Positions 1 through 64,000 of a stretch of 64,000 bases of DNA are shown here, in pieces. The position numbers and the translations under genes were made by a program. The number at the start of each line of letters is the position of its first letter. The stretch's first letter is position 1. This DNA is from an uncultured Gammaproteobacteria bacterium (lineage in GTDB: Bacteria > Patescibacteriota > Microgenomatia > UBA12405): contig CAYUVY010000001.1 of the NCBI GenBank assembly GCA_964448465.1, forward strand, positions 25,196 to 89,195, written 5' to 3'. Under the pieces are notes generated by a model. That model was given only the letters and a program-made list of their open reading frames with translations, did no database searches and had not been told where the DNA came from.

Positions 1-609
1 CCAATAGATTTGCCAATTAAAAACAAGACAATTTCGAAGAGCAAACAAATATTATCAGTAGGCAGGTTTGACAACATATTAAACACCAAAAGACATGATA
101 TTTTAATTGAAGCCTTCAAGGAATTCTCTAAACATACCAAAGAATACAAGCTTATTCTTGTTGGCGGGTCGGTAGATATTAACTCACAGTATATAAATAA
201 ACTCAAGTCTTCCATCGCTAAACTGCCTGCAGAGATTAGGTTAAACGTAAACCCAAATGAGTTAATTAGTTTGTATCAATCCTCTTCTATTTACTGGCAT
301 GCCGCTGGTTTTGGTGTAGATGAAAAATCTAATCCAGAAAATACAGAACATTTTGGTATTAGCATTGTCGAAGCTATGTCTTATGGCTGTCTAGTTTTTG
401 CTCCACAAAAAGGTGGCATAAAAGAAATAATTATAGATAACAAAAATGGATTTTTTTACGACACCGTAAGAGAATTAGTAAACAAAACTCTTAAAATAAT
501 TACTCAAAAAAATCAAATTAAACTTCGCACCAATGCTATAAAAACAATTAGATTGTTTGGGAAAACACACTTTTTTAACAATTTTAAAAATATTATCAAT
601 CATGGTTAA
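1..609 (+). CDS. Glycosyltransferase family 4 (GT4), C-terminal part; gene starts upstream of window
   Basis: Reading frame is open to base 1. The C-terminal GT4 donor-binding motif EAMSYGCLVFAPQKGGIKEII (E-x7-E-like region) is present. The TTG at 10 in the track is probably internal. Confidence 0.7.
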   Translation, partial: PIDLPIKNKTISKSKQILSVGRFDNILNTKRHDILIEAFKEFSKHTKEYKLILVGGSVDINSQYINKLKSSIAKLPAEIRLNVNPNELISLYQSSSIYWHAAGFGVDEKSNPENTEHFGISIVEAMSYGCLVFAPQKGGIKEIIIDNKNGFFYDTVRELVNKTLKIITQKNQIKLRTNAIKTIRLFGKTHFFNNFKNIINHG

Positions 610-1489
610 GAAAAAAGTTAGTGTCGTTGTCACGAACTGGAATGGTGCCAATTTACTTAAAAAGAGCTTGCCAATAATATTAAAAAATAGCCCAGAAGCT
701 TCAGAAATTTTGGTGGCAGATGATGCTTCTTCAGACAATAGTCTTCAGATTGTTAAAGAATTTCAGAAGTCAGACTCTCGGATAATACTTATTAGTCACA
801 AAAAAAATCTAGGTTTTGCCAATAACTCTAACCATGCTATTTCAAAAACAAAAAATAATCTAGTGGTCCTACTAAATAACGATATTTACCCCGAACCAGA
901 TTACATCAAAAACTCTTTAATATATTTTAATGATAAAAAGTTATTTGGTGTATCATTCTGTGAAATAAATAATCCTAACTGGGCAAAAATATTTTTTAAG
1001 AATGGTTATTTTCAATATTCGGAAGGACAGTCAATCAAAGAAATACACATTACCGGATGGGTTTCCGGGGGTTCCTCGATAATAAATAAATCAATTTTTC
1101 ATAAACTAGGAGGTTTTGATAATATTTACGAACCGTTTTATTCTGAAGATTTGGACATAGGCTATCGGGCCTGGAAAAGCGGCTACCACTTACTTTGGAA
1201 TCCAACATCAAAAGTAAGTCATAAACACGAAACCACTACCTCTAAGTTTCCACGCAGGTTCCTTGACTATGTTAAGGAAAGGAACAGGTTGCTTACAGTA
1301 TACAGAAATATTACTGATGTCCAATATCTACGACACAACACTATCGCAAAATTTACCAGGATACTGTTTGGACCAAATTATTTAAAAATAATTTTAGCTG
1401 CTCAACGCCAACTCAACTCCTACCCAAAACCAGTAGTATTCCCAAAGCTTACTGACAAAGAAATTTTTGCCAAATTCGACCATGACTAA
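602..1489 (+). CDS. Glycosyltransferase family 2 (GT2)
   Basis: VSVVVTNWNGANLLKKSL...ADDASSDNS is a GT2 N-terminal Rossmann/DXD-type signature. The ATG at 602 overlaps the upstream stop (ATGGTTAA). The track ORF starts at 557. Confidence 0.8.
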   Translation: MVKKKVSVVVTNWNGANLLKKSLPIILKNSPEASEILVADDASSDNSLQIVKEFQKSDSRIILISHKKNLGFANNSNHAISKTKNNLVVLLNNDIYPEPDYIKNSLIYFNDKKLFGVSFCEINNPNWAKIFFKNGYFQYSEGQSIKEIHITGWVSGGSSIINKSIFHKLGGFDNIYEPFYSEDLDIGYRAWKSGYHLLWNPTSKVSHKHETTTSKFPRRFLDYVKERNRLLTVYRNITDVQYLRHNTIAKFTRILFGPNYLKIILAAQRQLNSYPKPVVFPKLTDKEIFAKFDHD

Positions 1490-2282
1490 ACAATATTCTA
1501 TTATTATTATTAATTACAACACTTCACAAATTACCTTAAATTGCATACAAAGTATAATTAAGTTCACTAATAATCTTGAGCATGGCGAGTTAATTGTTCT
1601 AGACAATGGGTCTACCGATGATTCTGTAGAGAAAATTAGTAAATTTAAGAACAAAAACATTCAACTGATTTTAAGTAAAGATAACCTAGGGTTTGCGCGA
1701 GGTAATAATTTAGGAGCAAAACATGCCCAAGGATCCTATCTATTTTTTTTAAATTCCGATACCCTTCTGATTAAAAACGATTTACAAAGTAACATTAGTT
1801 ATTTACACAATCATCCCACAATTGGTTTACTAGCACCCAGGCTACTTAATCAAGACTTGAGTATTCAAGACAGCTGCTTTCAAGATCAGTCTATACTTAA
1901 TGCTTTAAAATATCTTTTTGGAAACAAACAGGCAATAGGGAAATATTCTCCCAAGCAGCAAATAAAGGTTCAATACGTTGTGGGTGCAGCTATGCTTATT
2001 AGTAGAAACTTGTTTACAGACATGGGCGGGTGGAACGAAAAATACTTCATGTATTTTGAAGATCTGGACTTTTGTGACAAAGTTAGATCATTTGGCAAAC
2101 AAATAATATACAAACCAGATTGGCAAGTTATACATCTTCATGGTCAAAGTGGTATAAGTTCAAAACAACCATCCCAAAGCTATAATTTTTTAGTTCAAAG
2201 TAGTAAAACCTACCACGGTAAAATTAAATACTATCTTATGACGGGTATTCTTAAGCTGGCAAACAGACTAAACCTAAATTAA
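1482..2282 (+). CDS. Glycosyltransferase family 2 (GT2)
   Basis: YSIIIINYNTSQITLNCIQSI...LDNGSTDDS is a GT2 signature. The ATG at 1482 overlaps the preceding stop (ATGACTAA). The track ORF begins at TTG 1467. Confidence 0.8.
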   Translation: MTKQYSIIIINYNTSQITLNCIQSIIKFTNNLEHGELIVLDNGSTDDSVEKISKFKNKNIQLILSKDNLGFARGNNLGAKHAQGSYLFFLNSDTLLIKNDLQSNISYLHNHPTIGLLAPRLLNQDLSIQDSCFQDQSILNALKYLFGNKQAIGKYSPKQQIKVQYVVGAAMLISRNLFTDMGGWNEKYFMYFEDLDFCDKVRSFGKQIIYKPDWQVIHLHGQSGISSKQPSQSYNFLVQSSKTYHGKIKYYLMTGILKLANRLNLN

Positions 2283-2332
2283 CCGATGTCGCTAGATAGC
2301 CAAATTAACTATCAATAAAGTATAATTGTGTT

Positions 2333-4057
2333 GTGATATATATTCTGATATTTTTCATATCATTTTTTACTAAGATTTATAAGATAAATTTCGTCCCCCC
2401 AAGCCTTTTTTCCGACGAGGTAGATATTGGATATCAAGCTCAAATATTTAATAAATGTTATAGTGACTACTACGGTAATTTTTTACCAACCCATTTCCAC
2501 TCCTTTTCTGACTGGCGAACCTCCGGATATTTATATTCCACAATAATTCTTGAAAAGTTAGGTATAAATTCTGACTTATCTATTAGACTACCAGCAGCTA
2601 TTTATGGTTCTTTGTGTGTCTTACTCTTAATTCTTATCATTAATATCTCTACCAAATTAACTATTATTCAAAAAATAACCCTAGCTATCGTTTTTTCCCT
2701 AAATCCTTGGTTGTATCACTACAGTAGAACAGGTTTTGAAGTCACCGGGATGCTATTTTTTATACTATTGGGCATATTCTGGCTAATCAAGTCCTACCAC
2801 AAATTTCAAACAAAACTATTTACCATGGGATTGATTTCTTTGGTAGTTAGTACTTATTTTTACTCCACTGCTAAGTTTTTTTCGCCAGCCTTAGCTTTGA
2901 TTTTTATAATTCTAACTATAACCAAAAACAAGATTAAGATATCTAAAATACTTTTACCGATATTTATCGTATTTCTGTTTTGTATCCCACAGGTTAAAGA
3001 TATTTATCAGCAAAAATCTGGATACAGATTTTCTTATATTAGTGTTTTTTCCGATCCTTTTATCTCCAAGAAAATTGATTTTCAAAGATATTTAGATTCT
3101 TTTCCCAATGTTGAAAAGAAAGTTGGCTATCAAACCACCTTATTTGAAAAAATATTACACAACAAAATAACCAATGTTGGTCAGACCATTTTAAATAATT
3201 ACTTTAATTCATTTTCCACAAGCTTTTTAATTATCAAAGGGGACGAAAACTTACGACAGGGATTTGGAGAGTACGGTATGCTTTTGATCGTAGAATACAT
3301 ATTCTTGTTCTTGGGATTATATCTATGTTTTAAAAAAACTCCATCTTTTACTTCTAAGCTTTTTTTAGTAATTCTAATTTTAGCGCCCATACCTTCCTCT
3401 TTAACCCGAGACTCAGCCGGACCCCATGCTACCAGATTAATACTCCTTCTACCATCAATAATGTATTTTTATGGAAATAGCCTTATTTACCTATTTAATA
3501 AAAAAATATTAGTCACAATTGTCTTTATCTTATTAGCGACAAATTCCATATTTTTTTATGAATCATATTTTGTTCATTATCCAAGCATATCCGAAGAATC
3601 CTGGCACCTAGGCTTAAAAGAAGCTGTACTTTTTGCAAACAATCAACAACAAGCTAATCCACAAACTATTAATTATTACAGCAGTCAAGTTGAGTCTTTT
3701 GTTCCTTTCTTTTTGTATTACACAAAATACTCACCCGTGTTAAATAGTTGTGCTCCAGCACTAACCATTTCTTCACAAAAAATTCAAAATGAGGAGTATC
3801 TTAAAGCAGAAAATAACAACTATTTTGGTAAATTTGACTGGCAGGAGTTAATAAAACAAGACTTTGGACTTAATTCCCACTTTATACTAAGAAACTCTGA
3901 GCTAACAAATCTAAAGCAAGGGGTTGATAATTACAACAATAATTATCAACCCACAAGCAAACTAACGACAAAAATACTTTGGAAATACAACAGTCCATAT
4001 TATGAAGGCAATTATCCGCTAGTCGTAGGTCTTGATTTCATACCAAACACACAATGA
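2333..4057 (+). CDS. Polytopic membrane glycosyltransferase, GT-C fold (ArnT/PMT_2-like, GT39/GT83-like)
   Basis: 574 aa with many predicted TM helices. Acidic first-loop motif SLFSDEVDIGYQ sits shortly after the first hydrophobic segment. GTG start at 2333 is preceded by TATAAT at 2321-2326. The start codon is uncertain. Confidence 0.65.
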   Translation: MIYILIFFISFFTKIYKINFVPPSLFSDEVDIGYQAQIFNKCYSDYYGNFLPTHFHSFSDWRTSGYLYSTIILEKLGINSDLSIRLPAAIYGSLCVLLLILIINISTKLTIIQKITLAIVFSLNPWLYHYSRTGFEVTGMLFFILLGIFWLIKSYHKFQTKLFTMGLISLVVSTYFYSTAKFFSPALALIFIILTITKNKIKISKILLPIFIVFLFCIPQVKDIYQQKSGYRFSYISVFSDPFISKKIDFQRYLDSFPNVEKKVGYQTTLFEKILHNKITNVGQTILNNYFNSFSTSFLIIKGDENLRQGFGEYGMLLIVEYIFLFLGLYLCFKKTPSFTSKLFLVILILAPIPSSLTRDSAGPHATRLILLLPSIMYFYGNSLIYLFNKKILVTIVFILLATNSIFFYESYFVHYPSISEESWHLGLKEAVLFANNQQQANPQTINYYSSQVESFVPFFLYYTKYSPVLNSCAPALTISSQKIQNEEYLKAENNNYFGKFDWQELIKQDFGLNSHFILRNSELTNLKQGVDNYNNNYQPTSKLTTKILWKYNSPYYEGNYPLVVGLDFIPNTQ

Positions 4058-5646
4058 AAAAATACATCTTACTTCTTTTTTTAATAATCTTATTACCATA
4101 TTTCAAACTAATTTTACCCGGATTCCCTTCTTTACAAGATCAAATGCACCCTCTACGACTTACTGACTTGAGACAGTGTCTTTCGGATCACCAAATACCT
4201 TGCCGTTATTCTACAAAATCTGCCTTAGGTTATGGCTACCCCTTGTTTAATTTTTACGGCCAAGGTGCTTATCTTCTACCAGCATTATTCAGCTATATTT
4301 TACCCTTAAATTCCTACGATTTGATGAAAATTCAAATTATTCTTTTTGCCTGTATCGGTGGTTTGGGCATATTTTTATTAGCAAAAACCAACAAATTGGA
4401 CAACCCCACCTCGATCCTGTTTGCAACTATTTTTAGTTATACGCCATATTTTGCCTTAGATGTATATGTTCGAGGAGCAATACCTGAATTTTCCGCCTTA
4501 ATGCTCATACCATGGATCTTTCTTCTCTCTTACCAAAACAGAACTATTTTCACCAACCTCGCCCTATCCTTAATTATCTTGACCCACATTCAAACAGGTT
4601 TAATAACCTTATTAATTTACTTATTTTATCTTATATTCTCCCACAAAAACAGACAGGCTCTTCTAAGCCTTTTGACTACATTGTTACTTTGTAGTTTTTA
4701 CTTAATCCCCGTTATCTTAGAAAACAATTTGGTCCAACTGAGCTCTACAACGAAAGGCATTTTTGACTACAATATCCATTTTCTCAACTTAAAGCAAATA
4801 TTTATCTCACCTTTTTGGGGATACGGAGCCTCAACATGGCTTGACAAAGACGGTATGGGTTTTACGTTGGGAATACCTTTAATTTTTCTTATTGCTACCA
4901 GTGTGTATCTCTATTTTAAATATCAGCAAAAAAAATTACCAAGTACATTTTTACTAATTATTTCCATTCTTTTTATATTTCTGGCCCATACTCGTTCAGC
5001 TTTTATATGGAAAATATTACCACTCGGTTATTATCAATTCCCCTGGAGATTTTTAGGTCTGGCCTCAATATTCACAATTATATTTTCTATTAACATTGTC
5101 AGCAAAAGCAATCTCCAGGCAAAATCCTTACCATTATTTGGAATCATACTTATCACTATACTTATCAACGCTCCTTATTTTCGGCCAGATATGGTCTTAT
5201 CCTACGATTACTTAAATACTCCCCAAAAACAAATCGAAATATCCTTGGGTGGTATTCAAGACTATTGGCCTACTACAGCCAAATCTATTCCCACTACACC
5301 AGCTCCAAATTTATTGCTTAACCTTGGACCAAAATACTATCCAACAACAACTAGTTTTACAAGAAAAAGTAATAGCATAGAAATAAAAGCCATTAACCCA
5401 GTTAGACAAGAATTAATCATCCCCATGTCCTATTATCCCGGGTGGGAGCTATTCGTAAACAGTAATCCAACACACATCACCCTGGATTCCACTTCAGGGT
5501 TTCCTAAGATAACTTTAGATCCGGGGCAGTACCAAATAAACATGTACCTCCAGAAAACAAAAGTACAAAAATATTCTGAATACTTAAGCTTGTTAACTAT
5601 TTTTGCTTTAATTTTTATAAAGATCAAAAATGTCAAACAAGCATAA
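4054..5646 (+). CDS. Polytopic integral membrane protein, probable GT-C-like/YfhO-like glycan-modifying protein
   Basis: 530 aa and highly hydrophobic with more than 10 predicted TM segments. ATGA overlap with the upstream gene. No DE motif was seen, so assignment to GT-C is by context only. Confidence 0.5.
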   Translation: MKKYILLLFLIILLPYFKLILPGFPSLQDQMHPLRLTDLRQCLSDHQIPCRYSTKSALGYGYPLFNFYGQGAYLLPALFSYILPLNSYDLMKIQIILFACIGGLGIFLLAKTNKLDNPTSILFATIFSYTPYFALDVYVRGAIPEFSALMLIPWIFLLSYQNRTIFTNLALSLIILTHIQTGLITLLIYLFYLIFSHKNRQALLSLLTTLLLCSFYLIPVILENNLVQLSSTTKGIFDYNIHFLNLKQIFISPFWGYGASTWLDKDGMGFTLGIPLIFLIATSVYLYFKYQQKKLPSTFLLIISILFIFLAHTRSAFIWKILPLGYYQFPWRFLGLASIFTIIFSINIVSKSNLQAKSLPLFGIILITILINAPYFRPDMVLSYDYLNTPQKQIEISLGGIQDYWPTTAKSIPTTPAPNLLLNLGPKYYPTTTSFTRKSNSIEIKAINPVRQELIIPMSYYPGWELFVNSNPTHITLDSTSGFPKITLDPGQYQINMYLQKTKVQKYSEYLSLLTIFALIFIKIKNVKQA

Positions 5647-7243
5647 GATTGTCCTTATCTTAATATTCTTTCTTGGTTTATTCCTTCGAACTTACAAGCT
5701 AGGCGAATATCCTGCTAGCCTAAACTGGGATGAGGTAAGTCACGGTTATACTGCCTACAGCATTCTAAAAACTAGTAAAGATCAATGGGGGCAAAAATTA
5801 CCCATATTTAATTTTCGAGCTTACGGTGATTATCCTACAACCTTAAACATGTACACAACCATACCTCTAATTAAGCTATTGGGATTACAAGACTGGGTTA
5901 TTAGGCTTCCAACGGCGATTTTGGGCGCATCTATGATTATTTCAGCCTATTTTATCTCGCAATATTTTCTACAAAATGGCGCTGGTTCTTTATTAGTTAG
6001 TTTATTGGTTGCCATCTCACCTTGGACATTTTTCTCCAGTAGGGGAGTCTATCAGTCTACCGTAGGTCAGGCTATTTTTATGCTTGGACTTGCAGTTTTT
6101 TTTAGACAAAAAAACAAATTTGCCTTAGGTTTTGGGTCTTTAATTATTTCCTTATCAGTTTTTGGTTATCATTCCAATCGTATAGTTTCAAGTTTAATTT
6201 TAGTCTATTTAATTTACAAATATAAGCGAACTATTATTCAGCAACACTTATTTTCCAAATTACTGATTACTATCTCTATTCTCATAATTTGTTTTTCTAC
6301 GATAAACATCATTAGTCCCGAGTCTAGGGCCAGATCTGCCTGGGTTGGCATCCTAAACATTTCCTCTGAAAACACCATAAACGAGGCAAGGCGAATATCC
6401 CCACAACCAGAAATAATTAAAAAAGTACTCTACAACAAAGCCACCTACCTAATTCCCAGATTAATTGGTAATTTTTTTAACTTACAAAACCCAATACCAC
6501 TATTTGTTACTGGTTCCAACCAATATCAATACAATCTACCCAACTTTGGACTTATTTACCCCACGCTCTTACCTTTCTTCTACTTGGGCTTAATAATTAT
6601 TTTATTTAATCCAAAAAGAAGTAAAAATACCGATTTTCTTGTACTTTGGGCTGTTGCCTTAATTCCAAGTCTAATTACCACAGGTGACTTTCCTACGCTT
6701 CGTTTGGCGACCATAATTCCACTACCTTTTATCGCCATAACCTATGCACTAATAAAACTGCCCAAACTCTTTAGACCTTTAATTTTACTGGTGACTATTC
6801 CTTTGTTTATATTTTATTATTATCAATATTTTTTCAATTACAACACAACCTATTCCAGTTCTTGGCAATATGGTTATAAACAAGTTGTCGAAATAGTTAG
6901 GCCTTTATATCCCCAATATGACCATATCATTATTACCAAAAAATATGGTGAACCACATGAATTTGTACTATATTATTGGCCGTGGGACCCCCAAACTTAC
7001 CAACAAGATCAACAAAAAATAACAGATTATCACGCTAACTGGTATTGGGTCGATGCTTTTGATAAATTTGTTTTTGTCAACGACTGGGAGATGAGCTCTT
7101 ACCTACTACAACACAATAGTGAAAATAATTTAATAATTACCTCGCCAAATAATTACCCCAAAGATATAAACTATTCTCATCTTCAAACAATTAACTTTTT
7201 AAACCAGCAACCAGCTTTTGAAATAATTGCCAATGAAATATAA
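5630..7243 (+). CDS. GT-C fold membrane glycosyltransferase (ArnT/PMT_2-like)
   Basis: First-loop motif NWDEVSHGYTAYSILKTSKDQWG and an SRGVYQ motif are paralogous to the next two genes. 537 aa, polytopic. Confidence 0.75.
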   Translation: MSNKHKIVLILIFFLGLFLRTYKLGEYPASLNWDEVSHGYTAYSILKTSKDQWGQKLPIFNFRAYGDYPTTLNMYTTIPLIKLLGLQDWVIRLPTAILGASMIISAYFISQYFLQNGAGSLLVSLLVAISPWTFFSSRGVYQSTVGQAIFMLGLAVFFRQKNKFALGFGSLIISLSVFGYHSNRIVSSLILVYLIYKYKRTIIQQHLFSKLLITISILIICFSTINIISPESRARSAWVGILNISSENTINEARRISPQPEIIKKVLYNKATYLIPRLIGNFFNLQNPIPLFVTGSNQYQYNLPNFGLIYPTLLPFFYLGLIIILFNPKRSKNTDFLVLWAVALIPSLITTGDFPTLRLATIIPLPFIAITYALIKLPKLFRPLILLVTIPLFIFYYYQYFFNYNTTYSSSWQYGYKQVVEIVRPLYPQYDHIIITKKYGEPHEFVLYYWPWDPQTYQQDQQKITDYHANWYWVDAFDKFVFVNDWEMSSYLLQHNSENNLIITSPNNYPKDINYSHLQTINFLNQQPAFEIIANEI

Positions 7244-8750
7244 AAACTTAATTATATTTTTAATCCTGATCTTAGCCAGCCTACTCAGGATATACAAAGT
7301 TAACGTTTATCCGCCCTTACTTTGGGACGAAGCCTCCCTTGGTTACAATGCCTACAGTCTACTAAAAACAGGCAAAGATGAATTTGGTACAATCCTACCC
7401 CTCACTCTTAAGTCCTTTGGAGACTACAAGCCAGCCCTATACGCCTATATAGACATACCTTTTGTGGCCATTTTTGGATTAACCCAGTTTGCGGTTAGAC
7501 TACCTTCCGTTTTGGCCGGAATTCTTACTGTGTACTTAATTTATCTAGTCATAGATTTATATACTAAAAATACTAAACTAGCACTTCTGGCTAGTTTTTT
7601 ACTAGCAACTAATCCTTTTCATATCCTTCTTTCTCGAGGTGCCTGGGAAACAAATCTAGTTTCTACTTTCTTTTTAGCTGCTATATACTTTCTTCAAAAT
7701 AAAAAGTATTTGTTCTCAATCATATTTTTTGTTCTACCCGCCTACACCTATCAATCTGCCAAGTTAACTGCCCCACTTCTGTTTTTAACTACCTTATTAA
7801 TCTACCCAAAAGTAAAAACAGTATACAAATTAGCTATCTTTTTTTGTTTATTTTCTCCGTTAATTTTTCTAAATTTTTTTGGCAAGGATAGTAACCGATT
7901 TAAAACTATGACTATTCTTAGCTATACCCAGCCAGACATCAGTAAAACTAGTATTTTCTTTCCTCAGTTATGGTTTATGACTAAAAATGTATTGATACGC
8001 TATTTTAACCACTTTTCTCCTCAGCTATTGTTTACTCAAGGTGATTGGCAAAACCCCAGGCAATCCGCACCATATACAGGTATCTTGTTGCTAATTACCT
8101 TACCGTTTCTAATAATTGGTTTATTTTCTTCCAAACCAAATAAATTACATCAATTGCTGTTAATTTGGCTATTTTTGGCACCCATACCCAGTAGTCTGAC
8201 CAAAGACATTGTCCAACCTGTTCGTGCTACCTCTTTTATAATACCCCTAGTTTTTTTTACTGCAGTAGGTATCGAAAAAATTCTCAAACACAAGTTCCTC
8301 TTGAGTCTGTTCATTATTGTTTTGGTAATAAATTTAGCATATGTTCAAGAAATGTACTACCAACATATGGTTAAAAAATCACCGCAAGAGTGGCTATTTG
8401 GCTATCAAGAAGCAATCCAGTTTGCACTAAATAAACAATCCGAACAAACTTTTTTTACTAACTTTTATGGACAACCACACATCTATTATGCCTTTGTCTC
8501 CAAGATGGACCCAGTTTATTATCAGTCGCAGATAAAGTTGACAACCACAAGCAACGATGTGGGTACGGTTGACAAACTAAACAGCTGGGAATTTAAGGAT
8601 ATAAATTTTAACCAATACAAAGACTATAAAAATATTACTTTGGTTATGTCAAGAGACGAACTGTTAAGGCAAAACTTGGATTTTGCAATGTTTACACCAC
8701 TTGGTTCTACTGATATTAATTATGCAAATTTTTATGGTTATAAAAAATAA
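7227..8750 (+). CDS. GT-C fold membrane glycosyltransferase (ArnT/PMT_2-like), paralog
   Basis: Motifs LWDEASLGYNAYSLLKTGKDEFG and SRGAWETN are present. Clear paralog of the 8734..10311 gene. Confidence 0.75.
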   Translation: MPMKYKNLIIFLILILASLLRIYKVNVYPPLLWDEASLGYNAYSLLKTGKDEFGTILPLTLKSFGDYKPALYAYIDIPFVAIFGLTQFAVRLPSVLAGILTVYLIYLVIDLYTKNTKLALLASFLLATNPFHILLSRGAWETNLVSTFFLAAIYFLQNKKYLFSIIFFVLPAYTYQSAKLTAPLLFLTTLLIYPKVKTVYKLAIFFCLFSPLIFLNFFGKDSNRFKTMTILSYTQPDISKTSIFFPQLWFMTKNVLIRYFNHFSPQLLFTQGDWQNPRQSAPYTGILLLITLPFLIIGLFSSKPNKLHQLLLIWLFLAPIPSSLTKDIVQPVRATSFIIPLVFFTAVGIEKILKHKFLLSLFIIVLVINLAYVQEMYYQHMVKKSPQEWLFGYQEAIQFALNKQSEQTFFTNFYGQPHIYYAFVSKMDPVYYQSQIKLTTTSNDVGTVDKLNSWEFKDINFNQYKDYKNITLVMSRDELLRQNLDFAMFTPLGSTDINYANFYGYKK

Positions 8751-10311
8751 ACAACTTTTAGTAACAGTCATAATCATGATACTGGCTGTATTCCTAAGAG
8801 CATATCATCTTGATACTTACCCTCCAATCAACGCCGACGAGGCTGCCTTAGGTTATAACGCCTACAGTTTGTTGCAAACAGGCAAAGATGAACACGGTGC
8901 CTCCTGGCCTCTCCATTTCCAATCATTTGGAGACTATAAACCAGGTGGCTACATCTATTTATTGTTACCTTTTGTTAAAATTTTAGGATTAAATTCTCTT
9001 GCCTTACGTCTGCCAAACTTGCTTTTGTCGATTCTCTGTATTTATCTAGTGGGGCAAATATCTAGACTTATGTTAAAAAATGATTATGCACAATATTTTT
9101 CCATGTTATTTATGGCTATTTCACCTTGGCACATAATCTTTAGTCGTGGTGCCTGGGAAAGTAGTTTTGCTTTTTCTTTGTTTATTCTTGGTTTATATTT
9201 ATTCCTAAAAAAACAAAAGATAGTTATTACCGCCATCTTTTGGGCCCTTAGTCTATATTTTTATCATTCAGCTAGGGTTTTTCTTCCTTTGTTTTTATTA
9301 AGTTTACTTATTTCTAATATTAAAGATAAAATTGAGTTTAAACGAGTACTATTAATCGGTGTCTTAGTTGCACTTTTAAGTTTACCGGCTTTCGTTTCCT
9401 TTCTTAAAAATAGTGGCACAGCTAGGTTTAACGGTGTTGGCATTTTTGCTGACCTCGGACCAAAAAATCGTGCCGAAGAGTTGCTAAACCAAGATGCAAA
9501 CACAAAACTTATCAACAGAATCACCCACAACTACAGATTACTTTATCTATTTTCTTTTGTAGATAAATATTTATCCCATTTCAACCTAAACTTCTTATTT
9601 ATAGAAGGGGATAGCGTCCCACGCTCTAAACTACCAGACCTTGGGCAAACTAGTCTATTTTTCTTTCCTTTATTTCTTTTGGGTTTATTTGCTTTGACCA
9701 AGCTAGACAGCAAGACAAAAATACTAATGCTTATTTTGTTATTTACCTCTCCCATTGCCTCTGCTTTAACCTTTCAGGCACCTTCTGCCCTTCGCAGTCT
9801 TTATCTTTTGCTTCCTTTGACTTTAATACTTACTCTTGGCTCACTACAACTACTAAAGTATAAAAGGACTTTTTTAACATTATTCACAATAGCCACACTT
9901 TTTAGCACCACCCAGCTAATCTATAGTTATTTCTATCGCTATCCTCGAGAACTATCCTTAGCTTGGCCTTATAGATTCCAGGAAGTAGTTAACTATCTAA
10001 AGACAAATAATTCCAATAACCTACCAGTTTATTTTACAAATACTTACGATCAGCCATATATACTTTACCTGTATTATTCCCAGTACCCTCCTTCCCGAGC
10101 CCAGACTCAAACTAAACTTACCACTCCCGACCAGTTTGGTTTCTCCACTGTCGAAAAGATAGATAACATAACTTTTGAGATTCCCAAATATACTGATATC
10201 GCCTCAAATTCCACCATAGTTGCTTCTAATGAAGTTATTCCAATCCTGCCAAAATTAACTTTTAATTTCGCAAATGGCCAAAATGCGTTTAAAATATATC
10301 AAAAGCCATGA
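8734..10311 (+). CDS. GT-C fold membrane glycosyltransferase (ArnT/PMT_2-like), paralog
   Basis: Motifs NADEAALGYNAYSLLQTGKDEHG and SRGAWESS are present. The N-terminus aligns with the 7227 gene when started at ATG 8734. The track start at 8683 is probably too far upstream. Confidence 0.75.
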   Translation: MVIKNKQLLVTVIIMILAVFLRAYHLDTYPPINADEAALGYNAYSLLQTGKDEHGASWPLHFQSFGDYKPGGYIYLLLPFVKILGLNSLALRLPNLLLSILCIYLVGQISRLMLKNDYAQYFSMLFMAISPWHIIFSRGAWESSFAFSLFILGLYLFLKKQKIVITAIFWALSLYFYHSARVFLPLFLLSLLISNIKDKIEFKRVLLIGVLVALLSLPAFVSFLKNSGTARFNGVGIFADLGPKNRAEELLNQDANTKLINRITHNYRLLYLFSFVDKYLSHFNLNFLFIEGDSVPRSKLPDLGQTSLFFFPLFLLGLFALTKLDSKTKILMLILLFTSPIASALTFQAPSALRSLYLLLPLTLILTLGSLQLLKYKRTFLTLFTIATLFSTTQLIYSYFYRYPRELSLAWPYRFQEVVNYLKTNNSNNLPVYFTNTYDQPYILYLYYSQYPPSRAQTQTKLTTPDQFGFSTVEKIDNITFEIPKYTDIASNSTIVASNEVIPILPKLTFNFANGQNAFKIYQKP

Positions 10312-11099
10312 AAACCAAAAGATTCCACACCTTATCTGTCGCTATCGCCACCTACAACGAAGAAAACTTTATTGGTAGCCTACTAGACCAGATATCAAAC
10401 TGGGCAGAAGAAATTATTATTGTCGATGGCTCCTCCACTGACAAAACTCAAGAAATCATCAAAAAATATTCCAAAGTAAAAGTAATCACCACCAGCAATA
10501 AACCCATTTTTCATATTAATAAACAAATGGCCATAGATGCCTGTACACGGGATTGGGTCTTGCAGTTAGATGCCGACGAGATCCCGTCTGAAAATTTAAA
10601 AAATGAAATTGACCAGCTACTTTCCAATAAGATCATCGAAAAACAAGGCTACTGGTTAAATCGGGCCAACTATTTTTTGGGTAGGTTTCTAAAAAAAGGT
10701 GGTCAATATCCAGATCCCACCTTGCGACTTTACCAACGGGGACTGGGCAGTCTTCCTTGCAAATCAGTGCACGAACAAGCAGTAGTCCAGGGAACCACCG
10801 GGCACCTAAAAAATGATCTTTTACATTACGCCGACCGTTCATTTACACGTTATCTAACCAGACATAATCGTTATACTACCCTAATTTCCCAGGAAATTAC
10901 TAATCCAGATTTTTTTGATTATTTTATCTTAAAACCACATCTTTGGTTTTTAACTACTTACTTCCGCCACAAAGGTTTCCAAGACGGTTTCCCCGGGTTT
11001 GTTTTTTCATTTTTTTCTGCACTCAGATTTCCAATAGCTTATGTTAAATATTGGGAAAATAAAACTACCAAACACATTCAAAGCAATGACTGGCAATAA
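10308..11099 (+). CDS. Glycosyltransferase family 2 (GT2)
   Basis: LSVAIATYNEENFIGSLLDQI...IVDGSSTDKT, with the DADE acidic motif at QLDADEIP. ATGA overlap with the upstream gene. Confidence 0.8.
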   Translation: MKTKRFHTLSVAIATYNEENFIGSLLDQISNWAEEIIIVDGSSTDKTQEIIKKYSKVKVITTSNKPIFHINKQMAIDACTRDWVLQLDADEIPSENLKNEIDQLLSNKIIEKQGYWLNRANYFLGRFLKKGGQYPDPTLRLYQRGLGSLPCKSVHEQAVVQGTTGHLKNDLLHYADRSFTRYLTRHNRYTTLISQEITNPDFFDYFILKPHLWFLTTYFRHKGFQDGFPGFVFSFFSALRFPIAYVKYWENKTTKHIQSNDWQ

Positions 11100-12141
11100 A
11101 CAAAAAATAGTTCAAATAGTTCTACCTCCTCAAACCGATACAAGTAAATTTAGAGGTATAGGTGAATACACCCAACACCTAATTGACCACGTATCTAAAC
11201 AAAAAAAATATCAACTTCTTTTGCAACATGAAATTTCACCCAAGGCAGATTTAATCCACTATCCCAGTTTAGACTTTTTTAAAACCACCTTACCTTTAAT
11301 TTTTAAGCAACCAACTATTTTAACAGTTCACGACGTTATCCCGATAGAATACGCCAATCATTTCCCCGTGGGCCTTAAAGGCAAATTGGCCTGGTTATAT
11401 CAAAAACAACGCTTACAATCTGCAAATTTTATTCTTACCGACTCCCATAGCTCTAAATATAGTTTGCATAGACAAACCGGTTACCCTCTTTCTAAGATAT
11501 ACAATGTTTACCTAGGTGCAGACACCAATTATCATCCGATCCAAAAACTTGAAGCCAAAAAACTAGCTCAAAATTTACACTTACCCGAGCAATTTGTTCT
11601 ATATGTAGGCGATATTAATTGGAATAAAAATATACCCAACTTATTAAATGCCTGCATAAATATTTCAATACCTCTGGTTTTAGTAGGCAAAACTGCTAGT
11701 ACCCCACTAAACGAAGTGCCACATCATCCTTGGACAGAAGATATTCGATATCTCAAAATAATGCAAGAAAAATACCCCAAACTAATTCTTACCCCAGGCT
11801 ACTTAGAAACAAAAACTATTAATGCCTTATACCAACTAGCCTTGTGTTATTGTCAACCTTCTTTTGCCGAAGGATTTGGCCTACCACTGCTACAGGCTAT
11901 GCAGGCCGGTTGCCCCATTGCTTATAGCTACACTACCAGTTTAATTGAAATAGGTAATTATGTGGGGCAAATCTTTAATCCTGAAAAAACAAAGCAAATA
12001 GAAAAATGTGTATTACAATACAAAAACGATCCCAAACTTCGAGAAAATTCCATCAATAGTGGTTTAATCCAAGCCCAAGCTTTCTCTTGGGAAAAAGCTG
12101 CCACACAAACTTTAGCTGTCTATGACTTAGCTATAAAATGA
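11086..12141 (+). CDS. Glycosyltransferase family 4 (GT4)
   Basis: EGFGLPLLQAMQAGCPIAYS is a GT4 C-terminal motif. The internal ATG at 11086 was chosen because the track start at 11041 overlaps the upstream gene by 59 bp. Confidence 0.75.
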   Translation: MTGNKQKIVQIVLPPQTDTSKFRGIGEYTQHLIDHVSKQKKYQLLLQHEISPKADLIHYPSLDFFKTTLPLIFKQPTILTVHDVIPIEYANHFPVGLKGKLAWLYQKQRLQSANFILTDSHSSKYSLHRQTGYPLSKIYNVYLGADTNYHPIQKLEAKKLAQNLHLPEQFVLYVGDINWNKNIPNLLNACINISIPLVLVGKTASTPLNEVPHHPWTEDIRYLKIMQEKYPKLILTPGYLETKTINALYQLALCYCQPSFAEGFGLPLLQAMQAGCPIAYSYTTSLIEIGNYVGQIFNPEKTKQIEKCVLQYKNDPKLRENSINSGLIQAQAFSWEKAATQTLAVYDLAIK

Positions 12142-12944
12142 TTACTACCAACCATTTTTTGAGTGTTATTGTCCCTATTTATAAGCAGGAAAAAACAATT
12201 CAAGAAGACATAAGTCAAATTTTAAACACACTCTCGCTTTTACGCTACGATTTTGAACTAATTGCCGTTGTCGATGGCATTAATGTTGATAATTCCTATA
12301 AAATATTAAAAAAAATAAACAATCCAAAACTAATTGTCACCGGATATTTACACAACAAAGGTAAGGGTAATGCTGTTCGTTTTGGTATGGCCAAATCCAA
12401 AGGTGACTATGTCGCCTTTATTGATTCTGGTATGGATATCGACCCCAACGGTATCTCCATGCTTATAGAACACCTTGAGTGGTATAAAGCCGATATTATC
12501 ATTGCCTCCAAAAATCATCCAGCCTCTATGGTTGTCTATCCTCTACAACGTAAGATTTTGAGTCTAATTGTTCAGACTTATATGCGCTTGTTCTTAGGTC
12601 TAAAGATTACCGATTCCCAAGCAGGACTAAAATTATTTAAACGAAAGGTTTTAGTCGCAGTTTTACCAAGGCTGCTAGTAAAAAATTTTGCTATAGATCT
12701 GGAAATATTAAGTGTGGCAAAATACTTGGGCTTTGACAAAATTTACGAAGCCCCTATTAAACTTAAATATGACTTTAAACCACTTACTCATTCCTCCACA
12801 AACTTAAAGGCTATCAAGCAGTTTGCTATCGACGCCTTAGCAATTTTTTATCGTATATATATTAAGCGCTACTATCGTGATAATAATTATCGGCAGTGGG
12901 TTTTTGATCCTGAACTAAAAATGCGCGTCAATACTGGCCAATGA
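12138..12944 (+). CDS. Glycosyltransferase family 2 (GT2), DPM1-like soluble type
   Basis: LSVIVPIYKQEKTIQEDI...VDGINVDNS. ATGA overlap with the upstream gene. Confidence 0.75.
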   Translation: MITTNHFLSVIVPIYKQEKTIQEDISQILNTLSLLRYDFELIAVVDGINVDNSYKILKKINNPKLIVTGYLHNKGKGNAVRFGMAKSKGDYVAFIDSGMDIDPNGISMLIEHLEWYKADIIIASKNHPASMVVYPLQRKILSLIVQTYMRLFLGLKITDSQAGLKLFKRKVLVAVLPRLLVKNFAIDLEILSVAKYLGFDKIYEAPIKLKYDFKPLTHSSTNLKAIKQFAIDALAIFYRIYIKRYYRDNNYRQWVFDPELKMRVNTGQ

Positions 12945-13924
12945 CACCTGTACCAATTTTTACTATCATTATTGCCGGTCGTAGTCACAATAAACTATTA
13001 GACCAAACTATCTCTGCTTTAAATAAACAAACCTGTAAATCCTATGAGGTAATTATTATTTTAGACAAAGATATAGATTCTACCCAAAGAGAACAAGTTA
13101 TTCCTGCCTTTAAGCGCAACCTTGGAGCAAAAAGAGCCAAAGGGGAAATACTTGCGTTTTTAGACGACGACTCCTATCCGGATCCATTGTGGCTAACAAA
13201 CGCTCTAACGATCTTTAGTACTAACGCACAAACTCTTGCTCTGGGTGGACCAAGCCTTACCCCTCCAGAAAACAACATCCTTCAACAAGCCAGCGGTTTA
13301 ATCTATTCCAGCTTTTTAGGTTCGGGTGGAGCAGGGGACTATCGCAATTTAATTAAACCCGAAAGATATGTAGACGATTATCCAACTGTCAATTTTTTTA
13401 TTCGCAAAAAAATATTTAACCAACTTGGTGGCTTTGACACCAAACATTGGCCAGGAGAAGATACCTTACTTTGTCGAAAACTAATCAAATATCAAGCAAA
13501 TTCCATCTTATATTCTCCTTTGCCCATTGTTTACCACCACCGTCGACCAATTGGACTAAGTTTACTAAAACAAATTAGTCGTTACGGCCAACACCGAGGT
13601 TTTTTTGCCAAAATATATCCCGAAAATAGCCTTAAACTTGGCTACCTTATACCGCCAATATTTACACTATATATCCTAAGTTTATTTTTCTTTCATACCA
13701 AAATATATCTTACCCCCTTGCTTGCCTACGCCTCGCTAGTTCTTGTTAATTTCTTTTTGCAAATCAAAAATAATCTTTGGGCCAATCTGGTTTCCAACTT
13801 ATTTATCCCCTTAGTTCACCTTACCTACGGGTTATTTTTTCTAAAAGGCTTTTTGTTTACCAAAGATTTATTAAGTCAGCCACACACCCTTAATACCAAG
13901 ACTGGTCAATATCAAGGTGGATAA
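12941..13924 (+). CDS. Glycosyltransferase family 2 (GT2) with C-terminal TM helices
   Basis: FTIIIAGRSHNKLLDQTISALNKQT...LDDD is a GT2 signature. Hydrophobic C-terminal segments are present. ATGA overlap with the upstream gene. Confidence 0.75.
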   Translation: MTPVPIFTIIIAGRSHNKLLDQTISALNKQTCKSYEVIIILDKDIDSTQREQVIPAFKRNLGAKRAKGEILAFLDDDSYPDPLWLTNALTIFSTNAQTLALGGPSLTPPENNILQQASGLIYSSFLGSGGAGDYRNLIKPERYVDDYPTVNFFIRKKIFNQLGGFDTKHWPGEDTLLCRKLIKYQANSILYSPLPIVYHHRRPIGLSLLKQISRYGQHRGFFAKIYPENSLKLGYLIPPIFTLYILSLFFFHTKIYLTPLLAYASLVLVNFFLQIKNNLWANLVSNLFIPLVHLTYGLFFLKGFLFTKDLLSQPHTLNTKTGQYQGG

Positions 13925-13939
13925 GGTATACTGGAATTC

Positions 13940-15457
13940 ATGTCTAAGAAAAAACTATCCATAGCTATTTCTTACCCCCCTCTAGAAACCAACAAAGGCA
14001 CAGCCTTTTTATCCCAAAATCGCCAGTTTCAATGGACAAATACAGGAAATTGTATATATCCAGTAATCCCAGCTTATGCCGCTAGTTTGTTAGAAAGAGA
14101 AGGCTACCAGGTTTATTGGGACGACGCTATTGCCGAAAAACTCAGCAAAGATCAATGGCTCAAACGGATATTAGAATTAAAGCCAGACGTCATTGCCATT
14201 GAGTCCAAAACACCTACTATCAAATGGTACTGGCAAGTTATCGATGAACTACGCACCTACCAAACTAAATCCTGGCAACCCACCATAGTCTTGCTTGGTG
14301 ATCATCTTACGGCTCTTCCCCAAGAATCCCTAGAAAATTGCTCTGTAGACCTGGTAATCACTGGTGGCGACTATGATTTTATGTTGCTAAATCTAATGAA
14401 CAACTTGGATCACGGAGAAACCTTAGAACCTGGTATCTGGTACAGGGATGGTAAAACTATAAAAAACACCGGTCCATATGCTTTAAAACACCACAATCTC
14501 GACAGCTTGCCTTTTATTAACCGAGATCTAACTAAATGGGAACTTTATGCCTACAACAATGGCAATTATAAATACACTCCAGCCACCTATATGATGACCG
14601 GACGCGACTGCTGGTGGGGTAAGTGTACCTTTTGCTCTTGGACCACTATTTTCCCCGGTAAGGCATTTCGGTTTTTTACTCCCAAGCGTACTCTTGCCGA
14701 AGTAAAACACGTGGTCGACAATTATAGTATCCGCGAGATTTTTGATGACGCCGGTACTCTCACTCCGGGCGCCTGGATTCATGAATTTACCAAAGGACTA
14801 ATATCATCAGGTCTACACCAAAAGGTTCGTTATGGAGCCAATATGCGCTTTAATGCTGTTGGTGAAAAAGAGTACCAAACCATGGGTGAAGCCCGATTTA
14901 GATTTATGCTCTATGGCCTAGAATCTAGTAATCAAAAGACTTTAGATCTACTTGAGAAAGGTACCAAAACCGAGGACGCCAGAAAGTCCCTAACTTTAGC
15001 CAAAAAATACGGTATGGAACCACACTTAACTATCATGATTGGTTATCCTTGGGAAACTCGTCAAGATGCCCTAAATACTCTAGAAGAAGCCCGAAGCTTA
15101 TTTCGAGACTGCCTGGCCGATTCTATGCAAGCCACCATTGTCATACCCTATCCTGGTACACCGCTATTTAAACAATGCCAAGAAAATAATTGGCTTTTAA
15201 CCAACGATTGGAACGATTATGATATGCGCCAAGCTATCATGAAATGCGACATGGGCACAGAAGAATTAAAAGCCATGGTTCAGAGTTTATTCAAAGGGGT
15301 GCTTACACCAAAATTCTTAACCAAAAAGATTAGTTCTATTCGCAGCGTAGATGACGTTAAGCATCTGGGTAGCTATGCCTATAAGTTTATTAAAAAACTG
15401 AAGGATTTCCCAGTCTACAATGCCAACACTCTCGGTAGTCATACCCACGCTCAATAG
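13940..15457 (+). CDS. B12-binding-domain radical SAM-like enzyme (class B-like), function unknown
   Basis: N-terminal Rossmann-like B12-binding-type domain (KPDVIAIESKTPT...IVLLGDHLTALP...LVITGGDYDF). Cys triad GRDCWWGKCTFCSW has Cx4Cx2C spacing rather than the canonical Cx3Cx2C. A downstream GLESSNQKTLDLLEKG motif matches the rSAM core. Locally elevated GC. Confidence 0.65.
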   Translation: MSKKKLSIAISYPPLETNKGTAFLSQNRQFQWTNTGNCIYPVIPAYAASLLEREGYQVYWDDAIAEKLSKDQWLKRILELKPDVIAIESKTPTIKWYWQVIDELRTYQTKSWQPTIVLLGDHLTALPQESLENCSVDLVITGGDYDFMLLNLMNNLDHGETLEPGIWYRDGKTIKNTGPYALKHHNLDSLPFINRDLTKWELYAYNNGNYKYTPATYMMTGRDCWWGKCTFCSWTTIFPGKAFRFFTPKRTLAEVKHVVDNYSIREIFDDAGTLTPGAWIHEFTKGLISSGLHQKVRYGANMRFNAVGEKEYQTMGEARFRFMLYGLESSNQKTLDLLEKGTKTEDARKSLTLAKKYGMEPHLTIMIGYPWETRQDALNTLEEARSLFRDCLADSMQATIVIPYPGTPLFKQCQENNWLLTNDWNDYDMRQAIMKCDMGTEELKAMVQSLFKGVLTPKFLTKKISSIRSVDDVKHLGSYAYKFIKKLKDFPVYNANTLGSHTHAQ

Positions 15458-16427
15458 TCAAAATACTCTTGCCCTTTGTCTAGACAGCCTTTTTAAGCAA
15501 AAATATAGGAACCTGGAGTTAATCATCTGCGACGGAGGCTCTCTTGACCAAACACTTTTAATAGCCAAAAAATATCATGCAATTATCCTAAAAAATACTC
15601 TCAAAACTGCCGAAGCCGGCAAAGCTCTGGGCCTAAAAAAGGCCACCGGTAAATATGTATTATTGCTAGATTCCGACAATATTTTACCAAATTCCAATTG
15701 GCTAGATGAGTTAATAAAACCACTAGACGGCGACCTGGTAGCTATAGGAAGTGAACCCTGGGCTTTTACTTATCGCCCAAAGGCAGGTTTTATCGAGCGT
15801 TACAGTGCCTTAATAGGGGCCAATGATCCATATGCCTGGTTTACCCACAAACTAGACAAAATAAATTATTTAAGTAACACTTGGCCACACCCTGAGCTCA
15901 TAAATGAAGAAAATTCCCAATACTTGACTCTAAAACTAACTAAAAATAAAATTATCCCCACGATAGGAGCCAATGGCACAATTTTCCGCACGAACTTCCT
16001 AAAAAAGCACAGCAATAAAGACTTTTTGTTTGATATAGATATTATTAATCAGGCTGTAAACAAACAAGATTTACTATTTATAAAAACGAAAAATAGCATT
16101 ATTCATACTTATTGCGAGTCGTCTGTTAAAAAATTTATACGTAAACAGACCCGTAGAATGCTAGATTACTACCAATACCAAGCAGTACGCCAGACTTCTT
16201 GGCAAACCACTTCCACCTCCCCAGACAATCTGCTCTTTACTTTATATAGCATATTATTTTTACCTGCACTTGGTACCTGTCTGTATGGTTATTTCAAAAA
16301 GCCAGACAGAGCTTGGTTTTTTCATCCATTAGCTTGTTTTCTTAGCGCTTGGATTTACATTTCTAAATATATACAAAACAAGTTGGGCTTACTAAAATAT
16401 CAAAATAGGTTAAACTGGTCACAATGA
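15420..16427 (+). CDS. Glycosyltransferase family 2 (GT2)
   Basis: LSVVIPTLNSQNTLALCLDSL...CDGGSLDQT, plus an LLDSDN acidic motif. Confidence 0.75.
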   Translation: MPTLSVVIPTLNSQNTLALCLDSLFKQKYRNLELIICDGGSLDQTLLIAKKYHAIILKNTLKTAEAGKALGLKKATGKYVLLLDSDNILPNSNWLDELIKPLDGDLVAIGSEPWAFTYRPKAGFIERYSALIGANDPYAWFTHKLDKINYLSNTWPHPELINEENSQYLTLKLTKNKIIPTIGANGTIFRTNFLKKHSNKDFLFDIDIINQAVNKQDLLFIKTKNSIIHTYCESSVKKFIRKQTRRMLDYYQYQAVRQTSWQTTSTSPDNLLFTLYSILFLPALGTCLYGYFKKPDRAWFFHPLACFLSAWIYISKYIQNKLGLLKYQNRLNWSQ

Positions 16428-17413
16428 AAATAAGTATACTTTTAACTACATACAACGGAGCAAGCTGTATCAAAGAAACAGTTGACAGTCTCTTAAAACA
16501 AAACTATAAAAATTACGAAATAATAGCTCACGACAATAGCTCTAAGGACAACACCGTTGGGATCTTAAAATCCTATAAAAATCCCAAGATTAAGATATAT
16601 ATTAACAAAATTAATTTGGGATACCCCAAAAATCTCGAAGGTGCACGACAAAAGGCTACTGGAGACATTTTGTTCCTCATGGGACAAGACGACTTGCTTG
16701 CAGATGGGGTATTGCAAAAAATCAATGACACCTTCCAAGCTAACCCAGAGATAGGAGCAATAAGTAGACCTTACTACTGGTTTAACCAATCATCACTTAG
16801 ACCAGTACGGGCAAAACCCTATCTTTCCCTAGAAAAAGATATTCTACTAAATTACAAATCCAACCTCAGCGACATATTTTGCTTAATAGACAGTCTAGAC
16901 CAACTTTCTGGATTAGCCTATCGACGCAAGTTTATGACCTCTGGATTCCATCCCGACATATTCCCTTGTCACATCTATCCTTTTTTGGAAATCTTTAAAA
17001 AACACCCCGTAGTATTCCAAGGTGAATACACCATTGCCGTACGTATCCAAACCAGTCAATCTCGTTGGCTCAAGTCAACCTACGAAAAATCACCAATATT
17101 AAGCTGGGTTGAAATGATAAAAAATACATTTAGGGAGCATAAATTTATAAAATTACAAAAAAATATAATAGAAAATTTTGTTGCAAAAAATTACGTTGGC
17201 TTAGTGCAAATTAGAAATTACGGATCATATATTTACCTCCTAAGAGAGGCATATTACCTAATTAAATTTCGACCACGAAACATCTTAGAGCCTAAATTTT
17301 GGTTTTATTTTCTTATGTGTGCTTTAACTCCAAGAAAAATACTTATTGCCATAACCGATTGGTACAAAGATCACCTACTTTCAAAAACAATACACATTAA
17401 AACTATTTCATAA
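16424..17413 (+). CDS. Glycosyltransferase family 2 (GT2)
   Basis: ISILLTTYNGASCIKETVDSL...HDNSSKDNT. ATGA overlap with the upstream gene. Confidence 0.75.
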   Translation: MKISILLTTYNGASCIKETVDSLLKQNYKNYEIIAHDNSSKDNTVGILKSYKNPKIKIYINKINLGYPKNLEGARQKATGDILFLMGQDDLLADGVLQKINDTFQANPEIGAISRPYYWFNQSSLRPVRAKPYLSLEKDILLNYKSNLSDIFCLIDSLDQLSGLAYRRKFMTSGFHPDIFPCHIYPFLEIFKKHPVVFQGEYTIAVRIQTSQSRWLKSTYEKSPILSWVEMIKNTFREHKFIKLQKNIIENFVAKNYVGLVQIRNYGSYIYLLREAYYLIKFRPRNILEPKFWFYFLMCALTPRKILIAITDWYKDHLLSKTIHIKTIS

Positions 17414-17423
17414 ATAAACATCC

Positions 17424-18395
17424 ATGGCTAAAAATACACATAGCAAGGTAACTGTCATCATACCTGCCAGAAACTCCGAAACAACCATAGAACAAACAAT
17501 ATTGTCTTTAAACAAGCAATCTAAATATTTTGGAGAGCTTATCATCGTAGACAACGCATCCACAGATAATACCCTGAAAATTATAAAACAAACAGTTGAG
17601 AAAATAAATACAAACATACTGGTAACAATTATTAATCACCCCAAAGACAAAGGACTTTCCGAAAGTTACAACGAAGCCATAAAAATATCTAAGGGTACAA
17701 TAATCGTAACTTTACATTCTGACATTTTACTAGAGAAAGACGCTCTCGTCTTGTTAACAAAGCCACTATTAGAAAATAGTAATGTCCTAGCCACCACACA
17801 TCAGGTCATCCACCCTCTCAAAATTTGGCTAAACTATAATTTTTGGCAAAAGTCACTTTTTTCCAGACACCTTGGAAAAACGTTATCTGGAATGGATGGA
17901 AAGTTTGATGGTTTTAACAAAAAAGCAATAATTGAAGTGGGATTGTTTGATTCTACATCTTTCCGTACGGCAGGTGAGGACAGTGATATCGTAAACAGAT
18001 TAAAGAAAATAGGGGAGATAATCTATACCAAGGCAACCATCGTCCACATGCATACATATAGTAAAAACTTTAATTTGAATGATTTAATTTATAAGCACGC
18101 ACAATATGCAGAAGCACAAGGTACTTTACTAAGAAAACATGGACCCGTTGGTTTCAAATATATATTAATAGTTTACTTTAGAGAAATACTTATCCTCTCT
18201 TTGCTAATACCATATTTTAGAATAATTTCCTTGGTCCTAATATTAATATACTCATTTTTGTATACAAAAAATACATATATTTACGAACACAAAAATCCGA
18301 GAATAATTATTCTTCCGTTTGTAAACGTATTCCTACTTTTTGTAAGCTTGATATTTACAATCAGAGGCTACTTGCGAAATAAGCAAACTATTTAA
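17424..18395 (+). CDS. Glycosyltransferase family 2 (GT2) with C-terminal TM helices
   Basis: VTVIIPARNSETTIEQTILSL...VDNASTDNT, with a hydrophobic C-terminal region. Confidence 0.75.
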   Translation: MAKNTHSKVTVIIPARNSETTIEQTILSLNKQSKYFGELIIVDNASTDNTLKIIKQTVEKINTNILVTIINHPKDKGLSESYNEAIKISKGTIIVTLHSDILLEKDALVLLTKPLLENSNVLATTHQVIHPLKIWLNYNFWQKSLFSRHLGKTLSGMDGKFDGFNKKAIIEVGLFDSTSFRTAGEDSDIVNRLKKIGEIIYTKATIVHMHTYSKNFNLNDLIYKHAQYAEAQGTLLRKHGPVGFKYILIVYFREILILSLLIPYFRIISLVLILIYSFLYTKNTYIYEHKNPRIIILPFVNVFLLFVSLIFTIRGYLRNKQTI

Positions 18396-18840
18396 ATTTT
18401 ATTGACCAATCGTAGGGAATTTCAGTATTATTTATTGGATCTAGTCTAATAATCTCCTCGGGATCATGGGGTAAAGTTGCGCAATTAGCTACTATAGCCA
18501 CAGGAGAGCTTATTCCTTTAAATCCATTCCAAACCCCAGTAGGAATTGTTACCAAACTATAGTTTTCGGAACCTAAAAATATTTCTTGGACTTCTCCTTT
18601 GGTCTTAGAATTTTCTCTTGGATCATACAAAACTAGCTTGATCATTCCTGAAACAACGGCATAATTTAAAGTCATCAATTTGTGCAAGTGCCAACCCTTA
18701 ACTACCCCAGGGTAAACAGTTGAAAAATATATTTCTCCAAACTTAATAAAATCAGGATCGTCTGATCTTAACATGGGGTAAATAGCCCCTCTTTCGTCCG
18801 GTCGCTTTGTTAATTGTTTAATCCTTACTCCTTCAATCAT
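18388..18840 (-). CDS. RmlC-like cupin nucleotide-sugar epimerase/isomerase (3,5-epimerase or FdtA/WxcM-like)
   Basis: 150 aa. ERGAIYPMLRSDDPDF...GEIYFSTVYPGVVKGWHLH is typical of dTDP/CDP-4-keto-6-deoxyhexose 3,5-epimerase-type cupins. Last gene of the CDP-sugar operon. Confidence 0.65.
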   Translation of the reverse strand: MIEGVRIKQLTKRPDERGAIYPMLRSDDPDFIKFGEIYFSTVYPGVVKGWHLHKLMTLNYAVVSGMIKLVLYDPRENSKTKGEVQEIFLGSENYSLVTIPTGVWNGFKGISSPVAIVANCATLPHDPEEIIRLDPINNTEIPYDWSIKFK

Positions 18841-19753
18841 AATTTTTTAAATAACTCTTAATGGTTAATTTTAAACCATCTTCAATTGCAGTGGTAGGTT
18901 CCCATCCTAGCATGGCCTTTGCTTTTGAAAAGTTACAGCTCAAGAATCTAACGTCTTTGGGTATAACATTCCCCCAGCTAACTATAGGTTTTTTCTTTAA
19001 GTACTTTTCAACCACAGCTACGATTTTTCTGATAGTTACTACTTTTCTATTACCGATCAGAAAAGACTCATATTTGGTATTACTTATACTTGATGCAAAC
19101 TTAATTGCTTTAAGATAAGCCATAACCACATCTCCCACATAAGTAAAACACAATTTTTGCCTACCATCAGACAAACCATACGTGGTGTTATTTATAGTAT
19201 TTATAATAATTTTCGGAACAACTTTGTCGTTGTCAGCCTCACCATACACATATATTGGCTTCAAAGTAATCCCTCTTATTAGACCTCTATCCACTTGGTA
19301 CTTAAAAATATTTTCAAAAGCAATCTTCAGAGCGGCATAGTAATTTAAAGGCTTAAGTATGGAGTTTTCGTTAATAGCTTTTGAGCTCAAAGCATATTCA
19401 AAACAAGTACCGGTATTAATAAAAGCCTTTACTTTTCCAACAATGCACCACTCTAACAATCTAGATGGTAAAACAAAGTTTGATTCAATCATCCGCATTT
19501 TTTCCTCGTAAGTACTCTCGTCTCGCACATAATCAGTTGCCATATGAATCAACACATCCACACCACCTAGTTCAAGTATCCTACGACAATCATCCAAATC
19601 TACAATTAGCTTAACCTTGCTGGATATGTCTCTAATTCTGTCAAATTTTGAGTTAGCACGAGCTAATAAAAATACTTCATAACGCAAATCAACCAACTTT
19701 CTAACCAAGTGACTTCCTACAAAGCCCGTGCCGCCAGTCAACAAAATTTTCAT
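18833..19753 (-). CDS. NAD(P)-dependent sugar epimerase/reductase (SDR), RfbJ/RfbS-like CDP-4-keto-3,6-dideoxyhexose reductase candidate
   Basis: MKILLTGGTGFVGSHLVRKL Rossmann motif and a YAALK YxxxK motif. About 300 aa. Sits directly downstream of the E1 gene. Confidence 0.65.
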   Translation of the reverse strand: MKILLTGGTGFVGSHLVRKLVDLRYEVFLLARANSKFDRIRDISSKVKLIVDLDDCRRILELGGVDVLIHMATDYVRDESTYEEKMRMIESNFVLPSRLLEWCIVGKVKAFINTGTCFEYALSSKAINENSILKPLNYYAALKIAFENIFKYQVDRGLIRGITLKPIYVYGEADNDKVVPKIIINTINNTTYGLSDGRQKLCFTYVGDVVMAYLKAIKFASSISNTKYESFLIGNRKVVTIRKIVAVVEKYLKKKPIVSWGNVIPKDVRFLSCNFSKAKAMLGWEPTTAIEDGLKLTIKSYLKNYD

Positions 19754-20985
19754 AAATATTTTGTCAAAAATTCTTGTGTGGTTTTTACTACATATTCTAT
19801 GTCTTCAACAGAAATACCTGGATAAACACCCAACCAAAAAGCATTATTCATAATCATATCGGCTTTTTCCATCAAACCCACTATTTTATATTTAGACTTG
19901 TGTTCCAAATAGGCCGGATGTCGCAGTAAGTTACCAGAAAATACATTACGAGTGCCTATCATGTGGTTTTCCAAATAGGATGTTAGCTCGTTGCGAGTAA
20001 AAGGAGCCTTTGGTTTAACTAATATGGGAAATCCAAAATAGGAGACATCTTCTTTTGGATTATTTTTTAACAACTTAAAGAATTTTTTATACTTTCCAAA
20101 AAATTCTTCTAACAAATTATAATTACGTTGCCTAATTTTTATAAAATTTGGCAATTTCCTCAATTGGGCTAATCCTATGGCTGCCTGGAAATCTGTAAGC
20201 TTTAAATTAAACCCTATCTCCGAATATATATATTTATGATCATAACCTTCGGGTAGTTCTCCAAGTTTCCAGCCAAATCTCTTGTTACAGGTGTTATCTT
20301 TGCCAGGAGCACACCAACAATCTCTTCCCCAATCTCTAAACTGGCGCATTTTTGTGTGCAATATAGCACTGTTAGTCACCACGGCGCCTCCCTCACCCAT
20401 AGTTATTTGATGTGCAGGGTAAAAGCTATAAGTAGCCATATCCCCAAAGGTTCCAAGCATCTTACCTTTATACTTTGAACCCAAAGCATCACAACAATCT
20501 TCGATTAACCATAAATTATACTTTTTACACAACTTTACAATTTTATCTATCTCAAAAGGCTTACCAAGAGTATGAGCCAACATTATCAACTTTGTTTTTT
20601 TTGTTATATTTTTTTCTATTTGGGAAGTATCAATATTTAGTGTGTCCAAAGAAGCATCAATAAAAATTGGTTTTAGTCCAAACATCAAGGCGGGGTTAAC
20701 CGTAGTGGGAAATGCCACTGCAGTGGTTATAAACTCATCTCCTGCTCTTAATCTTCTTTCTTTAAAAATACGAGAGGTCAAAGTGGCCAATGCCAGCAAA
20801 TTTGCCGAGGAACCAGAATTTACCAAAGAAACATGCCTAACCCCCAAAAACTTCTTAAATTCTGACTCAAACTCCAAAGCGAATCTTCCCTCAGTCCACC
20901 AACCATCTTTTGCTGCTTCAATTGCGTTATTTATTTCCGACTCATCAAAAACTTTCCCAGAAACTTGGATATATTTTCTATTCAT
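19750..20985 (-). CDS. rfbH: CDP-6-deoxy-D-xylo-4-hexulose 3-dehydrase (E1, DdhC/RfbH-type; DegT/DnrJ/EryC1 fold)
   Basis: SFYPAHQITMGEGG has His in place of the PLP-binding Lys, as in E1 and ColD. The Cys pattern DCC-x57-CWC-x7-C matches the E1 [2Fe-2S] motif Cx57CxCx7C as I remember it. Adjacent to rfbF and rfbG. Confidence 0.8.
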   Translation of the reverse strand: MNRKYIQVSGKVFDESEINNAIEAAKDGWWTEGRFALEFESEFKKFLGVRHVSLVNSGSSANLLALATLTSRIFKERRLRAGDEFITTAVAFPTTVNPALMFGLKPIFIDASLDTLNIDTSQIEKNITKKTKLIMLAHTLGKPFEIDKIVKLCKKYNLWLIEDCCDALGSKYKGKMLGTFGDMATYSFYPAHQITMGEGGAVVTNSAILHTKMRQFRDWGRDCWCAPGKDNTCNKRFGWKLGELPEGYDHKYIYSEIGFNLKLTDFQAAIGLAQLRKLPNFIKIRQRNYNLLEEFFGKYKKFFKLLKNNPKEDVSYFGFPILVKPKAPFTRNELTSYLENHMIGTRNVFSGNLLRHPAYLEHKSKYKIVGLMEKADMIMNNAFWLGVYPGISVEDIEYVVKTTQEFLTKYL

Positions 20986-21955
20986 TAAAATAAGTCTTGT
21001 ACCATTTATAAATTTTTTTAACTACTTTCTCATAAGTATACAATCTTTTCCAACCTAGCATTTTTTTAGCCTTTTCATCATCTAACTTTTGGTATGCTAA
21101 TTCGTTTTTTGCATTATCCAAAATACTATACTTCAATTTTTTACCCAAGACACTTTCTGATAATCTTATTAAATCAATTACACTAAGGGAGTCCTCTGAG
21201 CCAAAATTAAAAGCTTCACCTTTAATATTTTCGATCTTAGACCCCATCAACAAATAACCATTTACCACATCATCTACGTACAAATAATCCCTTACTTGTT
21301 TGCCGTTGCTCCTTAACTCTAATAGCTGATTTAGGCAAAAACTTTTCATAATTGCTGGTACTATCCTAGAAAAGTATAAATCACCTTCTCCATATATATT
21401 ACCAGCCCTAGCTATGGCAACAGGTAATTGATAGGTTTTCCAGTAAGTATGGGCAATTAAATCAGCACAACTCTTAGATACATCATAAGGATGATCGCCC
21501 TTTAGGGGGTCAGACTCCTTATATTTATCCCCAGACCTTAGTGGCCCATAGGCCTTGTCCGAGGTAACCACTACAATTGCTTTAATTCTAGGATAATTTC
21601 TGGCAGCCTCCAGTATATTAACTGTCCCCATTATATTAGTCTCTAGGCACTCTTTTGGGTTAACATAAGCCACACCCACAATTGGTTGAGCAGCTAAATG
21701 AAAAATATAGTCAATCTCGGCGCCAGTGATCAAATTAAATAAGCCATTGTAGTCTCTTACATCTAAATTTTCCAAAACCAATCTTGGAGAATGCATCTTT
21801 ATGAGGTCAAATTTTATTAAATTATCCTGCTTATAGGTACAAACCACGCTAGCCCCCAAACTTAGTAACTTTCTTACTAGGTTACTCCCCACAAAGCCGG
21901 TACCCCCTGTCACCAATACGTTCTTGTTAAGATACGCGTCCCTTAAAGTTCCCAT
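20978..21955 (-). CDS. rfbG: CDP-glucose 4,6-dehydratase-like SDR
   Basis: VLVTGGTGFVGSNLVRKL, TSDKAYG and YDVSK (YxxxK) motifs. Located between rfbF and rfbH. Confidence 0.7.
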   Translation of the reverse strand: MGTLRDAYLNKNVLVTGGTGFVGSNLVRKLLSLGASVVCTYKQDNLIKFDLIKMHSPRLVLENLDVRDYNGLFNLITGAEIDYIFHLAAQPIVGVAYVNPKECLETNIMGTVNILEAARNYPRIKAIVVVTSDKAYGPLRSGDKYKESDPLKGDHPYDVSKSCADLIAHTYWKTYQLPVAIARAGNIYGEGDLYFSRIVPAIMKSFCLNQLLELRSNGKQVRDYLYVDDVVNGYLLMGSKIENIKGEAFNFGSEDSLSVIDLIRLSESVLGKKLKYSILDNAKNELAYQKLDDEKAKKMLGWKRLYTYEKVVKKIYKWYKTYFNE

Positions 21956-22707
21956 ACCTTACCTTTCTCATCTACAATTTTATTTAAATCTTCAAGCTCT
22001 TTGTATGTGTCAACAGCATACCAAAAACCAGTATGCTTAAATATTGCCAACTGTCTATCTTTAGCCATTTTATCCAAGGATACAAAGTCCATTTCATCTT
22101 TAGAAAAATATTTTAAAGCTTTTCTCTTATAAACCATAAATCCAGCATTTGTCCAGTCTGACATTATGGGTTTTTCTTCAATTTGCACAACAACTCCCTT
22201 CTCATCAACATGAATCTTGCCGTATTTTGACCTAGGATGAGCACACAATACTGTACCAGCCAGTCCAGTCTTTTTGTGAAACTCGTGAAACTTTTTAAAA
22301 TCTACAGAAGCCAAGCCGTCAGCATAGCAAACCATAAAATCTTCGTCCTCCTTGGGAATATATTTGGCGCACATCAAAATTCTTTCTGCGGTTTTTGTAT
22401 AACTACCCGTAGCTAATAAGGTAACTTTAAAATTTAAGTTAAGCTTATTAAAATATTTTATTTTACCTGTTTTTAAGTTTAGCTGAAGGTCGTTATCTCG
22501 TTGTTTAAAGTTTAAAAAATATTCCTTTATCTGGTTACCCATTAACCCTGTTGTCAAAATAAAATCATTGTAACCATACTTCATAAAATGATTCATAATG
22601 TGCAACACTATCGGCTTCCCTGCAACTTCCACCATCGACTTAGGTTTGAATTGTGTTTCTTCTTTTAGTCTTGTACCCGTACCCCCACACAAAATAATTA
22701 CTTTCAT
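21943..22707 (-). CDS. rfbF: Glucose-1-phosphate cytidylyltransferase
   Basis: MKVIILCGGTGTRLKEETQFKPKSMVEVAGKPIVLHIMNHFMKYGYNDFIL is a near-textbook RfbF/DdhA N-terminus. 254 aa. Confidence 0.85.
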   Translation of the reverse strand: MKVIILCGGTGTRLKEETQFKPKSMVEVAGKPIVLHIMNHFMKYGYNDFILTTGLMGNQIKEYFLNFKQRDNDLQLNLKTGKIKYFNKLNLNFKVTLLATGSYTKTAERILMCAKYIPKEDEDFMVCYADGLASVDFKKFHEFHKKTGLAGTVLCAHPRSKYGKIHVDEKGVVVQIEEKPIMSDWTNAGFMVYKRKALKYFSKDEMDFVSLDKMAKDRQLAIFKHTGFWYAVDTYKELEDLNKIVDEKGKVWEL

Positions 22708-22743
22708 ATAAGTTTAGTCAACAAATTAGGAAATATTATAACA

Positions 22744-22770
22744 TTTACAATATCGAACACAATTATACTA
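22744..22770 (+). promoter_or_regulatory. Candidate sigma70-like promoter (TTTACA-15 bp-TATACT) in the 138-bp divergent intergenic region upstream of the GT4 at 22846
   Basis: Hexamers read directly from the sequence. This is an AT-rich context, so chance occurrence is likely. Confidence 0.15.
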
Positions 22771-22845
22771 TATTTGGCAATTTGACCACACGATTAAAGA
22801 TAGAATAGAAATGTTAAAATTGACCAATTAACTAGACAAGAGTTT

Positions 22846-23961
22846 ATGAAAATAGCATTTTTTTGTGCACCCTCCTTACTTAGTGGTGCTGGGGCAGAAC
22901 AATATATGATCAACATAGCAAAGCTAATTCACAATGAAAACCCCAAATACACTGTAGAAATCGTTACTCTAAACACTAATTTTATGGTATTTCTATCCAA
23001 AGTGTTAAACATTGTCTATTCTTTTGATTTTTTTTCAAAATTGAAGTTTAGACATACACGCGATGAAGTTAATAGTATGATAAGTCCTATACCTTGGAAA
23101 GAAATTTCAACTAGAAACATTGGTCTATTAAACGATTACGATATTATTTATACAAAAAACGAAATAATCGATTTATTTTTTTTAAAAATTGCAAAGTTAT
23201 CAAAAAATATTAAGGTTATCGTGGGAGTACATACACCCATCTACTACCCGCATCCAGAAAATTTATTTGGTAAATTACATAATTTCATCTATACATCCTT
23301 TATTTACAAGTGGTTAATCGAGAAAAATTGGATACTTCACACCAGCAATTCTCAAGATCTAAAATGTCTCAAAGAGTATAAAAATGTTTACATACCCTAC
23401 CCGTTTAATTTTAAGTTGAATTCCAATAGTATTGTAAAAAGGGAAATTAAAAATGTTGGATTTACCGGAAGAATATCCATACAAAAGGGAATACGAGTTC
23501 TCGTGTCTACACTTGAAACTGTGGCCCCAAAGTTTCCCAAAATAAATTTTTATATTTATGGATCGGGGGAAAAATGGTTAGAAAATAGCTTGCAAGAACT
23601 AAGCAATAAGTGTCTAAACATAAAATATGACGGCCACGTTTCACACCCAAAATTACTTACCAAACTAAAAAAAATTGATCTCTTGCTAGCACCAAGCATG
23701 TGGGAAGTCTTACCCTTTTCAGTGCTCGAAGCTCAGTCTCTGGGCATCCCGGTAGTCAGTTTTAATATCCCTGGACCCAAAGACATAATTATCAACCACC
23801 AAACAGGTGAACTAGTAAATTCGGAAATAGAATTTCAAAATACTAGTCAAAAGTTACTTAAGGGGGGGTATGTAGCATATGACCGCCAAAGTTATAATAA
23901 GCAAAAGCAATTTTTTGACCCAAAAAAAGTAAACAAACAAATCTTGAAACTCTTTCAGTAA
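22846..23961 (+). CDS. Glycosyltransferase family 4 (GT4)
   Basis: WEVLPFSVLEAQSLGIPVVSFNIPGPKDII is a GT4 C-domain motif. Confidence 0.75.
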   Translation: MKIAFFCAPSLLSGAGAEQYMINIAKLIHNENPKYTVEIVTLNTNFMVFLSKVLNIVYSFDFFSKLKFRHTRDEVNSMISPIPWKEISTRNIGLLNDYDIIYTKNEIIDLFFLKIAKLSKNIKVIVGVHTPIYYPHPENLFGKLHNFIYTSFIYKWLIEKNWILHTSNSQDLKCLKEYKNVYIPYPFNFKLNSNSIVKREIKNVGFTGRISIQKGIRVLVSTLETVAPKFPKINFYIYGSGEKWLENSLQELSNKCLNIKYDGHVSHPKLLTKLKKIDLLLAPSMWEVLPFSVLEAQSLGIPVVSFNIPGPKDIIINHQTGELVNSEIEFQNTSQKLLKGGYVAYDRQSYNKQKQFFDPKKVNKQILKLFQ

Positions 23962-23962
23962 T

Positions 23963-25126
23963 ATGAAAAATAAAAAACGAATTTTAATAAATTTTGTAAA
24001 CTCTGAACAACACCCATTTGCAGTCTGGAGCGAAAGAGTTAAACAACTAGAAAAGAAATTTAAGTGCACCATTTTGTGTAGTAAAAGTGTTCAGTCTATC
24101 ATCATCAAGAGAAAGTTAATTCCCAATGTTGATTTCATCACCATAGGTGAACTCGACCCCAATGATGAAAAAATAAAAAATAAAAACAGATTAGGCTTTA
24201 TGTATATTGCCCTAAAGAGGAACCTTATAGCTCTTAAATATCTGAATAAGTTACAGAATTTTGACGCAAGTTATAGCTTTTCTAGTGTATTGGACCTTAT
24301 CATAATTAATTTTATTCTAAAATTACAACGTAAAGATATTAAGTGGATAACCTATCTTGATAACACGGTTCCATTTACAGACAAAGGAAATAAAATGGTT
24401 AAATTATTAGCTTGGATATTCTTTAAACTTAGCTTGTTTATGATAAGAGATTGCGACCTGGTTTTTGTTATCTCCAATGATTTATTTAACTTCTTGGCAG
24501 AAAGGGGATTCCCAAAATCAAAACTAGCCCTGACTTCAAATGGTATTGAATACGATTCTATACAAATAGCAAAACCCAAAAAACAGTTCTCCAGCGACCT
24601 GGTATATATGGGAAGAATAAACGAAGCCAAGGGTATATTTGACCTTATAAGGCTAATTAGCTTGTTCAAATCCGAAGGTAAAAACTACAAATTGAGTATC
24701 GTTGGAGCAGGGGACAGAAATACTGAATCTCACCTGAAAAAAGAAATTAATAAACTTGGGCTTAAATCACAAATTAAAATTTACGGCTGGATAGAAGGTG
24801 TGAAAAAATACCAGATAATTAAAAGTTCAAAAATATTTATTTCCTTAAGTTCCAACGAAAGCTTTGGGGTAGCACTATTAGAAGGAGTATCCTGTGGTCT
24901 TCCTGCAGTAGCCTATAAACTGAAAAGCTATTTATCTATCTACAAAAACAACGAGGTACAATTTGCCCAAACTAATAATCTTGCTGAGATAAAAACTTTA
25001 GTTGAAAACATACTAAGTAATAAAAATTTCATAAATACTAAAGGAATAGAACTAGGAAAAAAATATTTTTTGCCAACTTTAGCCAAACAAGAATGTCGAA
25101 GAGTCAGTGATTGTTTAAACCAGTGA
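23963..25126 (+). CDS. Glycosyltransferase family 4 (GT4)
   Basis: ESFGVALLEGVSCGLPAVAYK is a GT4 C-domain motif. Confidence 0.75.
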   Translation: MKNKKRILINFVNSEQHPFAVWSERVKQLEKKFKCTILCSKSVQSIIIKRKLIPNVDFITIGELDPNDEKIKNKNRLGFMYIALKRNLIALKYLNKLQNFDASYSFSSVLDLIIINFILKLQRKDIKWITYLDNTVPFTDKGNKMVKLLAWIFFKLSLFMIRDCDLVFVISNDLFNFLAERGFPKSKLALTSNGIEYDSIQIAKPKKQFSSDLVYMGRINEAKGIFDLIRLISLFKSEGKNYKLSIVGAGDRNTESHLKKEINKLGLKSQIKIYGWIEGVKKYQIIKSSKIFISLSSNESFGVALLEGVSCGLPAVAYKLKSYLSIYKNNEVQFAQTNNLAEIKTLVENILSNKNFINTKGIELGKKYFLPTLAKQECRRVSDCLNQ

Positions 25127-25154
25127 ACAATTTGTTAATATACAACTAAACTAT

Positions 25155-25667
25155 ATGTATCAAACAAATATCCAAAAACTAAACTTTGGCTGTGGAAACG
25201 ACATAAAGACCGGTTACCTTAACTGCGATATCGAAAAGTTTAAAGGGGTGGATGTTTGCTTTGATTTTAATGTTATTCCTTATCCTTTTAAGGCTAACAC
25301 TTTTAATTATATCTACTCTGACAATGTCATCGAACACCTGACAAACATCCCCTTGGTCTTAAAAGAGCTCCACCGTATTTCTAAAAATAATGCACAAATA
25401 CGCATCATTGTTCCCTATTACAATTGCTACGGTGCTTACAACGATCTTACCCATACCCATTATTTTAGCCATTTATCCTTTGAACCATTTTATAAGTCCA
25501 ATACCAGAGGAAATTATTTTATAAAAGAAAAATTCAAATTAGTTGAACTAAAATTAGTACCAACTAGGCTTGGAAAACTTATAATTAACAAACTTCGTTT
25601 ACCTTTGAGTTTTATTTTTGGACAAATATATCAAGCTATTGATATAACCATGCAAGTGTCAAAATAA
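25155..25667 (+). CDS. Class I SAM-dependent methyltransferase (small, Methyltransf_11-like)
   Basis: LNFGCGNDIKTGYLNCD glycine-rich motif I, plus DNVIEHL motif. Confidence 0.6.
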   Translation: MYQTNIQKLNFGCGNDIKTGYLNCDIEKFKGVDVCFDFNVIPYPFKANTFNYIYSDNVIEHLTNIPLVLKELHRISKNNAQIRIIVPYYNCYGAYNDLTHTHYFSHLSFEPFYKSNTRGNYFIKEKFKLVELKLVPTRLGKLIINKLRLPLSFIFGQIYQAIDITMQVSK

Positions 25668-26371
25668 TGATACCTTCCTTTTTATCCACATATTTTCTTA
25701 TCCACTACTACCTAAAAAGAGACTTGACCAAGATTGTCGAAAAATACCACATAAAAGGTAGCTTGATCGACGTTGGTTGCGGTCAAAAACCACTCCGCAA
25801 CATTTTTAGTAAATGTCCAACATATCACGGTATAGATTTTAAGAGTTATTCCACCACCAAAGATTTTCCAGTTAGTAAACCTAATTTTTTCTTTTCCAAG
25901 GGATATGTAAAATCACAAACCCTACCTTTTGTGAACAATAGCTATGAAAACAGCGTTTGTTTTCAGGTACTTGAACACCACCCAAACCCACAAAAATTAA
26001 TTTCAGAACTCATTAGGGTTACCAAGAGAGAAGGATACATCCTCATAACCGCACCCTTTCTTTACCCGCTTCATGAAGTTCCCAATGATTACCAAAGAAT
26101 CACAATTTATGGATACAAAGAACTTATAAAACTTCACAAAGATGCTCGCATTATAGAAATAGTTGAACAAGGAAGCTACTTTTCTGTTACAGCCATGTTC
26201 TACTCAGAAATTCTGAATAGCTTTGCTGCAAAAAGTGCCCTTGCCTACCTCATCTCAGCGATTTTCTTAATTCCACTGCTTACTTATCAATACCTAGCCC
26301 TAATTTTAGATAAATATTTTCCTACGCCAACTTTTTGCCTGAATTATTTGCTAGTAATTAGAAAATCATAA
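25667..26371 (+). CDS. Class I SAM-dependent methyltransferase with C-terminal hydrophobic segment
   Basis: LIDVGCGQKPL motif I and FQVLEHHPNPQKL. The start overlaps the upstream stop. Confidence 0.6.
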   Translation: MIPSFLSTYFLIHYYLKRDLTKIVEKYHIKGSLIDVGCGQKPLRNIFSKCPTYHGIDFKSYSTTKDFPVSKPNFFFSKGYVKSQTLPFVNNSYENSVCFQVLEHHPNPQKLISELIRVTKREGYILITAPFLYPLHEVPNDYQRITIYGYKELIKLHKDARIIEIVEQGSYFSVTAMFYSEILNSFAAKSALAYLISAIFLIPLLTYQYLALILDKYFPTPTFCLNYLLVIRKS

Positions 26372-26382
26372 GTATTAGTAAA

Positions 26383-27216
26383 ATGAACAAATTAAGATCC
26401 GTTAATCCCTCCTTCTACAACAAGGTCTATTTTAAGGGCATAAATTTTGGCAAAGTTGACCCCAGAAAAACAAGTACCTACCCAAAAAAATACTTAGAAA
26501 TACTGAATATTTGCCCAATTAAATCAACAGATAAAATTGTCGATTTTGGTTGCGGCAATGGCCTGTTAAGCCTAATATTGGCTTATAAGAAAAACATTGA
26601 AGTTATTGGTATAGATTACTCCAAAGATGCCATAACTAACTCAATTGCCGCCCAACTAGACTTTCAAAAAACACTAGGTAGAACCTTAAAACTTAAATAT
26701 CTCCAGAGAGATAACCTACATCTACCTATGTTAAAAAATATCTCCATAGTCTATCTTTCAGATGTGGTTGAACACTTATACGATGAAGAATTAACTTATA
26801 TTTTTAATATTTTTAAAACCTGGGGTAAAAAAATTACAATAATAATTCACACAGACAATTCTTATTATTTAAAATTCGTTAAACCAATTCAAGATATCTT
26901 GGCACTGATTACCAGAAAAACCAGTATAAACAAAATCCTCTATGCAAATAATCTTAATGCAAAGTATCACATAAATCTTACGAACCCCCAAAAATTTAAC
27001 AAACTAATGTTTTTGAATGGATATAAAAATATCCAAATAATATATCCTCAAACCACAAAAGAAGCAATTATTCAACAAATGGGTCAACTGTCAAATATTC
27101 CCGGTGCTTATTGGTTAATACAAAGAATATTAAAAATAGACATTTTCAAACAATTACTTTCACCAGGGTTTTACGCCGTATACGAGCACAAAAATAATAA
27201 AAAAACTGTTAGTTAA
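26383..27216 (+). CDS. Class I SAM-dependent methyltransferase
   Basis: IVDFGCGNGLLSLILA motif I and a LSDVVEHL motif. Confidence 0.65.
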   Translation: MNKLRSVNPSFYNKVYFKGINFGKVDPRKTSTYPKKYLEILNICPIKSTDKIVDFGCGNGLLSLILAYKKNIEVIGIDYSKDAITNSIAAQLDFQKTLGRTLKLKYLQRDNLHLPMLKNISIVYLSDVVEHLYDEELTYIFNIFKTWGKKITIIIHTDNSYYLKFVKPIQDILALITRKTSINKILYANNLNAKYHINLTNPQKFNKLMFLNGYKNIQIIYPQTTKEAIIQQMGQLSNIPGAYWLIQRILKIDIFKQLLSPGFYAVYEHKNNKKTVS

Positions 27217-28975
27217 TTTGTTTTAGTAAGTCTCTTGCCGGAGTAAAACCCGGATTAATATTCAATGATTGCTCGACTAGTTTTTTAGCGGAATCCCTCT
27301 TCCCTTGGGTCAGCTCATTAACTGCTTTCATATACAATCCTTGAAAATTGTTATTATCTAAACTTAACAATCGATCCAGTATCATGTCAACTAAGGGGTA
27401 ATCCTTTTCTGTGTATACAACCTGAGCCAAACTAAGATAACTTTGATATAAAGTTGGGTTTAATTTTATTGCCGTAAGGTAGCTATCTTTTGCCAGGTCT
27501 AGTCTACCCATTTTATAAAATATGTTTGCCCTATTGTGAAAGGCATCTGCATAATCAGGCTTAACCACCGTCGACTGAGTAAAACCCTTAACCGCGTTCT
27601 CATATTGTGCTAATTTATCGTAATCATCCCCAATGTTGTTCCAAGCATTATGAGAGTTAGGTGAGACCTGGCAAGTATTAACCCATAAATTATGATTGGT
27701 CTGCCAGTCAATATTTCTTAAGTAAATTCTAAAAGCAAACACACCACAAACCACAGTTAACAGAAAATAACCAAAAAGAGGCAATTTTGAGTTTAGTTTA
27801 TAAAACATTAAACCAAATATCAAACTAATCCCTAAACTACCAAAAAATACATAACGTTCAGCCACCATCCAACTTACCCTCAATGGTGACATGGCAATGC
27901 TGCTTGCCAAAAACGTAAATGCAAGGCCCCAAAATATAATTTTATTTTGTTTGGCAAAATAAAATAAACAAGCAAAATAGAGTATAAAAATCAACCAATT
28001 TAACCATACTGGATTTATAAATAAGGTGTGATATAGAGTTAAGTCAACCGGAAAAACTATCAACTGCAGATATTTTGATACTGAAGTTGGGTATTGCTCA
28101 AATGGATTATAAAAAACACTAACCGTCCCACTGTTAACTACCGTAACTCTCTCTTTAATAGCTGGAAAATAAAATGCAATCATAGTAAGAACCAGAAAAG
28201 TTACCATCAAAAAATAACTCAATTTGAGTTTCCTTGTAAATTGTCCAAACTCCCCAACTGAAAATTTTAAGAGTAGATACAAGAATATTGTGTTGGCGAC
28301 CCAAAATTTTACTGTAAAAATGCCAACAAAAAGGGCTGATATAAGGGAAATCAGATAAGTTTTACTTTTAGTTTTTTCCAAGTAGTAAAAAGACAAGACT
28401 ATCCACAAACTAGTTATAGCTAAATATAAATATGGCTTACCAGAAATCCAGGTAACTCCTTCTACGTGAACTGGTAAGACAGCGTAAATAACTAAAGATA
28501 GATTAGTAAGTTCCTTAGATTTCGTTATTAGATACAAGAAAACATAGCCTAAAACTAAGCTTGTTCCATACAAAAACAAACTAAACAGATGGTATGGCGT
28601 AGGGTTTTGATTGCCAAAAAGATGATAAAAAATATAGTAACCCACAGAAAGTAAGCTAAAATTTTCTCTAACATACGAAATATTCCCAACCTCACTATTT
28701 TGGTTCAAAGTAGCATAATCATCCGAGACAAAATTAGCGTTCATTCCGTTGGCGTATACAGCCACAACCAAAGCTAGAATAATCAACAAAAACTTCCAAT
28801 TACCCTTAATTATTTGCCAAATACTTTCCACTTTTTCTGTCTGTAAGCCCTGTACTCTTTCGGCCACAAACTCTTTAATATCATTTATGCCCGCACCTAC
28901 CTTTTTGGATAGTTCTTCAGGCGAAAGATGTGCATTTTGTAATACAAATTTACGCTTCTTTTTGCTTAAACCCAT
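27209..28975 (-). CDS. TMTC-like membrane protein: N-terminal polytopic GT-C-like domain with DD motif plus C-terminal TPR repeats
   Basis: FVSDDYATL acidic motif follows the first TM helix. More than 10 hydrophobic segments. The C-terminus carries 3-4 TPR-like repeats (AWNNIGDDYDKLAQYENAVKGF...AFHNRANIFYKMGRLDLAKDSYLTAIKLNP...). Confidence 0.6.
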   Translation of the reverse strand: MGLSKKKRKFVLQNAHLSPEELSKKVGAGINDIKEFVAERVQGLQTEKVESIWQIIKGNWKFLLIILALVVAVYANGMNANFVSDDYATLNQNSEVGNISYVRENFSLLSVGYYIFYHLFGNQNPTPYHLFSLFLYGTSLVLGYVFLYLITKSKELTNLSLVIYAVLPVHVEGVTWISGKPYLYLAITSLWIVLSFYYLEKTKSKTYLISLISALFVGIFTVKFWVANTIFLYLLLKFSVGEFGQFTRKLKLSYFLMVTFLVLTMIAFYFPAIKERVTVVNSGTVSVFYNPFEQYPTSVSKYLQLIVFPVDLTLYHTLFINPVWLNWLIFILYFACLFYFAKQNKIIFWGLAFTFLASSIAMSPLRVSWMVAERYVFFGSLGISLIFGLMFYKLNSKLPLFGYFLLTVVCGVFAFRIYLRNIDWQTNHNLWVNTCQVSPNSHNAWNNIGDDYDKLAQYENAVKGFTQSTVVKPDYADAFHNRANIFYKMGRLDLAKDSYLTAIKLNPTLYQSYLSLAQVVYTEKDYPLVDMILDRLLSLDNNNFQGLYMKAVNELTQGKRDSAKKLVEQSLNINPGFTPARDLLKQIN

Positions 28976-28989
28976 AGTCCTAGTATAAT
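28962..28989 (+). promoter_or_regulatory. Candidate sigma70-like promoter TTGCTT-16 bp-TATAAT, ending 6 nt before the wzm ATG; would give a leaderless or near-leaderless transcript
   Basis: TTGCTT at 28962-28967 and TATAAT at 28984-28989, read directly. Only 20 bp separate the divergent genes. Confidence 0.25.
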
Positions 28990-28995
28990 CTATAC

Positions 28996-29796
28996 ATGCC
29001 TCTTGTGGTAAAAGAAATTATCAGCATATATAAGTACAGAGAATTATTGTACCAGCTCACCCTGCGCGAAATAAAGTCCCGCTACAAACAGTCCATTCTT
29101 GGCTATTTTTGGGTTATTTTTAATCCCTTGGCTCAAATGATTGTCATGAGCTATGCCTTTTCCATTATTTTAAAAGTACCCACCAACGCCACCTCCAACA
29201 TTCCTTATTCTGTTTTTTTATTTACAGCTCTTTTACCTTGGAACCTGTTTGCTAATTCTTTAACTTCAGCCTCCAATTCCTTGGTTACTAATTCCGGTTT
29301 ACTTACAAAAATATATTTCCCTCGCACTATCCTACCTATTTCTACCATTCTCGCCAAAATCGTCGATTTTCTCTTTGCTAGCCTAATCTATATTATTTAT
29401 ATGCTTTGGTACCAAATACCCATAAATTTCAATGTACTCTGGATAATTCCAATATTTTTTATCCAATTAATTTTCACCACTGGTTTATCCTTGTTCCTTA
29501 GTGCTACCAATTTACTATATCGAGACATTCAATACCTCCTAGGCTTAATCTTAACGCTATGGATCTACATCACCCCCGTCTTTTACCCTGCCGACCTAAT
29601 TCCCGCCAAAGCCAGGTTTATCTTTCAATTTAATCCCATGGCCGTGATTATCAACGCCTACCGCCAAGTTATCCTAGCCGGTGGGAACCCCAATTTCACC
29701 AGTCTTTGGATAGCTCTAGTAGTCTCTGTTACTACACTAATTTTGGCCTTAGCTTATTTTAAACAGCAAGAAAAAACCTTTGCAGACAATGTTTAA
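28996..29796 (+). CDS. wzm: ABC-2 type polysaccharide/teichoic-acid exporter permease
   Basis: YKYRELLYQLTLREIKSRYKQSILGYFWVIFNPLAQM is a classic Wzm/TagG N-terminal signature. Six predicted TM segments. Confidence 0.8.
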   Translation: MPLVVKEIISIYKYRELLYQLTLREIKSRYKQSILGYFWVIFNPLAQMIVMSYAFSIILKVPTNATSNIPYSVFLFTALLPWNLFANSLTSASNSLVTNSGLLTKIYFPRTILPISTILAKIVDFLFASLIYIIYMLWYQIPINFNVLWIIPIFFIQLIFTTGLSLFLSATNLLYRDIQYLLGLILTLWIYITPVFYPADLIPAKARFIFQFNPMAVIINAYRQVILAGGNPNFTSLWIALVVSVTTLILALAYFKQQEKTFADNV

Positions 29797-30529
29797 TCCA
29801 ACCCCCATCATCCAATTTAAAAACGTAACCAAGAAGTTCTCCTTTAACAAGCAGAAAACCTTCAAAGAATTTATCCCGGCCCTACTAGGTCAGCAAGAAA
29901 CCAAAACTATGTTTACAGCTCTAGATAACATCAGCTTCGAAGTATATCCTGGTGAAACCGTAGGAATAATTGGCCCCAACGGTAGTGGCAAGTCTACTAT
30001 CTTAAAACTAATTGCCAACGTCACTAGTCCCACCTCGGGAGAAGTTATTGTCAACGGCCGAGTCTCGCCATTAATTGAACTGGGGGCGGGCTTTCATCCA
30101 GATCTAACTGGGCGCGAAAATATATTTTTAAACGGCAGCATTCTTGGCCTAACTCAAAAGGAAATAAAGCACAATTACAAAAGTATTGTCGACTTTGCCG
30201 AGCTTGCCGAATTTATTGACCAGCCAGTCAAGCACTACAGTTCTGGCATGTATATGCGCCTAGCCTTTGCTGTGGCTGTACACACTAACCCACAAATCCT
30301 CCTGGTCGACGAAATCCTAGCAGTAGGGGACTCCACCTACCAAGCCAAATGCTTTAAAAAAATGGAAGAGTTCAAAAAATCCGGCGTAACTATCATCTTC
30401 GTCTCCCATTCTTTATCTTCTATTAGAAATTTTTGTGATAAAACAATATCTCTTAGCAAAGCAACAATAAAATATCAAGGTAAGACAGCCGATGTCCTAA
30501 ACAAAACAACAAGTCATGAACAAAGTTAA
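29780..30529 (+). CDS. wzt: ABC transporter ATP-binding protein, short form (no C-terminal glycan-binding domain)
   Basis: Walker A GPNGSGKST, signature YSSGMYMRLAFA, and Walker B LLVDEILAVGD. Confidence 0.85.
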   Translation: MQTMFNPTPIIQFKNVTKKFSFNKQKTFKEFIPALLGQQETKTMFTALDNISFEVYPGETVGIIGPNGSGKSTILKLIANVTSPTSGEVIVNGRVSPLIELGAGFHPDLTGRENIFLNGSILGLTQKEIKHNYKSIVDFAELAEFIDQPVKHYSSGMYMRLAFAVAVHTNPQILLVDEILAVGDSTYQAKCFKKMEEFKKSGVTIIFVSHSLSSIRNFCDKTISLSKATIKYQGKTADVLNKTTSHEQS

Positions 30530-31940
30530 TATTGGCAATAGCTTGAAAATTAATCATATTAAAAACAGTAATCAGCTTAAGACCCCCTCCAAAGTTAATG
30601 TACAATTTACAACAATTTCCGACTTAAAAAGAATTATAAAAAAAATAAAGATTTCTAAGTATTTTAAGGTTATGAATTTTTTTAAAATATACGAGAATAA
30701 GAAATTAAATAATCAAGGAAATGCTGCAAAGCATAAAGCTTTAGTAGAAATTGAGTACTATTCAAAACCTGTTACTTTCAAAGTATGGCGTAAATATAAC
30801 AACATAAAGGGTATAATTTTGCACTTACTTCTTGGCGTATTCTTGCTTATACCAAGCTTATTCTACTTATTGGCAACAATCATCTACATTGTTTATTTCA
30901 CAATTTATGAACAATTAATGCGGGGTAAAAAAAGATTCCTAAACCTAAAACCAGAGGAATGTAGGCTAGACGGAATTAGCTTCATAATCCCCACTTGGAA
31001 CAAAAGAGACATGGTAGTTAAGTGCATTAAGCTGCTTGACCAAGCTATTGTTGCAGAAAATCAAGGACTAAATTGTGAAATAATTGTCGTCGACAATGGT
31101 TCAAAGGACGGAACTTATCAGGCTTTATTAAATTTATCTACTAAAACAAAACTGGAAATTATTAAAAACGAAATTAACTTGGGATATGCCAAGGGAATAA
31201 ACGAAGCGGTGGATAAATCAAAATATAATTATGTTTACCTCCTAAACAACGACATGGAGGTACAAAACGGCTTTTTGGCATCTTTAATATCTTTTGCTAA
31301 AAATAAAATTGACAAAAGTGAAAAATTTTTTGGCTTAGCGTCCCAAATATTTTTCTTTGACCCAAAGAAAAGAAGGGAGGAGTCAGGCAAAACTTATTGT
31401 CAGCCCAAAGCAGGCTTTATCAACATAGCCCATGTTGTTAGCAAGCAGAATTTGACTCAAAATTCTATTACGCTTTATCCGGGTGGCGGGTCATCGCTTA
31501 TTAATAAACATGTCTTCAACAAACTTGGACAGTATGATTATAAATCCTATACACCTCTTTACTGTGAGGACCTAGATCTTGGTTACTTAGCCTGGAAATA
31601 TGGCTATCCCTCTTATTTTATTTCCAAGTCACACGTCATCCATCACCACCAATCCTCTACTAAAAAGTTAAACAAGGACCCAACCTATTTTTTATACAAA
31701 AATCTATTAGTATTTATCTTAAAAAATTTTACTTCTCCAAAAGTAATCTTAAAACACACATTGCTTTTTGTTCCACAGCTTATTGTCAACACAAAATACA
31801 CCAGGTATGCACTTGAGACGATCAAAAACATTCACAATATTTTTGCATCTAGACTTAAACTTGCTCAATATCAACCAATGCACACAGATCAACAACTAGA
31901 AAATTTTATATTATTTGAAGCGATATATAAAGATGATTGA
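30516..31940 (+). CDS. Glycosyltransferase family 2 (GT2) with N-terminal extension of about 150 aa and a TM segment
   Basis: ISFIIPTWNKRDMVVKCIKLL...VDNGSKDGT and EDLDLGY motifs. A hydrophobic stretch HLLLGVFLLIPSLFYLLATIIYIVYF precedes the catalytic domain. Confidence 0.75.
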   Translation: MNKVNIGNSLKINHIKNSNQLKTPSKVNVQFTTISDLKRIIKKIKISKYFKVMNFFKIYENKKLNNQGNAAKHKALVEIEYYSKPVTFKVWRKYNNIKGIILHLLLGVFLLIPSLFYLLATIIYIVYFTIYEQLMRGKKRFLNLKPEECRLDGISFIIPTWNKRDMVVKCIKLLDQAIVAENQGLNCEIIVVDNGSKDGTYQALLNLSTKTKLEIIKNEINLGYAKGINEAVDKSKYNYVYLLNNDMEVQNGFLASLISFAKNKIDKSEKFFGLASQIFFFDPKKRREESGKTYCQPKAGFINIAHVVSKQNLTQNSITLYPGGGSSLINKHVFNKLGQYDYKSYTPLYCEDLDLGYLAWKYGYPSYFISKSHVIHHHQSSTKKLNKDPTYFLYKNLLVFILKNFTSPKVILKHTLLFVPQLIVNTKYTRYALETIKNIHNIFASRLKLAQYQPMHTDQQLENFILFEAIYKDD

Positions 31941-33153
31941 AAATAAAAAGATACTTTTAGTAACTGCCATCTCTCCAGTCCCCAAATCCAGTGGTGGTGC
32001 TGTTCGTATTTACAACACAATCAAAGAACTATCTAAACATTTTGACCTTCACCTAGTTATCTTCAAAGACTCTAGGTATAAATTTAGCCAAGAAGATACT
32101 AATTTTTTAACTTGCAACAGCAAGTCCTGGACTAGCTATAACGCTAATCCAAACAAAACGGAGCAAACATTTATTGACTTTAGCCAGCCCTACTGGTTTT
32201 CCGACTGGTATAGTCCAGAAGCCATTATAGGTATCAACCAAATTATCAAAAGGTACAATATACTTACCGTACACATTGAGTTAACACAATTATTATACTT
32301 GTACGATTATTTACCTGAACATATCTATAAAATATTTGTAGCCGAAGATATTTCTACTATCTCCTTTTTAAGAAGATTAGGCGAAATTAAGAGCCTAAAA
32401 ACGAAAATAATACATCTTTTTCGTTGGCTAGAAATATATTATTACGAAAAAAAGTATCTAAAAAAATATGATTTGGTAGCCTCAGTTTCTGAGTATGATA
32501 AAAAGATACTTCAAGACAGATTTAATCTTAAAAATGTGATTTGCATTCCAAATGGAATCGAAACTATAGATTTTCAAGAAATTAAAACAACTAAAAGGGA
32601 AATTCGACTTGGCTATTTTGGCTCATTTAGCCACCCACCCAACAAATACGCCTTTATTTATTTCTTAAACAAGATTGCCCCATTATTAGAAAAAAACAAA
32701 ATAAAATACACTTTTTACTTAGCTGGCAAAAATGATCCAGCAGAAGTGATTGATTTAGTAAACAAGTCAGAACTAAAAAACAAGAAGTCTATTCTCGATT
32801 TAGGATTTGTAAAAGAAGTTAAGGAGTTCTATAAAAATATAGACATACTAGTAACTCCCATATCTTCAGGCTCAGGATCAAGAATAAAAATACTAGAATC
32901 ACTCGGGCTTGGCACACCGGTAATTTCCTCCCAAATCGGAGCAGAAGGCAACAACATAGTCTCACCCTATCTAAAAATAGCTAACAACGAATCGGAATTT
33001 GTCGAACAAATAGTCTTAACTCACAAACAATTGCTAAACAAAAGCTTATTTAGCCACCAAACCAATCTGAAAACCCAAATTCAATCTCAACTCTGGTCAT
33101 CCATAATATCAACATACGCAAAAATTATTGTTAATATAAACATATATAAATAA
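31933..33153 (+). CDS. Glycosyltransferase family 4 (GT4)
   Basis: KILLVTAISPVPKSSGGAVRIYNTIKELSKH is a GT4 N-domain signature. The ATG at 31933 overlaps the upstream stop (ATGATTGA). The track start is a TTG at 31915. Confidence 0.7.
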   Translation: MIENKKILLVTAISPVPKSSGGAVRIYNTIKELSKHFDLHLVIFKDSRYKFSQEDTNFLTCNSKSWTSYNANPNKTEQTFIDFSQPYWFSDWYSPEAIIGINQIIKRYNILTVHIELTQLLYLYDYLPEHIYKIFVAEDISTISFLRRLGEIKSLKTKIIHLFRWLEIYYYEKKYLKKYDLVASVSEYDKKILQDRFNLKNVICIPNGIETIDFQEIKTTKREIRLGYFGSFSHPPNKYAFIYFLNKIAPLLEKNKIKYTFYLAGKNDPAEVIDLVNKSELKNKKSILDLGFVKEVKEFYKNIDILVTPISSGSGSRIKILESLGLGTPVISSQIGAEGNNIVSPYLKIANNESEFVEQIVLTHKQLLNKSLFSHQTNLKTQIQSQLWSSIISTYAKIIVNINIYK

Positions 33154-33154
33154 T

Positions 33155-33943
33155 GTGAAGCCCCTATATCCAATACCTTACGCTAACCATAATATTGATA
33201 ATCTTGCCTCCATTCTGGGCAAATGGCCCATTTATTGCCCGATTTGTGACAGTTTTTCATACATCAGCCATATCGATGCACAGAACCTCCGGGAGAGTTG
33301 TATTTGTCATCGCTGTAAATCTACCAACAGACAAAGACAATTGGCTATCGGCATATTGGAATTTCTAAAACTAAAAAAACTAAAAGACATATTTAAACTA
33401 GACATCAATATATACAACACCGAGACGGGTGGTGCTCTACACAATCTACTAAAAACACACCAAAATTATCAATCAAGCGAATACTTTGGACCAAAATATA
33501 AAAGTGGAGATATTATTAACAACACAATGAACCAGGATTTAATGGGGTTATCATTTAAAAACAACATCTTTGATCTTGTCTTATCAAGCGAAGTATTTGA
33601 ACATATTCCAGATCCATACAAAGCCCACACAGAAGTGCACCGAGTACTTAAAAAAGAAGGAGCACACATATTTACAGTACCCTTTTATCAAACCGGATAT
33701 ACTGATGAAAAAAGAGCCTTTGTTGACAGTAAGGGAAAACTTAAGCACCTACTACCTCCCCAATACCACCTTGACGGTATCAGACCAGACGAAGGCATTC
33801 TTGTTTACAACATATTCTCAATAGAGATGCTTGGTAAACTTGATAGTATTGGCTTAAAGACAGCATTGTATTTACTACATAAAATTAATTTAGGTATCCT
33901 GGGAAATAATTGTACTTTATTTATTGCAGTTAAAAACTCATAG
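33155..33943 (+). CDS. Class I SAM-dependent methyltransferase with N-terminal Cys4 zinc-ribbon
   Basis: CPICDS...CICHRC gives a CxxC-x20-CxC-xx-C motif. MTase motifs FDLVLSSEVFEHIPDP and KKEGAHIFTVPF. Confidence 0.6.
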   Translation: MKPLYPIPYANHNIDNLASILGKWPIYCPICDSFSYISHIDAQNLRESCICHRCKSTNRQRQLAIGILEFLKLKKLKDIFKLDINIYNTETGGALHNLLKTHQNYQSSEYFGPKYKSGDIINNTMNQDLMGLSFKNNIFDLVLSSEVFEHIPDPYKAHTEVHRVLKKEGAHIFTVPFYQTGYTDEKRAFVDSKGKLKHLLPPQYHLDGIRPDEGILVYNIFSIEMLGKLDSIGLKTALYLLHKINLGILGNNCTLFIAVKNS

Positions 33944-33990
33944 TCTTTTTACGAATTAAGACCGATACGAAGTAAGTGATAAAATAAACC

Positions 33991-34797
33991 ATGATTTACG
34001 ATTGCTTCATGATTTACAACGAGCTTGAAATGTTAAAGATTAGACTTAACATACTCTCAAAATACGTCGATTATTTTGTAATAGTAGAGTCTACGCATAC
34101 TCACTCCGGTAAACCGAAGAAGCTGTATTTTAAAGAAAACAAAAACAAATTTAAGAAATTTTTAAACCAAATTGTGTATATAGTTGTAGATGATTTGAAC
34201 AACGCTCCTATAATAACAGACAAACCACCGTACGATAAAATAGAATTATTTCAATTAAATCCTTTAACCTGGTCAAGGGAGTTCTACCAAAGAAATTGCA
34301 TTACCAGAGGTCTAATAAACGCAAAAGATAGTGATCTTATCTTAATCGGAGATATAGATGAAATTCCAAAACCAGAAAAAATTAAATTAGTTAAATATTC
34401 ACAAAAACCTACTTGCTTTGAACAAGACTTTTATTATTACTTTCTAAACTGTCTTTCGAGCGAAAAATGGAGAAAGGGAACAAAAGGCATATATAAAAAA
34501 TTTCTCACTACTCCACAAGAAATAAGACATGTAGACTACAACAATTCACACTTACTCAAAGATGCTGGATGGCACTTTTCATATCTTGGTGGTAGGGAGC
34601 AAATAGTAAAAAAAATTGACTCATTTAGCCATCAAGAACTTAATAATATAGAAATAACAAATTTTAAAAGATTAAAATTCAACATTGATAATAATTTGGA
34701 TATATTTGACAGACCTTATACTTACAAAATTGTAAAGATTAATAACAAATACCCACACTACATTATTAATAATAAAAAATACTTAGTAAATTTATAA
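33991..34797 (+). CDS. Glycosyltransferase family 17-like (MGAT3/bisecting-GlcNAc-transferase family homolog)
   Basis: N-terminal signature MIYDCFMIYNELEMLKIRLNILSKYVDYFVIVESTHTHSGKPKKLYF matches the Glyco_transf_17 hallmark DxFxFxNExDxLxxRLxxLxxxVDxFVIVES...GxxKPL. Confidence 0.7.
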   Translation: MIYDCFMIYNELEMLKIRLNILSKYVDYFVIVESTHTHSGKPKKLYFKENKNKFKKFLNQIVYIVVDDLNNAPIITDKPPYDKIELFQLNPLTWSREFYQRNCITRGLINAKDSDLILIGDIDEIPKPEKIKLVKYSQKPTCFEQDFYYYFLNCLSSEKWRKGTKGIYKKFLTTPQEIRHVDYNNSHLLKDAGWHFSYLGGREQIVKKIDSFSHQELNNIEITNFKRLKFNIDNNLDIFDRPYTYKIVKINNKYPHYIINNKKYLVNL

Positions 34798-35038
34798 AAA
34801 AGAAAACAAAAATTTCTAATATAATATTAGACCTAAGGAGCGAAATAATTCTAAACAGAAAATTAATCTCAAAATTACACCACGAAAAAGAACAAGAAAT
34901 ATCAAGTATTAGAAATGAATTGTTTGAAACTAAACAGACGTTGTCTAGAATATATAATTCAAAAACATGGAAAATCTCTACTGCGTATCAGGGTATTAAA
35001 TCCAAAATATCAAAAATATTTAATAGATAAACAAGCGA

Positions 35039-36769
35039 TTAATTTGTTCTAGTACAGCGGTAGATCAATGTATTCTCAAACAACGCTAGGCTTTGAAAAT
35101 ACCAAGCAGATTTATCTAACTCAAGCTTCTTGCAAACTCGATTTCGGTTCCAATAAATTATTTCTAAATTTAACCACTGCTTATCGCCAATTACCAATAT
35201 ACTCTTCTCAGCATCAACTCTCTTCAATAGCAGTTTAAAATTCTCTGAGACCAGCTTGCTGTTAATCAATTCAACATATCTTGTTTCATCAACGGCATTT
35301 ACTATATTTGCACCTTTATAACTAGCCAAATATGCGAAAAAAGATTCCGGTCCACGAAAAGCAACTACAACCGTTTCCTTCTCTCCAATTATCGACTCGT
35401 ATCCATTTACCATATCGTCTAGCCGATCTTTCCCCAATAATTTTAGACTATCTATATATGTTTTTACAAAAAAAGGCCTATTGGCAGTATTTTGTAACCA
35501 AATCAAGTTAGGTCGCCAACCAAAATCAGTTGAAACCGAAGTAAAACACAAGATCACAAAAACAACGAATAGCAGCCACCACCTCTTTAATCTAAGGCTG
35601 TAATTAAGTTTTAATGCGTATACTAAATACAACCAATAAACTGCAGCAAAAGTTAACAAATAGCGCGAGTAACCCATTAGCACCGACCAAATCAAATAAC
35701 AAAAAATAAATATAATATATTTCCACTTTCTTTTAATTAGTAACAAATACCACGATAGCAAGTAGGGGAATGCCCAAAAACACGCAAAAAAGTACTTAGC
35801 TTCAGTTTTTACAATACCTTCTCCAAATCTTTGAGTAAATTGAGCCATTACCGGCCATGCCAATATCTCTTGCCAATTTTGTGGCCCCCACCTCGTGTCT
35901 TTAAAACTAACCAATGCATAAAATGGTGACTTAAAAAATCCATTGTATAAAAATGAAATTGGGTTTCCAGTATTTATGTATGATGCTCCAAAAAATATAA
36001 ACACAAACAATACAATTAATATTACCCAAAACCATTTAATTTCTCTTTTATTTTGCCAGACAAAGTATAAAAATATTGGCATTAAGACAATCCCAGCAGA
36101 TTGTTTGATTATCATTGATAGCAAACCCACAATAACTCCCAATGTTCGATTACCTGTCTTAACAACAAGCTGATAAAACATTTCCAAACCCAAAACAAGC
36201 GTCAAAAAATCTACCATAAATGTTGTGTGGGTTGCCATCAGGTGAGGAACAAAAAATATGTATATAAAAATAATGTCCCACCATATCTTTTTATTATTAT
36301 TTTTCTCTACTTGCTTTAGTCTTAAATTAATCGAGGCGTACCATGCAATCAACAAAATACCATTAAATAGTAAACTTAACCTTATCCCAAAAACCTTTAA
36401 TAATAACGGATATCCCAACTGGGCAACAGGATAAATATATGAACCAAAATCTAGGGGCAAAAAATTTACTGCCTGCCAAATATTTTTTGCATACCATCCA
36501 GCCTCCAAGTGGAAAGCAAAATCATCATAAACAGGATAATAAATAGGGAAGCGACTCAATAAGACTACCCACAGAGGCACGGTCCACCACCAATCGATTA
36601 AATAAAATTTAATTTGCTTGTCCTTATTATTTCTCCACAAAACATACCAAATTATTATCCACAAAATCAATAATCCCCATCCAAAATAATCACTAATATT
36701 AAAAACCGAAATCACGGCCAGCATCACCACCCCTGCCAACAAAAAACTAATATAAATCAATCTTGCCAT
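35039..36769 (-). CDS. Large polytopic membrane protein with C-terminal soluble domain; possible GT-C-like glycosyltransferase
   Basis: 576 aa with more than 12 hydrophobic segments. A YPVYDDFAFH acidic motif is near the N-terminus. The C-terminal 150 aa are hydrophilic. Confidence 0.45.
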   Translation of the reverse strand: MARLIYISFLLAGVVMLAVISVFNISDYFGWGLLILWIIIWYVLWRNNKDKQIKFYLIDWWWTVPLWVVLLSRFPIYYPVYDDFAFHLEAGWYAKNIWQAVNFLPLDFGSYIYPVAQLGYPLLLKVFGIRLSLLFNGILLIAWYASINLRLKQVEKNNNKKIWWDIIFIYIFFVPHLMATHTTFMVDFLTLVLGLEMFYQLVVKTGNRTLGVIVGLLSMIIKQSAGIVLMPIFLYFVWQNKREIKWFWVILIVLFVFIFFGASYINTGNPISFLYNGFFKSPFYALVSFKDTRWGPQNWQEILAWPVMAQFTQRFGEGIVKTEAKYFFACFWAFPYLLSWYLLLIKRKWKYIIFIFCYLIWSVLMGYSRYLLTFAAVYWLYLVYALKLNYSLRLKRWWLLFVVFVILCFTSVSTDFGWRPNLIWLQNTANRPFFVKTYIDSLKLLGKDRLDDMVNGYESIIGEKETVVVAFRGPESFFAYLASYKGANIVNAVDETRYVELINSKLVSENFKLLLKRVDAEKSILVIGDKQWLNLEIIYWNRNRVCKKLELDKSAWYFQSLALFENTLIYRCTRTN

Positions 36770-36798
36770 AACTTTTCTTCATGATATCATTATGACAA

Positions 36799-38187
36799 AT
36801 GCTTTTCAGCTCGAATATATTTTTACTAATATTCCTTCCCGCAATCCTTCTTTTGTATTTCTCGGTCTCCAAAATATTTAAAAATCCAAATAATTTTCTA
36901 AATTTAATACTTATCTTTTTTAGCCTATTTTTTTACTATTGGGGCAGTGGCAAATTTATTCTAATCTTCTTCTGTTCCATCATGTTAAATTTTCTTTTAG
37001 GCCAATTAATTGCAAAAAAAACAAACTTAAAAAAATATTTTTTATTTCTTGGCATTACTGGCAACATTTCCTTACTTATATATTTCAAATATTTTCAATT
37101 TTTTTATCAGCAAACATCTTTTTTACTTCATCTTGGTCTACCACCACTAAATCCTATATTTCTCCCCATTGGTATTTCCTTTTATTCTTTTATGGCCATT
37201 TCCTATCTTGTAGATGTTTACCAACAAAAACAAAAACCTGCAAACCTCCTCAGCTTTACACTGTATATTAGTTTGTTCCCTCATTTAGTTGCTGGACCAA
37301 TTGTCCGCTATCAGGAAATTGCCGACAGTATTAAGAAACGAAGTCCCAACACAGATCAGTTTTTCAATGGACTATGGCGATTTTCCCTGGGACTTGGTAA
37401 AAAAGTAATTATTGCCAATTCCGTAGGACAGCTTGCTGATAAAGTTTTTAGCCTCCCGTTAAACGAAATTGGCTCGCTACTCGCAATTTTGGGAGTACTT
37501 GCTTATACAATTCAAATCTATTTCGATTTTTCTGGTTACTCCGATATGGCGATAGGTCTTGCCAGTTTCTTTGGTTTTACTTTTCCTGAAAATTTCAATC
37601 ATCCTTACCGTGCTGTTTCCATCACTGACTTTTGGCGTCGTTGGCACATGTCTCTATCCCGATTTTTTCGTGACTATCTGTATATACCCCTAGGTGGTAG
37701 TCGTACAGGATCTGCCAGAACCTATTTCAACCTACTTGTTGTCTTTATTCTCTGTGGTCTTTGGCATGGTGCAGCTTGGACCTTTGTAGCCTGGGGTTTA
37801 TACCACGGATTGTTACTAACCATCGAAAGAATTGCTAAGAACAAATTTAATTTTGAACCAAGTGGCATAATATTTCAGTTATTTACTTTCTTACTGGTTT
37901 CTATTGGCTGGATAATATTTCGTTCACCGAACCTTACCTTTGCATTATCTTACGTAAAAAATATATTTTCGTTTACTAACACCATACCTGAGTTTTACAC
38001 ACTTCGATATTTTGTACCCAACAACATTGCTTTCTTTTTAGCGCTTGGCTTGTTACTTTCATTCATACCAGCAACCAAACCAAAAAACGTTGTCATTTGC
38101 GGACTTGTCTCCATATTTATACTAATACTTTCACTTGCCTATCTATCCAAAACCTCATTTACTCCTTTTATATATTTTCAATTTTAA
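36799..38187 (+). CDS. MBOAT-family membrane O-acyltransferase (AlgI/DltB-like)
   Basis: WRRWHMSLSRFFRDYLYIPLGG and FPHLVAGPIVRY are hallmark MBOAT/AlgI motifs. The conserved His is in GLWHGAAW. Confidence 0.85.
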   Translation: MLFSSNIFLLIFLPAILLLYFSVSKIFKNPNNFLNLILIFFSLFFYYWGSGKFILIFFCSIMLNFLLGQLIAKKTNLKKYFLFLGITGNISLLIYFKYFQFFYQQTSFLLHLGLPPLNPIFLPIGISFYSFMAISYLVDVYQQKQKPANLLSFTLYISLFPHLVAGPIVRYQEIADSIKKRSPNTDQFFNGLWRFSLGLGKKVIIANSVGQLADKVFSLPLNEIGSLLAILGVLAYTIQIYFDFSGYSDMAIGLASFFGFTFPENFNHPYRAVSITDFWRRWHMSLSRFFRDYLYIPLGGSRTGSARTYFNLLVVFILCGLWHGAAWTFVAWGLYHGLLLTIERIAKNKFNFEPSGIIFQLFTFLLVSIGWIIFRSPNLTFALSYVKNIFSFTNTIPEFYTLRYFVPNNIAFFLALGLLLSFIPATKPKNVVICGLVSIFILILSLAYLSKTSFTPFIYFQF

Positions 38188-39395
38188 TGACTGCCTTTTC
38201 CTCTTTAATGTTTTGGCACAACATAAAAGTTATCTTTTTAACGGTTATCTTCGGGCTTATTATCTTAAAGATACTTAACAAATATCTTAACCAAAAGAGA
38301 ATTTTTATAGGGTTATTTTTTGTTCTATTACTTATTCCATTTGTTCAAACTAAAACAAACCTCATTCAGTATCGCCCCTTAGAAGAAAATCGCAAAAAAT
38401 TAACCCTCCCTACCGGTAACCCTGTTATTGAAATTTTCAACAACCAAAAAACATACACCTTGGCTTATGAAAAATACTTCAACGATAACTATGGTCTGCG
38501 AGATTTATTTATTCGTGTAAAAAACCAAATCGACTACTCACTATTTAGGGTATCTGACGAAGTATTAATAGGAAAAGATAATTGGCTTTTTTACAAAAGT
38601 GTTGTTGAGAAGGAACAAGTATATATGGAACAGCAAAGCAATACACAATTATTAGCCATACAAGACAAAATGATTTCATTGAATAACTATTTTAAAAAGA
38701 GGGGTGTGTTGTTTGTGGTAATGCCAATACCTTTAAAAAACTCTATATATCCAGAGTTGTATATTAATAGAACAACAAACAGACCTAGTCCAACAAAATT
38801 CGAACGATTTATTGCATTTCTCCAAACACACCCTGAAATTAAATCTATAGACGCAAGATCTATTTTGCTTAACAATAAAGATAAATACCAACTTTTTTAT
38901 AAAACAGATTTTCATTGGACAGATACTGCAGCATATTTAGTCAACAAAGATACTGTTGAATCAATAAATAAATGGGTACACGGAACAACCAAGTGGAGCT
39001 ACTCACTTCAAACCCAAGAAGATAGTAGTTTTACAGGTGGACAAACTGATTCACTTGCAACACTTGTCTCACCTAGAGAAGTGGCAATTCATGTAATAAA
39101 CTCACCAAAAGGCTCTACACCTGACCCTAAAACACCAAAACCTTTCTTATACTACTTTAAATCTTCACTTACAAATCAGAAGTTATTGCCAAAAACCTTG
39201 CTTATTGGCAATTCATACTTTTTAAACATGCTTAACACTGGTTTTGTTGATCACTTTGATGAATTTTTGATGATCCATGGTAATGACATGGATAAAATAC
39301 CAGAATCAATCCCTAAAGATGTAAAAGTGGTAATATTTCAAATGATAGAAGTAGACCTGTTAAAAAATTTTTTGTTCAGTAAATCTAACACATAA
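38187..39395 (+). CDS. AlgJ/AlgX/DltD-like SGNH-type O-acyltransferase partner (N-terminal membrane anchor)
   Basis: N-terminal TM helix, then the KTDFHWTDTAAY motif (DxHW is typical of the AlgJ/AlgX family). Immediately downstream of the MBOAT gene, with the ATG overlapping its stop (TAATG). Confidence 0.55.
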   Translation: MTAFSSLMFWHNIKVIFLTVIFGLIILKILNKYLNQKRIFIGLFFVLLLIPFVQTKTNLIQYRPLEENRKKLTLPTGNPVIEIFNNQKTYTLAYEKYFNDNYGLRDLFIRVKNQIDYSLFRVSDEVLIGKDNWLFYKSVVEKEQVYMEQQSNTQLLAIQDKMISLNNYFKKRGVLFVVMPIPLKNSIYPELYINRTTNRPSPTKFERFIAFLQTHPEIKSIDARSILLNNKDKYQLFYKTDFHWTDTAAYLVNKDTVESINKWVHGTTKWSYSLQTQEDSSFTGGQTDSLATLVSPREVAIHVINSPKGSTPDPKTPKPFLYYFKSSLTNQKLLPKTLLIGNSYFLNMLNTGFVDHFDEFLMIHGNDMDKIPESIPKDVKVVIFQMIEVDLLKNFLFSKSNT

Positions 39396-39415
39396 TAATA
39401 TGTTATTGTTAACAC

Positions 39416-40135
39416 ATGTTATATAAAATAATTAACGTTACTCTAAAAAAAATACTTGCCATTATTTTACGGTTAATTATTCCAAATAGCATTTACAGTG
39501 ATAGTAATATCAAAAATACAGTTAGCCTATACAAAAGTAAAGGTTTCGGTGGTCTTTCTGCCAATATTCGCTTTTGGGACTCACCACTAGTCTTTGTCGA
39601 AACAATAACTCCTGATAAAGGGAAAATACTTGATCTTGGCTGTGGCGAAGGTGTGCTTACCAACTACTTGGCATTGTGCAAACCATCCAGAAGTATTATT
39701 GGTATGGAGATTAGTCATAGGATAAAACTAGCGAACCATGGCCTTAAAAATGTAAAATTTCTACAAGGCAATGTTCTAAAAGACGATCTACCGGCGTGTG
39801 ATGTAATTATCACAAGTCACTTACTGCACCATCTCCCATCACAAAAAAGCCAAGAAGAATTAATCAAAAAATGTTATCAGAGACTTGAAAAAGGAGGAAA
39901 ACTTATAATTCTCGAAATAAACAGAGAATTTAGTTTTAGATATTTTATTGTTTGGATTACTGATGTTTTTATAGTACCAATTTTATTTGAAGGACAGCTT
40001 TCAAATATGAATGTTTTTCATCGCCAAGCTAAAGATTGGAAAAATATTCTCTTGAAAACTGGTTTTAAGATAAAATTAATAAATCATTTCAAGAAAGGAC
40101 CGTTTCCAGATATATTATTTATATGCCAAAAATAA
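39416..40135 (+). CDS. Class I SAM-dependent methyltransferase
   Basis: ILDLGCGEGVLTNYLA motif I, an acidic DVIITSHLLHHL motif, and GGKLIILE. Confidence 0.7.
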   Translation: MLYKIINVTLKKILAIILRLIIPNSIYSDSNIKNTVSLYKSKGFGGLSANIRFWDSPLVFVETITPDKGKILDLGCGEGVLTNYLALCKPSRSIIGMEISHRIKLANHGLKNVKFLQGNVLKDDLPACDVIITSHLLHHLPSQKSQEELIKKCYQRLEKGGKLIILEINREFSFRYFIVWITDVFIVPILFEGQLSNMNVFHRQAKDWKNILLKTGFKIKLINHFKKGPFPDILFICQK

Positions 40136-40145
40136 AACCCATTGC

Positions 40146-41096
40146 ATGAAACAAACTGCTAAATTAATAAGTATTGTGATCCCTGCATTTAATGAAAGTA
40201 AAATAATTTCAACTTCTGTTTCTAGGGTGATTAAAACATTAATCAAAATTATAAAAATATCGTTAATAAATAACTATGAAATAATTTTTGTAGATGACGG
40301 TAGCAAAGATAACACATGGGGTTGCATTAAAAATTTACATAAAAAAAATTCAAGAATCAAAGGTATAAAGTTATCACGAAATTTTGGTATGCAGACTGCA
40401 CTGATGGCTGGTTTAAAAAAAGCAACGGGGGATTACACAGTAATACTTGAATGCGACCTACAAGATCCACCGGAATTAATTGAGGGAATGTTAAATAAAT
40501 TGATAAAAACAAGAAGTGATATTGTATGTGGAAAGAGAATAAGTCGATCAGAATCAGGTCAAAAGCAATTTGTATTTAAACTATTCCATTATATTTTTCA
40601 CAACATTAGTAACATAAAGGTCCCTCAAAATGTCGGCACCTTTTCAATTTTAAACAGAAGAGCGCTAACTGCCCTGTTAAGTTTTAAAGAAAAAAACCGG
40701 TACATACCTGCTCTAAGATATCTTGTCGGATATAAACAAATATATGTAAACTATGAAAGACTTGACAGGGTTGATGGACCAGCCAAAATGAGCACATCAA
40801 AATTACTTGCTCTAGCATCAGACGCTCTCTTTTCATTCACTGATTTTCCTTTAAAGTTTTGTCTATTCCTGGGTTTTACTGGCGTTTTGCTATCTTTATT
40901 AGTAGGGTTGTATGCAATAATTTCAAGACTATTTAATTTCAATGTGATTATTGGTTGGAGCTCAACACTACTTAGTATCTATTTTTTTGGCAGCCTACAA
41001 TTAATCTTTCTTGGAGTTATTGGACAATATATTTTTAAAATATACATAGAGGTTCAGGATAGGCCCGACTATTTTATATCAGACGAAACAAAATAA
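40146..41096 (+). CDS. Polyprenyl-phosphate glycosyltransferase (GT2; GtrB/ArnC/DPM1-like, two C-terminal TM helices)
   Basis: ISIVIPAFNESKII...FVDDGSKDNTW and DLQDPPEL motifs. Two C-terminal TM helices (FLGFTGVLLSLLVGLYAII...LIFLGVIGQYIFKIY) are typical of GtrB/ArnC. Confidence 0.75.
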   Translation: MKQTAKLISIVIPAFNESKIISTSVSRVIKTLIKIIKISLINNYEIIFVDDGSKDNTWGCIKNLHKKNSRIKGIKLSRNFGMQTALMAGLKKATGDYTVILECDLQDPPELIEGMLNKLIKTRSDIVCGKRISRSESGQKQFVFKLFHYIFHNISNIKVPQNVGTFSILNRRALTALLSFKEKNRYIPALRYLVGYKQIYVNYERLDRVDGPAKMSTSKLLALASDALFSFTDFPLKFCLFLGFTGVLLSLLVGLYAIISRLFNFNVIIGWSSTLLSIYFFGSLQLIFLGVIGQYIFKIYIEVQDRPDYFISDETK

Positions 41097-41121
41097 TTAT
41101 TCTTAACTAATCAAATCTTTT

Positions 41122-42720
41122 CTACGGTTGTTTTTTTCTTTTAATTATTGCCATATTATTTATTATTTTTGGATTACTTAGGTCATAACCTAATTTATCC
41201 ATTCTGTTTAATAAATACTGATCTGCCTTTTTTGCATTATCTGCACCAAGAAAGGAAAGGTACCCACTCATTTCCATATGACTATCTCCAATTTTATTTA
41301 CTCTAAGTATCACATAGTCTGCTGAATCAATTCCTAACGGGTAATAATACACCTTTCTTCCTTCAAAAATAGGCACCCAAAATTCTTCTGGTGCTGACAC
41401 AATTGTCCCTTTTAACATGCTGTCGTCAATAGAGTTATTCCTCTGTACTAAGTAATCATAATACCCTCGATGCTTAAGGAAATCTTGGGCTATATTTTTA
41501 TATTGAAGCCAAGCATTTTTTCTAACATCGTTAATGTTAAATTTTAAGTTTTTCCAACCAAAAGGATTAGTACTCCATAGCACTATTGCTATACCAAAAA
41601 GCACTAAATAACTAAAATATATCCAATGCCTCTCTTTAATATATTTATTTAGTTTCACATATCCTTTGGCAGACGCCCAAACTAATACAGGAAAATAAAT
41701 CGAATGGTAGTGAGTTGACCAACCCATTTTTTCTGCTCCTCCAATACTGCCAACAATGTTTGGCAACATAACCATAATCGCGAGTAGGGATGCTTTTTTT
41801 TCCCAAACTCCAAAAATTAATAAGAAAATACCGTTAAACAACAAAAACACTGCCAAATTCTTAACTAACAAAGGGTCCTTAATCAAATTTGGAAAAAAAT
41901 TTATAAAACTATGTATTGTTAAAAAAGACGAGTAGTAAACGTTTTCCAGATAGATATTGGTTATTAAGTAGCCAACAATAAATATTAATGAGCCAGCTAA
42001 CAACAACCACACCTTCTCTTTCTTCGTCAGCCTAGTATGATATAAAAACACATAACCAATAATAAACATTCCGGTGATTAAGGCCGTCTTTTCTACTATC
42101 ATCGCACAAATAACCGCTACCAAAACAACCCATTTCATTCGAATCTTATTATTATCCACCAATAAGGCCAACAATAAACCAAACAACATAAACAATCTAT
42201 CAGGATAAATTTGCCATTGAACAGAATAATTCCAGGCAGGATGAGCCGAAATTAACAAGCAAAATAACACTGATCCTATTACCGATACACTCTTGCTACG
42301 CAAAAACCAATATATTAATCCCAACATTCCTATAAATACGACAGATGTTGCTATAGCCCAGACCCAAACAGCTGGAAATAGCCAAACAAAAGGAACAAGC
42401 AGATAAAGAATTAAATAAAAATGAATTTTAAATGCATTCGCGTTGCCATAGTCTTTAGGACTAAAATCCAAAAATTTTAAATCATCTGCTTTTATATTTA
42501 GCAAATCGGACTTGGTCTGAAAATCAACAGTCATTGGCAACATTTGGCTTTTGGGTAGAAAATATTTAGCCATATCCTCTAGTAAACTAACATAAATAGC
42601 ATCATCACCTTGTCCACTCATCCAGTTCACTTTTATTGAAATCGAGAATATTGTCATAAATGTCAATAAAAATATTGACACTACTACTACCTCTAATTGT
42701 TTAATCGAGGTAAACATCAT
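41122..42720 (-). CDS. Large polytopic membrane protein, function unknown (possible glycan-processing membrane enzyme)
   Basis: 532 aa with more than 10 hydrophobic segments. No soluble catalytic motif was recognised. Confidence 0.45.
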   Translation of the reverse strand: MMFTSIKQLEVVVVSIFLLTFMTIFSISIKVNWMSGQGDDAIYVSLLEDMAKYFLPKSQMLPMTVDFQTKSDLLNIKADDLKFLDFSPKDYGNANAFKIHFYLILYLLVPFVWLFPAVWVWAIATSVVFIGMLGLIYWFLRSKSVSVIGSVLFCLLISAHPAWNYSVQWQIYPDRLFMLFGLLLALLVDNNKIRMKWVVLVAVICAMIVEKTALITGMFIIGYVFLYHTRLTKKEKVWLLLAGSLIFIVGYLITNIYLENVYYSSFLTIHSFINFFPNLIKDPLLVKNLAVFLLFNGIFLLIFGVWEKKASLLAIMVMLPNIVGSIGGAEKMGWSTHYHSIYFPVLVWASAKGYVKLNKYIKERHWIYFSYLVLFGIAIVLWSTNPFGWKNLKFNINDVRKNAWLQYKNIAQDFLKHRGYYDYLVQRNNSIDDSMLKGTIVSAPEEFWVPIFEGRKVYYYPLGIDSADYVILRVNKIGDSHMEMSGYLSFLGADNAKKADQYLLNRMDKLGYDLSNPKIINNMAIIKRKKQP

Positions 42721-42721
42721 A

Positions 42722-43276
42722 TCAAAAACTCCTATCCTTTATTTTTCTCGCCGGAACACCAACAACCACCGAGTATCGTTCTGTAGATTTGGTGACAATT
42801 GAGCCAGCTCCCACAACCGTACCTTTTGAAATAGTAACTCCCGGCATAACCACAACATTCGCCGCTATCCACACATTATCTTCAATAATGATTGGTTTTC
42901 TCAGTATAGGTTGGAACAAAACTGCAACTTTATTGTTCTCAATTTGATGTTCGCCCGAGGAGATAACAACATTAGGACCAATGAGAACATTGTCCCCAAT
43001 ACTAACAGCACCTATACCATTTATATATGTATTCGAATTACATGCAAAATTATTACCAATACTAATGTTTTTAGTAAATATAAAGATTACTCCTGGCTGT
43101 ACAAACGCCATACCTTTTATACTATGAGAAAATATCTTTAAATATAAATATCTTAATATATAACCTACGGATCCGGGTAAATATTTTACAAAAAAATATA
43201 TGTCCGACTCGATTTCGCTAACTAAAATATCTTTAAGAGAATAGGCATTAAGTTTCTTGAGGATAAAAGATATCAT
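42722..43276 (-). CDS. Hexapeptide-repeat (left-handed beta-helix) sugar O-acetyltransferase
   Basis: Repeating [LIV]GxxxxI pattern: IGDNVLIGPNVVISSGEHQIE...IIEDNVWIAANVVVMPGVTISKGTVVGAGSIVTKS. Confidence 0.75.
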   Translation of the reverse strand: MISFILKKLNAYSLKDILVSEIESDIYFFVKYLPGSVGYILRYLYLKIFSHSIKGMAFVQPGVIFIFTKNISIGNNFACNSNTYINGIGAVSIGDNVLIGPNVVISSGEHQIENNKVAVLFQPILRKPIIIEDNVWIAANVVVMPGVTISKGTVVGAGSIVTKSTERYSVVVGVPARKIKDRSF

Positions 43277-43731
43277 AATCTTATTGCTAAAACATTGTTA
43301 TATTTTGAGATGACTAGATTAGTATAGTTAACTTTTACACCAGTATATGATAAGTATTTTGTTGCTAAACCATTGTTTGCGGTCAAGAACCCAACAGAAA
43401 TATTATTTTTTTTGAAAAAATTAATAAATAGAGAAACTAACTCTTTTCTATTAAACACGACCGCCATATCAAACATTTGATTGTGAAGATACACGGTCTT
43501 AGGCATCCTCTTTAACGAGAAATAATCCAATAAAACCAAAAGCATTACTCCAGCAGAATAATCCTTTTTCACAATCAAACTTAACATTGGCAAGCAGGCG
43601 ACTACAAACCCTATCTTTGACTTAATTGGTAGCTTTAAAAACCCTTCAACTACAAGCATGATTTGAGACTTACTTGTTAATTTTCTAGCCAAGGAAGCGA
43701 CATCTGGCAAGATTACTAATTTATTTTTCAT
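43273..43731 (-). CDS. Hypothetical protein (152 aa), co-transcribed between the SDR-GFO fusion and the acetyltransferase
   Basis: ORF only. The start overlaps the upstream gene by 11 bp and the stop overlaps the downstream start (ATGA). No recognisable motif. Confidence 0.35.
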   Translation of the reverse strand: MKNKLVILPDVASLARKLTSKSQIMLVVEGFLKLPIKSKIGFVVACLPMLSLIVKKDYSAGVMLLVLLDYFSLKRMPKTVYLHNQMFDMAVVFNRKELVSLFINFFKKNNISVGFLTANNGLATKYLSYTGVKVNYTNLVISKYNNVLAIRL

Positions 43732-45622
43732 TTCTTGAATTTTTATAGCACATACTAATAATCTTCTCGATATTGGTAGCTTCCGAAATTGGACTAAGTA
43801 ATAATTTTGGTTTTACACCAATAATCAAGTTCAAAAATGCCAGATGTTCTAAATAATACTCCTCCCCATATGCATCAGGGTTAATATTAAATATATTTTG
43901 AACACTAGACTCTAAATCTTCAAACATAGTTATAGATTTTTTCTTAGTCTTATTTTCCAATACGACTACCCTAGACTTGTTAACATTTATGGTGTAATTA
44001 TCATAAAATATTTTGCACTCAAGACTGGAGATATCATGCCCAGGTTCTGACCAAGATGCATATACCTTGCCTGAAAAGTCCGGGTAATACAAATCTATAT
44101 TCGCTTCGTCTTCTACTTCAACAGAATACTTCTTATTCAGTATCGAGTTAACTTTGGTTGGAATACCAAAAAATAAGTAGATTATCGAAAAAAAGTGTGG
44201 TCCTGGGTTCATTAGTACACCACCACCAGAAATATCCTTTTTAAACATCCAGCCAGACTTTGGCTTGCCTATAACTTCTGAGTGAAAATAAGTCATTTCA
44301 AAATTTTTAATTTTCCCATATTTACCAGAAAGAATAATCTCCTTGGCTTTCAAAAAGCAACGATTGTACAACATGGTATAACCCGTATAAGCAACCACAT
44401 TATATTTAATGGCAAGATCTCTCAATTCCTTGGTTTGTTCTACGGAAATACAAACCGGTTTTTCTATAAAGACATTAATGTATTTAGAAATAACTTTCCT
44501 TGCAATTTCATAATGATAAGCAGTCGGTGTAAAAACGTAACATGCGTCATAATTTTTTGACGAAAGAGCTAAATCAAGATCCGAATAAACTGGCACAACC
44601 AAACCTAACGTTCTAACTGTGCCAAGAGACACTTTGTTCGTATCCACAATGCCAGCTATCTCGACATTCGAAAAAGATTTTAAAATAGACAAATGCAGTA
44701 AGCCAATTTTTCCTAGCCCTACTATTAAAACTTTCAACTTCGTATTTACTCCAAAGTTACGAGGTGTAAAACCAAACTTATTAACATAAAGACTTACATC
44801 ACAGTTAGTATCCTGAGTTGAACCAAGAATATTGTCAGGGTAAAACGGAGGATTTTTCATTTTCAATATCAAAAAGAATTTTGATGCCAACAATCCAATC
44901 CAAACTGGAATATGTATAACTTTTACACTGCCTAGGCCTAAATATGTAATAAGTCTCTCGTAAAATTGATCGTATGTAATATTCTCTCTAGACCCAAGGT
45001 CAAAAATACCGCCTTCACAATTTTTATCTAGTGCTATATCCATCAGACACCTACACAAATCTTCGATATGAATCGGGCAAACTTTCGCTTGACCATCTCC
45101 AAAAACCGGAATAAACGGCAACATTTTAGCCAATTTTCTAATTTTATTAAACAGACCTAGCTCGCCTTCACCGTAAACAAGACTTGGGCGAACTATTGTA
45201 TAAGGTAAACCAGAATCTATAATAATTTGTTCTCCTTCCAGTTTTGTTTTTGCATAAACACCTTTATTGGTAATCTTTACTGCCTGTGAACTAACGTAAA
45301 CAACTCTTTCAACTTTCTTTATACGACACACCTCGACGAGGTTTCTGGTCCCCTCCACGTTTACCTTGTGACTTAGAACTGGATGATACGGATTTGCGGC
45401 TAAATGAACCACTATCATCCCTGGCTTTATACATTTCGAAATGCTATCTCGATCAAGGATATCTCCAAACACGACCTTTACATTTTTATCGACGATAAAA
45501 TGAGGTAAGCCACTCCTTATCAATGCCATTACTGAAACACCCTGGGCTGCACAATATTCCACAAAACTAGACCCAATAAAACCATTTGCACCGGTAATAA
45601 ATATGCTATTAGTTTTTGACAT
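43721..45622 (-). CDS. Fusion protein: N-terminal NAD-dependent sugar epimerase/dehydratase (SDR) plus C-terminal Gfo/Idh/MocA-family oxidoreductase
   Basis: N-terminus has IFITGANGFIGSSFVEY (Rossmann) and YAKTK (YxxxK). C-terminus has LKVLIVGLGKIGLLHLSIL (second Rossmann) and the FIEKPVCISVEQTKEL EKP motif typical of Gfo/Idh/MocA. Confidence 0.65.
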   Translation of the reverse strand: MSKTNSIFITGANGFIGSSFVEYCAAQGVSVMALIRSGLPHFIVDKNVKVVFGDILDRDSISKCIKPGMIVVHLAANPYHPVLSHKVNVEGTRNLVEVCRIKKVERVVYVSSQAVKITNKGVYAKTKLEGEQIIIDSGLPYTIVRPSLVYGEGELGLFNKIRKLAKMLPFIPVFGDGQAKVCPIHIEDLCRCLMDIALDKNCEGGIFDLGSRENITYDQFYERLITYLGLGSVKVIHIPVWIGLLASKFFLILKMKNPPFYPDNILGSTQDTNCDVSLYVNKFGFTPRNFGVNTKLKVLIVGLGKIGLLHLSILKSFSNVEIAGIVDTNKVSLGTVRTLGLVVPVYSDLDLALSSKNYDACYVFTPTAYHYEIARKVISKYINVFIEKPVCISVEQTKELRDLAIKYNVVAYTGYTMLYNRCFLKAKEIILSGKYGKIKNFEMTYFHSEVIGKPKSGWMFKKDISGGGVLMNPGPHFFSIIYLFFGIPTKVNSILNKKYSVEVEDEANIDLYYPDFSGKVYASWSEPGHDISSLECKIFYDNYTINVNKSRVVVLENKTKKKSITMFEDLESSVQNIFNINPDAYGEEYYLEHLAFLNLIIGVKPKLLLSPISEATNIEKIISMCYKNSRNEK

Positions 45623-46292
45623 TGAGTTTAATCCAAAGTTTAAAAATGTGAAGCATAATCTTTATACCATCTACTGGTTGCAGACCATGCTTTTTGTTTA
45701 AATATACCGTTTCAACTTCAACCGTGTCAAAACTTATACTATTATTACCTGCTAAACAGGTCATCTCCGCTTCAACCCCATACCTATCATCACTCCACAC
45801 AAGATCATTATAAACGCTTTTTTTCATAGCCCTAAAACCACAAAGTAAATCCTTAATATGAACCCCAAACAACAAGTTAACCAAAGAGAACATAGTAGTA
45901 TTTCCTATCCGTCTCAAAATCGGCATTTCTCCTTTTAGGTGTCTAATGCCGATAACCAAATCCTTATTCTTTAATTTTGTGGTAAAAGAATTTATGTGTT
46001 TTGGATTGTGTTGGCCATCCCCATCAATAAATATAACTGCCTCAGCTCCCAAATCCCAGGCTTTTTCTGCACCTACTCGCATTGCATATCCCTTGCCTTT
46101 ATTAACCAGATAATCAATCAAAACAATATTATTTATTTTCTTTAAGACAAGACTAGTTTTATCTGTCGATCCGTCATTAACTACAATAATATTTTTTGCA
46201 TATTTTTTAATCTCCCTTATCGTGTTTACAATCTTTTTGTCCTCGTTAAAAACTGGAACAATCACAAAAATTTTCATAATAAATTGTAGCAC
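45609..46292 (-). CDS. Glycosyltransferase family 2 (GT2), small DPM1-like
   Basis: IFVIVPVFNEDKKIVNTIREI...VNDGSTDKT and FIDGDGQH motifs. Confidence 0.75.
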   Translation of the reverse strand: MLQFIMKIFVIVPVFNEDKKIVNTIREIKKYAKNIIVVNDGSTDKTSLVLKKINNIVLIDYLVNKGKGYAMRVGAEKAWDLGAEAVIFIDGDGQHNPKHINSFTTKLKNKDLVIGIRHLKGEMPILRRIGNTTMFSLVNLLFGVHIKDLLCGFRAMKKSVYNDLVWSDDRYGVEAEMTCLAGNNSISFDTVEVETVYLNKKHGLQPVDGIKIMLHIFKLWIKLNVKN

Positions 46293-46307
46293 GCAATACC
46301 TGAGTAT

Positions 46308-47018
46308 CTATTTAGTTTTTTCCGCCATTAAATTCCCAGCTTTCAGTAAGCTCTCAAAGGTTCCCGCGTCTTCCCACATCCCATCCATAATCTCCACCTT
46401 TAACTCACCCAGGTCCAGATAATGATTGTTTACGGCTGTTATCTCTATTTCTCCCCGTGCCGAGGGTTTTAAGTTCTTGGCTATCTCAATTACCCGATTA
46501 TCGTAGACATACAGACCAGGAACAACATAGTTGCTTCTGGGTTTTACTGGTTTTTCTTCAATAGACACCACTTTCATCTCCTTATCAAATTCCACGACCC
46601 CATAACGACTTGGATCTGGCATTTTCTTGGCAAAAATCAAGGCCCCACCTTTAAAACTATTTATTTGCTTACCAAAATCCTGATCGAAAATATTGTCTCC
46701 AAGTATTAAGGTCACACTATCCTGACCAATATGGTTTTCACCAATTATAAAGGCATCTGCCAACCCTCGCGGCTCCTCCTGAATTTCGTAGCTAAACTTT
46801 GCTCCAAAATTTTTACCCGAACCTAGTAAGTTTAAAAACTGTCCAGCATAATCTGGTGCAATAATTATTAAAATATCTTTTATTCCAGCTTTAACTAGCG
46901 TTTCAATCGGATAATAAATCATCGGCTTATCGTATACCGGCAATAATTGCTTGGAAGTTATTTTAGTCAAAGGCAACAAGCGGGTACCCTTACCCCCAGC
47001 TAGTATAATTCCTTTCAT
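46308..47018 (-). CDS. rmlA: Glucose-1-phosphate nucleotidylyltransferase, short RmlA-like form
   Basis: [52 protein letters not shown] is an RmlA-type N-terminal signature. 236 aa, shorter than the canonical ~290. Confidence 0.75.
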
Positions 47019-47035
47019 TTTAGTATTATAACAAC

Positions 47036-48058
47036 ATGCAGATTTTAGTTACTGGAGGCATGGGGTTTATTGGCACCAACTTTATTCGCTATTGGAAAAA
47101 TAAGTATCCTCAGGATTTAATTCTTAATCTAGACAGTTTAACTTATGCCGCTAATACCTCCAATCTTGAAGATCTAGAAGGGGATAGTCACTATAAGTTT
47201 ATTAAGGGTGATATACGAGACGCAGATATTGTTAAAAAAGCTATGGACGGTGTTGAGCTAGTTGTCCACTTTGCCGCTGAATCTCATGTCGACAGATCTA
47301 TTGATAATCCTACTAAATTTCTAGAAACCAATGTTCTGGGTACCTACACTCTCCTCAGCGAAGCCAAAAATAGCAAAACGTTAAAGAGATTCCACCATAT
47401 TTCTACCGACGAGGTTTATGGCTCCGTCAATCGACATGACCCCAAAGACACTTTTAGTGAAAGTCGTCCTTATGACCCCAGTAGTCCATATTCTGCCAGC
47501 AAGGCCTCTTCCGATCATTTAGTTAATTCTTTTCACAAAACTTTTGGTTTACCAATTTCCATCTCCAATTGTTCCAATAACTACGGTCCTTATCAACATC
47601 CTGAAAAATTCATTCCTAGGGCCGTCACTAGCCTGATCAAGGGAGAGAAAATAAAGATCTACGGCACAGGAGAAAATATTCGCGACTGGCTATATGTGGA
47701 AGACCATTGTCGTGCTATTGATTTAATCATCAATCAAGGCAAACCAGGTTGTAATTATTGCCTTGGCGGGAATTTTCAAGATGTAACTAATTTAGAAATT
47801 GTCAAAAAATTGTGCGAACTGATGAAACTGGATTTTGATAAAAGTGTGGAGTTTGTCGCCGACCGACCTGGACATGATGATTATCGAATTAGTCGAGAAA
47901 AAATTAAAAGTGAACTAGGCTGGGAGCCAACTTATTCTTTTGATACGGGTATTGCAGCCACAATTAATTGGTATAAAGATAACCCCACCTGGTGGCAAGA
48001 AACCAAAAAAGAAGCCGAACAATTTTATTTAAAAACTAGCCCAAAAAAAACCAAATGA
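47036..48058 (+). CDS. rmlB: dTDP-glucose 4,6-dehydratase
   Basis: [41 protein letters not shown] and [12 protein letters not shown] (YxxxK) motifs. Confidence 0.85.
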
Positions 48059-49071
48059 ACAAAACTAAAACTGCTTTTATTACCGGTATAACCGGACAAG
48101 ATGGTTCTTATTTAGCCGAATTATTGCTTAGTAAAAACTACCAAGTTTATGGATTCCTACGTCGTAACAGCAAACAAAGCTATGGCAACGTGGCCCACCT
48201 TAAGCACGAAATAAAATTTGTTCAAGGCGATTTGGCCGACCCTACCTGCCTCAGTATGTACATCAGCCAAATCCAGCCAGATGAAATTTATAATCTGGGT
48301 GCTCAGTCGCATGTGGGCGAATCCTGGAATCAACCCATTGCTACCGCAGACCAAACCGGCCTTGGGGCTCTAAGAATTTTTGAGGCAGTACGCAATGTCA
48401 GCCCTAAATCCAAAGTCTACCAGGCCAGTACTAGCGAGCTTTTTGGCGAAACCAAAATAGTACCACAAGACGAAAATACGCCGATTAGTCCAGCAAATCC
48501 CTATGCTGCCGCCAAAGCATTGGCCCATTTTGATGCCAGAATTTATCGTAAATCTTTTAACTTATTTATCTCCACCGGCATACTTTTTAATCACGAATCT
48601 CCCCGCCGTAGTCCCGATTTTGTCACTCGCAAGGTATCTCTGGCCGTTGCCGCAATTAAACTTGGCCTTCGAGGGAATAGTGTTCCCATTGCCGAAGGGG
48701 GAATGCCAGTCATCGATGACAAATTTAAGTTACAACTAGGCAATCTAGATGCCCAGCGTGATTGGGGTTTTGCCGGAGATTTTGTCGAGGCTATGTGGCA
48801 AATCATGCAACAAGATAAACCCGACGATTATGTTGTGGCCACAGGAGTTGTCCATACTATTAGAGAGTTATGCGAAGAGGCCTTTTCTAACGCGGGCTTA
48901 AAATGGCAAGACCACGTGGTCATAAACCCCAAGTGGGTTAGACCCATTGAAACAGGACCACTGGTAGGGGATGCTAGCAAAATTCGCAAAGCTATTGGCT
49001 GGAAACCCAAAACTACTTTTAAGCAACTAATTAAAATGATGGTCGAGGCAGATTTGGCCCTACTTCGCTAA
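48055..49071 (+). CDS. gmd: GDP-mannose 4,6-dehydratase
   Basis: KTAFITGITGQDGSYLAELLLSKNYQVYGFLRRNS is the canonical Gmd N-terminus. STSELFG and YAAAK motifs. ATGA overlap with rmlB. Confidence 0.85.
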   Translation: MNKTKTAFITGITGQDGSYLAELLLSKNYQVYGFLRRNSKQSYGNVAHLKHEIKFVQGDLADPTCLSMYISQIQPDEIYNLGAQSHVGESWNQPIATADQTGLGALRIFEAVRNVSPKSKVYQASTSELFGETKIVPQDENTPISPANPYAAAKALAHFDARIYRKSFNLFISTGILFNHESPRRSPDFVTRKVSLAVAAIKLGLRGNSVPIAEGGMPVIDDKFKLQLGNLDAQRDWGFAGDFVEAMWQIMQQDKPDDYVVATGVVHTIRELCEEAFSNAGLKWQDHVVINPKWVRPIETGPLVGDASKIRKAIGWKPKTTFKQLIKMMVEADLALLR

Positions 49072-49077
49072 TCCAAT

Positions 49078-50007
49078 CTATCTAACAAGCAGCAACGGCA
49101 GGCCTACTAATTGGCTTATTAAACCAATTACCCCACTAACTCCAGATACCAACACGGCTTTGTGAGGATCCACTCCAACTTGAGAAAAAAAGTATCCATA
49201 CAATAATTCCCTAGCTCCCCAGCCAGAAAGTGAAATTGGCAGTACCAAGATAAAAGAAATTATTGGGAAAATTGAGTAAATACTGGCCAAACTCATATTT
49301 GCCTGCAAAATAACTGCCAAAAAATAATTTGGTAAGATCCAAACTAGTTGAGCAAAAATAGAGATAACATATGCCCCTGCAACCCTGGATAAACCCTCTT
49401 GATTTAATACTTCTTCTATAGATACTATTTTTTGTAACCACTTAATTTTTAGGGCATATTTTTTTAAATCCAATAAATACGCCAAGCCAATTGCCACCCA
49501 CATCCCCACAAACAACCCCAGACAGATAAAAACAATATTGGCAGGCAAGCTTAGTCCTACAACTTTTGCCAAAACAATCCCAATAAAGGCCACGGTTACC
49601 AATGAAACTAGTCCTACTAATCTATCGGCCACCATGGACATGGCCAGTTGTGATTTTTTCAGTTCCGGAAAACTTTTATGTAGTATTAACCACTTGGTCA
49701 CATCCCCACTTAAACTGCCAGGTAAAAACATTCCATAAAAACCCGCCATCGCATTGGCCTTCCAAATTAGCCACAGTCTTTTTGGATCTATCTTTCCCCA
49801 TAACAACCAAGACCAGCGCACTCCCGCCAAAACTCCTACCACTTGAGAATAAATAACAAACATTGGTATTGTCCACCAGGGAATTAAACTAATTTGACCA
49901 ATAATTTCACTAAAACTTATTTTCGTGGAAAGTAAATACACACAACCCAACGTAAACACTAGTCGGAAAGGCAAGGAAGTTATAATTCTCTTAAGCCATG
50001 TCATCAT
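49078..50007 (-). CDS. UPF0104 / LPG-synthase-TM-like flippase-like membrane protein
   Basis: 309 aa with about 8 TM segments. N-terminus LVFTLGCVYLLSTKISFSEI...WWTIPMFVIYSQVVGVLAGVRWSWLL resembles the lysylphosphatidylglycerol synthase TM (flippase-like) domain. Assignment is by architecture. Confidence 0.5.
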   Translation of the reverse strand: MMTWLKRIITSLPFRLVFTLGCVYLLSTKISFSEIIGQISLIPWWTIPMFVIYSQVVGVLAGVRWSWLLWGKIDPKRLWLIWKANAMAGFYGMFLPGSLSGDVTKWLILHKSFPELKKSQLAMSMVADRLVGLVSLVTVAFIGIVLAKVVGLSLPANIVFICLGLFVGMWVAIGLAYLLDLKKYALKIKWLQKIVSIEEVLNQEGLSRVAGAYVISIFAQLVWILPNYFLAVILQANMSLASIYSIFPIISFILVLPISLSGWGARELLYGYFFSQVGVDPHKAVLVSGVSGVIGLISQLVGLPLLLVR

Positions 50008-51081
50008 CTTTATATTCTATCCTATGTTTGTCTCATATTTTCCCCCCGGCTGTCGACGGTGGTTCCCAGATTATTTTCAACCTAGGTAAGCAACTAGAAA
50101 AACATGGTCACCAGGTCACCTATTTCGCAGGTCCAGGTCAGAGTACCGACGATTATCTAAACTCATTTTCTAGATATCTAAAATTTATCCCCATTCTTGG
50201 ACCTATTCTAAAAATCGGACCAATTTTCTCACCCCTAACTTTATTCAAACTAACCAGACTTAAGCCTCAAATTATCTTAGCTGGACCCTTACCCACCACC
50301 ATTGCCCTATATGCATATCTACTTAAGCTGCTAACTGGAGCCAAATTAATTCTTGTGCCTTGCTACCATCCTACTGATCCAAGTTTTAATAACCCAATCT
50401 TTACCTATATTCTCCGAAACTCCAATTTAGTGATAACTCTAACTAACTACGAAACTTACTTCAAACTTCAAACTGTCAAGTTCTACCTCCTGGTATTAAT
50501 GCTGATTTGATACTAAAAAGTAAGCCTAGCTTTCCCAAAACTAAAAATGTTTTGTTTCTTGGTAATTTTGCCGCTCACAAACAAATAATCTTGCTAATTC
50601 AAGCTTTTTGTAAATTAAAAGCACCCTGTACTCTCACTATTGCGGGCAAAAAAACCTTGTATTATCCTGAAATTCAAAAATATCTCCACAACTTACCCAA
50701 ACCAATTCAAACCAAAATTACTTTCATCGACATGGGCTATAATCCTGATTTACTTGTTAACTTGTTAAACTCTTGTACTATCATGTGCCTTCCTTCTTCT
50801 CAAGAAAGCTTTGTATAGTTTTTGCCGAAGCTTGGGCCAGAGGTAAGCCAGTAGTGGGTACCGATATTCCCGCAGTTACCGAACTTTTCCAACAAACCAA
50901 AGGTGGCACAACCTTTAAAAATCTTGATTCCCAATCGCTAACTCAAACCCTAGAAAAACTATTAACAAACCCACAATTCTGCCAAAAACTTGGTCAAAAT
51001 GGTCATAAGTATGTACGACAACAACTCACTTGGGATAAAATTGGTAACCAACTATGCGCTATTTTGCCATCCTTATTTTAA
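49998..51081 (+). pseudogene. Frameshifted GT4 glycosyltransferase, split over three frames (49998-50510, 50507-50818, 50773-51081)
   Basis: Three consecutive ORFs encode the N-domain (VDGGSQIIFNLGKQLEKHGHQV), the middle (PPGINADLILKSKPSFPKTKNVLFLGNF, readable only in the second frame) and the C-domain (FAEAWARGKPVVGTDIPAV) of one GT4. Single-base frame changes are near 50465 and 50813. Confidence 0.6.
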
Positions 51082-51503
51082 TCTTAATCACCATTAGCCT
51101 AATTTACACCAGAAACAAACCTTCCAAACTGTCTACAATTAACCTAACTTTAGGCAATAATACTTATTCTATTGAACTGGCTAGTAGTCTTTTAGAAAAA
51201 ACTAAAGGTCTTGGTGGGCGCACCAGTCTCTGCTCCACCTGTGGCATGCTTTTTATCTATAATTCCGAGGGTGTCTATCCCTTTTGGATGAAAGATACTT
51301 TAATCCCCTTAGACATGCTTTGGCTCGATTCTAGTGGTAAAATTGTTGCGATTCATACTGCCCAACCCGAGCCAGGAGTCTCTGATTTTCAACTAAAAAA
51401 TTATTCTAACTCAACTCCCGCTAAATACGTTCTAGAAATTAATGCCCTCCAGTCACAAAAACTAAATCTACGAGTAGGGGACACAATACTCATAAAATTA
51501 TGA
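51054..51503 (+). CDS. DUF192-family protein (N-terminal signal/anchor)
   Basis: MLFIYNSEGVYPFWMKDTLIPLDMLWLDSSGKIVAI matches the DUF192 (COG1430) core pattern. N-terminal hydrophobic segment. Confidence 0.55.
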   Translation: MRYFAILILILITISLIYTRNKPSKLSTINLTLGNNTYSIELASSLLEKTKGLGGRTSLCSTCGMLFIYNSEGVYPFWMKDTLIPLDMLWLDSSGKIVAIHTAQPEPGVSDFQLKNYSNSTPAKYVLEINALQSQKLNLRVGDTILIKL

Positions 51504-52408
51504 CCGGTATTTCTGTCATTATTCCCAACTTAAACGGACAAAAATTTTTATCTGATTGTCTAAGTTCTATTCTTGTTGCTCAAAAAAATCTAGATCTAGA
51601 CTTACAAATTATTCTTGTGGACAATGGTTCTACCGACCAAAGTCTAGAAATTTTTGATCAACTTACCAAAAATTACCAAACCATAAAAATCCGCAACTCC
51701 AAAAATCTTGGCTTTGCCCAGGCTGTTAACCAGGGGATAGCTGCAAGTTCGTACGACTGGGTGCACGTCTGCAACAACGATTTAAAACTTCATCCCGAAT
51801 GGTATAAAAAATTATTACCTTATTTAAGACCAGAATATGCCTGTCTAGCTGGTACCGTTTTAAACCTAACAGGGAATGAATATGAAAGTACAGGTTTAAC
51901 TTTCTTTGATTATGGTAAATGCCAAAATATTAAAAATCACCAGAAGTTTGATAGAACAAAACTACCCAGCCAACCCGAGATAATCTGGGGGGCCAATGCA
52001 GCTTGCACACTCTATTACAAACCAGTTTTAAGACATTTAGGTGGCTTTGATGCACGTTTTTTTGCTTACGAAGAAGATGTGGATTTGGCTTATCGCTTGA
52101 ACCAGCAAAAATTTACAACTCTTTATGTTCCCCTAGCAATTTCTTACCATCTAGGTGGTGGAACCAGTAATAAAATGGGTATTTTTAGGCAAAAAATGGA
52201 TGCCAAAAACTGGTGGCTTTTAATCTTAAAAAATTATTCTCTTGCTAAAATTATCCAAAACCTCCCCAAACTTCTCCTAGAACGTTTTATTAACTTAGCC
52301 AGTCTATATCAAGCCATTATCAAAACCTATGGCTGGCGCTCGATTTACCTAATACCCATGCAAACCCTTTGGCTCAAGTTTTCTATACTATATAACCTGC
52401 TAAAATAA
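51500..52408 (+). CDS. Glycosyltransferase family 2 (GT2)
   Basis: ISVIIPNLNGQKFLSDCLSSIL...VDNGSTDQS and YEEDVDLAYR motifs. Confidence 0.75.
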   Translation: MTGISVIIPNLNGQKFLSDCLSSILVAQKNLDLDLQIILVDNGSTDQSLEIFDQLTKNYQTIKIRNSKNLGFAQAVNQGIAASSYDWVHVCNNDLKLHPEWYKKLLPYLRPEYACLAGTVLNLTGNEYESTGLTFFDYGKCQNIKNHQKFDRTKLPSQPEIIWGANAACTLYYKPVLRHLGGFDARFFAYEEDVDLAYRLNQQKFTTLYVPLAISYHLGGGTSNKMGIFRQKMDAKNWWLLILKNYSLAKIIQNLPKLLLERFINLASLYQAIIKTYGWRSIYLIPMQTLWLKFSILYNLLK

Positions 52409-52412
52409 ATAA

Positions 52413-53525
52413 ATGATCATCGGCCTAGATATTTCTTCCATACCCTATGGCACTGGAGTTAGTAACTACACTCAAAATTTAGTCCTCAACCTTCTACAAA
52501 ACGACACCAAAAATACTTACAAACTATTTTTCTCTTCTTTGCGCCAAAACCTACCTGCAGATTTTCTCCAAGAACTAAAAAAATATAAAAACTACAAGTT
52601 ATATTTATACAGATTCCCACCTACCATCCTGTCTATTCTTTGGAACAAACTACATATTTTATCCATTGAACATTTAATTGGCCAATGTGACATTTTTCAT
52701 TGTAGCGACTGGACCCAACCCCCCACTCAACAAGCTAAAACCACAACCACTATTCACGACCTAACTCCCTTTATACAGCCAAACTGGCACCACCCATTGG
52801 TTGTCTCTACGCACCGTCAAAAAATGTCCCAAGCCATTAAACATTGCGACCACTATATTTGTGTTTCATATAACAGCCAAACTGATTTACACAAACTATT
52901 TCCACAAACTATCGACAAATCTAGTGTAATATACGAGGCTTGTGAAGATATTTATTCACCCAAATTAATCAAGACTTCCAAACATCCCTTTGGCAATGTT
53001 CCTTATTTTTTGGCCCAAGGTACTCGCGAGCCACGAAAAAATTTAACTCGTACCATCCAGGCTTTTGTCCGTTTTAAAAAAGAGAACCCTAATAATAAAT
53101 CTATTTTAGCCGTGGCAGGCAAATATGGCTGGGGAGAGGACTTAGAAATCCAGCAACCCCAGTTTATTAAAATACTTGGCTACGTTAGTGATGAATATTT
53201 ACAACAACTCCATGTTCATGCTTTAGCTTTAGTTTGTGTTTCTCTCTACGAAGGTTTTGGCCTACCCCTAGTCAAAAGTTTTGCCTGTGGAGTTCCAGTA
53301 ATTACCGGCAACCTGTCTTCACTTCCCGAAATCACCAAAGATGCAGGCCTTATCGTCAACCCATATTCTACCGAAGCCATTAAGACTGCTTTTGTAAACA
53401 TCTCCAAAACCAAAACCAGAGAGGACTTGGCCAAAAAAGCCCTACTCAGAGCCAAAGATTTTAGCTGGCAGACAACCGCCTTAAAAACGCTTAAACTATA
53501 CCAACAACTATGCGCATCGGAATAG
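52413..53525 (+). CDS. Glycosyltransferase family 4 (GT4)
   Basis: EGFGLPLVKSFACGVPVITGNLSSLPEI. Confidence 0.8.
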   Translation: MIIGLDISSIPYGTGVSNYTQNLVLNLLQNDTKNTYKLFFSSLRQNLPADFLQELKKYKNYKLYLYRFPPTILSILWNKLHILSIEHLIGQCDIFHCSDWTQPPTQQAKTTTTIHDLTPFIQPNWHHPLVVSTHRQKMSQAIKHCDHYICVSYNSQTDLHKLFPQTIDKSSVIYEACEDIYSPKLIKTSKHPFGNVPYFLAQGTREPRKNLTRTIQAFVRFKKENPNNKSILAVAGKYGWGEDLEIQQPQFIKILGYVSDEYLQQLHVHALALVCVSLYEGFGLPLVKSFACGVPVITGNLSSLPEITKDAGLIVNPYSTEAIKTAFVNISKTKTREDLAKKALLRAKDFSWQTTALKTLKLYQQLCASE

Positions 53526-54577
53526 ACGGCAACGAAGCCAACATTTCTCAAAAAGTAGGTGTTGGCTTGTTTGCTTACCAACTTTTGTTGCAGCTTTACC
53601 ACCAAAAAACCGATAATCAGTATTTTATTTTTCTCAAGTCAACTCCAGGCAAAGATCTGCCTCCCGAAAAAGCTAACTGGCATTATCTAGTCTTTGGGCC
53701 CCAAAAACTATGGACACGCTTTGCCCTACCCTTCAAGCTCTATTTTGGTTCACCCAGACTTGATTTATTTTTTTCTCCCAGTCATTACACTCCGCTTTTT
53801 TGTCCTGTTCCCAAGCTAGCCGCCATTATGGACTTGGGGTATCTGGACACGCCAGAACAATTTACTAAAAAGGACTACTACCAACTTACCCAGTGGACTA
53901 AAGAGTCTATAAAAACTTGTGCCCATCTAATTGCTATTTCCGAGTTTACCAAACAAGAAATTATCACTCGTTTTCACTATAACCCAAATAAAATAACCGT
54001 GGTTTACCCTAGCGTTACTCCACCAAATAAAATCAATAAAAACCTAATTTCTAAGTGGAATTTACAAAACACGCCCTATTTTCTCTATTTGGGCACTCTC
54101 AAACCGAGTAAAAATATTCCTTTCTTAATTAACACTTTTTCACAATATAATGGTCTAGAAAAATTAGTTATCGCCGGTAAAAAAGGCTGGCTTTACAACA
54201 GTATCTTTGAGCTTGTTAAATCCTTAAAGCTTGAAAACAAAATTGTCTTTACTGACTATATAACTGAACCCGAAAAATGGGCTTTATTAAAACAGGCCAA
54301 GGCTCTATGTATACCTTCGCTTTACGAAGGTTTTGGCATACCAGCCCTCGAAGCACTATTAATAGGTACACCGGTAATTGCAAGTTTTTGTGGATCCTTA
54401 CCTGAAATAGTTGGGTCTTGTGGCCATTTACTGGATTCTAACGATACCCAATCCTGGCTTTTAGCCTTAAAACAACCTCAAAGAGTTTTGGCCCCAGATA
54501 TCGGCAAATTGAACCTAAAGTTTGGCTGGCCAGACAACCTAATTCGCTTAAAAACTGCCTTTTTGAAAGTTATTTAG
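53510..54577 (+). CDS. Glycosyltransferase family 4 (GT4)
   Basis: EGFGIPALEALLIGTPVIASFCGSLPEIVG. Confidence 0.8.
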   Translation: MRIGIDGNEANISQKVGVGLFAYQLLLQLYHQKTDNQYFIFLKSTPGKDLPPEKANWHYLVFGPQKLWTRFALPFKLYFGSPRLDLFFSPSHYTPLFCPVPKLAAIMDLGYLDTPEQFTKKDYYQLTQWTKESIKTCAHLIAISEFTKQEIITRFHYNPNKITVVYPSVTPPNKINKNLISKWNLQNTPYFLYLGTLKPSKNIPFLINTFSQYNGLEKLVIAGKKGWLYNSIFELVKSLKLENKIVFTDYITEPEKWALLKQAKALCIPSLYEGFGIPALEALLIGTPVIASFCGSLPEIVGSCGHLLDSNDTQSWLLALKQPQRVLAPDIGKLNLKFGWPDNLIRLKTAFLKVI

Positions 54578-54589
54578 GTATAATTAAGC

Positions 54590-55186
54590 ATGTTTACAGA
54601 TAAAGATGGTAAATCACTCCCTTTAGACACTGCTGTAATGAAAATTTTCAACCGTTTTGCTACGTATTTTCTGGAATTTGAACTTATGCTTTTGCGCTGG
54701 ACTGGCAATATACCCTCCCACTTATTCCGTCGCCTTATTTACCAGCTTGCCGGTATGAACCTTACAACGTCTACCACCATTCACATGTGGGCCAACTTCT
54801 TTCAACCCCGAGGTATCACCATAGGGCAAGACTCTGTTATTGGTGATCATTGTTTTTTAGATGGTCGCGCCCCGCTTAATATTGGTAATCACGTAGATAT
54901 TGCCTCTCAAGTTCTCATCTACAACGATGAACACGATGTTCATTCCGAGACTTTTACCAATCACTTTGGTCCTGTCACTATTCACGATTATGTTTTTATC
55001 GGACCACGCGCCATAATTTTACCTGAAGTCACTATCGGCAGGGGAGCCGTAGTTGCAGCTGGGGCTGTAGTCACCAAAGATATACCAGAATTTGAAATTT
55101 GGGGTGGTGTGCCAGCCAAAAAAATAGGAGAGAGAACCAACAAAAATCCACATTACCGCCTGGGTCGAGTCATGCTCTTTCAATAA
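54590..55186 (+). CDS. Hexapeptide-repeat acetyltransferase (WcaF/CysE-like)
   Basis: IGDHCFLDGRAPLNIGNHVDIASQVLIY...IGPRAIILPEVTIGRGAVVAAGAVVTKDIPEFEIWGGVPAKKI. Confidence 0.75.
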   Translation: MFTDKDGKSLPLDTAVMKIFNRFATYFLEFELMLLRWTGNIPSHLFRRLIYQLAGMNLTTSTTIHMWANFFQPRGITIGQDSVIGDHCFLDGRAPLNIGNHVDIASQVLIYNDEHDVHSETFTNHFGPVTIHDYVFIGPRAIILPEVTIGRGAVVAAGAVVTKDIPEFEIWGGVPAKKIGERTNKNPHYRLGRVMLFQ

Positions 55187-55187
55187 C

Positions 55188-55724
55188 ATGTTAGTCAAAA
55201 ACATCCTAAAAATAGGTATAATCGCATTTAATCTGGCAGCTTTTGTTTATTTTCTTATTCCCTTTCCAAATTTACCCGATCTGCCCAATTCTCTGCGTTC
55301 AGTCGAACCAGGTGATACTATCCAACTTAAAAATGTCAAAGCTTACTACACCAATTCCAACCGTAATGCCGTCACAGGTTTTTACCTAAAAAACACCCCT
55401 CACCCCTTTATTTACAAAATCAACCACCCACCCGAGTACGCACGACAAGTTATCAAGGCTACTACTCAAACTTATTACCTAGAAGAATATGTTTTACCTT
55501 TTAAAGGTTCCTTCTTTGTCAATGGCTACGAATGGAAAAATGATGTTTTTACTAAACCCGATGCTCGCGGTCAAAACAAACTCCTGGTGGGTACTCAACT
55601 TTTTGACGCCAAGATAACCCTTAAGTGGATACCTGCCATTTTTCCAATAAATTACTTTATTTTTTTATTAACCCAAGTCTTAATATTTTTCGCGCTTAAA
55701 AAAATCCCTGCCATATTTAAATGA
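55188..55724 (+). CDS. Hypothetical bitopic membrane protein (TM at both termini, central extracytoplasmic domain)
   Basis: ORF only. Hydrophobic N-terminus (IGIIAFNLAAFVYFLIPF) and C-terminus (INYFIFLLTQVLIFFAL). Confidence 0.4.
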   Translation: MLVKNILKIGIIAFNLAAFVYFLIPFPNLPDLPNSLRSVEPGDTIQLKNVKAYYTNSNRNAVTGFYLKNTPHPFIYKINHPPEYARQVIKATTQTYYLEEYVLPFKGSFFVNGYEWKNDVFTKPDARGQNKLLVGTQLFDAKITLKWIPAIFPINYFIFLLTQVLIFFALKKIPAIFK

Positions 55725-56611
55725 AACCAGTCTTAAGCATTATTATCGTTTCCTACAACACCTCCAAGTTAACTCTGGCTTGTCTTAAATCAATACTCGC
55801 CGACAAGGGTTTGCTTTTTGGAGCCAAGTCCAAAGTTGAAACCAGTATTCCCACCGAAATTATAGTAGTCGACAATGCTTCAAAGGACGACACCATAAAA
55901 AAATTATTGAACTTTCCACAAATAAAAATATTAAAAAACAAAACAAACCTTGGCTTTGGTCCAGCCAATAACCAAGGCCTAAAAGCTAGTAGTGGAGAAT
56001 ATATCTTGTTTCTCAATAGCGATACTTTAATTAATAATTCTGCCATCAGCCAATCCTTAACCTATTTTTGCACCCATCCAGAACTGGCCTGTCTTACTAC
56101 CCAACTTTTAAATTCCGACGGAAGCATTCAGGAGTGTGGAGGGTACTTCCCCAACCTACTAAACACTTTTACTTGGTGCTCCCACATGGATGACCTGCCT
56201 TGGATTAACAAGTTTATCCCAGCCATTCATCCCCACACTCCCAACTTTTATCTTCACGATGATTTTTACAAACATGACCAATATCTAGATTGGGTCAAAG
56301 GTGCCTACTTTTTAACTCGCAAAACAATTCTAGACAAAGTTGGCGGTTTTGACCCAAAGATATTTATGTATGCCGAAGACATAGACTTAAGCTATCGCAT
56401 CAAAAATCAATTTCCAAACTTAAAAAATTATCTTTATTCCACCGCCAAAGTCACCCACCTTGGGGGTGGCTCGGCAAAAGTTAACAGTACAAAGTTAAAT
56501 AAAGAGCGAGAGGGTATTAAATATTTTTATAAAAAACATCAACCCAACCAACTTCCAATAATCCAATTATTATTAGTCATTAACCAAATTCTTGGTATAT
56601 TTTTTAAATGA
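55721..56611 (+). CDS. Glycosyltransferase family 2 (GT2)
   Basis: LSIIIVSYNTSKLTLACLKSI...VDNASKDDT and YAEDIDLSYR motifs. ATGA overlap with the upstream gene. Confidence 0.75.
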   Translation: MKPVLSIIIVSYNTSKLTLACLKSILADKGLLFGAKSKVETSIPTEIIVVDNASKDDTIKKLLNFPQIKILKNKTNLGFGPANNQGLKASSGEYILFLNSDTLINNSAISQSLTYFCTHPELACLTTQLLNSDGSIQECGGYFPNLLNTFTWCSHMDDLPWINKFIPAIHPHTPNFYLHDDFYKHDQYLDWVKGAYFLTRKTILDKVGGFDPKIFMYAEDIDLSYRIKNQFPNLKNYLYSTAKVTHLGGGSAKVNSTKLNKEREGIKYFYKKHQPNQLPIIQLLLVINQILGIFFK

Positions 56612-58020
56612 ATATTTTTCGTGTTTTAGTCTCCATCTTGCTAATTTTTATTCCACTTTATCCTAAGTTTCCACTTTTTGACGCCTTAAATACTTATGTT
56701 AACTTTCGTTTAGACGATGTTTTAGTTGGTATTTCTGTCTTAATTTGGTTTATCTTTCAATTAAAACACAACTTTCCTGTGTTAAAAGAAAAAATAAGTT
56801 GGCTTTTTATCTTATTTTTTGCTTCTCTGGGGCTCAGTTTTCTTTCCGGAGTTTTTATCCATCAAACCAATTTTAATAATATTTATCTCCTGCACACTCT
56901 GCGAAAAATTGAATACATCAGTCTCTTTTTCATTACTATCCAAGGTATTCGTACCAAGCAGGACTTTAAATATCTCTATTTATTCACTTGTTTAGCTGCG
57001 GTCTTGGTTAACGTATACGGTGTTGGTCAAAAATATTACAACTTTCCGGTAGTCTCTACTATGAACGAGGAGTTCTCTAAAGGGATACTTTTAACCATTT
57101 CTGCTTGGACTCGCATTAGTTCCACTTTTGCCGGTCACTACGATCTGGCCATTTATGCCTCCGTAGTTTTGATCATCATTGGTGGAACCATGTTTTTTAT
57201 CCCCAAAAAATGGCTGATTTTGACTATCCCCACTTGGCTCTCTACCTATTATGTCCTAACCCTCACCGCCTCCAGAGTCTCTATCTTTGCACTCTTGGGT
57301 GGATTTACCTTATGTTTAATATTTCTACGTAAATATTTTTGGCTTATTCCCCTTTGGATTTTGGTTATTTTAAGTATACGAACATCGGATGACCTAAGTC
57401 ACCGTCTTGCTGCAACCTTTACCCTTGTTAAATTACCAAAAATTACTATCTTTCAGACCAGGCCAAAATCAACTCCTATCCCAACACCTGTTGTGCTTCC
57501 AACCCCAGCTCCAATTGCCGTTGCTCCTATTGTCACCAAACCAAAACCCATTATCCTAGCCACTCCCACACCGCTTGCCACCCCTGTAAGAGCCAGGCCG
57601 ACCGAAGGCTATCCACCTGTGGACTTAGATGCTGGCGTAGCCAGATCAGGCGAAATACGTTTCAACGTAGAATGGCCAAGAGCCATTAATGCCTTTCTCA
57701 TAAGTCCCCTGATTGGTAATTCTCCGGGATCTATGGGCCTAGCAACCGACAACGAATACTTGCGTCTGGCTGGTGAAATTGGCCTCATTGGTTCTTTTCT
57801 TTTTTACTCCATACTTGCCTGGTTTGTTTACCAAACTTTTTTGACTTCTCAAAAACATAATAAATATAAATACATCTTTTTTTGTGCCATGCTTACAATG
57901 TTAATAAACGCCATTTTTATTGATGCTTTTTCTGCCTCTAAAACAGCCTACCTCTTCTGGATTATGATGGCAGCTTATTATCAATGTCTAAAACTATGGG
58001 AAAATTCCAAACAATTCTAG
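56608..58020 (+). CDS. Wzy_C-family membrane protein (O-antigen ligase / O-oligosaccharyltransferase / polymerase-like) with Pro/Thr-rich linker
   Basis: Polytopic. C-terminal region ISPLIGNSPGSMGLATDNEYLRLAGEIGLIGSFLF resembles the Wzy_C conserved block (GxGxG...[H]NxYL..L.E.G..G). It is preceded by a low-complexity TPIPTPVVLPTPAPIAVAPIVTKPKPIILATPTPLATP segment. Confidence 0.6.
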   Translation: MNIFRVLVSILLIFIPLYPKFPLFDALNTYVNFRLDDVLVGISVLIWFIFQLKHNFPVLKEKISWLFILFFASLGLSFLSGVFIHQTNFNNIYLLHTLRKIEYISLFFITIQGIRTKQDFKYLYLFTCLAAVLVNVYGVGQKYYNFPVVSTMNEEFSKGILLTISAWTRISSTFAGHYDLAIYASVVLIIIGGTMFFIPKKWLILTIPTWLSTYYVLTLTASRVSIFALLGGFTLCLIFLRKYFWLIPLWILVILSIRTSDDLSHRLAATFTLVKLPKITIFQTRPKSTPIPTPVVLPTPAPIAVAPIVTKPKPIILATPTPLATPVRARPTEGYPPVDLDAGVARSGEIRFNVEWPRAINAFLISPLIGNSPGSMGLATDNEYLRLAGEIGLIGSFLFYSILAWFVYQTFLTSQKHNKYKYIFFCAMLTMLINAIFIDAFSASKTAYLFWIMMAAYYQCLKLWENSKQF

Positions 58021-59378
58021 TAACAATACTTCTCATTCTCGGTTTCCTCGTTCGTCTATATCGAATTGATCAACCAGTGGCCGACTGGCATTCCTTTCGT
58101 CAAGCTGACACTGCCTCGGTCACTAAAAACATTTATCTTGGCAAAGGCACAATCCTTGTTCCCACTTATCACGATTTTGGTGATGTGGCTTCAGGTAAAT
58201 GGAACCCCAAAGGCTATCGTATGGTGGAATTTCCCATCTACAACCAAATATCTGCAACCTTAGCCAAAGCTCTACCGTTCTTTAGTTTGGATAAAACTTC
58301 CAGACTAGTTAATATTAGCTTTTGGATCATTGCTAGTCTCTGCGCTTGGCTTCTCTTTAAGTCCAAATTTGGAGCTACCTCGGCTTTTTTTGGCTTAGTC
58401 GCATACTTGTTTTTACCCTACGGTATCTATTACAGTCGCGTAATCTTACCCGACCCTTTTGCTTTAAGTATGATGGTCATCAGTATCTATCTATACAGCC
58501 GTGATCAGAAAATATTTTCCTCCATATTTTTTATTTTTAGTCTTCTTGCCAAACCCTATGTCATTCTTATTTCACTTCCGCTTTTTTTCTTTTTTGCCAA
58601 AGACAGAAATATCTTCAAATTAGGTTTTTTTGCTTTTATTTCTTGTTTGCCACTACTTGCTTGGCGTGTCTGGATCCTTCAGTTCCCCACTGGAGTTGCT
58701 AGCTACGACTGGCTCCTAAATGGCGGCGGTATTCGCTTTAGACCCAGTTGGTTTCGTTGGTTATTTTATGAACGACTAGGGCTATTAATCACCGGTGCTA
58801 TCCCAGCAGCCCTGCTATATCTAGGCTTACTAAAAAAACCTCTTGGGTCGCTATTAGCTTGGTCTGGGATCTTGGTCTATTTTTCCATTATCGCTCGTGG
58901 CAATGTTCAACATGATTACTATCAAGTTTTAGTATTTTTTAGTCTATGTTTTTTACTTGCTTCTTCATTTTCTGTTCTTACTACCGTACTACCGTACTAC
59001 AGTTCTAAAGTTCTATTATTCTTTTTGTTACTCGCCGGTATTGCTTTTAGTTGGTATAACATTAAAGGCTACTATCAAATTAACAACTCCCAAATGATTC
59101 AAGTGGCCGAGCAACTACGCACGCTAATTCCCTCAAATTCCATTCTTATTGCTCCCTATAATGGAGACACTGCGTATCTTTATCACGCAGGTTTTGACGG
59201 TTACCCCATCGAAATTTACAATTTTCCACAAATAATTGCCAGTCACCCGGGGTTACCTATATATCTTGCCTCCTTATCTAAAGATAACTACACCCATATC
59301 ATGCAAAAACAATTTAAGACCATCAAAGAAACGGACCAGCTAGTTCTTCTAGATATTCGCCAAACACTATCTCCATGA
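57984..59378 (+). CDS. Polytopic membrane protein, GT-C-like (ArnT/PMT-like) candidate
   Basis: 464 aa with more than 10 hydrophobic segments. N-terminal loop has RIDQPVADWHSFRQADTAS after the first TM helix. Assignment is by architecture. Confidence 0.5.
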   Translation: MSKTMGKFQTILVTILLILGFLVRLYRIDQPVADWHSFRQADTASVTKNIYLGKGTILVPTYHDFGDVASGKWNPKGYRMVEFPIYNQISATLAKALPFFSLDKTSRLVNISFWIIASLCAWLLFKSKFGATSAFFGLVAYLFLPYGIYYSRVILPDPFALSMMVISIYLYSRDQKIFSSIFFIFSLLAKPYVILISLPLFFFFAKDRNIFKLGFFAFISCLPLLAWRVWILQFPTGVASYDWLLNGGGIRFRPSWFRWLFYERLGLLITGAIPAALLYLGLLKKPLGSLLAWSGILVYFSIIARGNVQHDYYQVLVFFSLCFLLASSFSVLTTVLPYYSSKVLLFFLLLAGIAFSWYNIKGYYQINNSQMIQVAEQLRTLIPSNSILIAPYNGDTAYLYHAGFDGYPIEIYNFPQIIASHPGLPIYLASLSKDNYTHIMQKQFKTIKETDQLVLLDIRQTLSP

Positions 59379-60580
59379 CCAAAAAACGTGTTTTAATGAT
59401 TACTCCTTATCTTCCACGAACTTCTACTTCTGGTGGCCAAACCAGATCCTATTATCTTATCAAGCACATATCTAAACTAATTGACATTAGCTTAATCTGT
59501 TTTACACGTGACGAAGAAGGCTTAAAAGAGCTACAACCTTATTGTAAAAAAATTATTATTATTAAGCGTGGCAAAACTTGGGATTTAAAAAAAATACTGT
59601 CTACGGGCTTTGGACCTTACCCTTTTCTTATTACTAATTACATCAGTAACGAACTAAAAGAAAAGATTGCCCAGGAAATTGCCACCAATCAATACGACCT
59701 AATTCACACCGAATGCTTTTATCTGATGCCTAATATTCCCCAAACAAATTTACCAATTTTTTTGGTCGACCAAACTATCGAATATGCAGTTTATCAACAC
59801 TACACTGACACCCTCCGTGGCTTGATCAAGATATTAACCCCACTCTTGTATATTGATGTTTACAAACTAAAATACTGGGAAAATTACTATTGGAAACAAA
59901 CTAACTATTTGGCAGCAGTTTCCGAAGATGACAAAAAAGTTATTCAACAAGACACGGGACGAAAAGATGTCTTAGTCTTGCCAAACGGAGTAGACCAAAA
60001 TTATTTAAATACCAAACACTTAACCCCCAAAACCCCATATCCTTCCATTTTGTTTGGTATCTCCAACATGAAATGGATGCAAAACCGCGAAGGTGCTGAA
60101 CTTCTTTTAAAACAAGTCTGGCCCAAAATTCAACAAGCCATACCGGATTGTCGTTTATACATTATTGGCCGCAACGCCCCCCAAATCTTTCATGATTATG
60201 CCAACGACAACGTCATCATTGCCGAAGCCGAAACTGACGGCCAAGCCAACGACCCCGTCTCTTATTACCAGCGCTGTTGGCTCTTAGTTGCTCCTATCTT
60301 GAGCGGTAATGGGACTAGAACCAAATTCTTCGAAGCTATGGCCACAGGGCTGCCTATTTTGACAACCAAACAAGGTATGGAAGGCATACCTGCCAAAAAT
60401 GGCGAACACGCACATATTGTTCCCTTTAATCAACTTGTCAATCAAGCCATCAAATTACTAAAAAATAGTGGCCTTAGAAATCCTCTTGGTCAAAAAGCTA
60501 AAAAATTTGTGGAGTCTAATTACACTTGGGAAATTAGTGCCCAAAAACAGGTCAACATATATGAACAAATTACCAGATAA
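59375..60580 (+). CDS. Glycosyltransferase family 4 (GT4)
   Basis: RVLMITPYLPRTSTSGGQTRSYYLIKHIS N-domain, and a C-domain TKFFEAMATGLPILTTKQGMEG. Confidence 0.75.
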   Translation: MTKKRVLMITPYLPRTSTSGGQTRSYYLIKHISKLIDISLICFTRDEEGLKELQPYCKKIIIIKRGKTWDLKKILSTGFGPYPFLITNYISNELKEKIAQEIATNQYDLIHTECFYLMPNIPQTNLPIFLVDQTIEYAVYQHYTDTLRGLIKILTPLLYIDVYKLKYWENYYWKQTNYLAAVSEDDKKVIQQDTGRKDVLVLPNGVDQNYLNTKHLTPKTPYPSILFGISNMKWMQNREGAELLLKQVWPKIQQAIPDCRLYIIGRNAPQIFHDYANDNVIIAEAETDGQANDPVSYYQRCWLLVAPILSGNGTRTKFFEAMATGLPILTTKQGMEGIPAKNGEHAHIVPFNQLVNQAIKLLKNSGLRNPLGQKAKKFVESNYTWEISAQKQVNIYEQITR

Positions 60581-61502
60581 TAAACAACAAAGTTTTTTGT
60601 CTATTATCATTCTCAACTATAATTCAGGCAATTATTTACAAAAGTGTTTATCAAGTATTCAAAGTTCTAATTTGGATCCCAAATACTACGAAATTATTGT
60701 CGTAGACAATAATTCCACAGACGAAAGCATCTCTTTGGCAAAGCAATTAAAATTTGGTAACCTGAAATTTAAAATTTTATCTGATAATCAAGGCTTTGCT
60801 CACGGCAACAACCAAGGAGTCAAACTAATTTCTTCCAAGTCCACCCTGGTCATGTTTTTAAATCCAGACACAATTCTGGAAACCAACACCTTGTCCAAAC
60901 TTACAAATTATTTTGATGCAAACCCCCAAGTCTGTGCCGTTACCCCCCAGATAATTTTGGCCAAAACTGGTCAGCTACAACCAGAATGCCATCGCGGATT
61001 TCCCACCCCCTTACGATCTTTTTTTCACTTTTCCAAAATTGCCAAACTCTTTCCTGGCAGTTCATTTTTTAATGGATATTTTCAGGGCCATTTGAATACC
61101 AACACTGTTCACCCCGTAGAAGCAGGCGTCGGTGCTTGCCTGATCCTCCGTCGCAAAGTAGGGGATAATCTACGGTGGTGGGATGAAGACTACTTTATGT
61201 ATGGTGAAGACTTACAACTTAGCTGGGATTTGTGGCACCAGGGTTATAATTTATTTTTTGTACCAGACATCAAAATTACCCATTTTCAAGGCATATCCTC
61301 GGGTATTATCCAACATACAATTTCTACTACCAAAGCATCTTCTGAAACCAAAAAACGCTCCATTCTAGCCACTACTCAAGCTATGCGTGTCTTTTTTCAA
61401 AAAAATTTAGCTAGTAGTTATCCAAAAATATTTTCTAGTCTGATAATCCTTGCGATTAATTTGCTAGAGCATTATCGATTGGCCAAAATTCAGTATGTCT
61501 AA
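60561..61502 (+). CDS. Glycosyltransferase family 2 (GT2)
   Basis: LSIIILNYNSGNYLQKCLSSI...VDNNSTDES and YGEDLQLSWD motifs. The internal ATG at 60561 was chosen because the track start at 60468 overlaps the upstream gene by more than 100 bp. Confidence 0.75.
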   Translation: MNKLPDNKQQSFLSIIILNYNSGNYLQKCLSSIQSSNLDPKYYEIIVVDNNSTDESISLAKQLKFGNLKFKILSDNQGFAHGNNQGVKLISSKSTLVMFLNPDTILETNTLSKLTNYFDANPQVCAVTPQIILAKTGQLQPECHRGFPTPLRSFFHFSKIAKLFPGSSFFNGYFQGHLNTNTVHPVEAGVGACLILRRKVGDNLRWWDEDYFMYGEDLQLSWDLWHQGYNLFFVPDIKITHFQGISSGIIQHTISTTKASSETKKRSILATTQAMRVFFQKNLASSYPKIFSSLIILAINLLEHYRLAKIQYV

Positions 61503-62604
61503 AATTGCCATTGATGCCAGAAATTTTGGACCCAAACACACCGGTATCGGCAGATATGTTCAAAATCTCTTGGACCAAATTGCCCTAACTAAATTTGCTA
61601 AAAACAGTTCTATCTATTTAATTGTCAACAAAAATCAACAAAACGAAATTAGATCTCGCTATCAAGCTAAATTTAAATACCTCCCTACTACCATTGCTCA
61701 CTATTCTTTTGCAGAGCAACTTTTTCTGCCTTTTTTGCTGTATTCAAACAACTTTGACTTGGTTCACTTCACCCAGTTTAACAAACCTTTTTTGTATTTC
61801 AAAAAATCAGTTCTCACAATCCACGACCTAATTAAGCATCTTTCCAAAGGCCGTGAAACTACCACCAAAAGCCCATTGCTTTATTGGCCCAAATATCTTG
61901 CCTACAAACTACTTACTGACTTCAATATTCAACACAATCCCATTATTGTCCCCAGTAACTATTGGCGTAAGTATATTCTGGATAGTTACAAAATTAGTCC
62001 CAGTAAAATTATTACCACCTACGAGGCCCTCGATCCAACTTTTCTCAATAATAAAAAGATTATCGTCAATCCTGATAAATACCTCGTTTATACCGGTAAT
62101 GTTTACCCCCACAAAAATATCCAAATTGTTTTTCAGGCTTTACATAAATTACCAAACTTTAGGTTAAAAATAATTTGTGCCCGCAGTGTCTTTTTAGCTA
62201 GAATTGAAAATAAAATTAAACAACTAGGTATACAAAAACAAGTTGACATATTAGGCTACGTCCCCGACCAAGAATTTATAGATATTTATCAACATGCCAC
62301 TGCCCTGGTGCACCCATCCCTAATTGAGGGCTTTAGTTTAACCGGCCTTGAAGCCATGGCTCTGAATTGTCCTGTTATTTCCAGTAACGCCAGTTGTATG
62401 CCAGAAATTTATCAAGATAGTGTTTTGTACTTTGACCCAAAAAAACCAGACGATTTAATAGAAAAAATAAAAAGTTTGTCTGATAATCCAAAACTTAGGC
62501 ATGATTTAATCCAAAAAGGTAAACTTCAAATAAAAAAATACTCCTGGGCAACCACCGCCAAACAAACCACTGAATTTTATGACCACATCCTTCAGCAAAC
62601 TTAA
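61495..62604 (+). CDS. Glycosyltransferase family 4 (GT4)
   Basis: IEGFSLTGLEAMALNCPVISSNASCMPEI. Confidence 0.8.
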   Translation: MSKIAIDARNFGPKHTGIGRYVQNLLDQIALTKFAKNSSIYLIVNKNQQNEIRSRYQAKFKYLPTTIAHYSFAEQLFLPFLLYSNNFDLVHFTQFNKPFLYFKKSVLTIHDLIKHLSKGRETTTKSPLLYWPKYLAYKLLTDFNIQHNPIIVPSNYWRKYILDSYKISPSKIITTYEALDPTFLNNKKIIVNPDKYLVYTGNVYPHKNIQIVFQALHKLPNFRLKIICARSVFLARIENKIKQLGIQKQVDILGYVPDQEFIDIYQHATALVHPSLIEGFSLTGLEAMALNCPVISSNASCMPEIYQDSVLYFDPKKPDDLIEKIKSLSDNPKLRHDLIQKGKLQIKKYSWATTAKQTTEFYDHILQQT

Positions 62605-63640
62605 GGTAGCTATTTTTTACGATTGGCTTACTCGTTGGGGCGGAGCCGAACAGGTGCTACTCGACCTACTAAAACTATTTCCACAAGCCGAACTTATCAC
62701 TACAATTTATGACCCAACAAAAACTAGTTGGCTACCTAAAGGTCACAAAATAATTACCACTCCGTTATCTCACCCTAGCCTAGAGAAATTTCAAGGTTTA
62801 CTTTCCCCATTTTATCCAATTTTTTTGGAAAAGATTGACACCCGCTCTTATGACTTGGTTATAAGTTTAAGTTCCGTCTTTGGTCATTGCTTTTTAACTC
62901 AACCACAAACCAAATATATTCACTACTGCCTGACACCCAATCGTCATCTTTATCAAAAAAACAGGTTTAAACTATACCAACAGATAGATCAAATATTTGC
63001 CCAAAGACCTGATTATGTCCTTGCCACTAGTGTAGAAGTTGCCAAAAGAATTAAAAAATATCACCATCGCGACAGTCAAGTAATTTACCCAGGTATAGAT
63101 TCCAACTTTTTCAAACCAAATAAAAATATTAAAAAACAAAAACAATACTTAATAGTTTCAAGGTTAGTTCCGTATAAAAACATAGATCTTGCTATCCAGG
63201 CCTGTGGCCAACTAAACAAAAAGCTAATTATTGTTGGACAAGGAAGACTGGCCACATATCTAAAATCTCTTGCCACTAATTACAAAAATATATACTTTAA
63301 ATCCGACGTCCAGCCCGCAGAATTAAAAAAACTTTATCAACAATCTATCGCGCTTTTGGCTCCTCAAATTGAGGACTTTGGTCTAGCTATTGTCGAATCT
63401 CAAGCCTGTGGGACACCAGTTATTAGCTTAGCCCAAGGTGGAGCGCTAGAAACTGTAGAACACCAGCAAACTGGCTACCTTTATCCAGATTCAGACATTA
63501 ATAGTTTAAAAGAAGCTATTTTAAATTTTGAAAGATTAAAACTAAACTCAAAAATAATTCGCAACAATTCACTAAGATTCTCCAAACATATATTCATGCT
63601 AAAATTTAGACAATATCTAAACCAATGCTTAAAACCTTAG
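62579..63640 (+). CDS. Glycosyltransferase family 4 (GT4)
   Basis: EDFGLAIVESQACGTPVISLAQGGALETV. Confidence 0.8.
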   Translation: MTTSFSKLKVAIFYDWLTRWGGAEQVLLDLLKLFPQAELITTIYDPTKTSWLPKGHKIITTPLSHPSLEKFQGLLSPFYPIFLEKIDTRSYDLVISLSSVFGHCFLTQPQTKYIHYCLTPNRHLYQKNRFKLYQQIDQIFAQRPDYVLATSVEVAKRIKKYHHRDSQVIYPGIDSNFFKPNKNIKKQKQYLIVSRLVPYKNIDLAIQACGQLNKKLIIVGQGRLATYLKSLATNYKNIYFKSDVQPAELKKLYQQSIALLAPQIEDFGLAIVESQACGTPVISLAQGGALETVEHQQTGYLYPDSDINSLKEAILNFERLKLNSKIIRNNSLRFSKHIFMLKFRQYLNQCLKP

Positions 63641-64000
63641 ACACAATAATTTTTGAAACTTTTAAAAGAACTGTAGACATTCTGGGAGGAATTTTTTTAA
63701 TGATTCTTTTCTCACCCATTATTTTGGTTATCAGTCTTTTGGTTAAATTTACTTCCAAAGGCCCTATCTTTTTTAGTCAAATTAGAGTAGGCAAAGACAG
63801 TAAACCTTTTAAGATGTTCAAGTTTCGTACCATGTATACCGGAGACAACGACCTACGCCTTAAAAAATATCCGGAATTGTACAAAAAATACAAAAAGAAC
63901 GGCTGGAAACTATCTTTAAGAGAAGATCCACGACTTACCCAGATTGGTAAAATTATCCGCGCATTATCTCTTGATGAATTTCCTCAGTTTTACAATGTTC
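63625..64000 (+). CDS. Polyprenyl-phosphate hexose-1-phosphate transferase, small PglC/WbaP-C-terminal type (bacterial sugar transferase family); 3' end outside window
   Basis: Own translation from ATG 63625: MLKTLDTIIFETFKRTVDILGGIFLMILFSPIILVISLLVKFTSKGPIFFSQIRVGKDSKPFKMFKFRTMYTG... The KFRTM and GPIFF.Q.R.G motifs are hallmarks of the Bac_transf family. It is absent from the supplied track, presumably because no stop lies inside the window. Confidence 0.7.
   Translation, partial: MLKTLDTIIFETFKRTVDILGGIFLMILFSPIILVISLLVKFTSKGPIFFSQIRVGKDSKPFKMFKFRTMYTGDNDLRLKKYPELYKKYKKNGWKLSLREDPRLTQIGKIIRALSLDEFPQFYNV

Follow-up and report, generated by a model that had tools for sequence, protein, structure and literature searches.

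An intact five-gene set for a CDP-linked 3,6-dideoxy sugar, without a linked E3 reductase, in a probable surface-glycan locus of Candidatus Shapirobacteria

The stretch of DNA considered here (the window, 64 kb in length) belongs to a MAG of Candidatus Shapirobacteria (Patescibacteria/CPR), an uncultured candidate-phylum bacterium. On its minus strand, five overlapping ORFs run from 22707 to 18388, each with the boundaries first given for it (Table 1); successive genes overlap by 13, 8, 4, and 8 nt, and the sole non-coding gap at the 5' end of the operon is the interval that separates it from a divergently oriented GT4 gene. The promoter would be expected in this gap, where a promoter scan gave no enrichment over shuffles. 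All five genes are intact and full length when compared with solved homologs, and the operon is identical in contigs from several sequencing runs. The operon is surrounded by GT2, GT4, and GT-C genes, methyltransferase genes, and an ABC exporter. It constitutes an intact five-gene set for a CDP-linked 3,6-dideoxy sugar.

Table 1. The operon, its upstream gap, and the adjacent divergent gene, with positions counted from the first nucleotide of the window.
Feature	Position	Strand	Remarks
Glucose-1-phosphate cytidylyltransferase (RfbF/DdhA-like)	21943..22707	-	254 aa; operon gene 1
CDP-glucose 4,6-dehydratase (RfbG/DdhB-like extended SDR)	20978..21955	-	325 aa
E1 / RfbH / DdhC, PMP- and [2Fe-2S]-dependent CDP-6-deoxy-L-threo-D-glycero-4-hexulose 3-dehydrase	19750..20985	-	411 aa
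Extended SDR, putative NAD(P)H-dependent 4-ketoreductase for 3,6-dideoxy-4-hexulose	18833..19753	-	306 aa; function inferred from context
RmlC-like cupin, 3EJK clade, putative C5 (or 3,5) epimerase of CDP-4-keto sugar	18388..18840	-	150 aa
AT-rich divergent intergenic region, presumed promoter region	22708..22845	.	138 bp; between operon and GT4 gene
GT4 gene	22846-23961	+	divergent from operon

The third gene encodes a protein of the DegT/DnrJ/EryC1 fold-type I aminotransferase-like group (PF01041, E=1.5e-96) that passes the NCBIfam RfbH equivalog NF011936 (620.5 bits; cutoff 423). Its closest solved relatives are the Yersinia E1 structures, residues 5-407 aligning with residues 33-433 of 3bcx_A (E=2.2e-138, HMMER), and it is approximately 53% identical to Salmonella RfbH; ColD is a far weaker match (E=3e-53 vs 2e-138 for Yersinia E1). 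The original prediction held that a histidine replaces the PLP lysine in this protein and that its cysteines have the spacing of E1 [2Fe-2S] ligands, and both points are borne out by the alignment. The histidine in question, His192, is part of the motif SFYPAHQITMGEGG (from residue 187 on) and falls on Yersinia His220, a column in which the sequence of 3bb8, the published H220K variant, carries a lysine. Cysteines occur at positions 153, 164, 165, 223, 225, and 233, and the spacing Cys165-x57-Cys223-x1-Cys225-x7-Cys233 matches C-x57-C-x1-C-x7-C exactly; these four fall on Yersinia Cys193, Cys251, Cys253, and Cys261, as counted from the printed alignment. Across 203 homologs, His192 and the four ligand cysteines are invariant, while Cys153, Cys164, and the position of Yersinia Cys257 vary. 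The four cysteines are predicted to form a [2Fe-2S] site that is under selection even where no E3 is linked.

The substrate supply for E1 is encoded directly upstream in the same operon. The cytidylyltransferase (PF00483, E=1.7e-19) has Salmonella RfbF as its top PDB match over residues 2-250 (1tzf, E=9e-43; runner-up 2.5e-12), and its top NCBIfam match is TIGR02623 (G1P_cyt_trans), at 202 bits under a 300-bit cutoff. The dehydratase likewise has TIGR02622 (CDP_4_6_dhtase) as its top NCBIfam match, at 235 bits under a 278-bit cutoff, compared with 173 bits for the dTDP-glucose dehydratase model; in the PDB it matches best to 1wvg and 1rkx, both CDP-glucose 4,6-dehydratases (E~1e-43), with which it has the 'TSDK' and 'Y..SK' active-site strings in common in the alignment. 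Scores below the equivalog cutoffs mark both proteins as divergent members, so that their nucleotide specificity is probable rather than certain. Together with E1, these family matches uphold the proposal of a CDP-3,6-dideoxyhexose-type operon.

It had also been noted that the window encodes no E3, and this is the case: among window ORFs of at least 100 aa, Pfam finds none with Fer2, FAD_binding_6, or NAD_binding_1, and neither tblastn nor phmmer gives a match to Salmonella RfbI there. Extending the search into flanks of 5.9 kb and 12.5 kb (approximately 18 kb, bringing the sequence inspected to approximately 82 kb of the genome), likewise yielded no E3-like flavoprotein. The significance implied for this absence is not sustained. 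In a comparison set of 80 rfbH loci, each taken with 10 kb on either side from environmental GTDB species representatives of many phyla, not one has an E3 homolog within 10 kb of rfbH (RfbI by tblastn and phmmer), and no conserved ferredoxin-type partner is found near rfbH across the set. Because E3 is absent from all 80 related loci, a linked E3 is a mark of the enterobacterial clusters and not of the protein family, and its absence beside E1 here is ordinary. There is also a precedent in SpnQ, an E1 homolog (the TDP-4-keto-2,6-dideoxyglucose 3-dehydrase of the spinosyn forosamine pathway) that resembles E1 in its use of PMP, its catalytic histidine, and its [2Fe-2S] cluster but has no dedicated E3, which is replaced by general ferredoxin/ferredoxin reductase or flavodoxin/flavodoxin reductase pairs (PMC8987622). 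SpnQ thus provides a working model for the operon's electron supply, although it acts on a TDP-2,6-dideoxy sugar and belongs to an actinomycete natural-product cluster, whereas the protein here stands in a CDP-glucose context and passes the RfbH equivalog. We infer that the electron source is not a dedicated, operon-linked E3 but a general reductase system or an unlinked E3.

Two other readings of the missing reductase carry less weight. That the pathway is incomplete or decaying through loss of E3, as its absence from the window and the flanks of approximately 18 kb might suggest, is scarcely credible for five intact, overlapping, full-length genes with an identical protein in 18 contigs and intact catalytic residues; moreover, an E3-less arrangement in 80 of 80 relatives is incompatible with repeated recent decay. 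It is also very improbable that this E1 homolog dispenses with reduction, either in the manner of ColD, with hydrolytic release and glutamate regenerating the PMP, or by working as a 4-aminotransferase, as does SpnQ when it has no reductase. Such behavior would fit the lack of a linked reductase here and in the 80 related loci, and SpnQ does display aminotransferase activity with PLP and glutamate if the reductase is absent, but under those conditions E1 and ColD showed no transaminase activity (PMC8987622). ColD, the far weaker match, has no cluster, and an unused cluster would hardly account for ligand cysteines that stay invariant across 203 homologs whose other cysteines drift.

The second SDR (PF01370, E=5.8e-33) has GGTGFVG at its N-terminus and a Y139-x3-K string. 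Its description as an RfbJ/RfbS-like reductase finds no support: identity to the Salmonella CDP-paratose synthase (L090) is 27% (70 bits), and both NCBIfam and the PDB return generic GalE-like matches only, with no specific family. The protein is 41% identical to the gene product at the same position in a Roizmanbacteria UBA1450 locus (L016), in which the five genes follow the same order as in the operon. Since the second SDR matches no specific family, the stereochemistry of the product is a guess.

The cupin was originally described as an RmlC-like epimerase, of which the fold assignment stands (PF00908, 39.8 bits) and the equation with a canonical RmlC does not. In the PDB it matches 3ejk at E=1.2e-32, canonical RmlCs at approximately 1e-5, and ketoisomerases at 0.3-1, and it reaches 24 bits with the RmlC model TIGR01221 (cutoff 156). 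In RmlC, catalysis relies on a histidine base and a tyrosine acid (PMC9095892). In Salmonella RmlC numbering, His63 corresponds to cupin His51, and of 124 family members 123 keep this base histidine; in place of Tyr133 the cupin has Asn119, which lies inside an invariant A-N-C string, in place of Lys73 it has alanine, and it ends before the segment containing Asp170. It shares the cupin fold, PF00908, and the base histidine with RmlC, SpsL-like short RmlC, and 3EJK cupins (it is 38% identical to a 152-aa RmlC-family protein of a Priestia rhamnose-type cluster) but, unlike RmlC, is linked to cytidylyltransferase rather than thymidylyltransferase genes. Homologs 65-76% identical to it come from many bacterial and archaeal phyla; for the 3EJK clade, a structural-genomics structure (3EJK) alone was found in the literature, and no biochemistry. 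The cupin is thus a putative epimerase.

These features of the cupin bear on whether the product belongs to the L- or the D-series. A D-series sugar of the paratose or abequose type would arise by the same first three steps if the second SDR reduced C4 directly, the cupin being catalytically inert or serving another purpose, such as 3-epimerisation or ketoisomerisation of un-deoxygenated CDP-4-keto-6-deoxyglucose to a second 6-deoxy sugar. We regard this as an unlikely but serious possibility. It accords with the asparagine at the position of RmlC's catalytic tyrosine and the loss of Lys73 and Asp170, with an H-x-H string like that of ketoisomerases and an FdtA Pfam match of 22.5 bits, just below the cutoff, and with the presence of the cupin in just 8 of the 80 rfbH loci. 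The cupin accompanies a cytidylyltransferase, dehydratase, and SDR both with E1 (L016, L021, L031, L054, L065, L075, L076) and without it (L092, L094), which indicates that it does not require a 3-deoxy substrate. Set against a D-series product are the cupin's place in a single operon, translationally coupled with E1 and the SDR, the recurrence of the SDR-cupin pair after E1 in the Roizmanbacteria locus, a greater similarity to RmlC-type proteins than to ketoisomerases, the near-universal base histidine, and the low identity of the second SDR to paratose synthase. An L-series, ascarylose-like sugar is considered the likeliest end product.

Known systems offer parallels for such a route. In Yersinia, CDP-ascarylose is made via ddhDABC+ascE+ascF and 6-deoxy-L-altrose via ddhAB+altA+altB (PMC5399914), so that the asc and alt modules (epimerase plus reductase, with or without ddhC) follow the same logic as the cupin-SDR clusters with and without E1. 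The Yersinia pseudotuberculosis asc cluster (ddhD-ddhA-ddhB-ddhC-ascE-ascF) and Salmonella rfbIFGH with prt/abe/tyv have the first three enzymes in common with the operon, and identical His/Cys signatures; they differ in having ddhD/rfbI (E3) linked, in their hosts, which are not CPR, and in the tailoring SDR, that of the operon being only 27% identical to Prt. The order of E1 followed by epimerase and reductase is alike in the asc module, the likeness to AscE/AscF being one of gene content alone, and no NCBIfam model for AscE/AscF-type tailoring was matched. ColD (GDP-4-keto-6-deoxymannose 3-dehydratase, of colitose synthesis) has the fold and the His-for-Lys replacement of E1, and its pathway proceeds by 5-epimerisation and 4-reduction to an L-3,6-dideoxyhexose, as proposed here; it differs in lacking an Fe-S cluster, in being regenerated by glutamate, and in its GDP-sugar substrate.

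In the reading that we consider probable, the operon is functional, provides a CDP-activated 3,6-dideoxyhexose, and lies within a very large surface-glycan locus. The cytidylyltransferase would form CDP-D-glucose, which the SDR dehydratase would convert to CDP-4-keto-6-deoxy-D-glucose; on E1, a PMP-sugar Schiff base would undergo His192-driven elimination of the 3-OH, and the glucoseen-PMP adduct would receive two one-electron transfers via the Cys165/223/225/233 [2Fe-2S] cluster to give CDP-4-keto-3,6-dideoxy-D-glucose. These steps are supported by sequence homology and motif conservation. The electrons would come from a reductase system encoded elsewhere, be it an unlinked E3 or, on the SpnQ model, a ferredoxin or flavodoxin of general use and the reductase that goes with it. 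The cupin would then presumably epimerise C5 and the second SDR reduce C4, yielding a 3,6-dideoxyhexose of the L-series (ascarylose-like or the corresponding C4 epimer), which the surrounding glycosyltransferases would use in a glycan exported by the Wzm/Wzt-type ABC exporter. More speculatively, and as a long shot, the E1/RfbH proteins outside the enterobacteria, those of CPR bacteria with their minimal metabolism included, may draw on an electron donor specific to their lineage and not on a housekeeping ferredoxin system, given that their [2Fe-2S] site is invariant although no E3 gene lies within 10 kb in any of the 80 loci. The tightly conserved cupin, which retains the histidine and has an invariant Ala-Asn-Cys where the tyrosine would be, could be a CDP-sugar epimerase with a new mechanism.

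CPR bacteria are usually described as lacking LPS, and the glycan carrying this sugar is therefore probably not an O antigen. The portrayal of such sugars as classically those of Salmonella and Yersinia does not suit this family: more than 8000 E1 homologs were scored, the best 120 are all at least 68% identical, and among the matches listed many from Patescibacteria and Roizmanbacteria already carry the name RfbH, the annotation being present in many Patescibacteria at approximately 70% identity. Nor was a signal of horizontal transfer seen in composition, in which the operon matches its surroundings, giving no sign of recent transfer.

Understanding of the pathway is unchanged by this operon, since the literature already covers the enzyme family with its signatures and provides a precedent for independence from E3, and RfbH is already annotated in many Patescibacteria MAGs. 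It adds one more data point on the decoration of CPR/Patescibacteria surfaces with rare dideoxy sugars. In the genomes sampled, E1 usually stands without the E3 that textbooks pair with it.

At the heart of the operon lies a protein of 411 residues that reaches 620.5 bits against the RfbH equivalog model of NCBIfam (cutoff 423). Its closest solved structures are those of the 3-dehydrase E1 from Yersinia pseudotuberculosis (3bcx, E=2.2e-138; 3bb8, E=4e-137), with ColD a far weaker match (E=3e-53) and ordinary sugar aminotransferases lower still. Alignment to Yersinia E1 places His192, within the segment SFYPAHQITMGEGG (residues 187-200), on Yersinia His220; the 3bb8 sequence carries Lys where 3bcx has this histidine, in the identical column. 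Cysteines are found at positions 153, 164, 165, 223, 225, and 233, and those at 165, 223, 225, and 233 have exactly the C-x57-C-x1-C-x7-C spacing reportedly described for E1 by Agnihotri et al. in 2004, aligning with Yersinia Cys193, Cys251, Cys253, and Cys261 (numbering counted from the alignment). More than 8000 database homologs were scored, and the 120 matches listed are each at least 68% identical to the protein; several of these, from Patescibacteria and Roizmanbacteria metagenome-assembled genomes, already bear the name "lipopolysaccharide biosynthesis protein RfbH" or "CDP-6-deoxy-D-xylo-4-hexulose-3-dehydrase." Across 203 aligned sequences, comprising the window protein, the 120 database homologs, and the E1 open reading frames (ORFs) of related loci, His192 and the four spaced cysteines are invariant, with free variation at Cys153, at Cys164, and at the site that corresponds to Yersinia Cys257. 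The observation that the PLP lysine is replaced by histidine and that the cysteines follow the E1 spacing is therefore fully confirmed, and the putative iron-sulfur ligands are, judging from this conservation, clearly under selection.

The two genes that precede E1 in transcription order are probable, divergent equivalents of RfbF and RfbG on the basis of their sequence matches. Among solved structures, a single one stands out as a relative of the nucleotidyltransferase, the glucose-1-phosphate cytidylyltransferase of Salmonella (1tzf, E=9e-43; next match 2.5e-12); the top NCBIfam match of the window protein is TIGR02623, at 202 bits, under the 300-bit equivalog cutoff. The first SDR is most similar to the CDP-glucose 4,6-dehydratases 1wvg and 1rkx (~1e-43), with which it shares TSDK and Y..SK strings, and reaches 235 bits on TIGR02622, under the 278-bit cutoff. 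The original interpretation is correct for the first three enzymes.

Successive ORFs of the operon (18388-22707) overlap by 13, 8, 4, and 8 nt, an arrangement typical of a translationally coupled operon, and the operon overlaps a convergent GT2 gene where the two 3' ends meet. A scan of the operon for promoter and terminator consensus sequences gave nothing above shuffled background and is therefore left out of the evidence. The same five-gene set occurs in identical order in Roizmanbacteria UBA1450. Horizontal transfer of the whole operon had been raised as a possibility and was addressed here through composition: the GC content of the operon equals that of the window (0.352 in both), and the GC3 of its five genes lies about 1 SD or less from that of other ORFs and neighboring genes, so there is no compositional signal of recent transfer.

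E1 classically works with the reductase E3, and the original observation that the window lacks this partner was borne out. Pfam domains were assigned to essentially every window ORF of at least 100 aa, directly or through precomputed matches on identical contigs, and none carries Fer2, FAD_binding_6, or NAD_binding_1. A genuine E3, Salmonella RfbI (324 aa, with motifs CKAGDCGIC and RSYS), served as query; its gene sits between rfbC and rfbF, in a stretch left unannotated in the Salmonella record (L090, 5019-5993), and is intact in PLSDB entry NZ_CP022016.1, a 473-kb Salmonella "plasmid" bearing the chromosomal rfb region, yet absent from the distributed gene table. Searches by tblastn and phmmer against the window and all related loci matched RfbI alone. 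Beyond the window, contigs that match its ends at 100% and 99.98% identity supply another 5.9 kb on the upstream side and 12.5 kb on the downstream side. This added sequence carries further glycosyltransferases, a flippase, and then RecO, ClpP, GlyRS, and dcw genes and no E3; the step through the GlyRS match, which gave 4 kb, was likewise free of E3. The same RfbI searches found E3 in none of 80 rfbH loci (up to 10 kb on either side) from GTDB species-representative genomes of Acidobacteriota, Chloroflexota, Planctomycetota, Verrucomicrobiota, Bacillota, Deinococcota, Proteobacteria, several CPR lineages, and archaea, and an Azospirillum plasmid gave no RfbI match either. For all 80 environmental relatives examined, rfbH with no linked E3 is therefore the normal condition. 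There is also mechanistic precedent in SpnQ, an E1 homolog of spinosyn forosamine biosynthesis with the same histidine and [2Fe-2S] cluster, which runs on ferredoxin/ferredoxin reductase or flavodoxin/flavodoxin reductase rather than on E3 (reviewed in PMC8987622). Accordingly, the missing E3 loses its standing as a peculiarity of this locus. A literature search found nothing on rfbH in Patescibacteria.

Other redox partners were sought with a scan for ferredoxin and plant-type iron-sulfur motifs, covering all window ORFs from 30 aa upward and, in the 80 loci, all those of 40 aa or more. The only window matches were a radical-SAM protein (13940-15457) and a few non-specific CxxC-type strings, and the 80 loci gave only two unrelated proteins of ~410-445 aa, 6-7 kb from rfbH. 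Clustering was also applied to every ORF lying no more than 5 kb from rfbH in these loci, families being assigned by reading representative sequences rather than by a family scan. Once spurious overlapping or antisense ORFs were set aside, the recurrent neighbors were SDRs, the cytidylyltransferase, GT2, a ThDP-dependent acetolactate-synthase-like (YerE-like) protein, methyltransferases, a NeuB-like protein, transketolase halves, and the cupin; no redox protein was present among the recurrent families read. The YerE-like protein (~600 aa; one representative read) occurs within 5 kb of rfbH in 33 of the 80 loci, and transketolase-like halves lie nearby in 11-12 of them, a distribution suggesting that Acidobacteriota, Chloroflexota, and others commonly build branched-chain, yersiniose-like sugars on the E1 product.

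The last two enzymes bear on the product. The second SDR, which has a GGTGFVG motif and Y139-x3-K, matches only generic GalE-like proteins and shares 27% identity with the CDP-paratose synthase of Salmonella, so its earlier description as RfbJ/RfbS-like has no specific support. The closest solved relative of the cupin is 3EJK (E=1.2e-32), a structural-genomics entry and the only solved member of its clade, on which a literature search found nothing; canonical RmlCs reach only ~1e-5. Members of the clade are 65-76% identical across Planctomycetes, Chloroflexi, Bacillota, CPR, and DPANN-type archaea, a conservation over distant bacterial and archaeal phyla that exceeds that of E1. The cupin gene adjoins cytidylyltransferase and dehydratase genes together with E1 in seven of the related loci (L016, L021, L031, L054, L065, L075, and L076) and without E1 in two more (L092 and L094); with the window included, the linkage holds in every case and E1 is optional.

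RmlC employs a His/Tyr mechanism (PMC9095892). Compared with Salmonella RmlC, the cupin keeps the base histidine (His51), has Asn119, inside an invariant Ala-Asn-Cys, in place of the catalytic Tyr133, has Ala in place of Lys73, and terminates before Asp170. A short RmlC-family protein from a rhamnose-type cluster of Priestia is 38% identical to the cupin but retains the tyrosine. In Yersinia, ddhDABC with ascE and ascF leads to ascarylose, and ddhAB with altA and altB to 6-deoxy-L-altrose (PMC5399914). By analogy with these asc and alt modules, the simplest reading is that the cupin would epimerize C5 and that C4 would then be reduced, giving an L-series 3,6-dideoxyhexose, ascarylose or its C4 epimer. 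A D-series product formed by direct reduction is a serious rival to this L-series sugar.

Features of the operon and of the surrounding glycan-assembly region
Feature	Position	Strand	Remarks
Five consecutive paralogous membrane proteins, ~510-575 aa	2333-10311		weak PMT/PMT_2 matches only
B12-binding radical SAM protein	13940-15457		CWWGKCTFC motif; among GT2 genes, 3 kb from operon
Cupin, 150 aa	18388-18840	-	5th gene in transcription order; Pfam
Extended SDR, 306 aa		-	4th gene; Pfam
DegT-family protein, 411 aa		-	3rd gene; Pfam
Extended SDR, 325 aa		-	2nd gene; Pfam
Nucleotidyltransferase, 254 aa		-	1st gene; Pfam
Divergent intergenic region, 138 bp	22708-22845		AT-rich; at operon start
Further large membrane proteins	35039-36769, 41122-42720, 56608-59378		one DUF2079, one weak PMT_2
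MBOAT and AlgX-like SGNH protein pair	36799-39395		arrangement used to O-acetylate exported polysaccharides
Second nucleotide-sugar module	42722-49071		hexapeptide acyltransferase, 633-aa SDR + GFO/IDH/MocA oxidoreductase fusion, GT2, RmlA-like nucleotidyltransferase, RmlB-like dehydratase, GDP-mannose 4,6-dehydratase
GT4 glycosyltransferase in three ORFs, three frames	49998-51081		49998-50510, 50507-50818, 50773-51081

Together with its flanks, the entire 64-kb window makes up a single region for glycan assembly, with many GT2 and GT4 genes, methyltransferases, a Wzm/Wzt-type ABC exporter, and several large membrane proteins that are PMT_2-like or have no assigned family. These membrane proteins resemble GT-C type glycosyltransferases or polymerases, and the split GT4 is either a pseudogene or the result of two assembly frameshifts. 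Two B12-binding radical SAM proteins also flank the cupin module of L092 (900-4021), a metagenome contig with a protein that NCBI attributes to a Planctomycetes MAG; radical SAM proteins of this kind may alter the glycan, by C-methylation or in another way.

GlyRS is encoded on a Logan contig that is identical to the end of the window, and a 113-kb NCBI contig carries the identical protein; six of the seven named relatives of this GlyRS are Candidatus Shapirobacteria, at 80-86% identity, and the seventh is a Patescibacteria group bacterium. The closest E1 proteins among GTDB records (65-72% identity) come from four loci (L010, L011, L014, and L017) titled "uncultured Gammaproteobacteria," with a GC content of 31-39%, like CPR loci, and these labels are probably placeholders or errors. 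CPR bacteria are usually described as having no LPS. If this holds for the host, the sugar would be destined for some other glycoconjugate at the surface, and "LPS biosynthesis protein RfbH" would be an inherited misnomer.

Follow-up and report, generated by a model that had tools for sequence, protein, structure and literature searches.

A GT17 gene within a glycan island

The gene under study is an ORF with an ATG start that encodes 268 amino acids and contains the exact peptide quoted in an earlier note on this DNA. Its start codon is backed by an N-terminal sequence, MIYDCF, that is conserved among homologues. The ORF lies near the middle of the 64-kb stretch of DNA that was analysed (here called the window), in which the following features are relevant to its identity and setting.

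28996 to 30529, + strand: genes for Wzm (ABC-2 permease, PF01061) and Wzt (ABC ATPase, PF00005), at the head of the same-strand run that contains the GT17 gene
30516 to 33943, + strand: GT2, GT4, and Methyltransf_11 genes directly upstream of the GT17 gene, assigned with Pfam
33991 to 34797, + strand: GT17 ORF in its window form, with six A residues in the tract described below (A6), defined by the PF04724 match and by translation; a complete GT-A catalytic domain, then about 6 out-of-frame residues (YLVNL) and a stop codon
34351 to 34359, + strand: DxD motif, D121-I122-D123 within GDIDEIP, a predicted metal and nucleotide-sugar binding site
35039 to 36769, - strand: convergent ORF for a 576-amino-acid multi-pass membrane protein, with no Pfam match at E values up to 0.1
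63625 to 64000: gene for a Bac_transf initiating enzyme (PF02397), running off the window edge

The earlier note had assigned the ORF to glycosyltransferase family GT17, and this assignment holds. PF04724 (Glyco_transf_17) matched residues 2 to 245 over profile positions 75 to 307 of 348 with a significant score (E = 1.5e-30; 106.9 bits, against a curated gathering cutoff of 26 bits), and the result was unchanged for the 346-amino-acid form described below. All of the more than 1,000 database homologues have PF04724. A search of NCBIfam returned no meaningful family. The note had further described the N-terminal GT17 hallmark as reproduced almost residue for residue. That is accurate for the bacterial GT17 consensus but not for human MGAT3, whose catalytic region gave 27% identity over 130 amino acids by BLASTP (E = 1e-12; this value is a lead only).

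In an alignment of 27 homologues, the hallmark consists of D4, C5, F6, E11, L15, R18, D27, V30, V32, E33, T37, and K43. Further conserved sites are GD[IV]DEIP, GWHF (residues 193 to 196), S211, H214-Q215-E216, and D237. Residues D121, D123, E124, I125, and P126 are invariant, and the DxD motif comes directly after the fourth core strand (residues 116 to 121) of the AlphaFold2 model. From conservation, the invariant acidic and histidine residues E97, E124, H195, H214, E216, and D237 are candidates for a catalytic role.

The AlphaFold2 model, built on the homologue alignment, has a mean pLDDT of 93.7 and a pTM of 0.85, with a core of alternating strands and helices. Comparison with the PDB using Foldseek returned only GT-A glycosyltransferases (top neighbors CHSY3, PmHS2, SunS, KfiA, MGAT2, and EXTL2), with weak scores (best E = 2.5e-5; TM scores of at most 0.38). 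Among predicted viral structures (BFVD), the best matches were annotated "Glycosyl transferase, family 17" (E = 6e-25 to 1e-21), and the phage GT17 models superposed on ours with TM scores of 0.78 to 0.89 (normalized to target length). Hence the GT-A features that the earlier note had proposed to look for in a predicted structure are present in the model. Sequence searches of the PDB, with the single GT17 sequence and with a profile, returned 0 chains and no GT17 structure, in agreement with a published statement that the family has no representative structure (PMC7185993). We conclude from sequence, predicted fold, and motif content that the locus encodes a GT17-family enzyme. The protein is cytoplasmic.

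Bacterial GT17 proteins had been called sparsely characterised. Our literature searches for a characterised bacterial GT17 and for PF04724 found none, but the proteins themselves are not scarce: a full HMMER scan yielded 8,771 clusters (at 50% identity) at E values up to 1e-3, and 1,305 at E values up to 1e-30. Relatives are encoded in at least 523 species genomes, which span many phyla, and GT17 domains also occur in phages and giant viruses. The family includes the cancer-relevant MGAT3 and has neither a solved structure nor a characterised bacterial member. For a first structure and mechanism, the compact soluble bacterial GT17 proteins of about 260 amino acids are practical targets: the model is very confident, and the invariant residues stand out clearly.

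The placement of the gene in a bacterial glycan island was also correct, and the island fills the whole window: besides the Wzm/Wzt exporter and the initiating phosphoglycosyl transferase, there are about 25 glycosyltransferase genes of families GT2 and GT4. The same-strand run reads Wzm, Wzt, GT2, GT4, methyltransferase, GT17. Beyond the convergent membrane protein gene are genes for an MBOAT protein, an AlgX-like SGNH protein, a methyltransferase, and a GT2 enzyme. Elsewhere in the window there are about 14 GT2 genes, 10 GT4 genes, genes for GT-C-like membrane proteins, and genes of deoxy-amino-sugar and GDP-sugar pathways. One of the GT4 genes (49998 to 51081) is a fixed pseudogene in which additional frameshifts are polymorphic. 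The cluster has the components of Wzm/Wzt-dependent assembly: adjacent permease and ATPase genes, cytoplasmic glycosyltransferases, and an initiating enzyme. GC content across the window is 31 to 41%.

The order Wzm-Wzt-GT2-GT4-GT17, followed by the convergent membrane protein gene, is kept in a "Ca. Shapirobacteria" metagenome-assembled genome (MAG; locus L003), with identities of 70% for Wzm, 65% for Wzt, 62.6% for the membrane protein, and 58% for GT17. This shared order and the GC content suggest that the host is probably a Patescibacteria bacterium of Microgenomates type, related to Shapirobacteria. The "Ca. Shapirobacteria" GT17 is the closest in a named genome among the matches listed. 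Of 80 GT17 loci, only 11 have a Wzt gene at a distance of up to 8 kb.

On this gene content, the enzyme most likely acts in the cytoplasm, where it would extend a polyprenyl-linked glycan by one sugar prior to export through the ABC transporter. It would bind a nucleotide sugar, possibly a UDP-HexNAc donor, through the DxD motif and a divalent metal, and by analogy with the family its mechanism would be inverting. The acceptor would be a polyprenyl-phosphate-linked glycan at the cytoplasmic face of the membrane, started by the Bac_transf enzyme of the island and exported through the adjacent Wzm/Wzt transporter.

The apparent gap and the C-terminal tail

Downstream of the GT17 ORF is a stretch of 241 bp (34798 to 35038) with no ORF of at least 50 amino acids on either strand. 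The earlier note had reported it as a gap of 240 bp and the largest non-coding stretch. It is indeed ORF-free and the largest internal stretch of its kind in the window, the next being 138 bp in a divergent promoter region (22708 to 22845), but it is not non-coding: it holds the frameshifted 3' end of the GT17 gene. A separate ORF-free stretch of 360 bp at the window end is part of the Bac_transf gene that runs off the edge. Two features define the 3' end.

34774 to 34779, + strand: polymorphic poly-A tract, A6 in the window (frameshifted) and A7 in the intact allele, established by alignment, BLAST, and a direct count of the run
34780 to 35030, + strand: out-of-frame remainder of the GT17 gene, encoding residues 264 to 346 of the intact protein, ending in SKTWK, with the stop codon at 35028 to 35030

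The third frame of the apparent gap is open from 34767, upstream of the GT17 stop codon, to the TAA at 35028 to 35030. The best database match (P0001) is 100% identical to the GT17 ORF, yet it is 346 amino acids long, and its C terminus is exactly the product of this third frame. The nearest homologues (42 to 60% identity in full alignment) are 337 to 359 amino acids long and have an alignable tail. Two contigs from the Logan assemblies (L001 and L002) showed a single difference from the window over 3,447 and 2,735 bp, respectively: A7 in place of the A6 tract. In the A7 allele, the gene extends to 35030 and encodes 346 amino acids, 78 more than the window form. Its stop codon is only 8 bp from that of the convergent gene, so there is no real intergenic region here. 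Scans of the whole window with Rfam and for tRNAs found nothing, so the apparent gap contains no known RNA. A terminator scan of 33800 to 35300 found none, and promoter-like matches in that interval were AT-rich noise.

We conclude that A6 is a 1-nucleotide deletion at the junction of catalytic domain and tail, which stops the protein after 268 residues and turns 250 bp of tail-coding DNA into an apparent gap. In relatives the tail is in frame, which makes A6 the derived state. Users of this MAG would otherwise take over a wrong gene model (268 rather than 346 amino acids) together with a spurious, regulatory-looking gap.

The tail consists of about 84 residues after a catalytic domain of about 262 residues. 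A Pfam search with residues 263 to 346 found no family. In the AlphaFold2 model, it forms helices at residues 277 to 322 (46 residues) and 325 to 345, with a pLDDT of about 90. It is strongly basic (20 K and R residues versus 7 D and E residues; net charge, +13). Across homologues, it starts with N-x-x-L-R-x-E-I, continues with a helical part of variable length, and reaches a terminal S[KR]x[WY][KRQ], after which come aromatic and basic residues. Heptads are imperfect, with 8 of 13 a/d positions hydrophobic in the best register, and the hydrophobic moment of the terminal helix is modest (0.33); these values weaken the case for a coiled coil and for a membrane anchor. The idea that the tail motif is a shared targeting module was rejected; the motif is in none of the other window ORFs and, among 907 ORFs from 80 related loci, only in the GT17 orthologue.

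Naturally tail-less GT17 proteins (250 to 263 amino acids) end at positions equivalent to residues 270 to 277, and hence the 268-amino-acid product retains the whole catalytic domain. Many GT17 homologues have no tail at all, so the tail may be dispensable. Judging by analogy, the tail would most likely serve to tether the enzyme, or to oligomerise it, at the membrane or at an assembly complex, and the A6 form would be catalytically competent but mislocalised. A precedent is the Helicobacter pylori alpha-1,3-fucosyltransferase, in which a heptad linker is joined to amphipathic helices that serve as a membrane anchor (PMC4202792). On this model, the enzyme from the A6 allele would have intact catalysis but no tether and would probably be hypomorphic.

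A different account is that the tail is not lost from A6 cells, either because a -1 ribosomal or transcriptional slip restores the full-length protein or because the tail is translated separately from a non-canonical start. A-runs decoded by tRNA-Lys are known slippery sites. However, A6 is shorter than the tracts known for efficient transcriptional slippage, and we found no stimulatory structure or terminator-like hairpin downstream. As for separate translation, the tail frame contains an AGGAG at 34837 to 34841 with an in-frame ATT 7 nucleotides later, but the intact allele has the same AGGAG, which there is simply part of the codons for L-R-S. Moreover, ATG and GTG are absent from the tail frame, and its only TTG is 36 codons from the end. 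We consider production of the full-length protein or of a separate tail very unlikely.

Alleles in metagenomes and their interpretation

Contigs carrying the locus were recovered by exact-protein look-up of the GT17 ORF and its neighbors in short-read assemblies; allele calls rest on the assembled contigs. The tail-less A6 allele was present in runs SRR13287426, SRR14092389, SRR14092378, SRR14092380, and SRR14092385 and in an NCBI contig of 113 kb. The intact A7 allele was present in SRR14092393, SRR13287425, SRR14092385, and SRR31757421 and in a 94%-identical relative (SRR32548948). An identical 268-amino-acid product had been called on 4 independent contigs.

A single-base homopolymer indel is the commonest assembly error, and the difference of the window from L001 and L002 is exactly one A. 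The A6 tract could therefore be a sequencing or assembly miscall in an intact gene, with no biological variation behind it. Against this, independent assemblies of 5 short-read runs gave A6, and those of 5 gave A7. The regions covered by contigs contain 80 A/T tracts of at least 6 nucleotides (376 observations), of which only the one at 34774 to 34779 varied. The other 79 (23 of at least 7 nucleotides and 56 of 6 nucleotides; 368 observations) showed no length difference, and for this reason we reject the idea that the frameshift stems from homopolymer error in general. An A8 run at 34608, in the catalytic domain and 166 bp upstream of the A6 tract, was identical in 11 of 11 contigs. One run, SRR14092385, contains both alleles: contig L098 ends 14 nucleotides past an A7 tract, and contig L101 starts 3 nucleotides before an A6 tract. 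Contig ends placed in this way at the tract are the signature of a de Bruijn bubble, indicating that both alleles were in one sample. In two other runs, contig ends were also clustered within about 90 nucleotides of the tract. A miscall is extremely improbable, and we treat an assembly artefact as effectively excluded. We conclude that the A6 deletion is a real variant and that, across independent metagenomes, haplotypes with A6 and with A7 are otherwise identical.

A second disruptive change was found in the catalytic domain.

34270 to 34272, + strand: codon W94 (TGG), changed to TAG by G34271A in a sister population, a null allele

G34271A is on contigs L099 (SRR31757421) and L100 (SRR31757420), where gene callers give fragments of 93 and 111 amino acids. 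W94 is at least 90% conserved, and the W94* allele would yield no enzyme.

Only three sites vary in about 6.8 kb over about 10 near-identical contigs, and two of the three disrupt GT17. Two independent disruptive mutations among so few variable sites could mean that the gene is a decaying pseudogene, with A6 and W94* both null, the enzyme no longer contributing to the glycan, and the locus being lost. The state of the neighboring GT4 gene at 49998 to 51081, a fixed pseudogene with additional frameshifts that are polymorphic, is in line with such decay. However, the intact allele is still present, in a comparable number of runs, and the 94%-identical relative has it too. The A6 truncation leaves the catalytic domain whole, and the out-of-frame tail has acquired no further mutations, being 100% identical between A6 and A7 contigs. 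We give decay an appreciable but clearly minor share of belief.

A contingency locus is a further candidate, in which slippage at A7 would reversibly toggle GT17 between a tailed, tethered form and a tail-less, soluble form as bet-hedging against phages or hosts. In support, identical haplotypes carry either tract length, both between runs from the same studies and inside a single run, and the tract is the only variable one of 80; the longer A8 tract inside the catalytic domain never varies. The variable tract lies exactly at the domain-tail junction, such that the short form resembles natural tail-less enzymes, and the frameshift polymorphism of the neighboring GT4 gene fits as well. Against a switch, there are two lengths only, and 7 A residues are short for a classical contingency tract. 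The 94%-identical relative retains the A-run, but the "Ca. Shapirobacteria" orthologue does not have it at this position. At 33% GC, the Lys/Asn-rich sequence gives A-runs by default, and there are 52 runs of at least 7 A residues in the window. Plain loss of function also occurs, as the W94* allele, and no reversion was observed. A literature search for phase variation in Patescibacteria found nothing useful. We judge a reversible toggle unlikely. The stronger proposal, a selected A7 switch in an uncultivated Patescibacteria (CPR) bacterium between a tethered long GT17 and a free, catalytically complete short one that remodels a branch of the exported glycan, is in our estimate decidedly unlikely. 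If true, no contingency-type glycan switch would have been described in CPR bacteria before this one. It would work by enzyme localisation and not as an on/off device, and within a clonal population it could, for example, help escape from phages or tune attachment to host cells.

We favour the interpretation that the alleles are standing variation, with change or loss of function, in a dispensable gene for surface-glycan decoration and not a dedicated switch. The combined account (a GT17 enzyme of GT-A fold, an A6 variant that severs the tail, a role in glycan decoration, and standing variation) is in our view probable as a whole. Three alleles of one decoration glycosyltransferase (intact, tail-less, and nonsense), together with a polymorphic GT4 pseudogene, occur on near-identical haplotypes, which indicates that the surface glycans of a CPR population are either actively diversifying or eroding. 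CPR bacteria are a group whose cell-surface biology is almost unknown.

Comparison with known glycosyltransferases

MGAT3 (GnT-III, EC 2.4.1.144), the founding member of CAZy family GT17, shares the PF04724 catalytic domain and the GT-A fold with the protein described here. GT17 is described in the literature as an inverting family that lacks the xED aspartate (PMC7185993). The GDIDEIP segment aligns with DDADEIP of human MGAT3, and the N-terminal hallmark aligns likewise (again a lead only). The architectures differ. MGAT3 is a type II Golgi protein with an N-terminal anchor and stem, whereas the present protein has neither: MIYDCF opens the catalytic core, and profile positions 1 to 74 are unmatched. 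Where MGAT3 has its anchor and stem, this cytoplasmic bacterial protein instead has a basic helical tail at the C terminus. The reaction of MGAT3, in which beta-1,4-GlcNAc is added to the core beta-mannose of N-glycans, has an acceptor that is implausible in a bacterial Wzm/Wzt cluster. We did not find orthology to MGAT3, and nothing supports a bisecting-GlcNAc-like acceptor here.

Enzymes of the WbdD/WbbB type are coiled-coil enzymes of ABC-transporter-dependent O-antigen pathways. The GT17 protein resembles them as a glycan-modifying enzyme with an extended helix of variable length that is encoded beside Wzm/Wzt. Unlike in those enzymes, the helix is only about 46 residues long, and the likeness is one of description, with no homology expected. 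A ruler function for the GT17 helix would be pure speculation.

For the tail, the H. pylori alpha-1,3/4-fucosyltransferases FutA and FutB offer an analogy of working principle. They are soluble-type glycosyltransferases with no transmembrane segment, in which a heptad region of variable length joins the catalytic domain to amphipathic membrane-anchoring C-terminal helices (PMC4202792). They differ from the present protein in having a GT-B fold, in belonging to family GT10, and in showing no sequence relationship to it. Compared with theirs, the GT17 tail has imperfect heptads and only a moderate hydrophobic moment. Its linker length varies among homologues.

Expression of FutA and FutB also varies through homopolymer slippage, and phase-variable lipo-oligosaccharide and capsule glycosyltransferases of Neisseria, Haemophilus, and Campylobacter are homopolymer contingency loci. 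Like the loci of those three genera, the GT17 gene is a glycan glycosyltransferase gene with a homopolymer inside it and with both tract lengths in one population. Unlike them, it has a short tract of 7 A residues and only two observed states, it loses a tail and not the catalytic domain, and its tract is not conserved in orthologues.

The single-domain organization is shared with GT17 proteins of bacteria, phages, and giant viruses, which have 35 to 65% identity to the present protein. They number in the thousands across Patescibacteria, Bacteroidota, Proteobacteria, Nitrospirota, Verrucomicrobiota, and other phyla and are often automatically annotated as [quoted passage not shown] We conclude that the gene is an added member of this large, already known, and biochemically unstudied bacterial branch of the family. 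Most other GT17 proteins are 250 to 300 amino acids long and tail-less, and the tail with S[KR]x[WY][KRQ] is found only in a subclade to which the "Ca. Shapirobacteria" orthologue belongs. What sets the present GT17 apart from the relatives listed is that it is polymorphic for loss of the tail.

Sugar synthesis, sugar modification and putative membrane glycosyltransferases

The glycan island encodes, besides many GT2 and GT4 glycosyltransferases, the following enzymes and membrane proteins.

Genes for sugar synthesis, modification and transfer (window coordinates)
2333-10311, + strand: five successive genes, products of 507-574 aa
13940-15457, + strand: B12-binding radical SAM enzyme, inside a run of GT2 genes
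18388-22707, - strand: operon for an FdtA/WxcM-like isomerase, an epimerase/reductase, a DegT aminotransferase, a 4,6-dehydratase and a nucleotidyltransferase
36799-39395, + strand: adjoining MBOAT and AlgX-like SGNH genes, the stop of one overlapping the start of the other
42722-43276: hexapeptide acyltransferase
54590-55186: hexapeptide acyltransferase
63625-64000, + strand: initiating phosphoglycosyl transferase, Bac_transf (PF02397, E = 2.8e-31), continuing past the window end

The minus-strand operon has the gene set characteristic of a dTDP-3-amino-3,6-dideoxyhexose pathway, and the MBOAT/AlgX-like SGNH pair is typical of polysaccharide O-acetylation. The radical SAM enzyme may act as a C-methyltransferase or modify sugars. 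Two of the five proteins encoded at 2333-10311 gave weak matches to PMT/PMT_2 (GT-C), one gave a sub-threshold match to DUF7649, and the other two had no family match; together they resemble an array of paralogues that are GT-C-like glycosyltransferases of the membrane. Because the Bac_transf gene runs over the edge, the last 360 bp of the window appear to be free of ORFs.

The convergent membrane protein

Convergent with the GT17 gene lies a gene for a membrane protein.

35039-36769, - strand: multi-pass membrane protein of 576 aa

A Pfam search with this protein gave no match, even at E = 0.1. A homologue with 63% identity is encoded at the equivalent position in a Ca. Shapirobacteria MAG, and the protein may represent a new family, either GT-C-like or polymerase/ligase-like, whose members partner this GT17 subclade.

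Metagenome contigs L002, L092 and L093, each from a separate run, all stop at precisely the same window position, 35116, a short distance into the 576-aa gene from its 3' end. Their shared end suggests an additional recurrent assembly break or variant near this position.

A disrupted GT4 gene and strand composition

One GT4 gene is broken twice.

49998-51081, + strand: disrupted GT4 glycosyltransferase gene, in three frames (170 + 103 + 102 aa)

All independent contigs share the first break. The second, absence of a G at 50813, which gives SFV* instead of SFGIVFAEAWARGKPVVG, is polymorphic among them. In two contigs (L087 and L088), the tract 50615-50750 of this gene is a mosaic of clustered substitutions and compensating indels, a sequence pattern that suggests recombination.

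GC skew of the plus strand was negative in all 2-kb bins of the window (-0.06 to -0.26), even though most genes lie on that strand. Codon or amino-acid bias could account for this, as could genes that are oriented in an unusual way relative to the replication strand.

GT17 domains in giant proteins and viruses

Among the protein database matches from the HMMER scan for GT17 (P0125-P0135) and the predicted viral structures of BFVD were giant proteins of 1000-2250 aa with two GT17 domains each. Proteins of tailed-phage, Gordonia phage and giant-virus origin also carried GT17 domains. Viruses have thus mobilised this family widely.

Follow-up and report, generated by a model that had tools for sequence, protein, structure and literature searches.

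On the minus strand of the 64,000-nucleotide stretch of DNA analyzed here (the window), a 633 aa ORF at positions 43721..45622 encodes a genuine, conserved and presumably bifunctional fusion that unites an SDR and a Gfo/Idh/MocA dehydrogenase in a single polypeptide. Combined with the 152 aa protein encoded directly downstream, which on the basis of structural models is assigned to a previously undescribed TIM-barrel family, the SDR and the Gfo dehydrogenase would make up a conserved three-protein sugar-tailoring module. We read this module, with a probability of roughly 50%, as one that oxidizes, rearranges and then reduces its sugar.

Results

The fused reading frame

The ORF agrees exactly in position and length with the one reported in an initial annotation of the window, and the motifs of two Rossmann folds claimed there are indeed read in the translation: GANGFIGSS (residues 11–19) and YAKTK (123–127), then GLGKIG (302–307) and EKP (387–389). 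As had also been supposed, the halves match separate Pfam families: PF01370 Epimerase covers residues 7–207 (E 2e-25; 90 bits versus a cutoff of 20.9), PF01408 GFO_IDH_MocA residues 296–414 (E 2e-22; 80.7 bits versus 24) and PF22725 GFO_IDH_MocA_C3 residues 423–539 (60.1 bits versus 27), with PF02894 matching as well. The AF2 model of the fusion has a pTM of 0.65, its inter-domain geometry being uncertain.

That an assembly or frameshift error joined two genes is scarcely conceivable. It is true that the window holds a broken gene, a GT4 split across three frames at 49998–51081, and that a few related loci look frameshift-split (e.g., L031 and L035). However, the junction of the fusion (44740–44860) is ordinary in-frame sequence free of homopolymer runs, and separate assemblies of runs SRR14092380 and SRR14092391 gave the same 633 aa product, 100% identical, the ORF occurring in three independent assemblies including that of the window. 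The search of other genomes furthermore yielded more than 100 full-length fused homologues at 31–46% identity; almost all of the best 120 database matches are full-length fusions of 623–699 aa, and they stem from many assemblies. On these three grounds the artefact was rejected.

The SDR half

The SDR half (residues 1–290; 44753..45622, minus strand) is an extended SDR, putatively of the NDUFA9/HpnA-like type. It displays the GxxGxxG Rossmann fold and, intact, the catalytic Ser111-Tyr123-Lys127 set (YxxxK) of extended SDRs; among 49 homologues, the three glycines (G11, G14, G17), Y123 and K127 are invariant, while S111 and R36 are conserved at 90% or more. In the AF2 model, where the pLDDT of this half is about 90 or higher, S111 lies at the end of the strand formed by residues 106–110; R36 follows β2. 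The closest PDB relatives are the 39 kDa/NDUFA9 subunits of complex I (E 7e-14), and the top NCBIfam matches are HpnA (4e-19; 68.7 bits versus a cutoff of 368) and OleD. The half also scores below the NCBIfam cutoff of every nucleotide-sugar epimerase, dehydratase or reductase equivalog tested: GalE (30.5 versus 262), RmlB (37.8 versus 365), RmlD (40.1 versus 224), LegB (54.8 versus 475) and PseB (34.7 versus 408). Its nearest kin are NDUFA9/HpnA/OleD-type SDRs rather than sugar-nucleotide epimerases, and these best sequence relatives seem to share with it the short Ser-x11-Tyr-x3-Lys spacing and the Arg after β2. The likeness has its limits, though: all scores are far under the family cutoffs, NDUFA9, HpnA and OleD are unfused to Gfo, and of the three NDUFA9 has a structural role in complex I, OleD acts as reductase of a lipid ketone and HpnA is uncharacterized.

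The Gfo/Idh/MocA half

The Gfo/Idh/MocA half (residues 291–633 plus the stop; 43721..44752, minus strand) is a predicted NAD-type sugar-ring dehydrogenase. GxGxxG and EKP in its N-terminal part are combined with a C-terminal α/β domain bearing Asn472-x3-His476, as is typical of the family; the catalytic set of K388, N472 and H476 with EKP is intact. In the 49 homologues, G302, G304, G307, E387, K388 and H476 are invariant, and P389 and N472 are conserved at 90% or more; Asp327, which ends β2, is invariant or nearly so. Foldseek returned GenD2 (6nor, E 6.5e-24) and KanD2 (6jw7) as the best matches, with target-normalized TM scores of 0.75–0.80. Together with levoglucosan dehydrogenase, glucuronide 3-dehydrogenase and DgpA, which like scyllo-inositol dehydrogenase were further top matches, these nearest structures are sugar-ring oxidizers, mostly at C3; for GenD2, 3''-oxidoreductase activity has been demonstrated (PMC4340712). 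The best NCBIfam match is the archaeal model NF040723 (E 2.8e-21) for UDP-GlcNAc 3-dehydrogenase, the function attributed to WbpB/GnnA; with 76.4 bits against a cutoff of 450, the half misses the equivalog level of this archaeal model, the one that was tested. A weak match to the BT_2158 glycoside 3-dehydrogenase family was also obtained.

The barrel partner

The 152 aa gene (43273..43731, minus strand) has its start overlapping the stop of the fusion and its stop overlapping the start of the acetyltransferase gene. Listing its product as an unknown protein was appropriate insofar as no annotated family covers it, but missed that it is a near-obligate partner of the Gfo half: a homologue immediately follows the Gfo gene in 61 of 77 loci, whose hosts range from Patescibacteria to Thaumarchaeota, and is missing from all SDR-only loci, the barrel thus following Gfo and not SDR. 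Searches of Pfam, NCBIfam and PDB sequences gave no credible match, the few marginal ones being far under the cutoffs; a PDB profile search with the family found nothing below E 0.1, and no significant match emerged to named TIM-barrel families (AKR, xylose-isomerase-like, NanE, aldolases), the xylose-isomerase-like family being without a Pfam match at E ≤ 0.1. An exhaustive search gathered only 690 clusters, with no spill into large families.

For the full-length relative P0121, AF2 predicts a (βα)8 barrel of eight alternating strand–helix units (pLDDT 85, pTM 0.83), and Foldseek matched this model to TIM barrels only, weakly and generically (best E 2e-4, TM 0.51). Matches at a TM of about 0.5 make the catalytic role of the barrel a guess; an obvious metal-binding set was not apparent. 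The 152 aa copy of the window maps to β3–β6 of the model, equivalent to half a barrel, and has kept all nine invariant residues.

Neighboring genes

Contrary to the initial annotation, the fusion does not head its operon, since two genes lie upstream on the same strand. The first gene of the same-strand cluster encodes an RmlA-like sugar-1-phosphate nucleotidyltransferase of 236 aa (46308..47018, minus strand; Pfam NTP_transferase E 2e-63), which with 320 bits versus a cutoff of 360 for NCBIfam rmlA falls just below equivalog level and is not conserved beside the fusion in other loci. It is followed by a short soluble GT2 of 227 aa (45609..46292, minus strand; Pfam Glycos_transf_2 E 6e-19), whose stop overlaps the start of the fusion by 14 nt. 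This GT2, apparently of the DPM1/PpgS/ArnC/GtrB type, is a predicted polyprenyl-phosphate sugar synthase: in NCBIfam it scores highest against AglJ, PpgS, dolichyl-P hexose transferase and ArnC, without reaching any of their cutoffs, and its best PDB relatives are DPMS (5mlz), ArnC (9bhc/8vxh/9hwj) and GtrB (5ekp) at modest E values of 5.6e-7 to 2.8e-5, the top matches in both databases all being Pren-P transferases. A homologous DPM1/PpgS-like GT2 lies no more than 8 kb from the module in 40 of the 61 loci examined for it.

Downstream of the barrel gene lie a hexapeptide left-handed β-helix acetyltransferase and a DUF2079 protein. The former (184 aa; 42722..43276, minus strand; Pfam Hexapep) is of the sugar O-acetyltransferase type, with LacA, WcaF, WbbJ and Maa as best NCBIfam matches and galactoside O-acetyltransferase 1kqa (E 7e-24) and maltose O-acetyltransferases as best PDB matches; it follows the barrel gene only in L001 and L004 and is therefore considered accessory. 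The latter, a polytopic membrane protein of 532 aa (41122..42720, minus strand; 30.4 bits versus a Pfam cutoff of 28.2), had no match among PDB sequences. We presume from its Pfam clan membership that it is a GT-C-type transferase, one that would use a polyprenyl-P-sugar. The module has DUF2079 homologues in its vicinity in L004, L007, L010, L014 and L017, and in L011 a strong match (E 1e-55) lies directly downstream of the barrel gene. An LPG_synthase_TM (MprF-flippase-like) membrane protein (49078..50007, minus strand; Pfam PF03706, E 1.6e-27) has homologues near the module in L003, L004, L011, L022 and 12 further loci, peripheral yet recurrent, and in a Nitrosopumilus locus (L063) directly after the barrel gene. 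GT-C-like (DUF2079, GT87, PMT_2) and LPG_synthase_TM proteins thus recur beside the module, Thaumarchaeota included, and 9 related loci have a small DUF2304 membrane partner.

Altogether the neighborhood is biosynthetic (nucleotidyltransferase, GT2, GT4, GT-C, acetyltransferase, flippase-like proteins and methyltransferases), and transporters and glycoside hydrolases were not seen in it. The operon of the window contains no aminotransferase; the only DegT, at 19750–20985, lies 23 kb off in another operon, where it is accompanied by a 4,6-dehydratase-type SDR, and for this reason was rejected as a partner of the Gfo half. Promoter and terminator counts between 40900 and 47300 did not exceed those of shuffled sequence, and the operon boundaries are therefore drawn from gene spacing alone, and tRNA and Rfam scans across the window returned nothing. 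Literature searches on DUF2079, on a role of NDUFA9-like SDRs in glycosylation and on Gfo/MocA in connection with polyprenyl or undecaprenyl gave nothing relevant.

Fused and split forms

In line with the initial annotation, the two activities also exist as separate proteins. About 18 related loci encode the pair in adjacent genes, ordered as in the fusion and often with 4-nt overlaps, and such split pairs are found in other phyla; an arrangement of this kind typically marks steps that follow one another or are physically coupled. The fusion itself is no rarity: it is often met with in Patescibacteria, DPANN archaea, Eisenbacteria, Sumerlaeota and others. In a neighbor-joining tree without support values, fused forms fall into at least four clades with linkers of 1 to 44 aa; the SDR-Gfo fusion seems to have arisen several times, and this pattern implies selection for coupling. 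Gfo and barrel genes are also found together without the present SDR, in Thaumarchaeota, Aminicenantes and others, meaning that the SDR is not universally required and that reduction may be optional or done differently. Conversely, SDR-only loci with GT2 neighbors exist (L039, L056, L057, L072 and L074).

Discussion

In the pathway that we favor, we infer the chemistry and its sequence of steps, which carbon is attacked, what the barrel does and what carries the sugar. The Gfo half would take a hexose and, with NAD+, oxidize one of its ring hydroxyls to the ketone, C3 being the most probable position. This activated keto intermediate might then be taken up by the barrel partner, for example for epimerization or isomerization beside the carbonyl, before the SDR half would reduce the ketone again with NADPH, so that a rare hexose isomer would arise in a conversion that is redox-neutral overall. 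An NDP-hexose would be provided by the RmlA-like enzyme and then loaded onto polyprenyl phosphate by the DPM1/PpgS-like GT2; the hexapeptide transferase may then O-acetylate the sugar, and the DUF2079 membrane protein may pass it to an acceptor on the cell surface. Tailoring on the nucleotide sugar, which the initial annotation assumed, and tailoring on the lipid-linked sugar appear about equally likely.

According to the standard Rossmann-fold rule, an Arg after β2 goes with NADP, so that Arg36 indicates NADP for the SDR half, and Asp327 at the end of β2 indicates NAD for the Gfo half. The difference between the two signatures counts for oxidation followed by reduction, and to this extent the oxidation-then-reduction logic of the initial annotation fits. 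Also in favor of the model are the conserved fusion with its intact catalytic sets, the adjacent split genes and the fused clades, the mostly C3-oxidizing structural kin of the Gfo half, the position of the barrel gene directly after Gfo, the frequent GT2, the recurring GT-C-like and LPG_synthase_TM proteins, and the lack of an aminotransferase in the window's operon. Counting against it are the loci with Gfo and barrel but without the SDR, the DegT genes of 16–20 related loci, the weak structural matches of the barrel, its reduction to one half in the window, the uncertain inter-domain geometry of the fusion, and the fact that gene order is an unreliable guide to reaction order.

The same oxidize–reduce logic is known from DprE1/DprE2, which convert decaprenyl-phosphoryl-ribose to -arabinose: an oxidase makes a keto intermediate that an SDR reduces to the epimer, and the polyprenyl-P-sugar is later used by GT-C transferases. 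The module of the window, too, is surrounded by GT2, GT-C-like and flippase-like genes. However, DprE1 is a flavoenzyme and not a Gfo protein, DprE2 is a classical short and not an extended SDR, the two are unfused, lack a barrel protein and have no sequence relationship to the module, for which action on a lipid-linked sugar is a possibility. We tentatively propose, while considering it on the unlikely side, that SDR-Gfo and barrel act on a sugar already bound to polyprenyl (or dolichyl) phosphate. They would then form an NAD(P)-dependent, DprE1/DprE2-like isomerase of lipid-linked sugars built from unrelated parts, among them a new TIM-barrel family working as a half barrel in Microgenomates, and common to Patescibacteria, DPANN, Thaumarchaeota and several uncultured bacterial phyla for a rare surface sugar. 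The ArnA/ArnC/ArnT system for undecaprenyl-P-L-Ara4N likewise has a bifunctional fusion with an extended SDR, a DPM1-like GT2 (ArnC being a top PDB relative of the window's GT2) and a GT-C transferase, but in ArnA a formyltransferase is fused to a decarboxylating SDR of another subfamily, without a Gfo domain, and the pathway needs an aminotransferase. The Gfo-then-TIM-barrel architecture itself is seen in IolG with IolI/IolE and in DgpA with DgpB/C, where the barrel isomerase or dehydratase acts on the keto product of the Gfo oxidase; the module's barrel differs in having no detectable sequence relationship to the xylose-isomerase-like family, no obvious metal-binding set and a biosynthetic context. 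A further relative is the PpgS/Rv3632 polyprenyl-P-GalNAc system of Corynebacteriales, with an SDR gene nearby and a product that serves cell-envelope decoration (PMC9671496). PpgS is among the top NCBIfam matches of the window's GT2, and the DUF2304 partner recalls this system, which nevertheless contains neither a Gfo dehydrogenase nor a barrel; the GT2 reaches 79 bits versus the PpgS cutoff of 370.

In a rival reading, the two halves would act in non-consecutive steps, the SDR serving, as GalE1 does in the mycobacterial PpgS system, as a GalE-like epimerase/reductase that supplies the donor sugar of the GT2, and Gfo plus barrel carrying out an independent, self-contained transient-oxidation reaction. 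The barrel tracking the Gfo half and never the SDR alone, the loci with Gfo and barrel but no SDR, and the SDR-only loci with GT2 neighbors would all be in line with such a division of labor. We nonetheless regard it as rather unlikely, as steps that neither hand over an intermediate nor form a complex would not usually have their genes fused independently several times, or kept in the fixed order of SDR before Gfo with stop and start overlapping, and the SDR stays under all GalE, RmlD and RmlB equivalog cutoffs. Another reading starts from GenD2/KanD2 and WbpB/GnnA, which share fold and catalytic residues with the Gfo half and turn a sugar-ring hydroxyl into a ketone with NAD+ (for GenD2, see PMC4340712), although identity is only about 20% and these enzymes stand alone, with no SDR fusion or barrel partner. 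They pass the ketone to an aminotransferase; by analogy, the 3-keto sugar of the Gfo half could be transaminated and then acetylated by the hexapeptide transferase, with the SDR performing a separate earlier step. The UDP-GlcNAc 3-dehydrogenase model as best NCBIfam match, the aminotransferase partners of GenD2 and KanD2, the acetyltransferase in the operon and a DegT near the module in 16–20 related loci point in this direction, and some versions of the module may indeed make an amino sugar. For the window such a route is unlikely: its operon is without the aminotransferase, the 3-dehydrogenase equivalog level is missed by far, and the acetyltransferase resembles the O-acetyltransferases LacA/Maa/WcaF and not N-acetyltransferases of the WbpD/PglD type. 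The WbpB-WbpE-WbpD pattern of an adjacent DegT and N-acetyltransferase is accordingly absent here; it is seen in those 16–20 loci, most CPR loci being devoid of DegT.

A catabolic glycoside 3-dehydrogenase, whose oxidized glycoside would undergo elimination and hydrolysis by a TIM-barrel lyase, is very improbable. Structural neighbors of the Gfo half do include glucuronide 3-dehydrogenase, DgpA and NAD-dependent glycoside hydrolases, the BT_2158 family is weakly matched, and the pairing of Gfo with a TIM barrel resembles oxidative glycan-breakdown and C-glycoside systems, but the whole neighborhood is biosynthetic and the barrel has no Pfam match to the xylose-isomerase-like family at E ≤ 0.1. 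A pair of deoxysugar 3- and 4-ketoreductases fed by adjacent RmlA/RmlB was set aside as well, RmlA and RmlB not being conserved with the module; a 2,3-dehydratase was not seen.

Returning to the oxidize–rearrange–reduce module, its gene neighborhoods place it, at the level of sequence, in what is probably a pathway for cell-surface sugars in uncultured bacteria and archaea. Among these, Patescibacteria and DPANN archaea have a host-attached way of life, and to our knowledge almost nothing is known of their surface glycans. The module would be one of few conserved, lineage-spanning glycan-tailoring units in these groups, shared with ammonia-oxidizing Thaumarchaeota, and offers a concrete, testable three-protein system. 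With it comes a TIM-barrel family annotated in no database, and for the study of barrel evolution the natural half-barrel variant, which keeps every conserved residue, is of interest. Should the substrate prove lipid-linked, the module would represent a second, independent solution for the epimerization of polyprenyl-phosphate sugars.

Results

The 633-aa ORF at 43721-45622 (minus strand) exists as the initial annotation described it, with every quoted motif present in its translation, and its two halves match separate Pfam families well over the curated cutoffs: Epimerase (extended SDR) at residues 7-207 of the SDR half (residues 1-290), and the Gfo/Idh/MocA Rossmann (296-414) and C-terminal (423-539) domains in the Gfo half (residues 291-633). 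The join is short, with about 8 residues between the SDR end "...KFGFTPRNF" and the first strand of the second Rossmann fold "KLKVLIVGLGKIG", and the DNA at this point is ordinary in-frame sequence. That assembly or a frameshift created the fusion can practically be dismissed, since contigs from two other sequencing runs, assembled independently, encode an identical 633-aa product. Furthermore, a search of 5.8 billion proteins gave 270 matches, and the best 120 are nearly all full-length fusions (623-699 aa, 31-46 % identity), their named sources being Shapirobacteria, Microgenomates, WWE3 and other Patescibacteria. Unlike the fusion, a GT4 glycosyltransferase gene at 49998-51081 (plus strand) is genuinely broken into three consecutive short ORFs that lie in different frames (170, 103 and 102 aa), matching in order Glyco_transf_4, Glycos_transf_1 profile positions 9-105 and positions 105-171; it is a doubly frameshifted gene, reflecting either a pseudogene or sequencing errors.

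Both active sites are intact in an alignment of 49 homologues, with G11/G14/G17, S111, Y123 and K127 kept in the SDR half and G302/G304/G307, E387-K388-P389, N472 and H476 in the Gfo half. With strands taken from an AF2 model (within-domain pLDDT 91; mutual domain orientation less sure, pTM 0.65), Arg36 directly after SDR strand β2 and Asp327 ending Gfo strand β2 are each at least 90 % conserved. By the standard Rossmann-fold rule, the SDR half is predicted to use NADP(H) and the Gfo half NAD(H), which would fit an oxidising first and a reducing second enzyme. Among solved structures, GenD2 and KanD2 come closest to the Gfo half, ahead of scyllo-inositol, levoglucosan and glucuronide 3-dehydrogenases, DgpA and NAD-dependent glycoside hydrolases; GenD2 is a 3''-oxidoreductase acting on a glycoside, as proven in vitro, and works with an aminotransferase (PMC4340712). 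The SDR half has complex I NDUFA9 subunits as closest PDB relatives and HpnA and the lipid ketoreductases of the OleD type as closest NCBIfam models. Judged by these Pfam and structural matches, the halves belong to the extended SDR and Gfo/Idh/MocA families, whereas the nucleotide-sugar equivalog models GalE, RmlB, RmlD, LegB, PseB and UDP-GlcNAc 3-dehydrogenase all failed by a wide margin, which would place the fusion outside every characterised nucleotide-sugar enzyme group.

Rather than heading an operon, as had been proposed, the fusion is the third gene of a tightly packed minus-strand cluster. It follows an RmlA-like nucleotidyltransferase (46308-47018) and a 227-aa GT2 (45609-46292) that overlaps its start by 14 nt, and precedes a 152-aa ORF (43273-43731), a LacA/Maa/WcaF-like hexapeptide O-acetyltransferase (42722-43276) and a DUF2079 membrane protein (41122-42720). 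The nearest solved relatives of the GT2 are all polyprenyl-phosphate glycosyltransferases (DPMS, ArnC, GtrB), and in NCBIfam it matches AglJ, PpgS and dolichyl-P hexose transferase best. Promoter and terminator scans of the cluster were uninformative; the RmlA-like gene and an RmlB-like gene on the plus strand diverge with 17 bp between their start codons (47018-47036), so that their promoters must sit within coding sequence.

The 152-aa ORF had been regarded as an operon neighbour of unknown nature, which overlooked a partner of the Gfo protein: in iterative profile searches seeded with it, 61 of 77 related loci proved to have a homologue as the next gene after Gfo. The other 16 comprise four that end at a contig edge just after Gfo, ten SDR-only loci and two Gfo loci, L045 and L061, in which the profile searches detected no such partner. 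With its absence confined to SDR-only loci, contig ends and two Gfo loci, the protein tracks the Gfo half and not the SDR. Family members from outside Patescibacteria measure 280-300 aa, are annotated as hypothetical protein in every case, and lack any Pfam domain, NCBIfam domain or PDB sequence match. The family is small and discrete: when 1.84 billion representatives were searched exhaustively with an HMM, just 690 clusters reached E <= 1e-3, and 414 reached E <= 1e-10. AF2 models a full-length member as a (βα)8 barrel (pLDDT 85, pTM 0.83), for which Foldseek returned no more than weak, generic TIM-barrel matches, the best being a putative aldo-keto reductase (E 2e-4, TM 0.51). In Microgenomates the barrel is shortened at both ends, and a short form of 160-190 aa is common to the aligned loci of Shapirobacteria, Roizmanbacteria and other unclassified Patescibacteria. 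The copy in the window spans strands β3-β6 only, a half barrel, and keeps all nine family-invariant residues (P9, R16, D57, L82, H83, Q85, T117, N119, N145); overlaps with the flanking genes leave no space for the missing strands. One possibility is that it works as a homodimeric barrel.

The 77 loci were retained from 405 relatives found by scanning one genome per species across 185,579 species. SDR and Gfo are fused in about 33. In about 18 they form two neighbouring genes whose order matches that of the fusion and whose stop and start often overlap by 4 nt, for instance in Gemmataceae (L041), Methylomirabilis (L048), L054 and Dehalococcoidales (L059); Thaumarchaeota (L060, L063), Aminicenantes and others have Gfo without this SDR. 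Patescibacteria and DPANN archaea have the fused halves joined directly, and those of Eisenbacteria, Acidobacteriota and some Sumerlaeota are separated by a linker of 20-44 aa. When the Gfo halves were placed in a rough neighbour-joining tree, computed without support values, fused and split forms were intermingled, the fused ones making up at least four clades; this suggests that a functionally coupled pair fused or split repeatedly. Seven loci (L002, L009, L010, L013, L014, L015, L019) come from MAGs labelled Pseudomonadales, Francisellaceae, Gammaproteobacteria or Methanosarcinales, yet by their module genes they group with Patescibacteria or DPANN sequences; the source assemblies may have been mis-binned or mislabelled.

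Several variants were also seen. Stand-alone relatives of the SDR half in L039, L056 and L057 (395-436 aa in total) carry an extra C-terminal 110-150 aa or so, in which Pfam found no domain for L056, and these loci have neither Gfo nor barrel gene. Directly upstream of the fusion in the DPANN loci L015, L016 and L019 lies an ORF of 672-775 aa; that of L016 (7617-9944) combines zinc-ADH and Gfo/Idh/MocA domains, a different type of two-domain oxidoreductase from the fusion, and those of L015 and L019 match Gfo profiles weakly. In L062 (10022-15877), L068 and L071 the module is more elaborate, with two Gfo paralogues flanking the barrel gene; L062 also has a SPASM-domain radical SAM enzyme, a methyltransferase and an SDR.

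Unbiased clustering of the genes around the barrel gene in the 61 loci returned a DPM1/PpgS-like GT2 in 40, GT4 in 17, DegT aminotransferase in 16-20, methyltransferase in 13, an LPG_synthase_TM flippase-like protein in 10-12, a Wzx-like flippase in 10 and DUF2304 in 9. Several Patescibacteria and Nitrosarchaeum have DUF2079 or another GT-C-like protein (GT87, PMT_2) adjacent to the module. A comparable gene set returns in Thaumarchaeota, where the order is PMT_2-like, GT2, methyltransferase, Gfo, barrel in L060 and methyltransferase, Gfo, barrel, LPG_synthase_TM in L063.

Elsewhere in the window, five large ORFs (507-574 aa) stand back to back in a tandem array at 2333-10311 (plus strand). 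Two of them (7227-8750 and 8683-10311) weakly match PMT/PMT_2, the family of dolichyl-P-mannose-dependent GT-C transferases, and the other three match no Pfam family; the array possibly represents an expansion of lipid-linked-sugar transferases. The glycan region also contains a 505-aa B12-binding radical SAM protein (13940-15457, plus strand). An MBOAT-like ORF and an overlapping AlgJ-like ORF (36799-39395, plus strand), so labelled from reading the sequence, are 78 % and 64 % identical to module neighbours in the Shapirobacteria locus L004, which suggests that the window stems from a Shapirobacteria-related Microgenomates genome and that a larger locus is conserved. A separate minus-strand sugar operon (18388-22707) encodes a DegT aminotransferase (19750-20985) and a 4,6-dehydratase-type SDR (20978-21955) and is probably an independent amino-deoxy-sugar pathway.

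Discussion

We favour, at a probability of roughly 0.5, a sequence of oxidation, rearrangement and reduction that yields a rare hexose isomer; gene linkage, intact active sites and gene context are demonstrated, and the reaction order, regiochemistry, carrier and role of the barrel are what we infer. The Gfo half would form a ring ketone with NAD+, most likely at C3 to judge from its structural relatives, the barrel partner would work on the activated intermediate, and the SDR half would reduce it with NADPH to the rare isomer. The GT2 would place the sugar onto polyprenyl phosphate, with the hexapeptide enzyme O-acetylating it and DUF2079 transferring it outside. The gene company is equally compatible with tailoring before or after transfer to the lipid and cannot tell the two apart; if the module acts on a lipid-linked sugar, it would resemble DprE1/DprE2 in isomerising a sugar on a lipid carrier, an analogy that we put forward tentatively.

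Other assignments appear less attractive. Loci with Gfo but without the SDR favour non-consecutive jobs for the SDR and the Gfo-barrel pair, a reading that the repeated fusions make less likely. A WbpB/GenD2-like amino-sugar route, plausible for the DegT-containing loci, is unlikely here, as the operon in the window has no aminotransferase, its acetyltransferase is of the O-type, and the only DegT lies 23 kb off with its own dehydratase-type SDR. A catabolic system for glycoside oxidation is highly improbable in view of the biosynthetic neighbourhood.

PpgS-type systems supply polyprenyl-P-sugars for envelope decoration (PMC9671496), and the recurring GT2, GT-C-like and flippase-like neighbours tie the module to a polyprenyl-phosphate-sugar route of surface glycosylation. 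Taken alone, the fusion is not new in kind, since the combination of SDR and Gfo, two well-known families, is already in public databases under generic annotations. The novelty lies in defining a conserved SDR/Gfo/novel-barrel module, in its occurrence across candidate phyla of both bacteria and archaea, and in the half-barrel form.

Follow-up and report, generated by a model that had tools for sequence, protein, structure and literature searches.

Introduction

In clan GT-C1, the His of the ligases has been reported to align with an essential Asp in the SEDS proteins, and inverting polysaccharide polymerases carry a conserved Asp or Glu at the same position (Meitil et al. 2024, PMC10920833). 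According to that study, inverting Wzy-type polymerases are marked by this acidic residue at the ligase-His position together with one or two conserved Arg residues, and a constant donor and acceptor lead to high conservation, as for the ECA polymerase and SEDS. This Asp/His rule is a correlation from one comparative study. PglL and WaaL retain the His, and the PglL enzymes have an R/H/R triad (R224, R298 and H349) as well as the PglL_A motif PF15864 (PMC3643930).

Here we analyze a membrane protein gene of a Candidatus Shapirobacteria (CPR/Microgenomates) bacterium, together with the 64-kb stretch of DNA in which it lies (hereafter, the window). CPR bacteria have been described as a group without an outer membrane (PMC6744442). 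The initial annotation of this gene considered a WaaL function unlikely if the host has no outer membrane and proposed a PglL-like O-oligosaccharyltransferase or, as an alternative, a Wzy polymerase.

Results

Target gene and predicted topology

The open reading frame and its Pro/Thr-rich segment, both named in the initial annotation, are real: the gene starts with ATG and encodes 470 aa, among which one stretch of 50 residues holds 23 Pro and Thr (Table 1). The gene overlaps its neighbours on both sides: its start shares 4 nt with the stop of the upstream GT2 gene, and its end shares 37 nt with the GT-C-like gene downstream. Residues 288-330 are TPIPTPVVLPTPAPIAVAPIVTKPKPIILATPTPLATPVRARP, and residues 370-399 are GNSPGSMG...TDNEYLRLAGEIGLIGSFLF.

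The AlphaFold model of the protein had a pLDDT of 73.7 and a pTM of 0.77; its external loops had a pLDDT below 50, and the active-site geometry is beyond the reach of the model. Using the helix boundaries of this model, we counted 10 Lys and Arg among the 41 residues that make up the predicted cytoplasmic loops, but 4 among the 63 of the short external loops. This bias indicates 12 TM segments with both termini inside and the linker outside, a predicted topology that is the same as that of WaaL. It also places the linker in the large extracytoplasmic catalytic loop (TM9-TM10), as had been supposed. All of the invariant polar residues fall in predicted external loops, including the TM5-TM6 loop (residues 144-179), for which the AlphaFold confidence was low.

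Table 1. Positions in the window of the target gene, its sequence features and the surrounding operon
Feature	Position	Strand	Remarks
LPG_synthase_TM / flippase-like-domain protein	49078..50007	-	Divergent transcription at operon head; candidate flippase
Upstream operon half	49998..56611	+	GT4, DUF192, GT2, GT4, GT4, hexapeptide acetyltransferase, 178-aa membrane protein, GT2
Target gene	56608..58020	+	ATG start; 470 aa; predicted 12-TM; Wzy_C / GT-C(B) fold
External loop 1 motif PLYPKFPL...YV.fRLDD (residues 16-37)	56653..56718	+	R34 and D37 invariant
External loop TM5-TM6, STMNEEFSKG...WTRISSTFAGHYD (residues 144-179)	57037..57144	+	N153, E155, R169, H177 and D179 invariant
TASR motif (R223)	57265..57276	+	R223 aligned with WaaL R215 (E. 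coli) / R191 (7TPG), Und-PP phosphate ligand
Short external helix SDDLSHRLAAT	57385..57417	+	Invariant R266, putative equivalent of 7TPG R242
Variable insertion (residues 271-338)	57418..57621	+	Core is the Pro/Thr-rich linker; predicted disordered
External amphipathic helix DLDAGVARSGEIRFNVEWPRA	57622..57684	+	Invariant R351 aligned with WaaL R288 (E. coli) / R265 (7TPG)
Catalytic motif GNSPGSMGLATDNEYLRLAGEIGLIG	57715..57792	+	Invariant D381-N382 at WaaL/PglL His-Asn position; D381 also aligned with FtsW D297
Last external loop IDAFSASKTAY	57919..57951	+	D439 and K445 invariant
GT-C(A)-like membrane protein (PMT_2 / AZOBR_p60025-like)	57984..59378	+	Weak matches
Downstream operon half	59375..63640	+	GT4 (stp1-like), GT2, GT4, GT4
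Small PglC-type phosphoglycosyl transferase (Bac_transf), N-terminal part	63625..64000	+	Continues past window end

Membership of the Wzy_C/WaaL-fold superfamily

Pfam Wzy_C (PF04932) gave no match to the intact protein even at E<=10. When the linker was deleted, the protein scored 23.2 bits (E 6.4e-5), under the gathering threshold of 31.7 bits. PF04932 is carried by 80 of the 120 homologues listed, at about 50% identity, and two members of the family, P0281 with 50.0 bits and P0387 with 36.8 bits, passed the cut-off. A low-complexity insert can thus mask a domain from Pfam. The NCBIfam models matched the protein neither with nor without its linker.

The initial annotation had proposed a structural comparison with WaaL. 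For the AlphaFold model, the best solved match in Foldseek was WaaL 7TPG_B (E 5.4e-4, probability 1.0, TM 0.51/0.58), and the FtsW/SEDS structures 8p1u and 8bh1 were second-best. Polymerases of the Wzy type of clan GT-C1 were not among the PDB matches. The predicted fold is GT-C(B) (WaaL/SEDS-like), with the conserved residues on the external face. Given that relatives pass the Wzy_C cut-off and that WaaL 7TPG is the best solved match, we conclude that the protein is a divergent member of the Wzy_C/WaaL-fold (O-antigen ligase/polymerase) superfamily. The previously suggested match to the Wzy_C pattern therefore stands at the level of the superfamily, but not as a Pfam match of the intact protein.

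At the level of sequence, the family profile matched neither WaaL nor any other relevant PDB entry in a HMMER search, and Smith-Waterman alignments of the protein with 7TPG and E. coli WaaL scored no better than shuffles. The hhalign probabilities of the family profile were 3.9% for WaaL, 0.2% for FtsW/RodA and 6.2% for a Roseomonas protein described below. Given these low probabilities, we used the alignments for register only, and the register agreed in all three.

Relatives of about 1000 aa have a C-terminal extension of about 500 aa, which matches the membrane part of the ORF at 27209-28975 and no Pfam family. This match ruled out that the extension corresponds to the neighbouring GT-C.

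Conserved residues and the Asp-for-His position

In the low-probability hhalign register, D381 fell on E. coli WaaL His338 (His313 in 7TPG); the Asn next to it and a G-x-x-G eleven residues downstream were also in register with WaaL. The family residues T380-D381 were aligned with T296-D297 of FtsW (E 0.29). The presence of Asp in place of His before the Asn had been pointed out in the initial annotation, and it proved to be a property of the family: D381 is invariant in all 80 species-level orthologues, as are R223, R266 and R351. We also counted these residues in a wider sample of 150 representatives. D381 was kept in 146 of the 147 that aligned at this position and R351 in all 148 that aligned; R266 was Arg in 134, and the R223 position held Arg in 130 and Lys in 15. 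Judging from these alignments, the Und-PP-binding residues of WaaL are probably retained as R223, R266 and R351, and the protein appears to have the combination of acidic residue and Arg that marks inverting Wzy-type polymerases (GT-C1, GT125-129). This suggests that His versus Asp or Glu at one position may be a quick and testable clue for separating ligases and oligosaccharyltransferases from polymerases.

A syntenic operon around the target gene

In all 80 species-level loci, the target gene is part of a syntenic operon that has about 17 genes. Its conserved content comprises a PglC-like priming transferase, nine glycosyltransferases, an acetyltransferase, a flippase-like protein and DUF4012, and the order of the priming Bac_transf gene, the nine GT genes, the acetyltransferase gene and the target gene is the same in all of these loci. 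The target is the sole polymerase/ligase-type enzyme of the conserved operon. The Bac_transf family match scored 202.8 bits, and this gene is syntenic with the nine GT2/GT4 genes in the 80 loci; a priming phosphoglycosyl transferase and repeat-unit glycosyltransferases, as in a Wzx/Wzy-type locus, are thus both present. The first GT4 gene of the upstream half is split into three ORFs in the window. The LPG_synthase_TM protein is found upstream in nearly all loci of nearer relatives whose contig extends that far, and is missing from the most divergent loci. Of the 79 informative loci, 36 have the PMT-like GT-C(A) gene directly 3' of the target; this gene is therefore accessory, not universal.

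Neither the MOP flippase nor the Wzz/PCP of a Wzx/Wzy pathway was recognised. No window ORF gave a family match to MOP (Wzx)/Polysacc_synt or Wzz/PCP. At the sensitivity of BLAST, a MOP probe had no match in the 80 loci, whose flanks, like the window, yielded no recognisable Wzz/PCP co-polymerase. We also looked for Wzx among the multi-TM ORFs without assignment in the 80 loci, most of which turned out to be PMT-like paralogues. A small group of these ORFs (L072:356-1624 and its relatives) kept no assignment.

On longer contigs, a DUF4012 gene follows the Bac_transf gene. Its product has a single N-terminal TM, whereas PCPs have two, and it had no match among PDB sequences. The best Foldseek match was 3OWQ (E 1e-3, TM 0.41), a putative LCP domain, and an LCP-like attachment factor is a weak lead only.

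The conserved operon contains no pilin or S-layer-type acceptor gene, the kind of candidate that the initial annotation had suggested looking for nearby. A class B PBP partner was not found near the target. The window also encodes an ABC-2/TagH-type (TagGH-like) exporter at 28996-30529; this lies outside the conserved locus and was near the target gene in only 1 of the 80 loci.

The Pro/Thr-rich linker

The linker (residues 283-332; nt 57454-57603), which forms the core of the variable insertion in the large TM9-TM10 loop, has 14 Pro and 9 Thr in 50 residues. Against a background of 9.8% Pro and Thr in the other 62 window ORFs, the binomial probability is 4.5e-11; among 17,682 other 50-residue stretches of the window proteins the maximum was 16, and none reached 23. 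The composition is therefore well past chance. The linker DNA contains no tandem repeat, which ruled out an origin by DNA repeat expansion.

Pairwise identity was 31% in the variable insertion and 56% in the remaining protein. Across the broader family (n=148), the insert ranged from 30 to 148 aa, and a Pro and Thr fraction of at least 0.30 was found in only 17 members, the PT-rich composition being limited to Shapirobacteria. We also considered the loop as a substrate of the adjacent PMT-like GT-C, but this was ruled out, because the gene is missing in 43 of the 79 loci. The Pro and Thr content was in fact slightly lower in loci with this gene (0.36) than in those without it (0.39). Given that the composition is lineage-specific and independent of the PMT-like gene, the linker offers no evidence for an O-oligosaccharyltransferase role, and its earlier interpretation as a pointer to O-glycosylation is not upheld. 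The segment is probably a disordered spacer at a variable insertion site of the catalytic loop rather than a determinant of function.

Discussion

Proposed function and alternatives

The best explanation, which we hold with moderate confidence, is that the protein polymerises a lineage-conserved surface glycan as an inverting Wzy-type enzyme (CAZy clan GT-C1-like), with an Und-PP-linked oligosaccharide as substrate. Of the two options in the initial annotation, the Wzy polymerase is thus the better supported, Asp or Glu being the state reported for SEDS and inverting Wzy enzymes (PMC10920833). We base this reading on the fold, the conservation of residues, the topology and the operon, and infer from it the chemistry, the acceptor, the flippase and the role of DUF4012. 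In the plasmid collection, the annotated protein most closely related to the target is a Wzy_C-domain protein from Roseomonas (25% identity over 236 aa). It too has Asp at the D381 position, and its gene lies between those of a Wzc tyrosine autokinase and a MOP flippase, a classical Wzy context. The high conservation of the target sequence and locus is expected if donor and acceptor are constant, following the argument of PMC10920833.

If this is the case, the small PglC-like transferase at the operon end would prime undecaprenyl phosphate, and the nine GT2/GT4 enzymes and the acetyltransferase would assemble a large repeat unit in the cytoplasm, which would then be flipped, possibly via the LPG_synthase_TM/flippase-like protein. 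The target would bind the Und-PP donor through R223, R266 and R351, with D381 serving as base to activate the acceptor hydroxyl on the next unit to arrive, and would join the units into a lineage-conserved surface heteropolysaccharide. DUF4012 may be a co-polymerase or serve in wall attachment, and the polymer may receive decorations from the optional PMT-like GT-C.

Several observations speak against a polymerase. Neither Wzx nor Wzz was recognised, although these are the usual partners of Wzy. With nine GTs and a primer, the unit should have about 10 sugars, a size near the top of the range of repeat units that also fits a one-off oligosaccharide moved en bloc. Wzy polymerases do not usually keep an identity of about 50% over hundreds of species, and the top solved structure is a ligase (WaaL). 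In addition, the residue mapping comes from low-probability profile alignments, and the pairwise WaaL alignments were not significant.

We also considered that the protein moves a finished glycan en bloc, as an O-oligosaccharyltransferase or another ligase; the two forms taken together are a tentative alternative. The former is by itself unlikely. It would move the finished Und-PP-oligosaccharide to Ser/Thr of secreted or surface proteins (pilins, wall-anchored proteins), with Asp381 as the base. Superfamily and topology are common to PglL, PilO and WaaL, a lipid A-core acceptor is probably lacking in the host, nine GTs could yield a defined oligosaccharide of about 10 sugars as in general O-glycosylation systems, a fixed glycan is consistent with the high conservation, and neither Wzx nor Wzz was recognised in the window ORFs or the 80 loci. 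Gram-positive S-layer glycosylation loci include Wzy_C-type transferases (WsaB/WsfB), which also counts for this form. However, the conserved His of PglL/WaaL (H349/H338) is missing, PglL_A (PF15864) had no match at E<=10 in the intact or linker-less protein, and the conserved operon has no candidate acceptor gene, whereas pglL often adjoins its target; on these grounds we depart from the earlier preference for a PglL-like enzyme. The PT linker, being lineage-specific and unrelated to the presence of the PMT-like gene, lends it no support. Nothing specific points to a role of the target in protein glycosylation. The protein has only a small chance of being the first Asp-type O-oligosaccharyltransferase of monoderm CPR bacteria, with a mechanism distinct from that of His-type PglL/WaaL and a lineage-invariant glycan of about 10 sugars placed on pili or wall-anchored proteins; the enzyme's own Pro/Thr loop might then be glycosylated as well. 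If true, this would mean general protein O-glycosylation in ultra-small episymbionts, encoded in one of their most conserved operons.

Somewhat less probable again is an en bloc ligase with a non-protein acceptor, which would transfer the Und-PP-glycan onto a membrane glycolipid or cell-wall polymer as a monoderm analogue of WaaL. The glycan might be a product of the locus itself or reach the outside through the TagGH-like ABC transporter encoded elsewhere in the window. WaaL as the best structural match, the presence of the ABC-2/TagH-type exporter and the failure to find either Wzx or Wzz are consistent with such a ligase, and GT121 has been reported in Gram-positives, with wall attachment proposed for it (PMC10920833). 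Against it stand the Asp instead of His at the catalytic position and the location of the ABC transporter outside the conserved locus, and DUF4012, although a weak lead only, may be the attachment factor instead.

A genuine WaaL O-antigen ligase, transferring O-antigen onto lipid A-core, is effectively refuted in agreement with the initial annotation: some orthologues are named 'O-antigen ligase family protein' by NCBI and WaaL is the top PDB match, but CPR/Microgenomates are reported to be without an outer membrane (PMC6744442), genes of the lpx, kds, waa or GT9 type (Lpx, Kdo and heptosyltransferase functions) do not occur among the roughly 63 annotated ORFs in the 64-kb window, the catalytic His is missing, and there was no sequence-level match with the family profile against PDB or with NCBIfam models.

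Although CPR genomes are tiny, a contiguous 64 kb is given to glycan synthesis in this organism. That an operon of about 17 genes stays nearly unchanged in related species indicates a conserved surface polysaccharide, a sort of 'common antigen' for Shapirobacteria/Microgenomates. Such a polymer likely matters for the integrity of the envelope or for attachment to a host. For the Shapirobacteria/Microgenomates relatives, the database label 'O-antigen ligase' is wrong. The target is a divergent newcomer to a known superfamily and does not reveal a new type of system.

Comparison with known systems

Like the inverting Wzy-type polymerases (GT125-GT129; Meitil et al. 2024, PMC10920833), the target is a multi-TM protein of GT-C(B) type with a long external loop near the C-terminus, conserved Arg residues (one or two in these polymerases) for the Und-PP diphosphate and an acidic residue at the ligase-His position, and its locus has a priming phosphoglycosyl transferase and several GTs. 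The target differs in having no recognised Wzx or Wzz partner at its locus, in a cross-species conservation far above the typical level, and in a disordered insert of 50-86 aa between the second and third Arg motifs, PT-rich in Shapirobacteria.

WaaL (GT121; Cupriavidus metallidurans 7TPG and E. coli WaaL), the best solved structural match, has 12 TM segments with both termini inside, as predicted for the target, in which the equivalents of its Arg residues (R191/R215, R242 and R265/R288) appear to be kept and the motif x-[H/D]-N-x-h-h-x5-G-h-x-G is in register. However, the catalytic His313/His338 is an invariant Asp in the target, the host probably has no lipid A-core acceptor, HMMER detects no sequence-level similarity, and about 60 residues are inserted between the R242 and R265 equivalents.

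The PglL, PilO and PglS-type O-oligosaccharyltransferases belong to the same Wzy_C superfamily, and both they and the target would handle Und-PP-linked glycans at the external membrane face and are able to act without lipid A. Of the PglL triad, both Arg are present in the target but the His is replaced by Asp, and PF15864 was not detected. The known enzymes of PglL type are Gram-negative and often encoded beside their target gene, whereas the operon analyzed here has no such gene.

SEDS proteins (FtsW/RodA, GT119), the second-best structural matches (8p1u, 8bh1), are processive polymerases of Und-PP-linked units with an essential Asp at the equivalent position, FtsW D297 corresponding to D381. 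The profile similarity is very weak (E 0.29), and the target lies in a heteropolysaccharide locus, not in a cell-wall/division cluster, with no class B PBP nearby.

Although the ECA polymerase WzyE (GT120) belongs to the retaining clan GT-C2 and to another Pfam family, and its partners WzxE and WzzE have no recognisable counterparts at the target locus, it offers a functional analogy in its lineage-invariant glycan, its unusually high sequence conservation and its conserved locus.

Family, fold and the Pro/Thr linker

The ORF proposed in the initial annotation is present and starts with ATG, and both strings quoted from its product were found: residues 288-330 form the stretch rich in Pro, Thr and Ala, and residues 370-399 the C-terminal block GNSPGSMG...TDNEYLRLAGEIGLIGSFLF. 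We built an AlphaFold2 model (26 homologues as input; mean pLDDT 73.7, pTM 0.77), which has 12 transmembrane (TM) helices and a disordered linker in the long TM9-TM10 loop. In the loops predicted to be internal, 10 of 41 residues are Lys or Arg, versus 4 of 63 in the short outer loops, so that both termini should lie inside and the linker outside, in agreement with its assumed extracytoplasmic position.

The intact protein matched no Pfam family, even at E<=10, and no NCBIfam family. The linker-deleted protein scored 23.2 bits against Wzy_C (PF04932; E 6.4e-5), under the 31.7-bit cut-off, and the linker accounts for Pfam missing this domain. PF04932 is carried by 80 of 120 homologues among the matches listed (~50% identity), and two wider family members passed its threshold (50.0 and 36.8 bits). 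The top solved structure in a Foldseek search with the model was the WaaL ligase 7TPG (E 5.4e-4, probability 1.0, TM 0.51/0.58), followed by FtsW. The family profile matched no PDB sequence; it is therefore fold and motif that tie the protein to WaaL, and not sequence similarity. The proposed Wzy_C membership thus appears to hold at the family level and by fold, although not as a Pfam match of the intact protein. The protein falls, as a divergent and uncurated member, within a known enzyme class, and a new kind of system is not implied.

Pro and Thr occupy 23 of 50 positions at residues 283-332, against a background of 9.8% in the window's other 62 ORFs (binomial 4.5e-11); the maximum among 17,682 other 50-residue windows was 16, and none reached 23. 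No DNA tandem repeat was found beneath the segment. The inserts of Shapirobacteria span 50-86 aa (median 59) and have a median content of 20% Pro and 16% Thr; their pairwise identity is 31%, versus 56% for the remainder of the protein. At the equivalent site in the wider family, the inserts (30-148 aa, median 80) are mostly charged, and only 17 of 148 have a Pro+Thr fraction of at least 0.30. Such variation in length and composition marks the site, which separates the R266 and R351 motifs in the catalytic loop, as one where insertions are tolerated; the Pro/Thr composition is that of a lineage-specific, probably disordered spacer. A tie between the linker and the adjacent PMT-like gene was rejected (Pro+Thr 0.36 with the gene versus 0.39 without).

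A conserved operon

The order of genes is almost fixed in 80 species-level loci. Upstream of the Wzy_C-like gene are, in order, GT4, DUF192, GT2, GT4, GT4, a hexapeptide acetyltransferase, a 178-aa membrane protein and GT2; downstream are a GT-C/PMT-like gene (directly after it in 36 of 79 loci), GT4, GT2, GT4, GT4, (ManC), a small Bac_transf priming transferase and DUF4012. This layout is that of a putative repeat-unit or lipid-linked-oligosaccharide pathway, and the Wzy_C-like protein is the only polymerase/ligase-type enzyme of the conserved operon. We recognised no MOP flippase in the window ORFs or the 80 loci and no Wzz/PCP in the window ORFs or the flanks of those loci, and a pilin or S-layer-type gene is absent from the conserved operon.

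Coordinates of the features discussed (window positions unless a locus is named)
Feature	Location	Strand	Description
Operon head		opposite	LPG_synthase_TM/flippase-like (80-locus comparison)
First GT4 of operon	49998-51081		three consecutive ORFs, 170, 103 and 102 aa
Wzy_C-like protein	56608-58020	+	470 aa
Bac_transf	from 63625		continues past window end
DUF4012, operon end	L001:17455-19410		species-level locus
DUF4012, operon end	L006:13067-13951		window-organism contig, just past window end
Multi-TM protein	L072:356-1624; L078:1250-2476; L082:165-1400		conserved, 408-422 aa, 9-11 TM, near operon head
Tandem paralogues	2333-10311		five membrane proteins, 507-574 aa, ~8 TM each
Radical SAM enzyme	13940-15457		B12-binding, amid GT2 genes
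10-TM protein	27209-28975	-	TPR repeats at C-terminus
ABC transporter pair	28996-30529		ABC-2 permease, TagH/Wzt-like ATPase
Glyco_transf_17	33991-34797		clear match, E 1.5e-30
MBOAT/AlgX pair	36799-39395		MBOAT acyltransferase, then AlgX-like SGNH domain protein, in a CPR genome

The three-way split of the first GT4 gene also occurs in two independently assembled contigs (L005 and L007), while the gene is intact in other species (402-417 aa). Given this recurrence, the split looks like a real pseudogene or a frameshift in the population, and an assembly error is disfavoured. The multi-TM protein in the table belongs to the most divergent loci, which are without the upstream LPG_synthase_TM gene; it matched no PDB sequence and might be an alternative flippase.

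The DUF4012 family is over-represented among CPR and Gram-positive bacteria, and a Bifidobacterium EPS cluster contains it (PMC6744442). Identity between species is 62-85% for the operon's DUF4012 protein, which exceeds the conservation of the Wzy_C-like protein. It combines a single N-terminal TM helix with a long stalk of helices and an ectodomain that is part alpha/beta and part beta-rich. Its best fold match in the PDB is weak (3OWQ, Listeria Lin1025; E 1e-3, TM 0.41). Should 3OWQ be an LCP-type domain, the match would hint at a role of DUF4012 in wall attachment, which is no more than a lead.

Relatives of the Wzy_C-like protein are encoded in at least 566 GTDB species-level genomes, and 300 clusters were related to it at E<=1e-30 when 1.84 billion cluster representatives were searched. 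The homologues bear the names Candidatus Shapirobacteria, Woesebacteria, Microgenomates or Patescibacteria. Many GTDB species-representative records with the CPR-specific operon bear the titles 'uncultured Gammaproteobacteria', Candidatus Methanoperedens, Bathyarchaeia or Nevskiaceae (loci L010, L011, L017, L036, L073, L081 and others), and these MAGs are probably mislabelled or contaminated.

Surrounding genes and domain fusions

Annotation of essentially all ORFs showed that the 64-kb window is wholly devoted to glycan biosynthesis, with ~26 GT2/GT4/GT17 genes, several GT-C-like membrane proteins, nucleotide-sugar enzymes, acetyl- and methyltransferases, the MBOAT/AlgX pair and a TagGH-like ABC exporter. 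With an expected genome size of ~1 Mb or less, 64 kb is a large fraction. An MBOAT paired with an AlgX-like SGNH protein is the arrangement by which polysaccharides such as alginate or peptidoglycan are O-acetylated outside the cytoplasm. Glyco_transf_17 is a family rarely seen in bacteria, its best-known example being the eukaryotic bisecting GlcNAc transferase III. The radical SAM enzyme is possibly a C-methyltransferase or a sugar-modifying enzyme. The ABC transporter pair represents a second, ABC transporter-dependent glycan pathway; it lies outside the conserved operon, near which such a pair occurs in one of 80 loci.

About one third of the wider family representatives among the matches listed are 700-1270 aa long, with the Wzy_C-like domain fused to a second multi-TM domain that carries 'DDF...FYRPL' motifs and matches no Pfam family. 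This second domain resembles the membrane part of the 10-TM protein (BLAST E 1e-9 to 1e-4). In P0272, P0277 and P0321 (~1000 aa, other Microgenomates), the C-terminal ~500 aa matches the same membrane domain, and this fusion would link both activities.

Catalytic residues and function

The functional roles of the WaaL residues were taken from published work (PMC10920833 and PMC3643930), and phmmer paired those of E. coli WaaL and 7TPG as R215/R191, R288/R265 and H338/H313. We used hhalign to align a linker-less profile of the target family (80 sequences) with WaaL. The overall probability was low (3.9%; E 0.011; 336 columns aligned); the alignment paired TASR223 with TQTR215, R266 with the equivalent of 7TPG R242, SGEIR351 with LGAR288, and LATD381-N382-E with VHLH338-N-E, and a G-x-x-G eleven residues past D381/H338 was in register. 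Plain pairwise alignments to WaaL were not significant; thus, this mapping is a consistent register but statistically not strong. D381, N382, R223, R266 and R351 are invariant in all 80 species-level orthologues, as are R34, D37, R99, N153, E155, R169, H177, D179, R386, E390, D439 and K445. Among 150 wider family representatives, D381 is kept in 146 of 147 aligned and R351 in 148 of 148, and the R223 position is R or K in 145.

The initial annotation had noted an Asp where many family members have His, which D381 bears out, and had inferred nothing from it. Meitil et al. 2024 (PMC10920833) group SEDS proteins, the inverting polysaccharide polymerases (GT125-129) and O-antigen ligases into clan GT-C1. 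In their comparison, the position of the ligase His313 is taken by an essential Asp in SEDS and by a conserved Asp/Glu in the polymerase families. D381 argues against an O-oligosaccharyltransferase and for a polymerase. Within the plasmid collection, the closest annotated relative is a Roseomonas Wzy_C-domain protein, 25% identical over 236 aa (E 0.2 in the database search and 1e-7 pairwise). It has Asp at the D381 position, and its gene has a Wzc tyrosine autokinase on one side and a MOP flippase on the other, as is classical for Wzy. This is one independent hint of a polymerase.

We consider the chances about even that this protein is the Wzy-type polymerase of a lineage-conserved surface heteropolysaccharide, the second option of the initial annotation. 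However, neither a Wzx nor a Wzz partner was recognised, a repeat unit of the implied size (~10 sugars) is large, such strong conservation is unusual for Wzy, and the proposal leans on a His-versus-Asp correlation and low-probability profile alignments. The evidence nevertheless favours a polymerase over an O-oligosaccharyltransferase or another en bloc ligase. The former, previously preferred in a PglL-like form, now seems unlikely: PglL enzymes retain the WaaL triad (R224, R298, H349) and carry in addition the PglL_A motif (PF15864; Schulz et al. 2013, PMC3643930). The tandem paralogues, two of which match PMT/PMT_2 (GT-C, protein O-mannosyltransferase-like) and one weakly Agl23, would be more obvious candidates for O-glycosylation of protein or glycan from polyprenyl-phosphate sugars. 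Another en bloc ligase is slightly less probable still. A true WaaL, doubted from the outset, is excluded for practical purposes by the lineage and the window, since an outer membrane is described as absent from CPR bacteria (PMC6744442) and no Lpx, Kdo or heptosyltransferase genes are among the annotated ORFs of the 64 kb.

Of wider interest is that CPR bacteria, with their reduced genomes, strongly conserve a glycan operon. Compared with known systems, the family shares with WaaL the equivalents of its Arg residues (R223, R266 and R351) but has Asp381 in place of H338/H313. It differs from PglL in having Asp instead of H349, and the Pfam profile search did not detect PF15864 in the protein. 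D381 aligns with the essential D297 of the SEDS protein FtsW.
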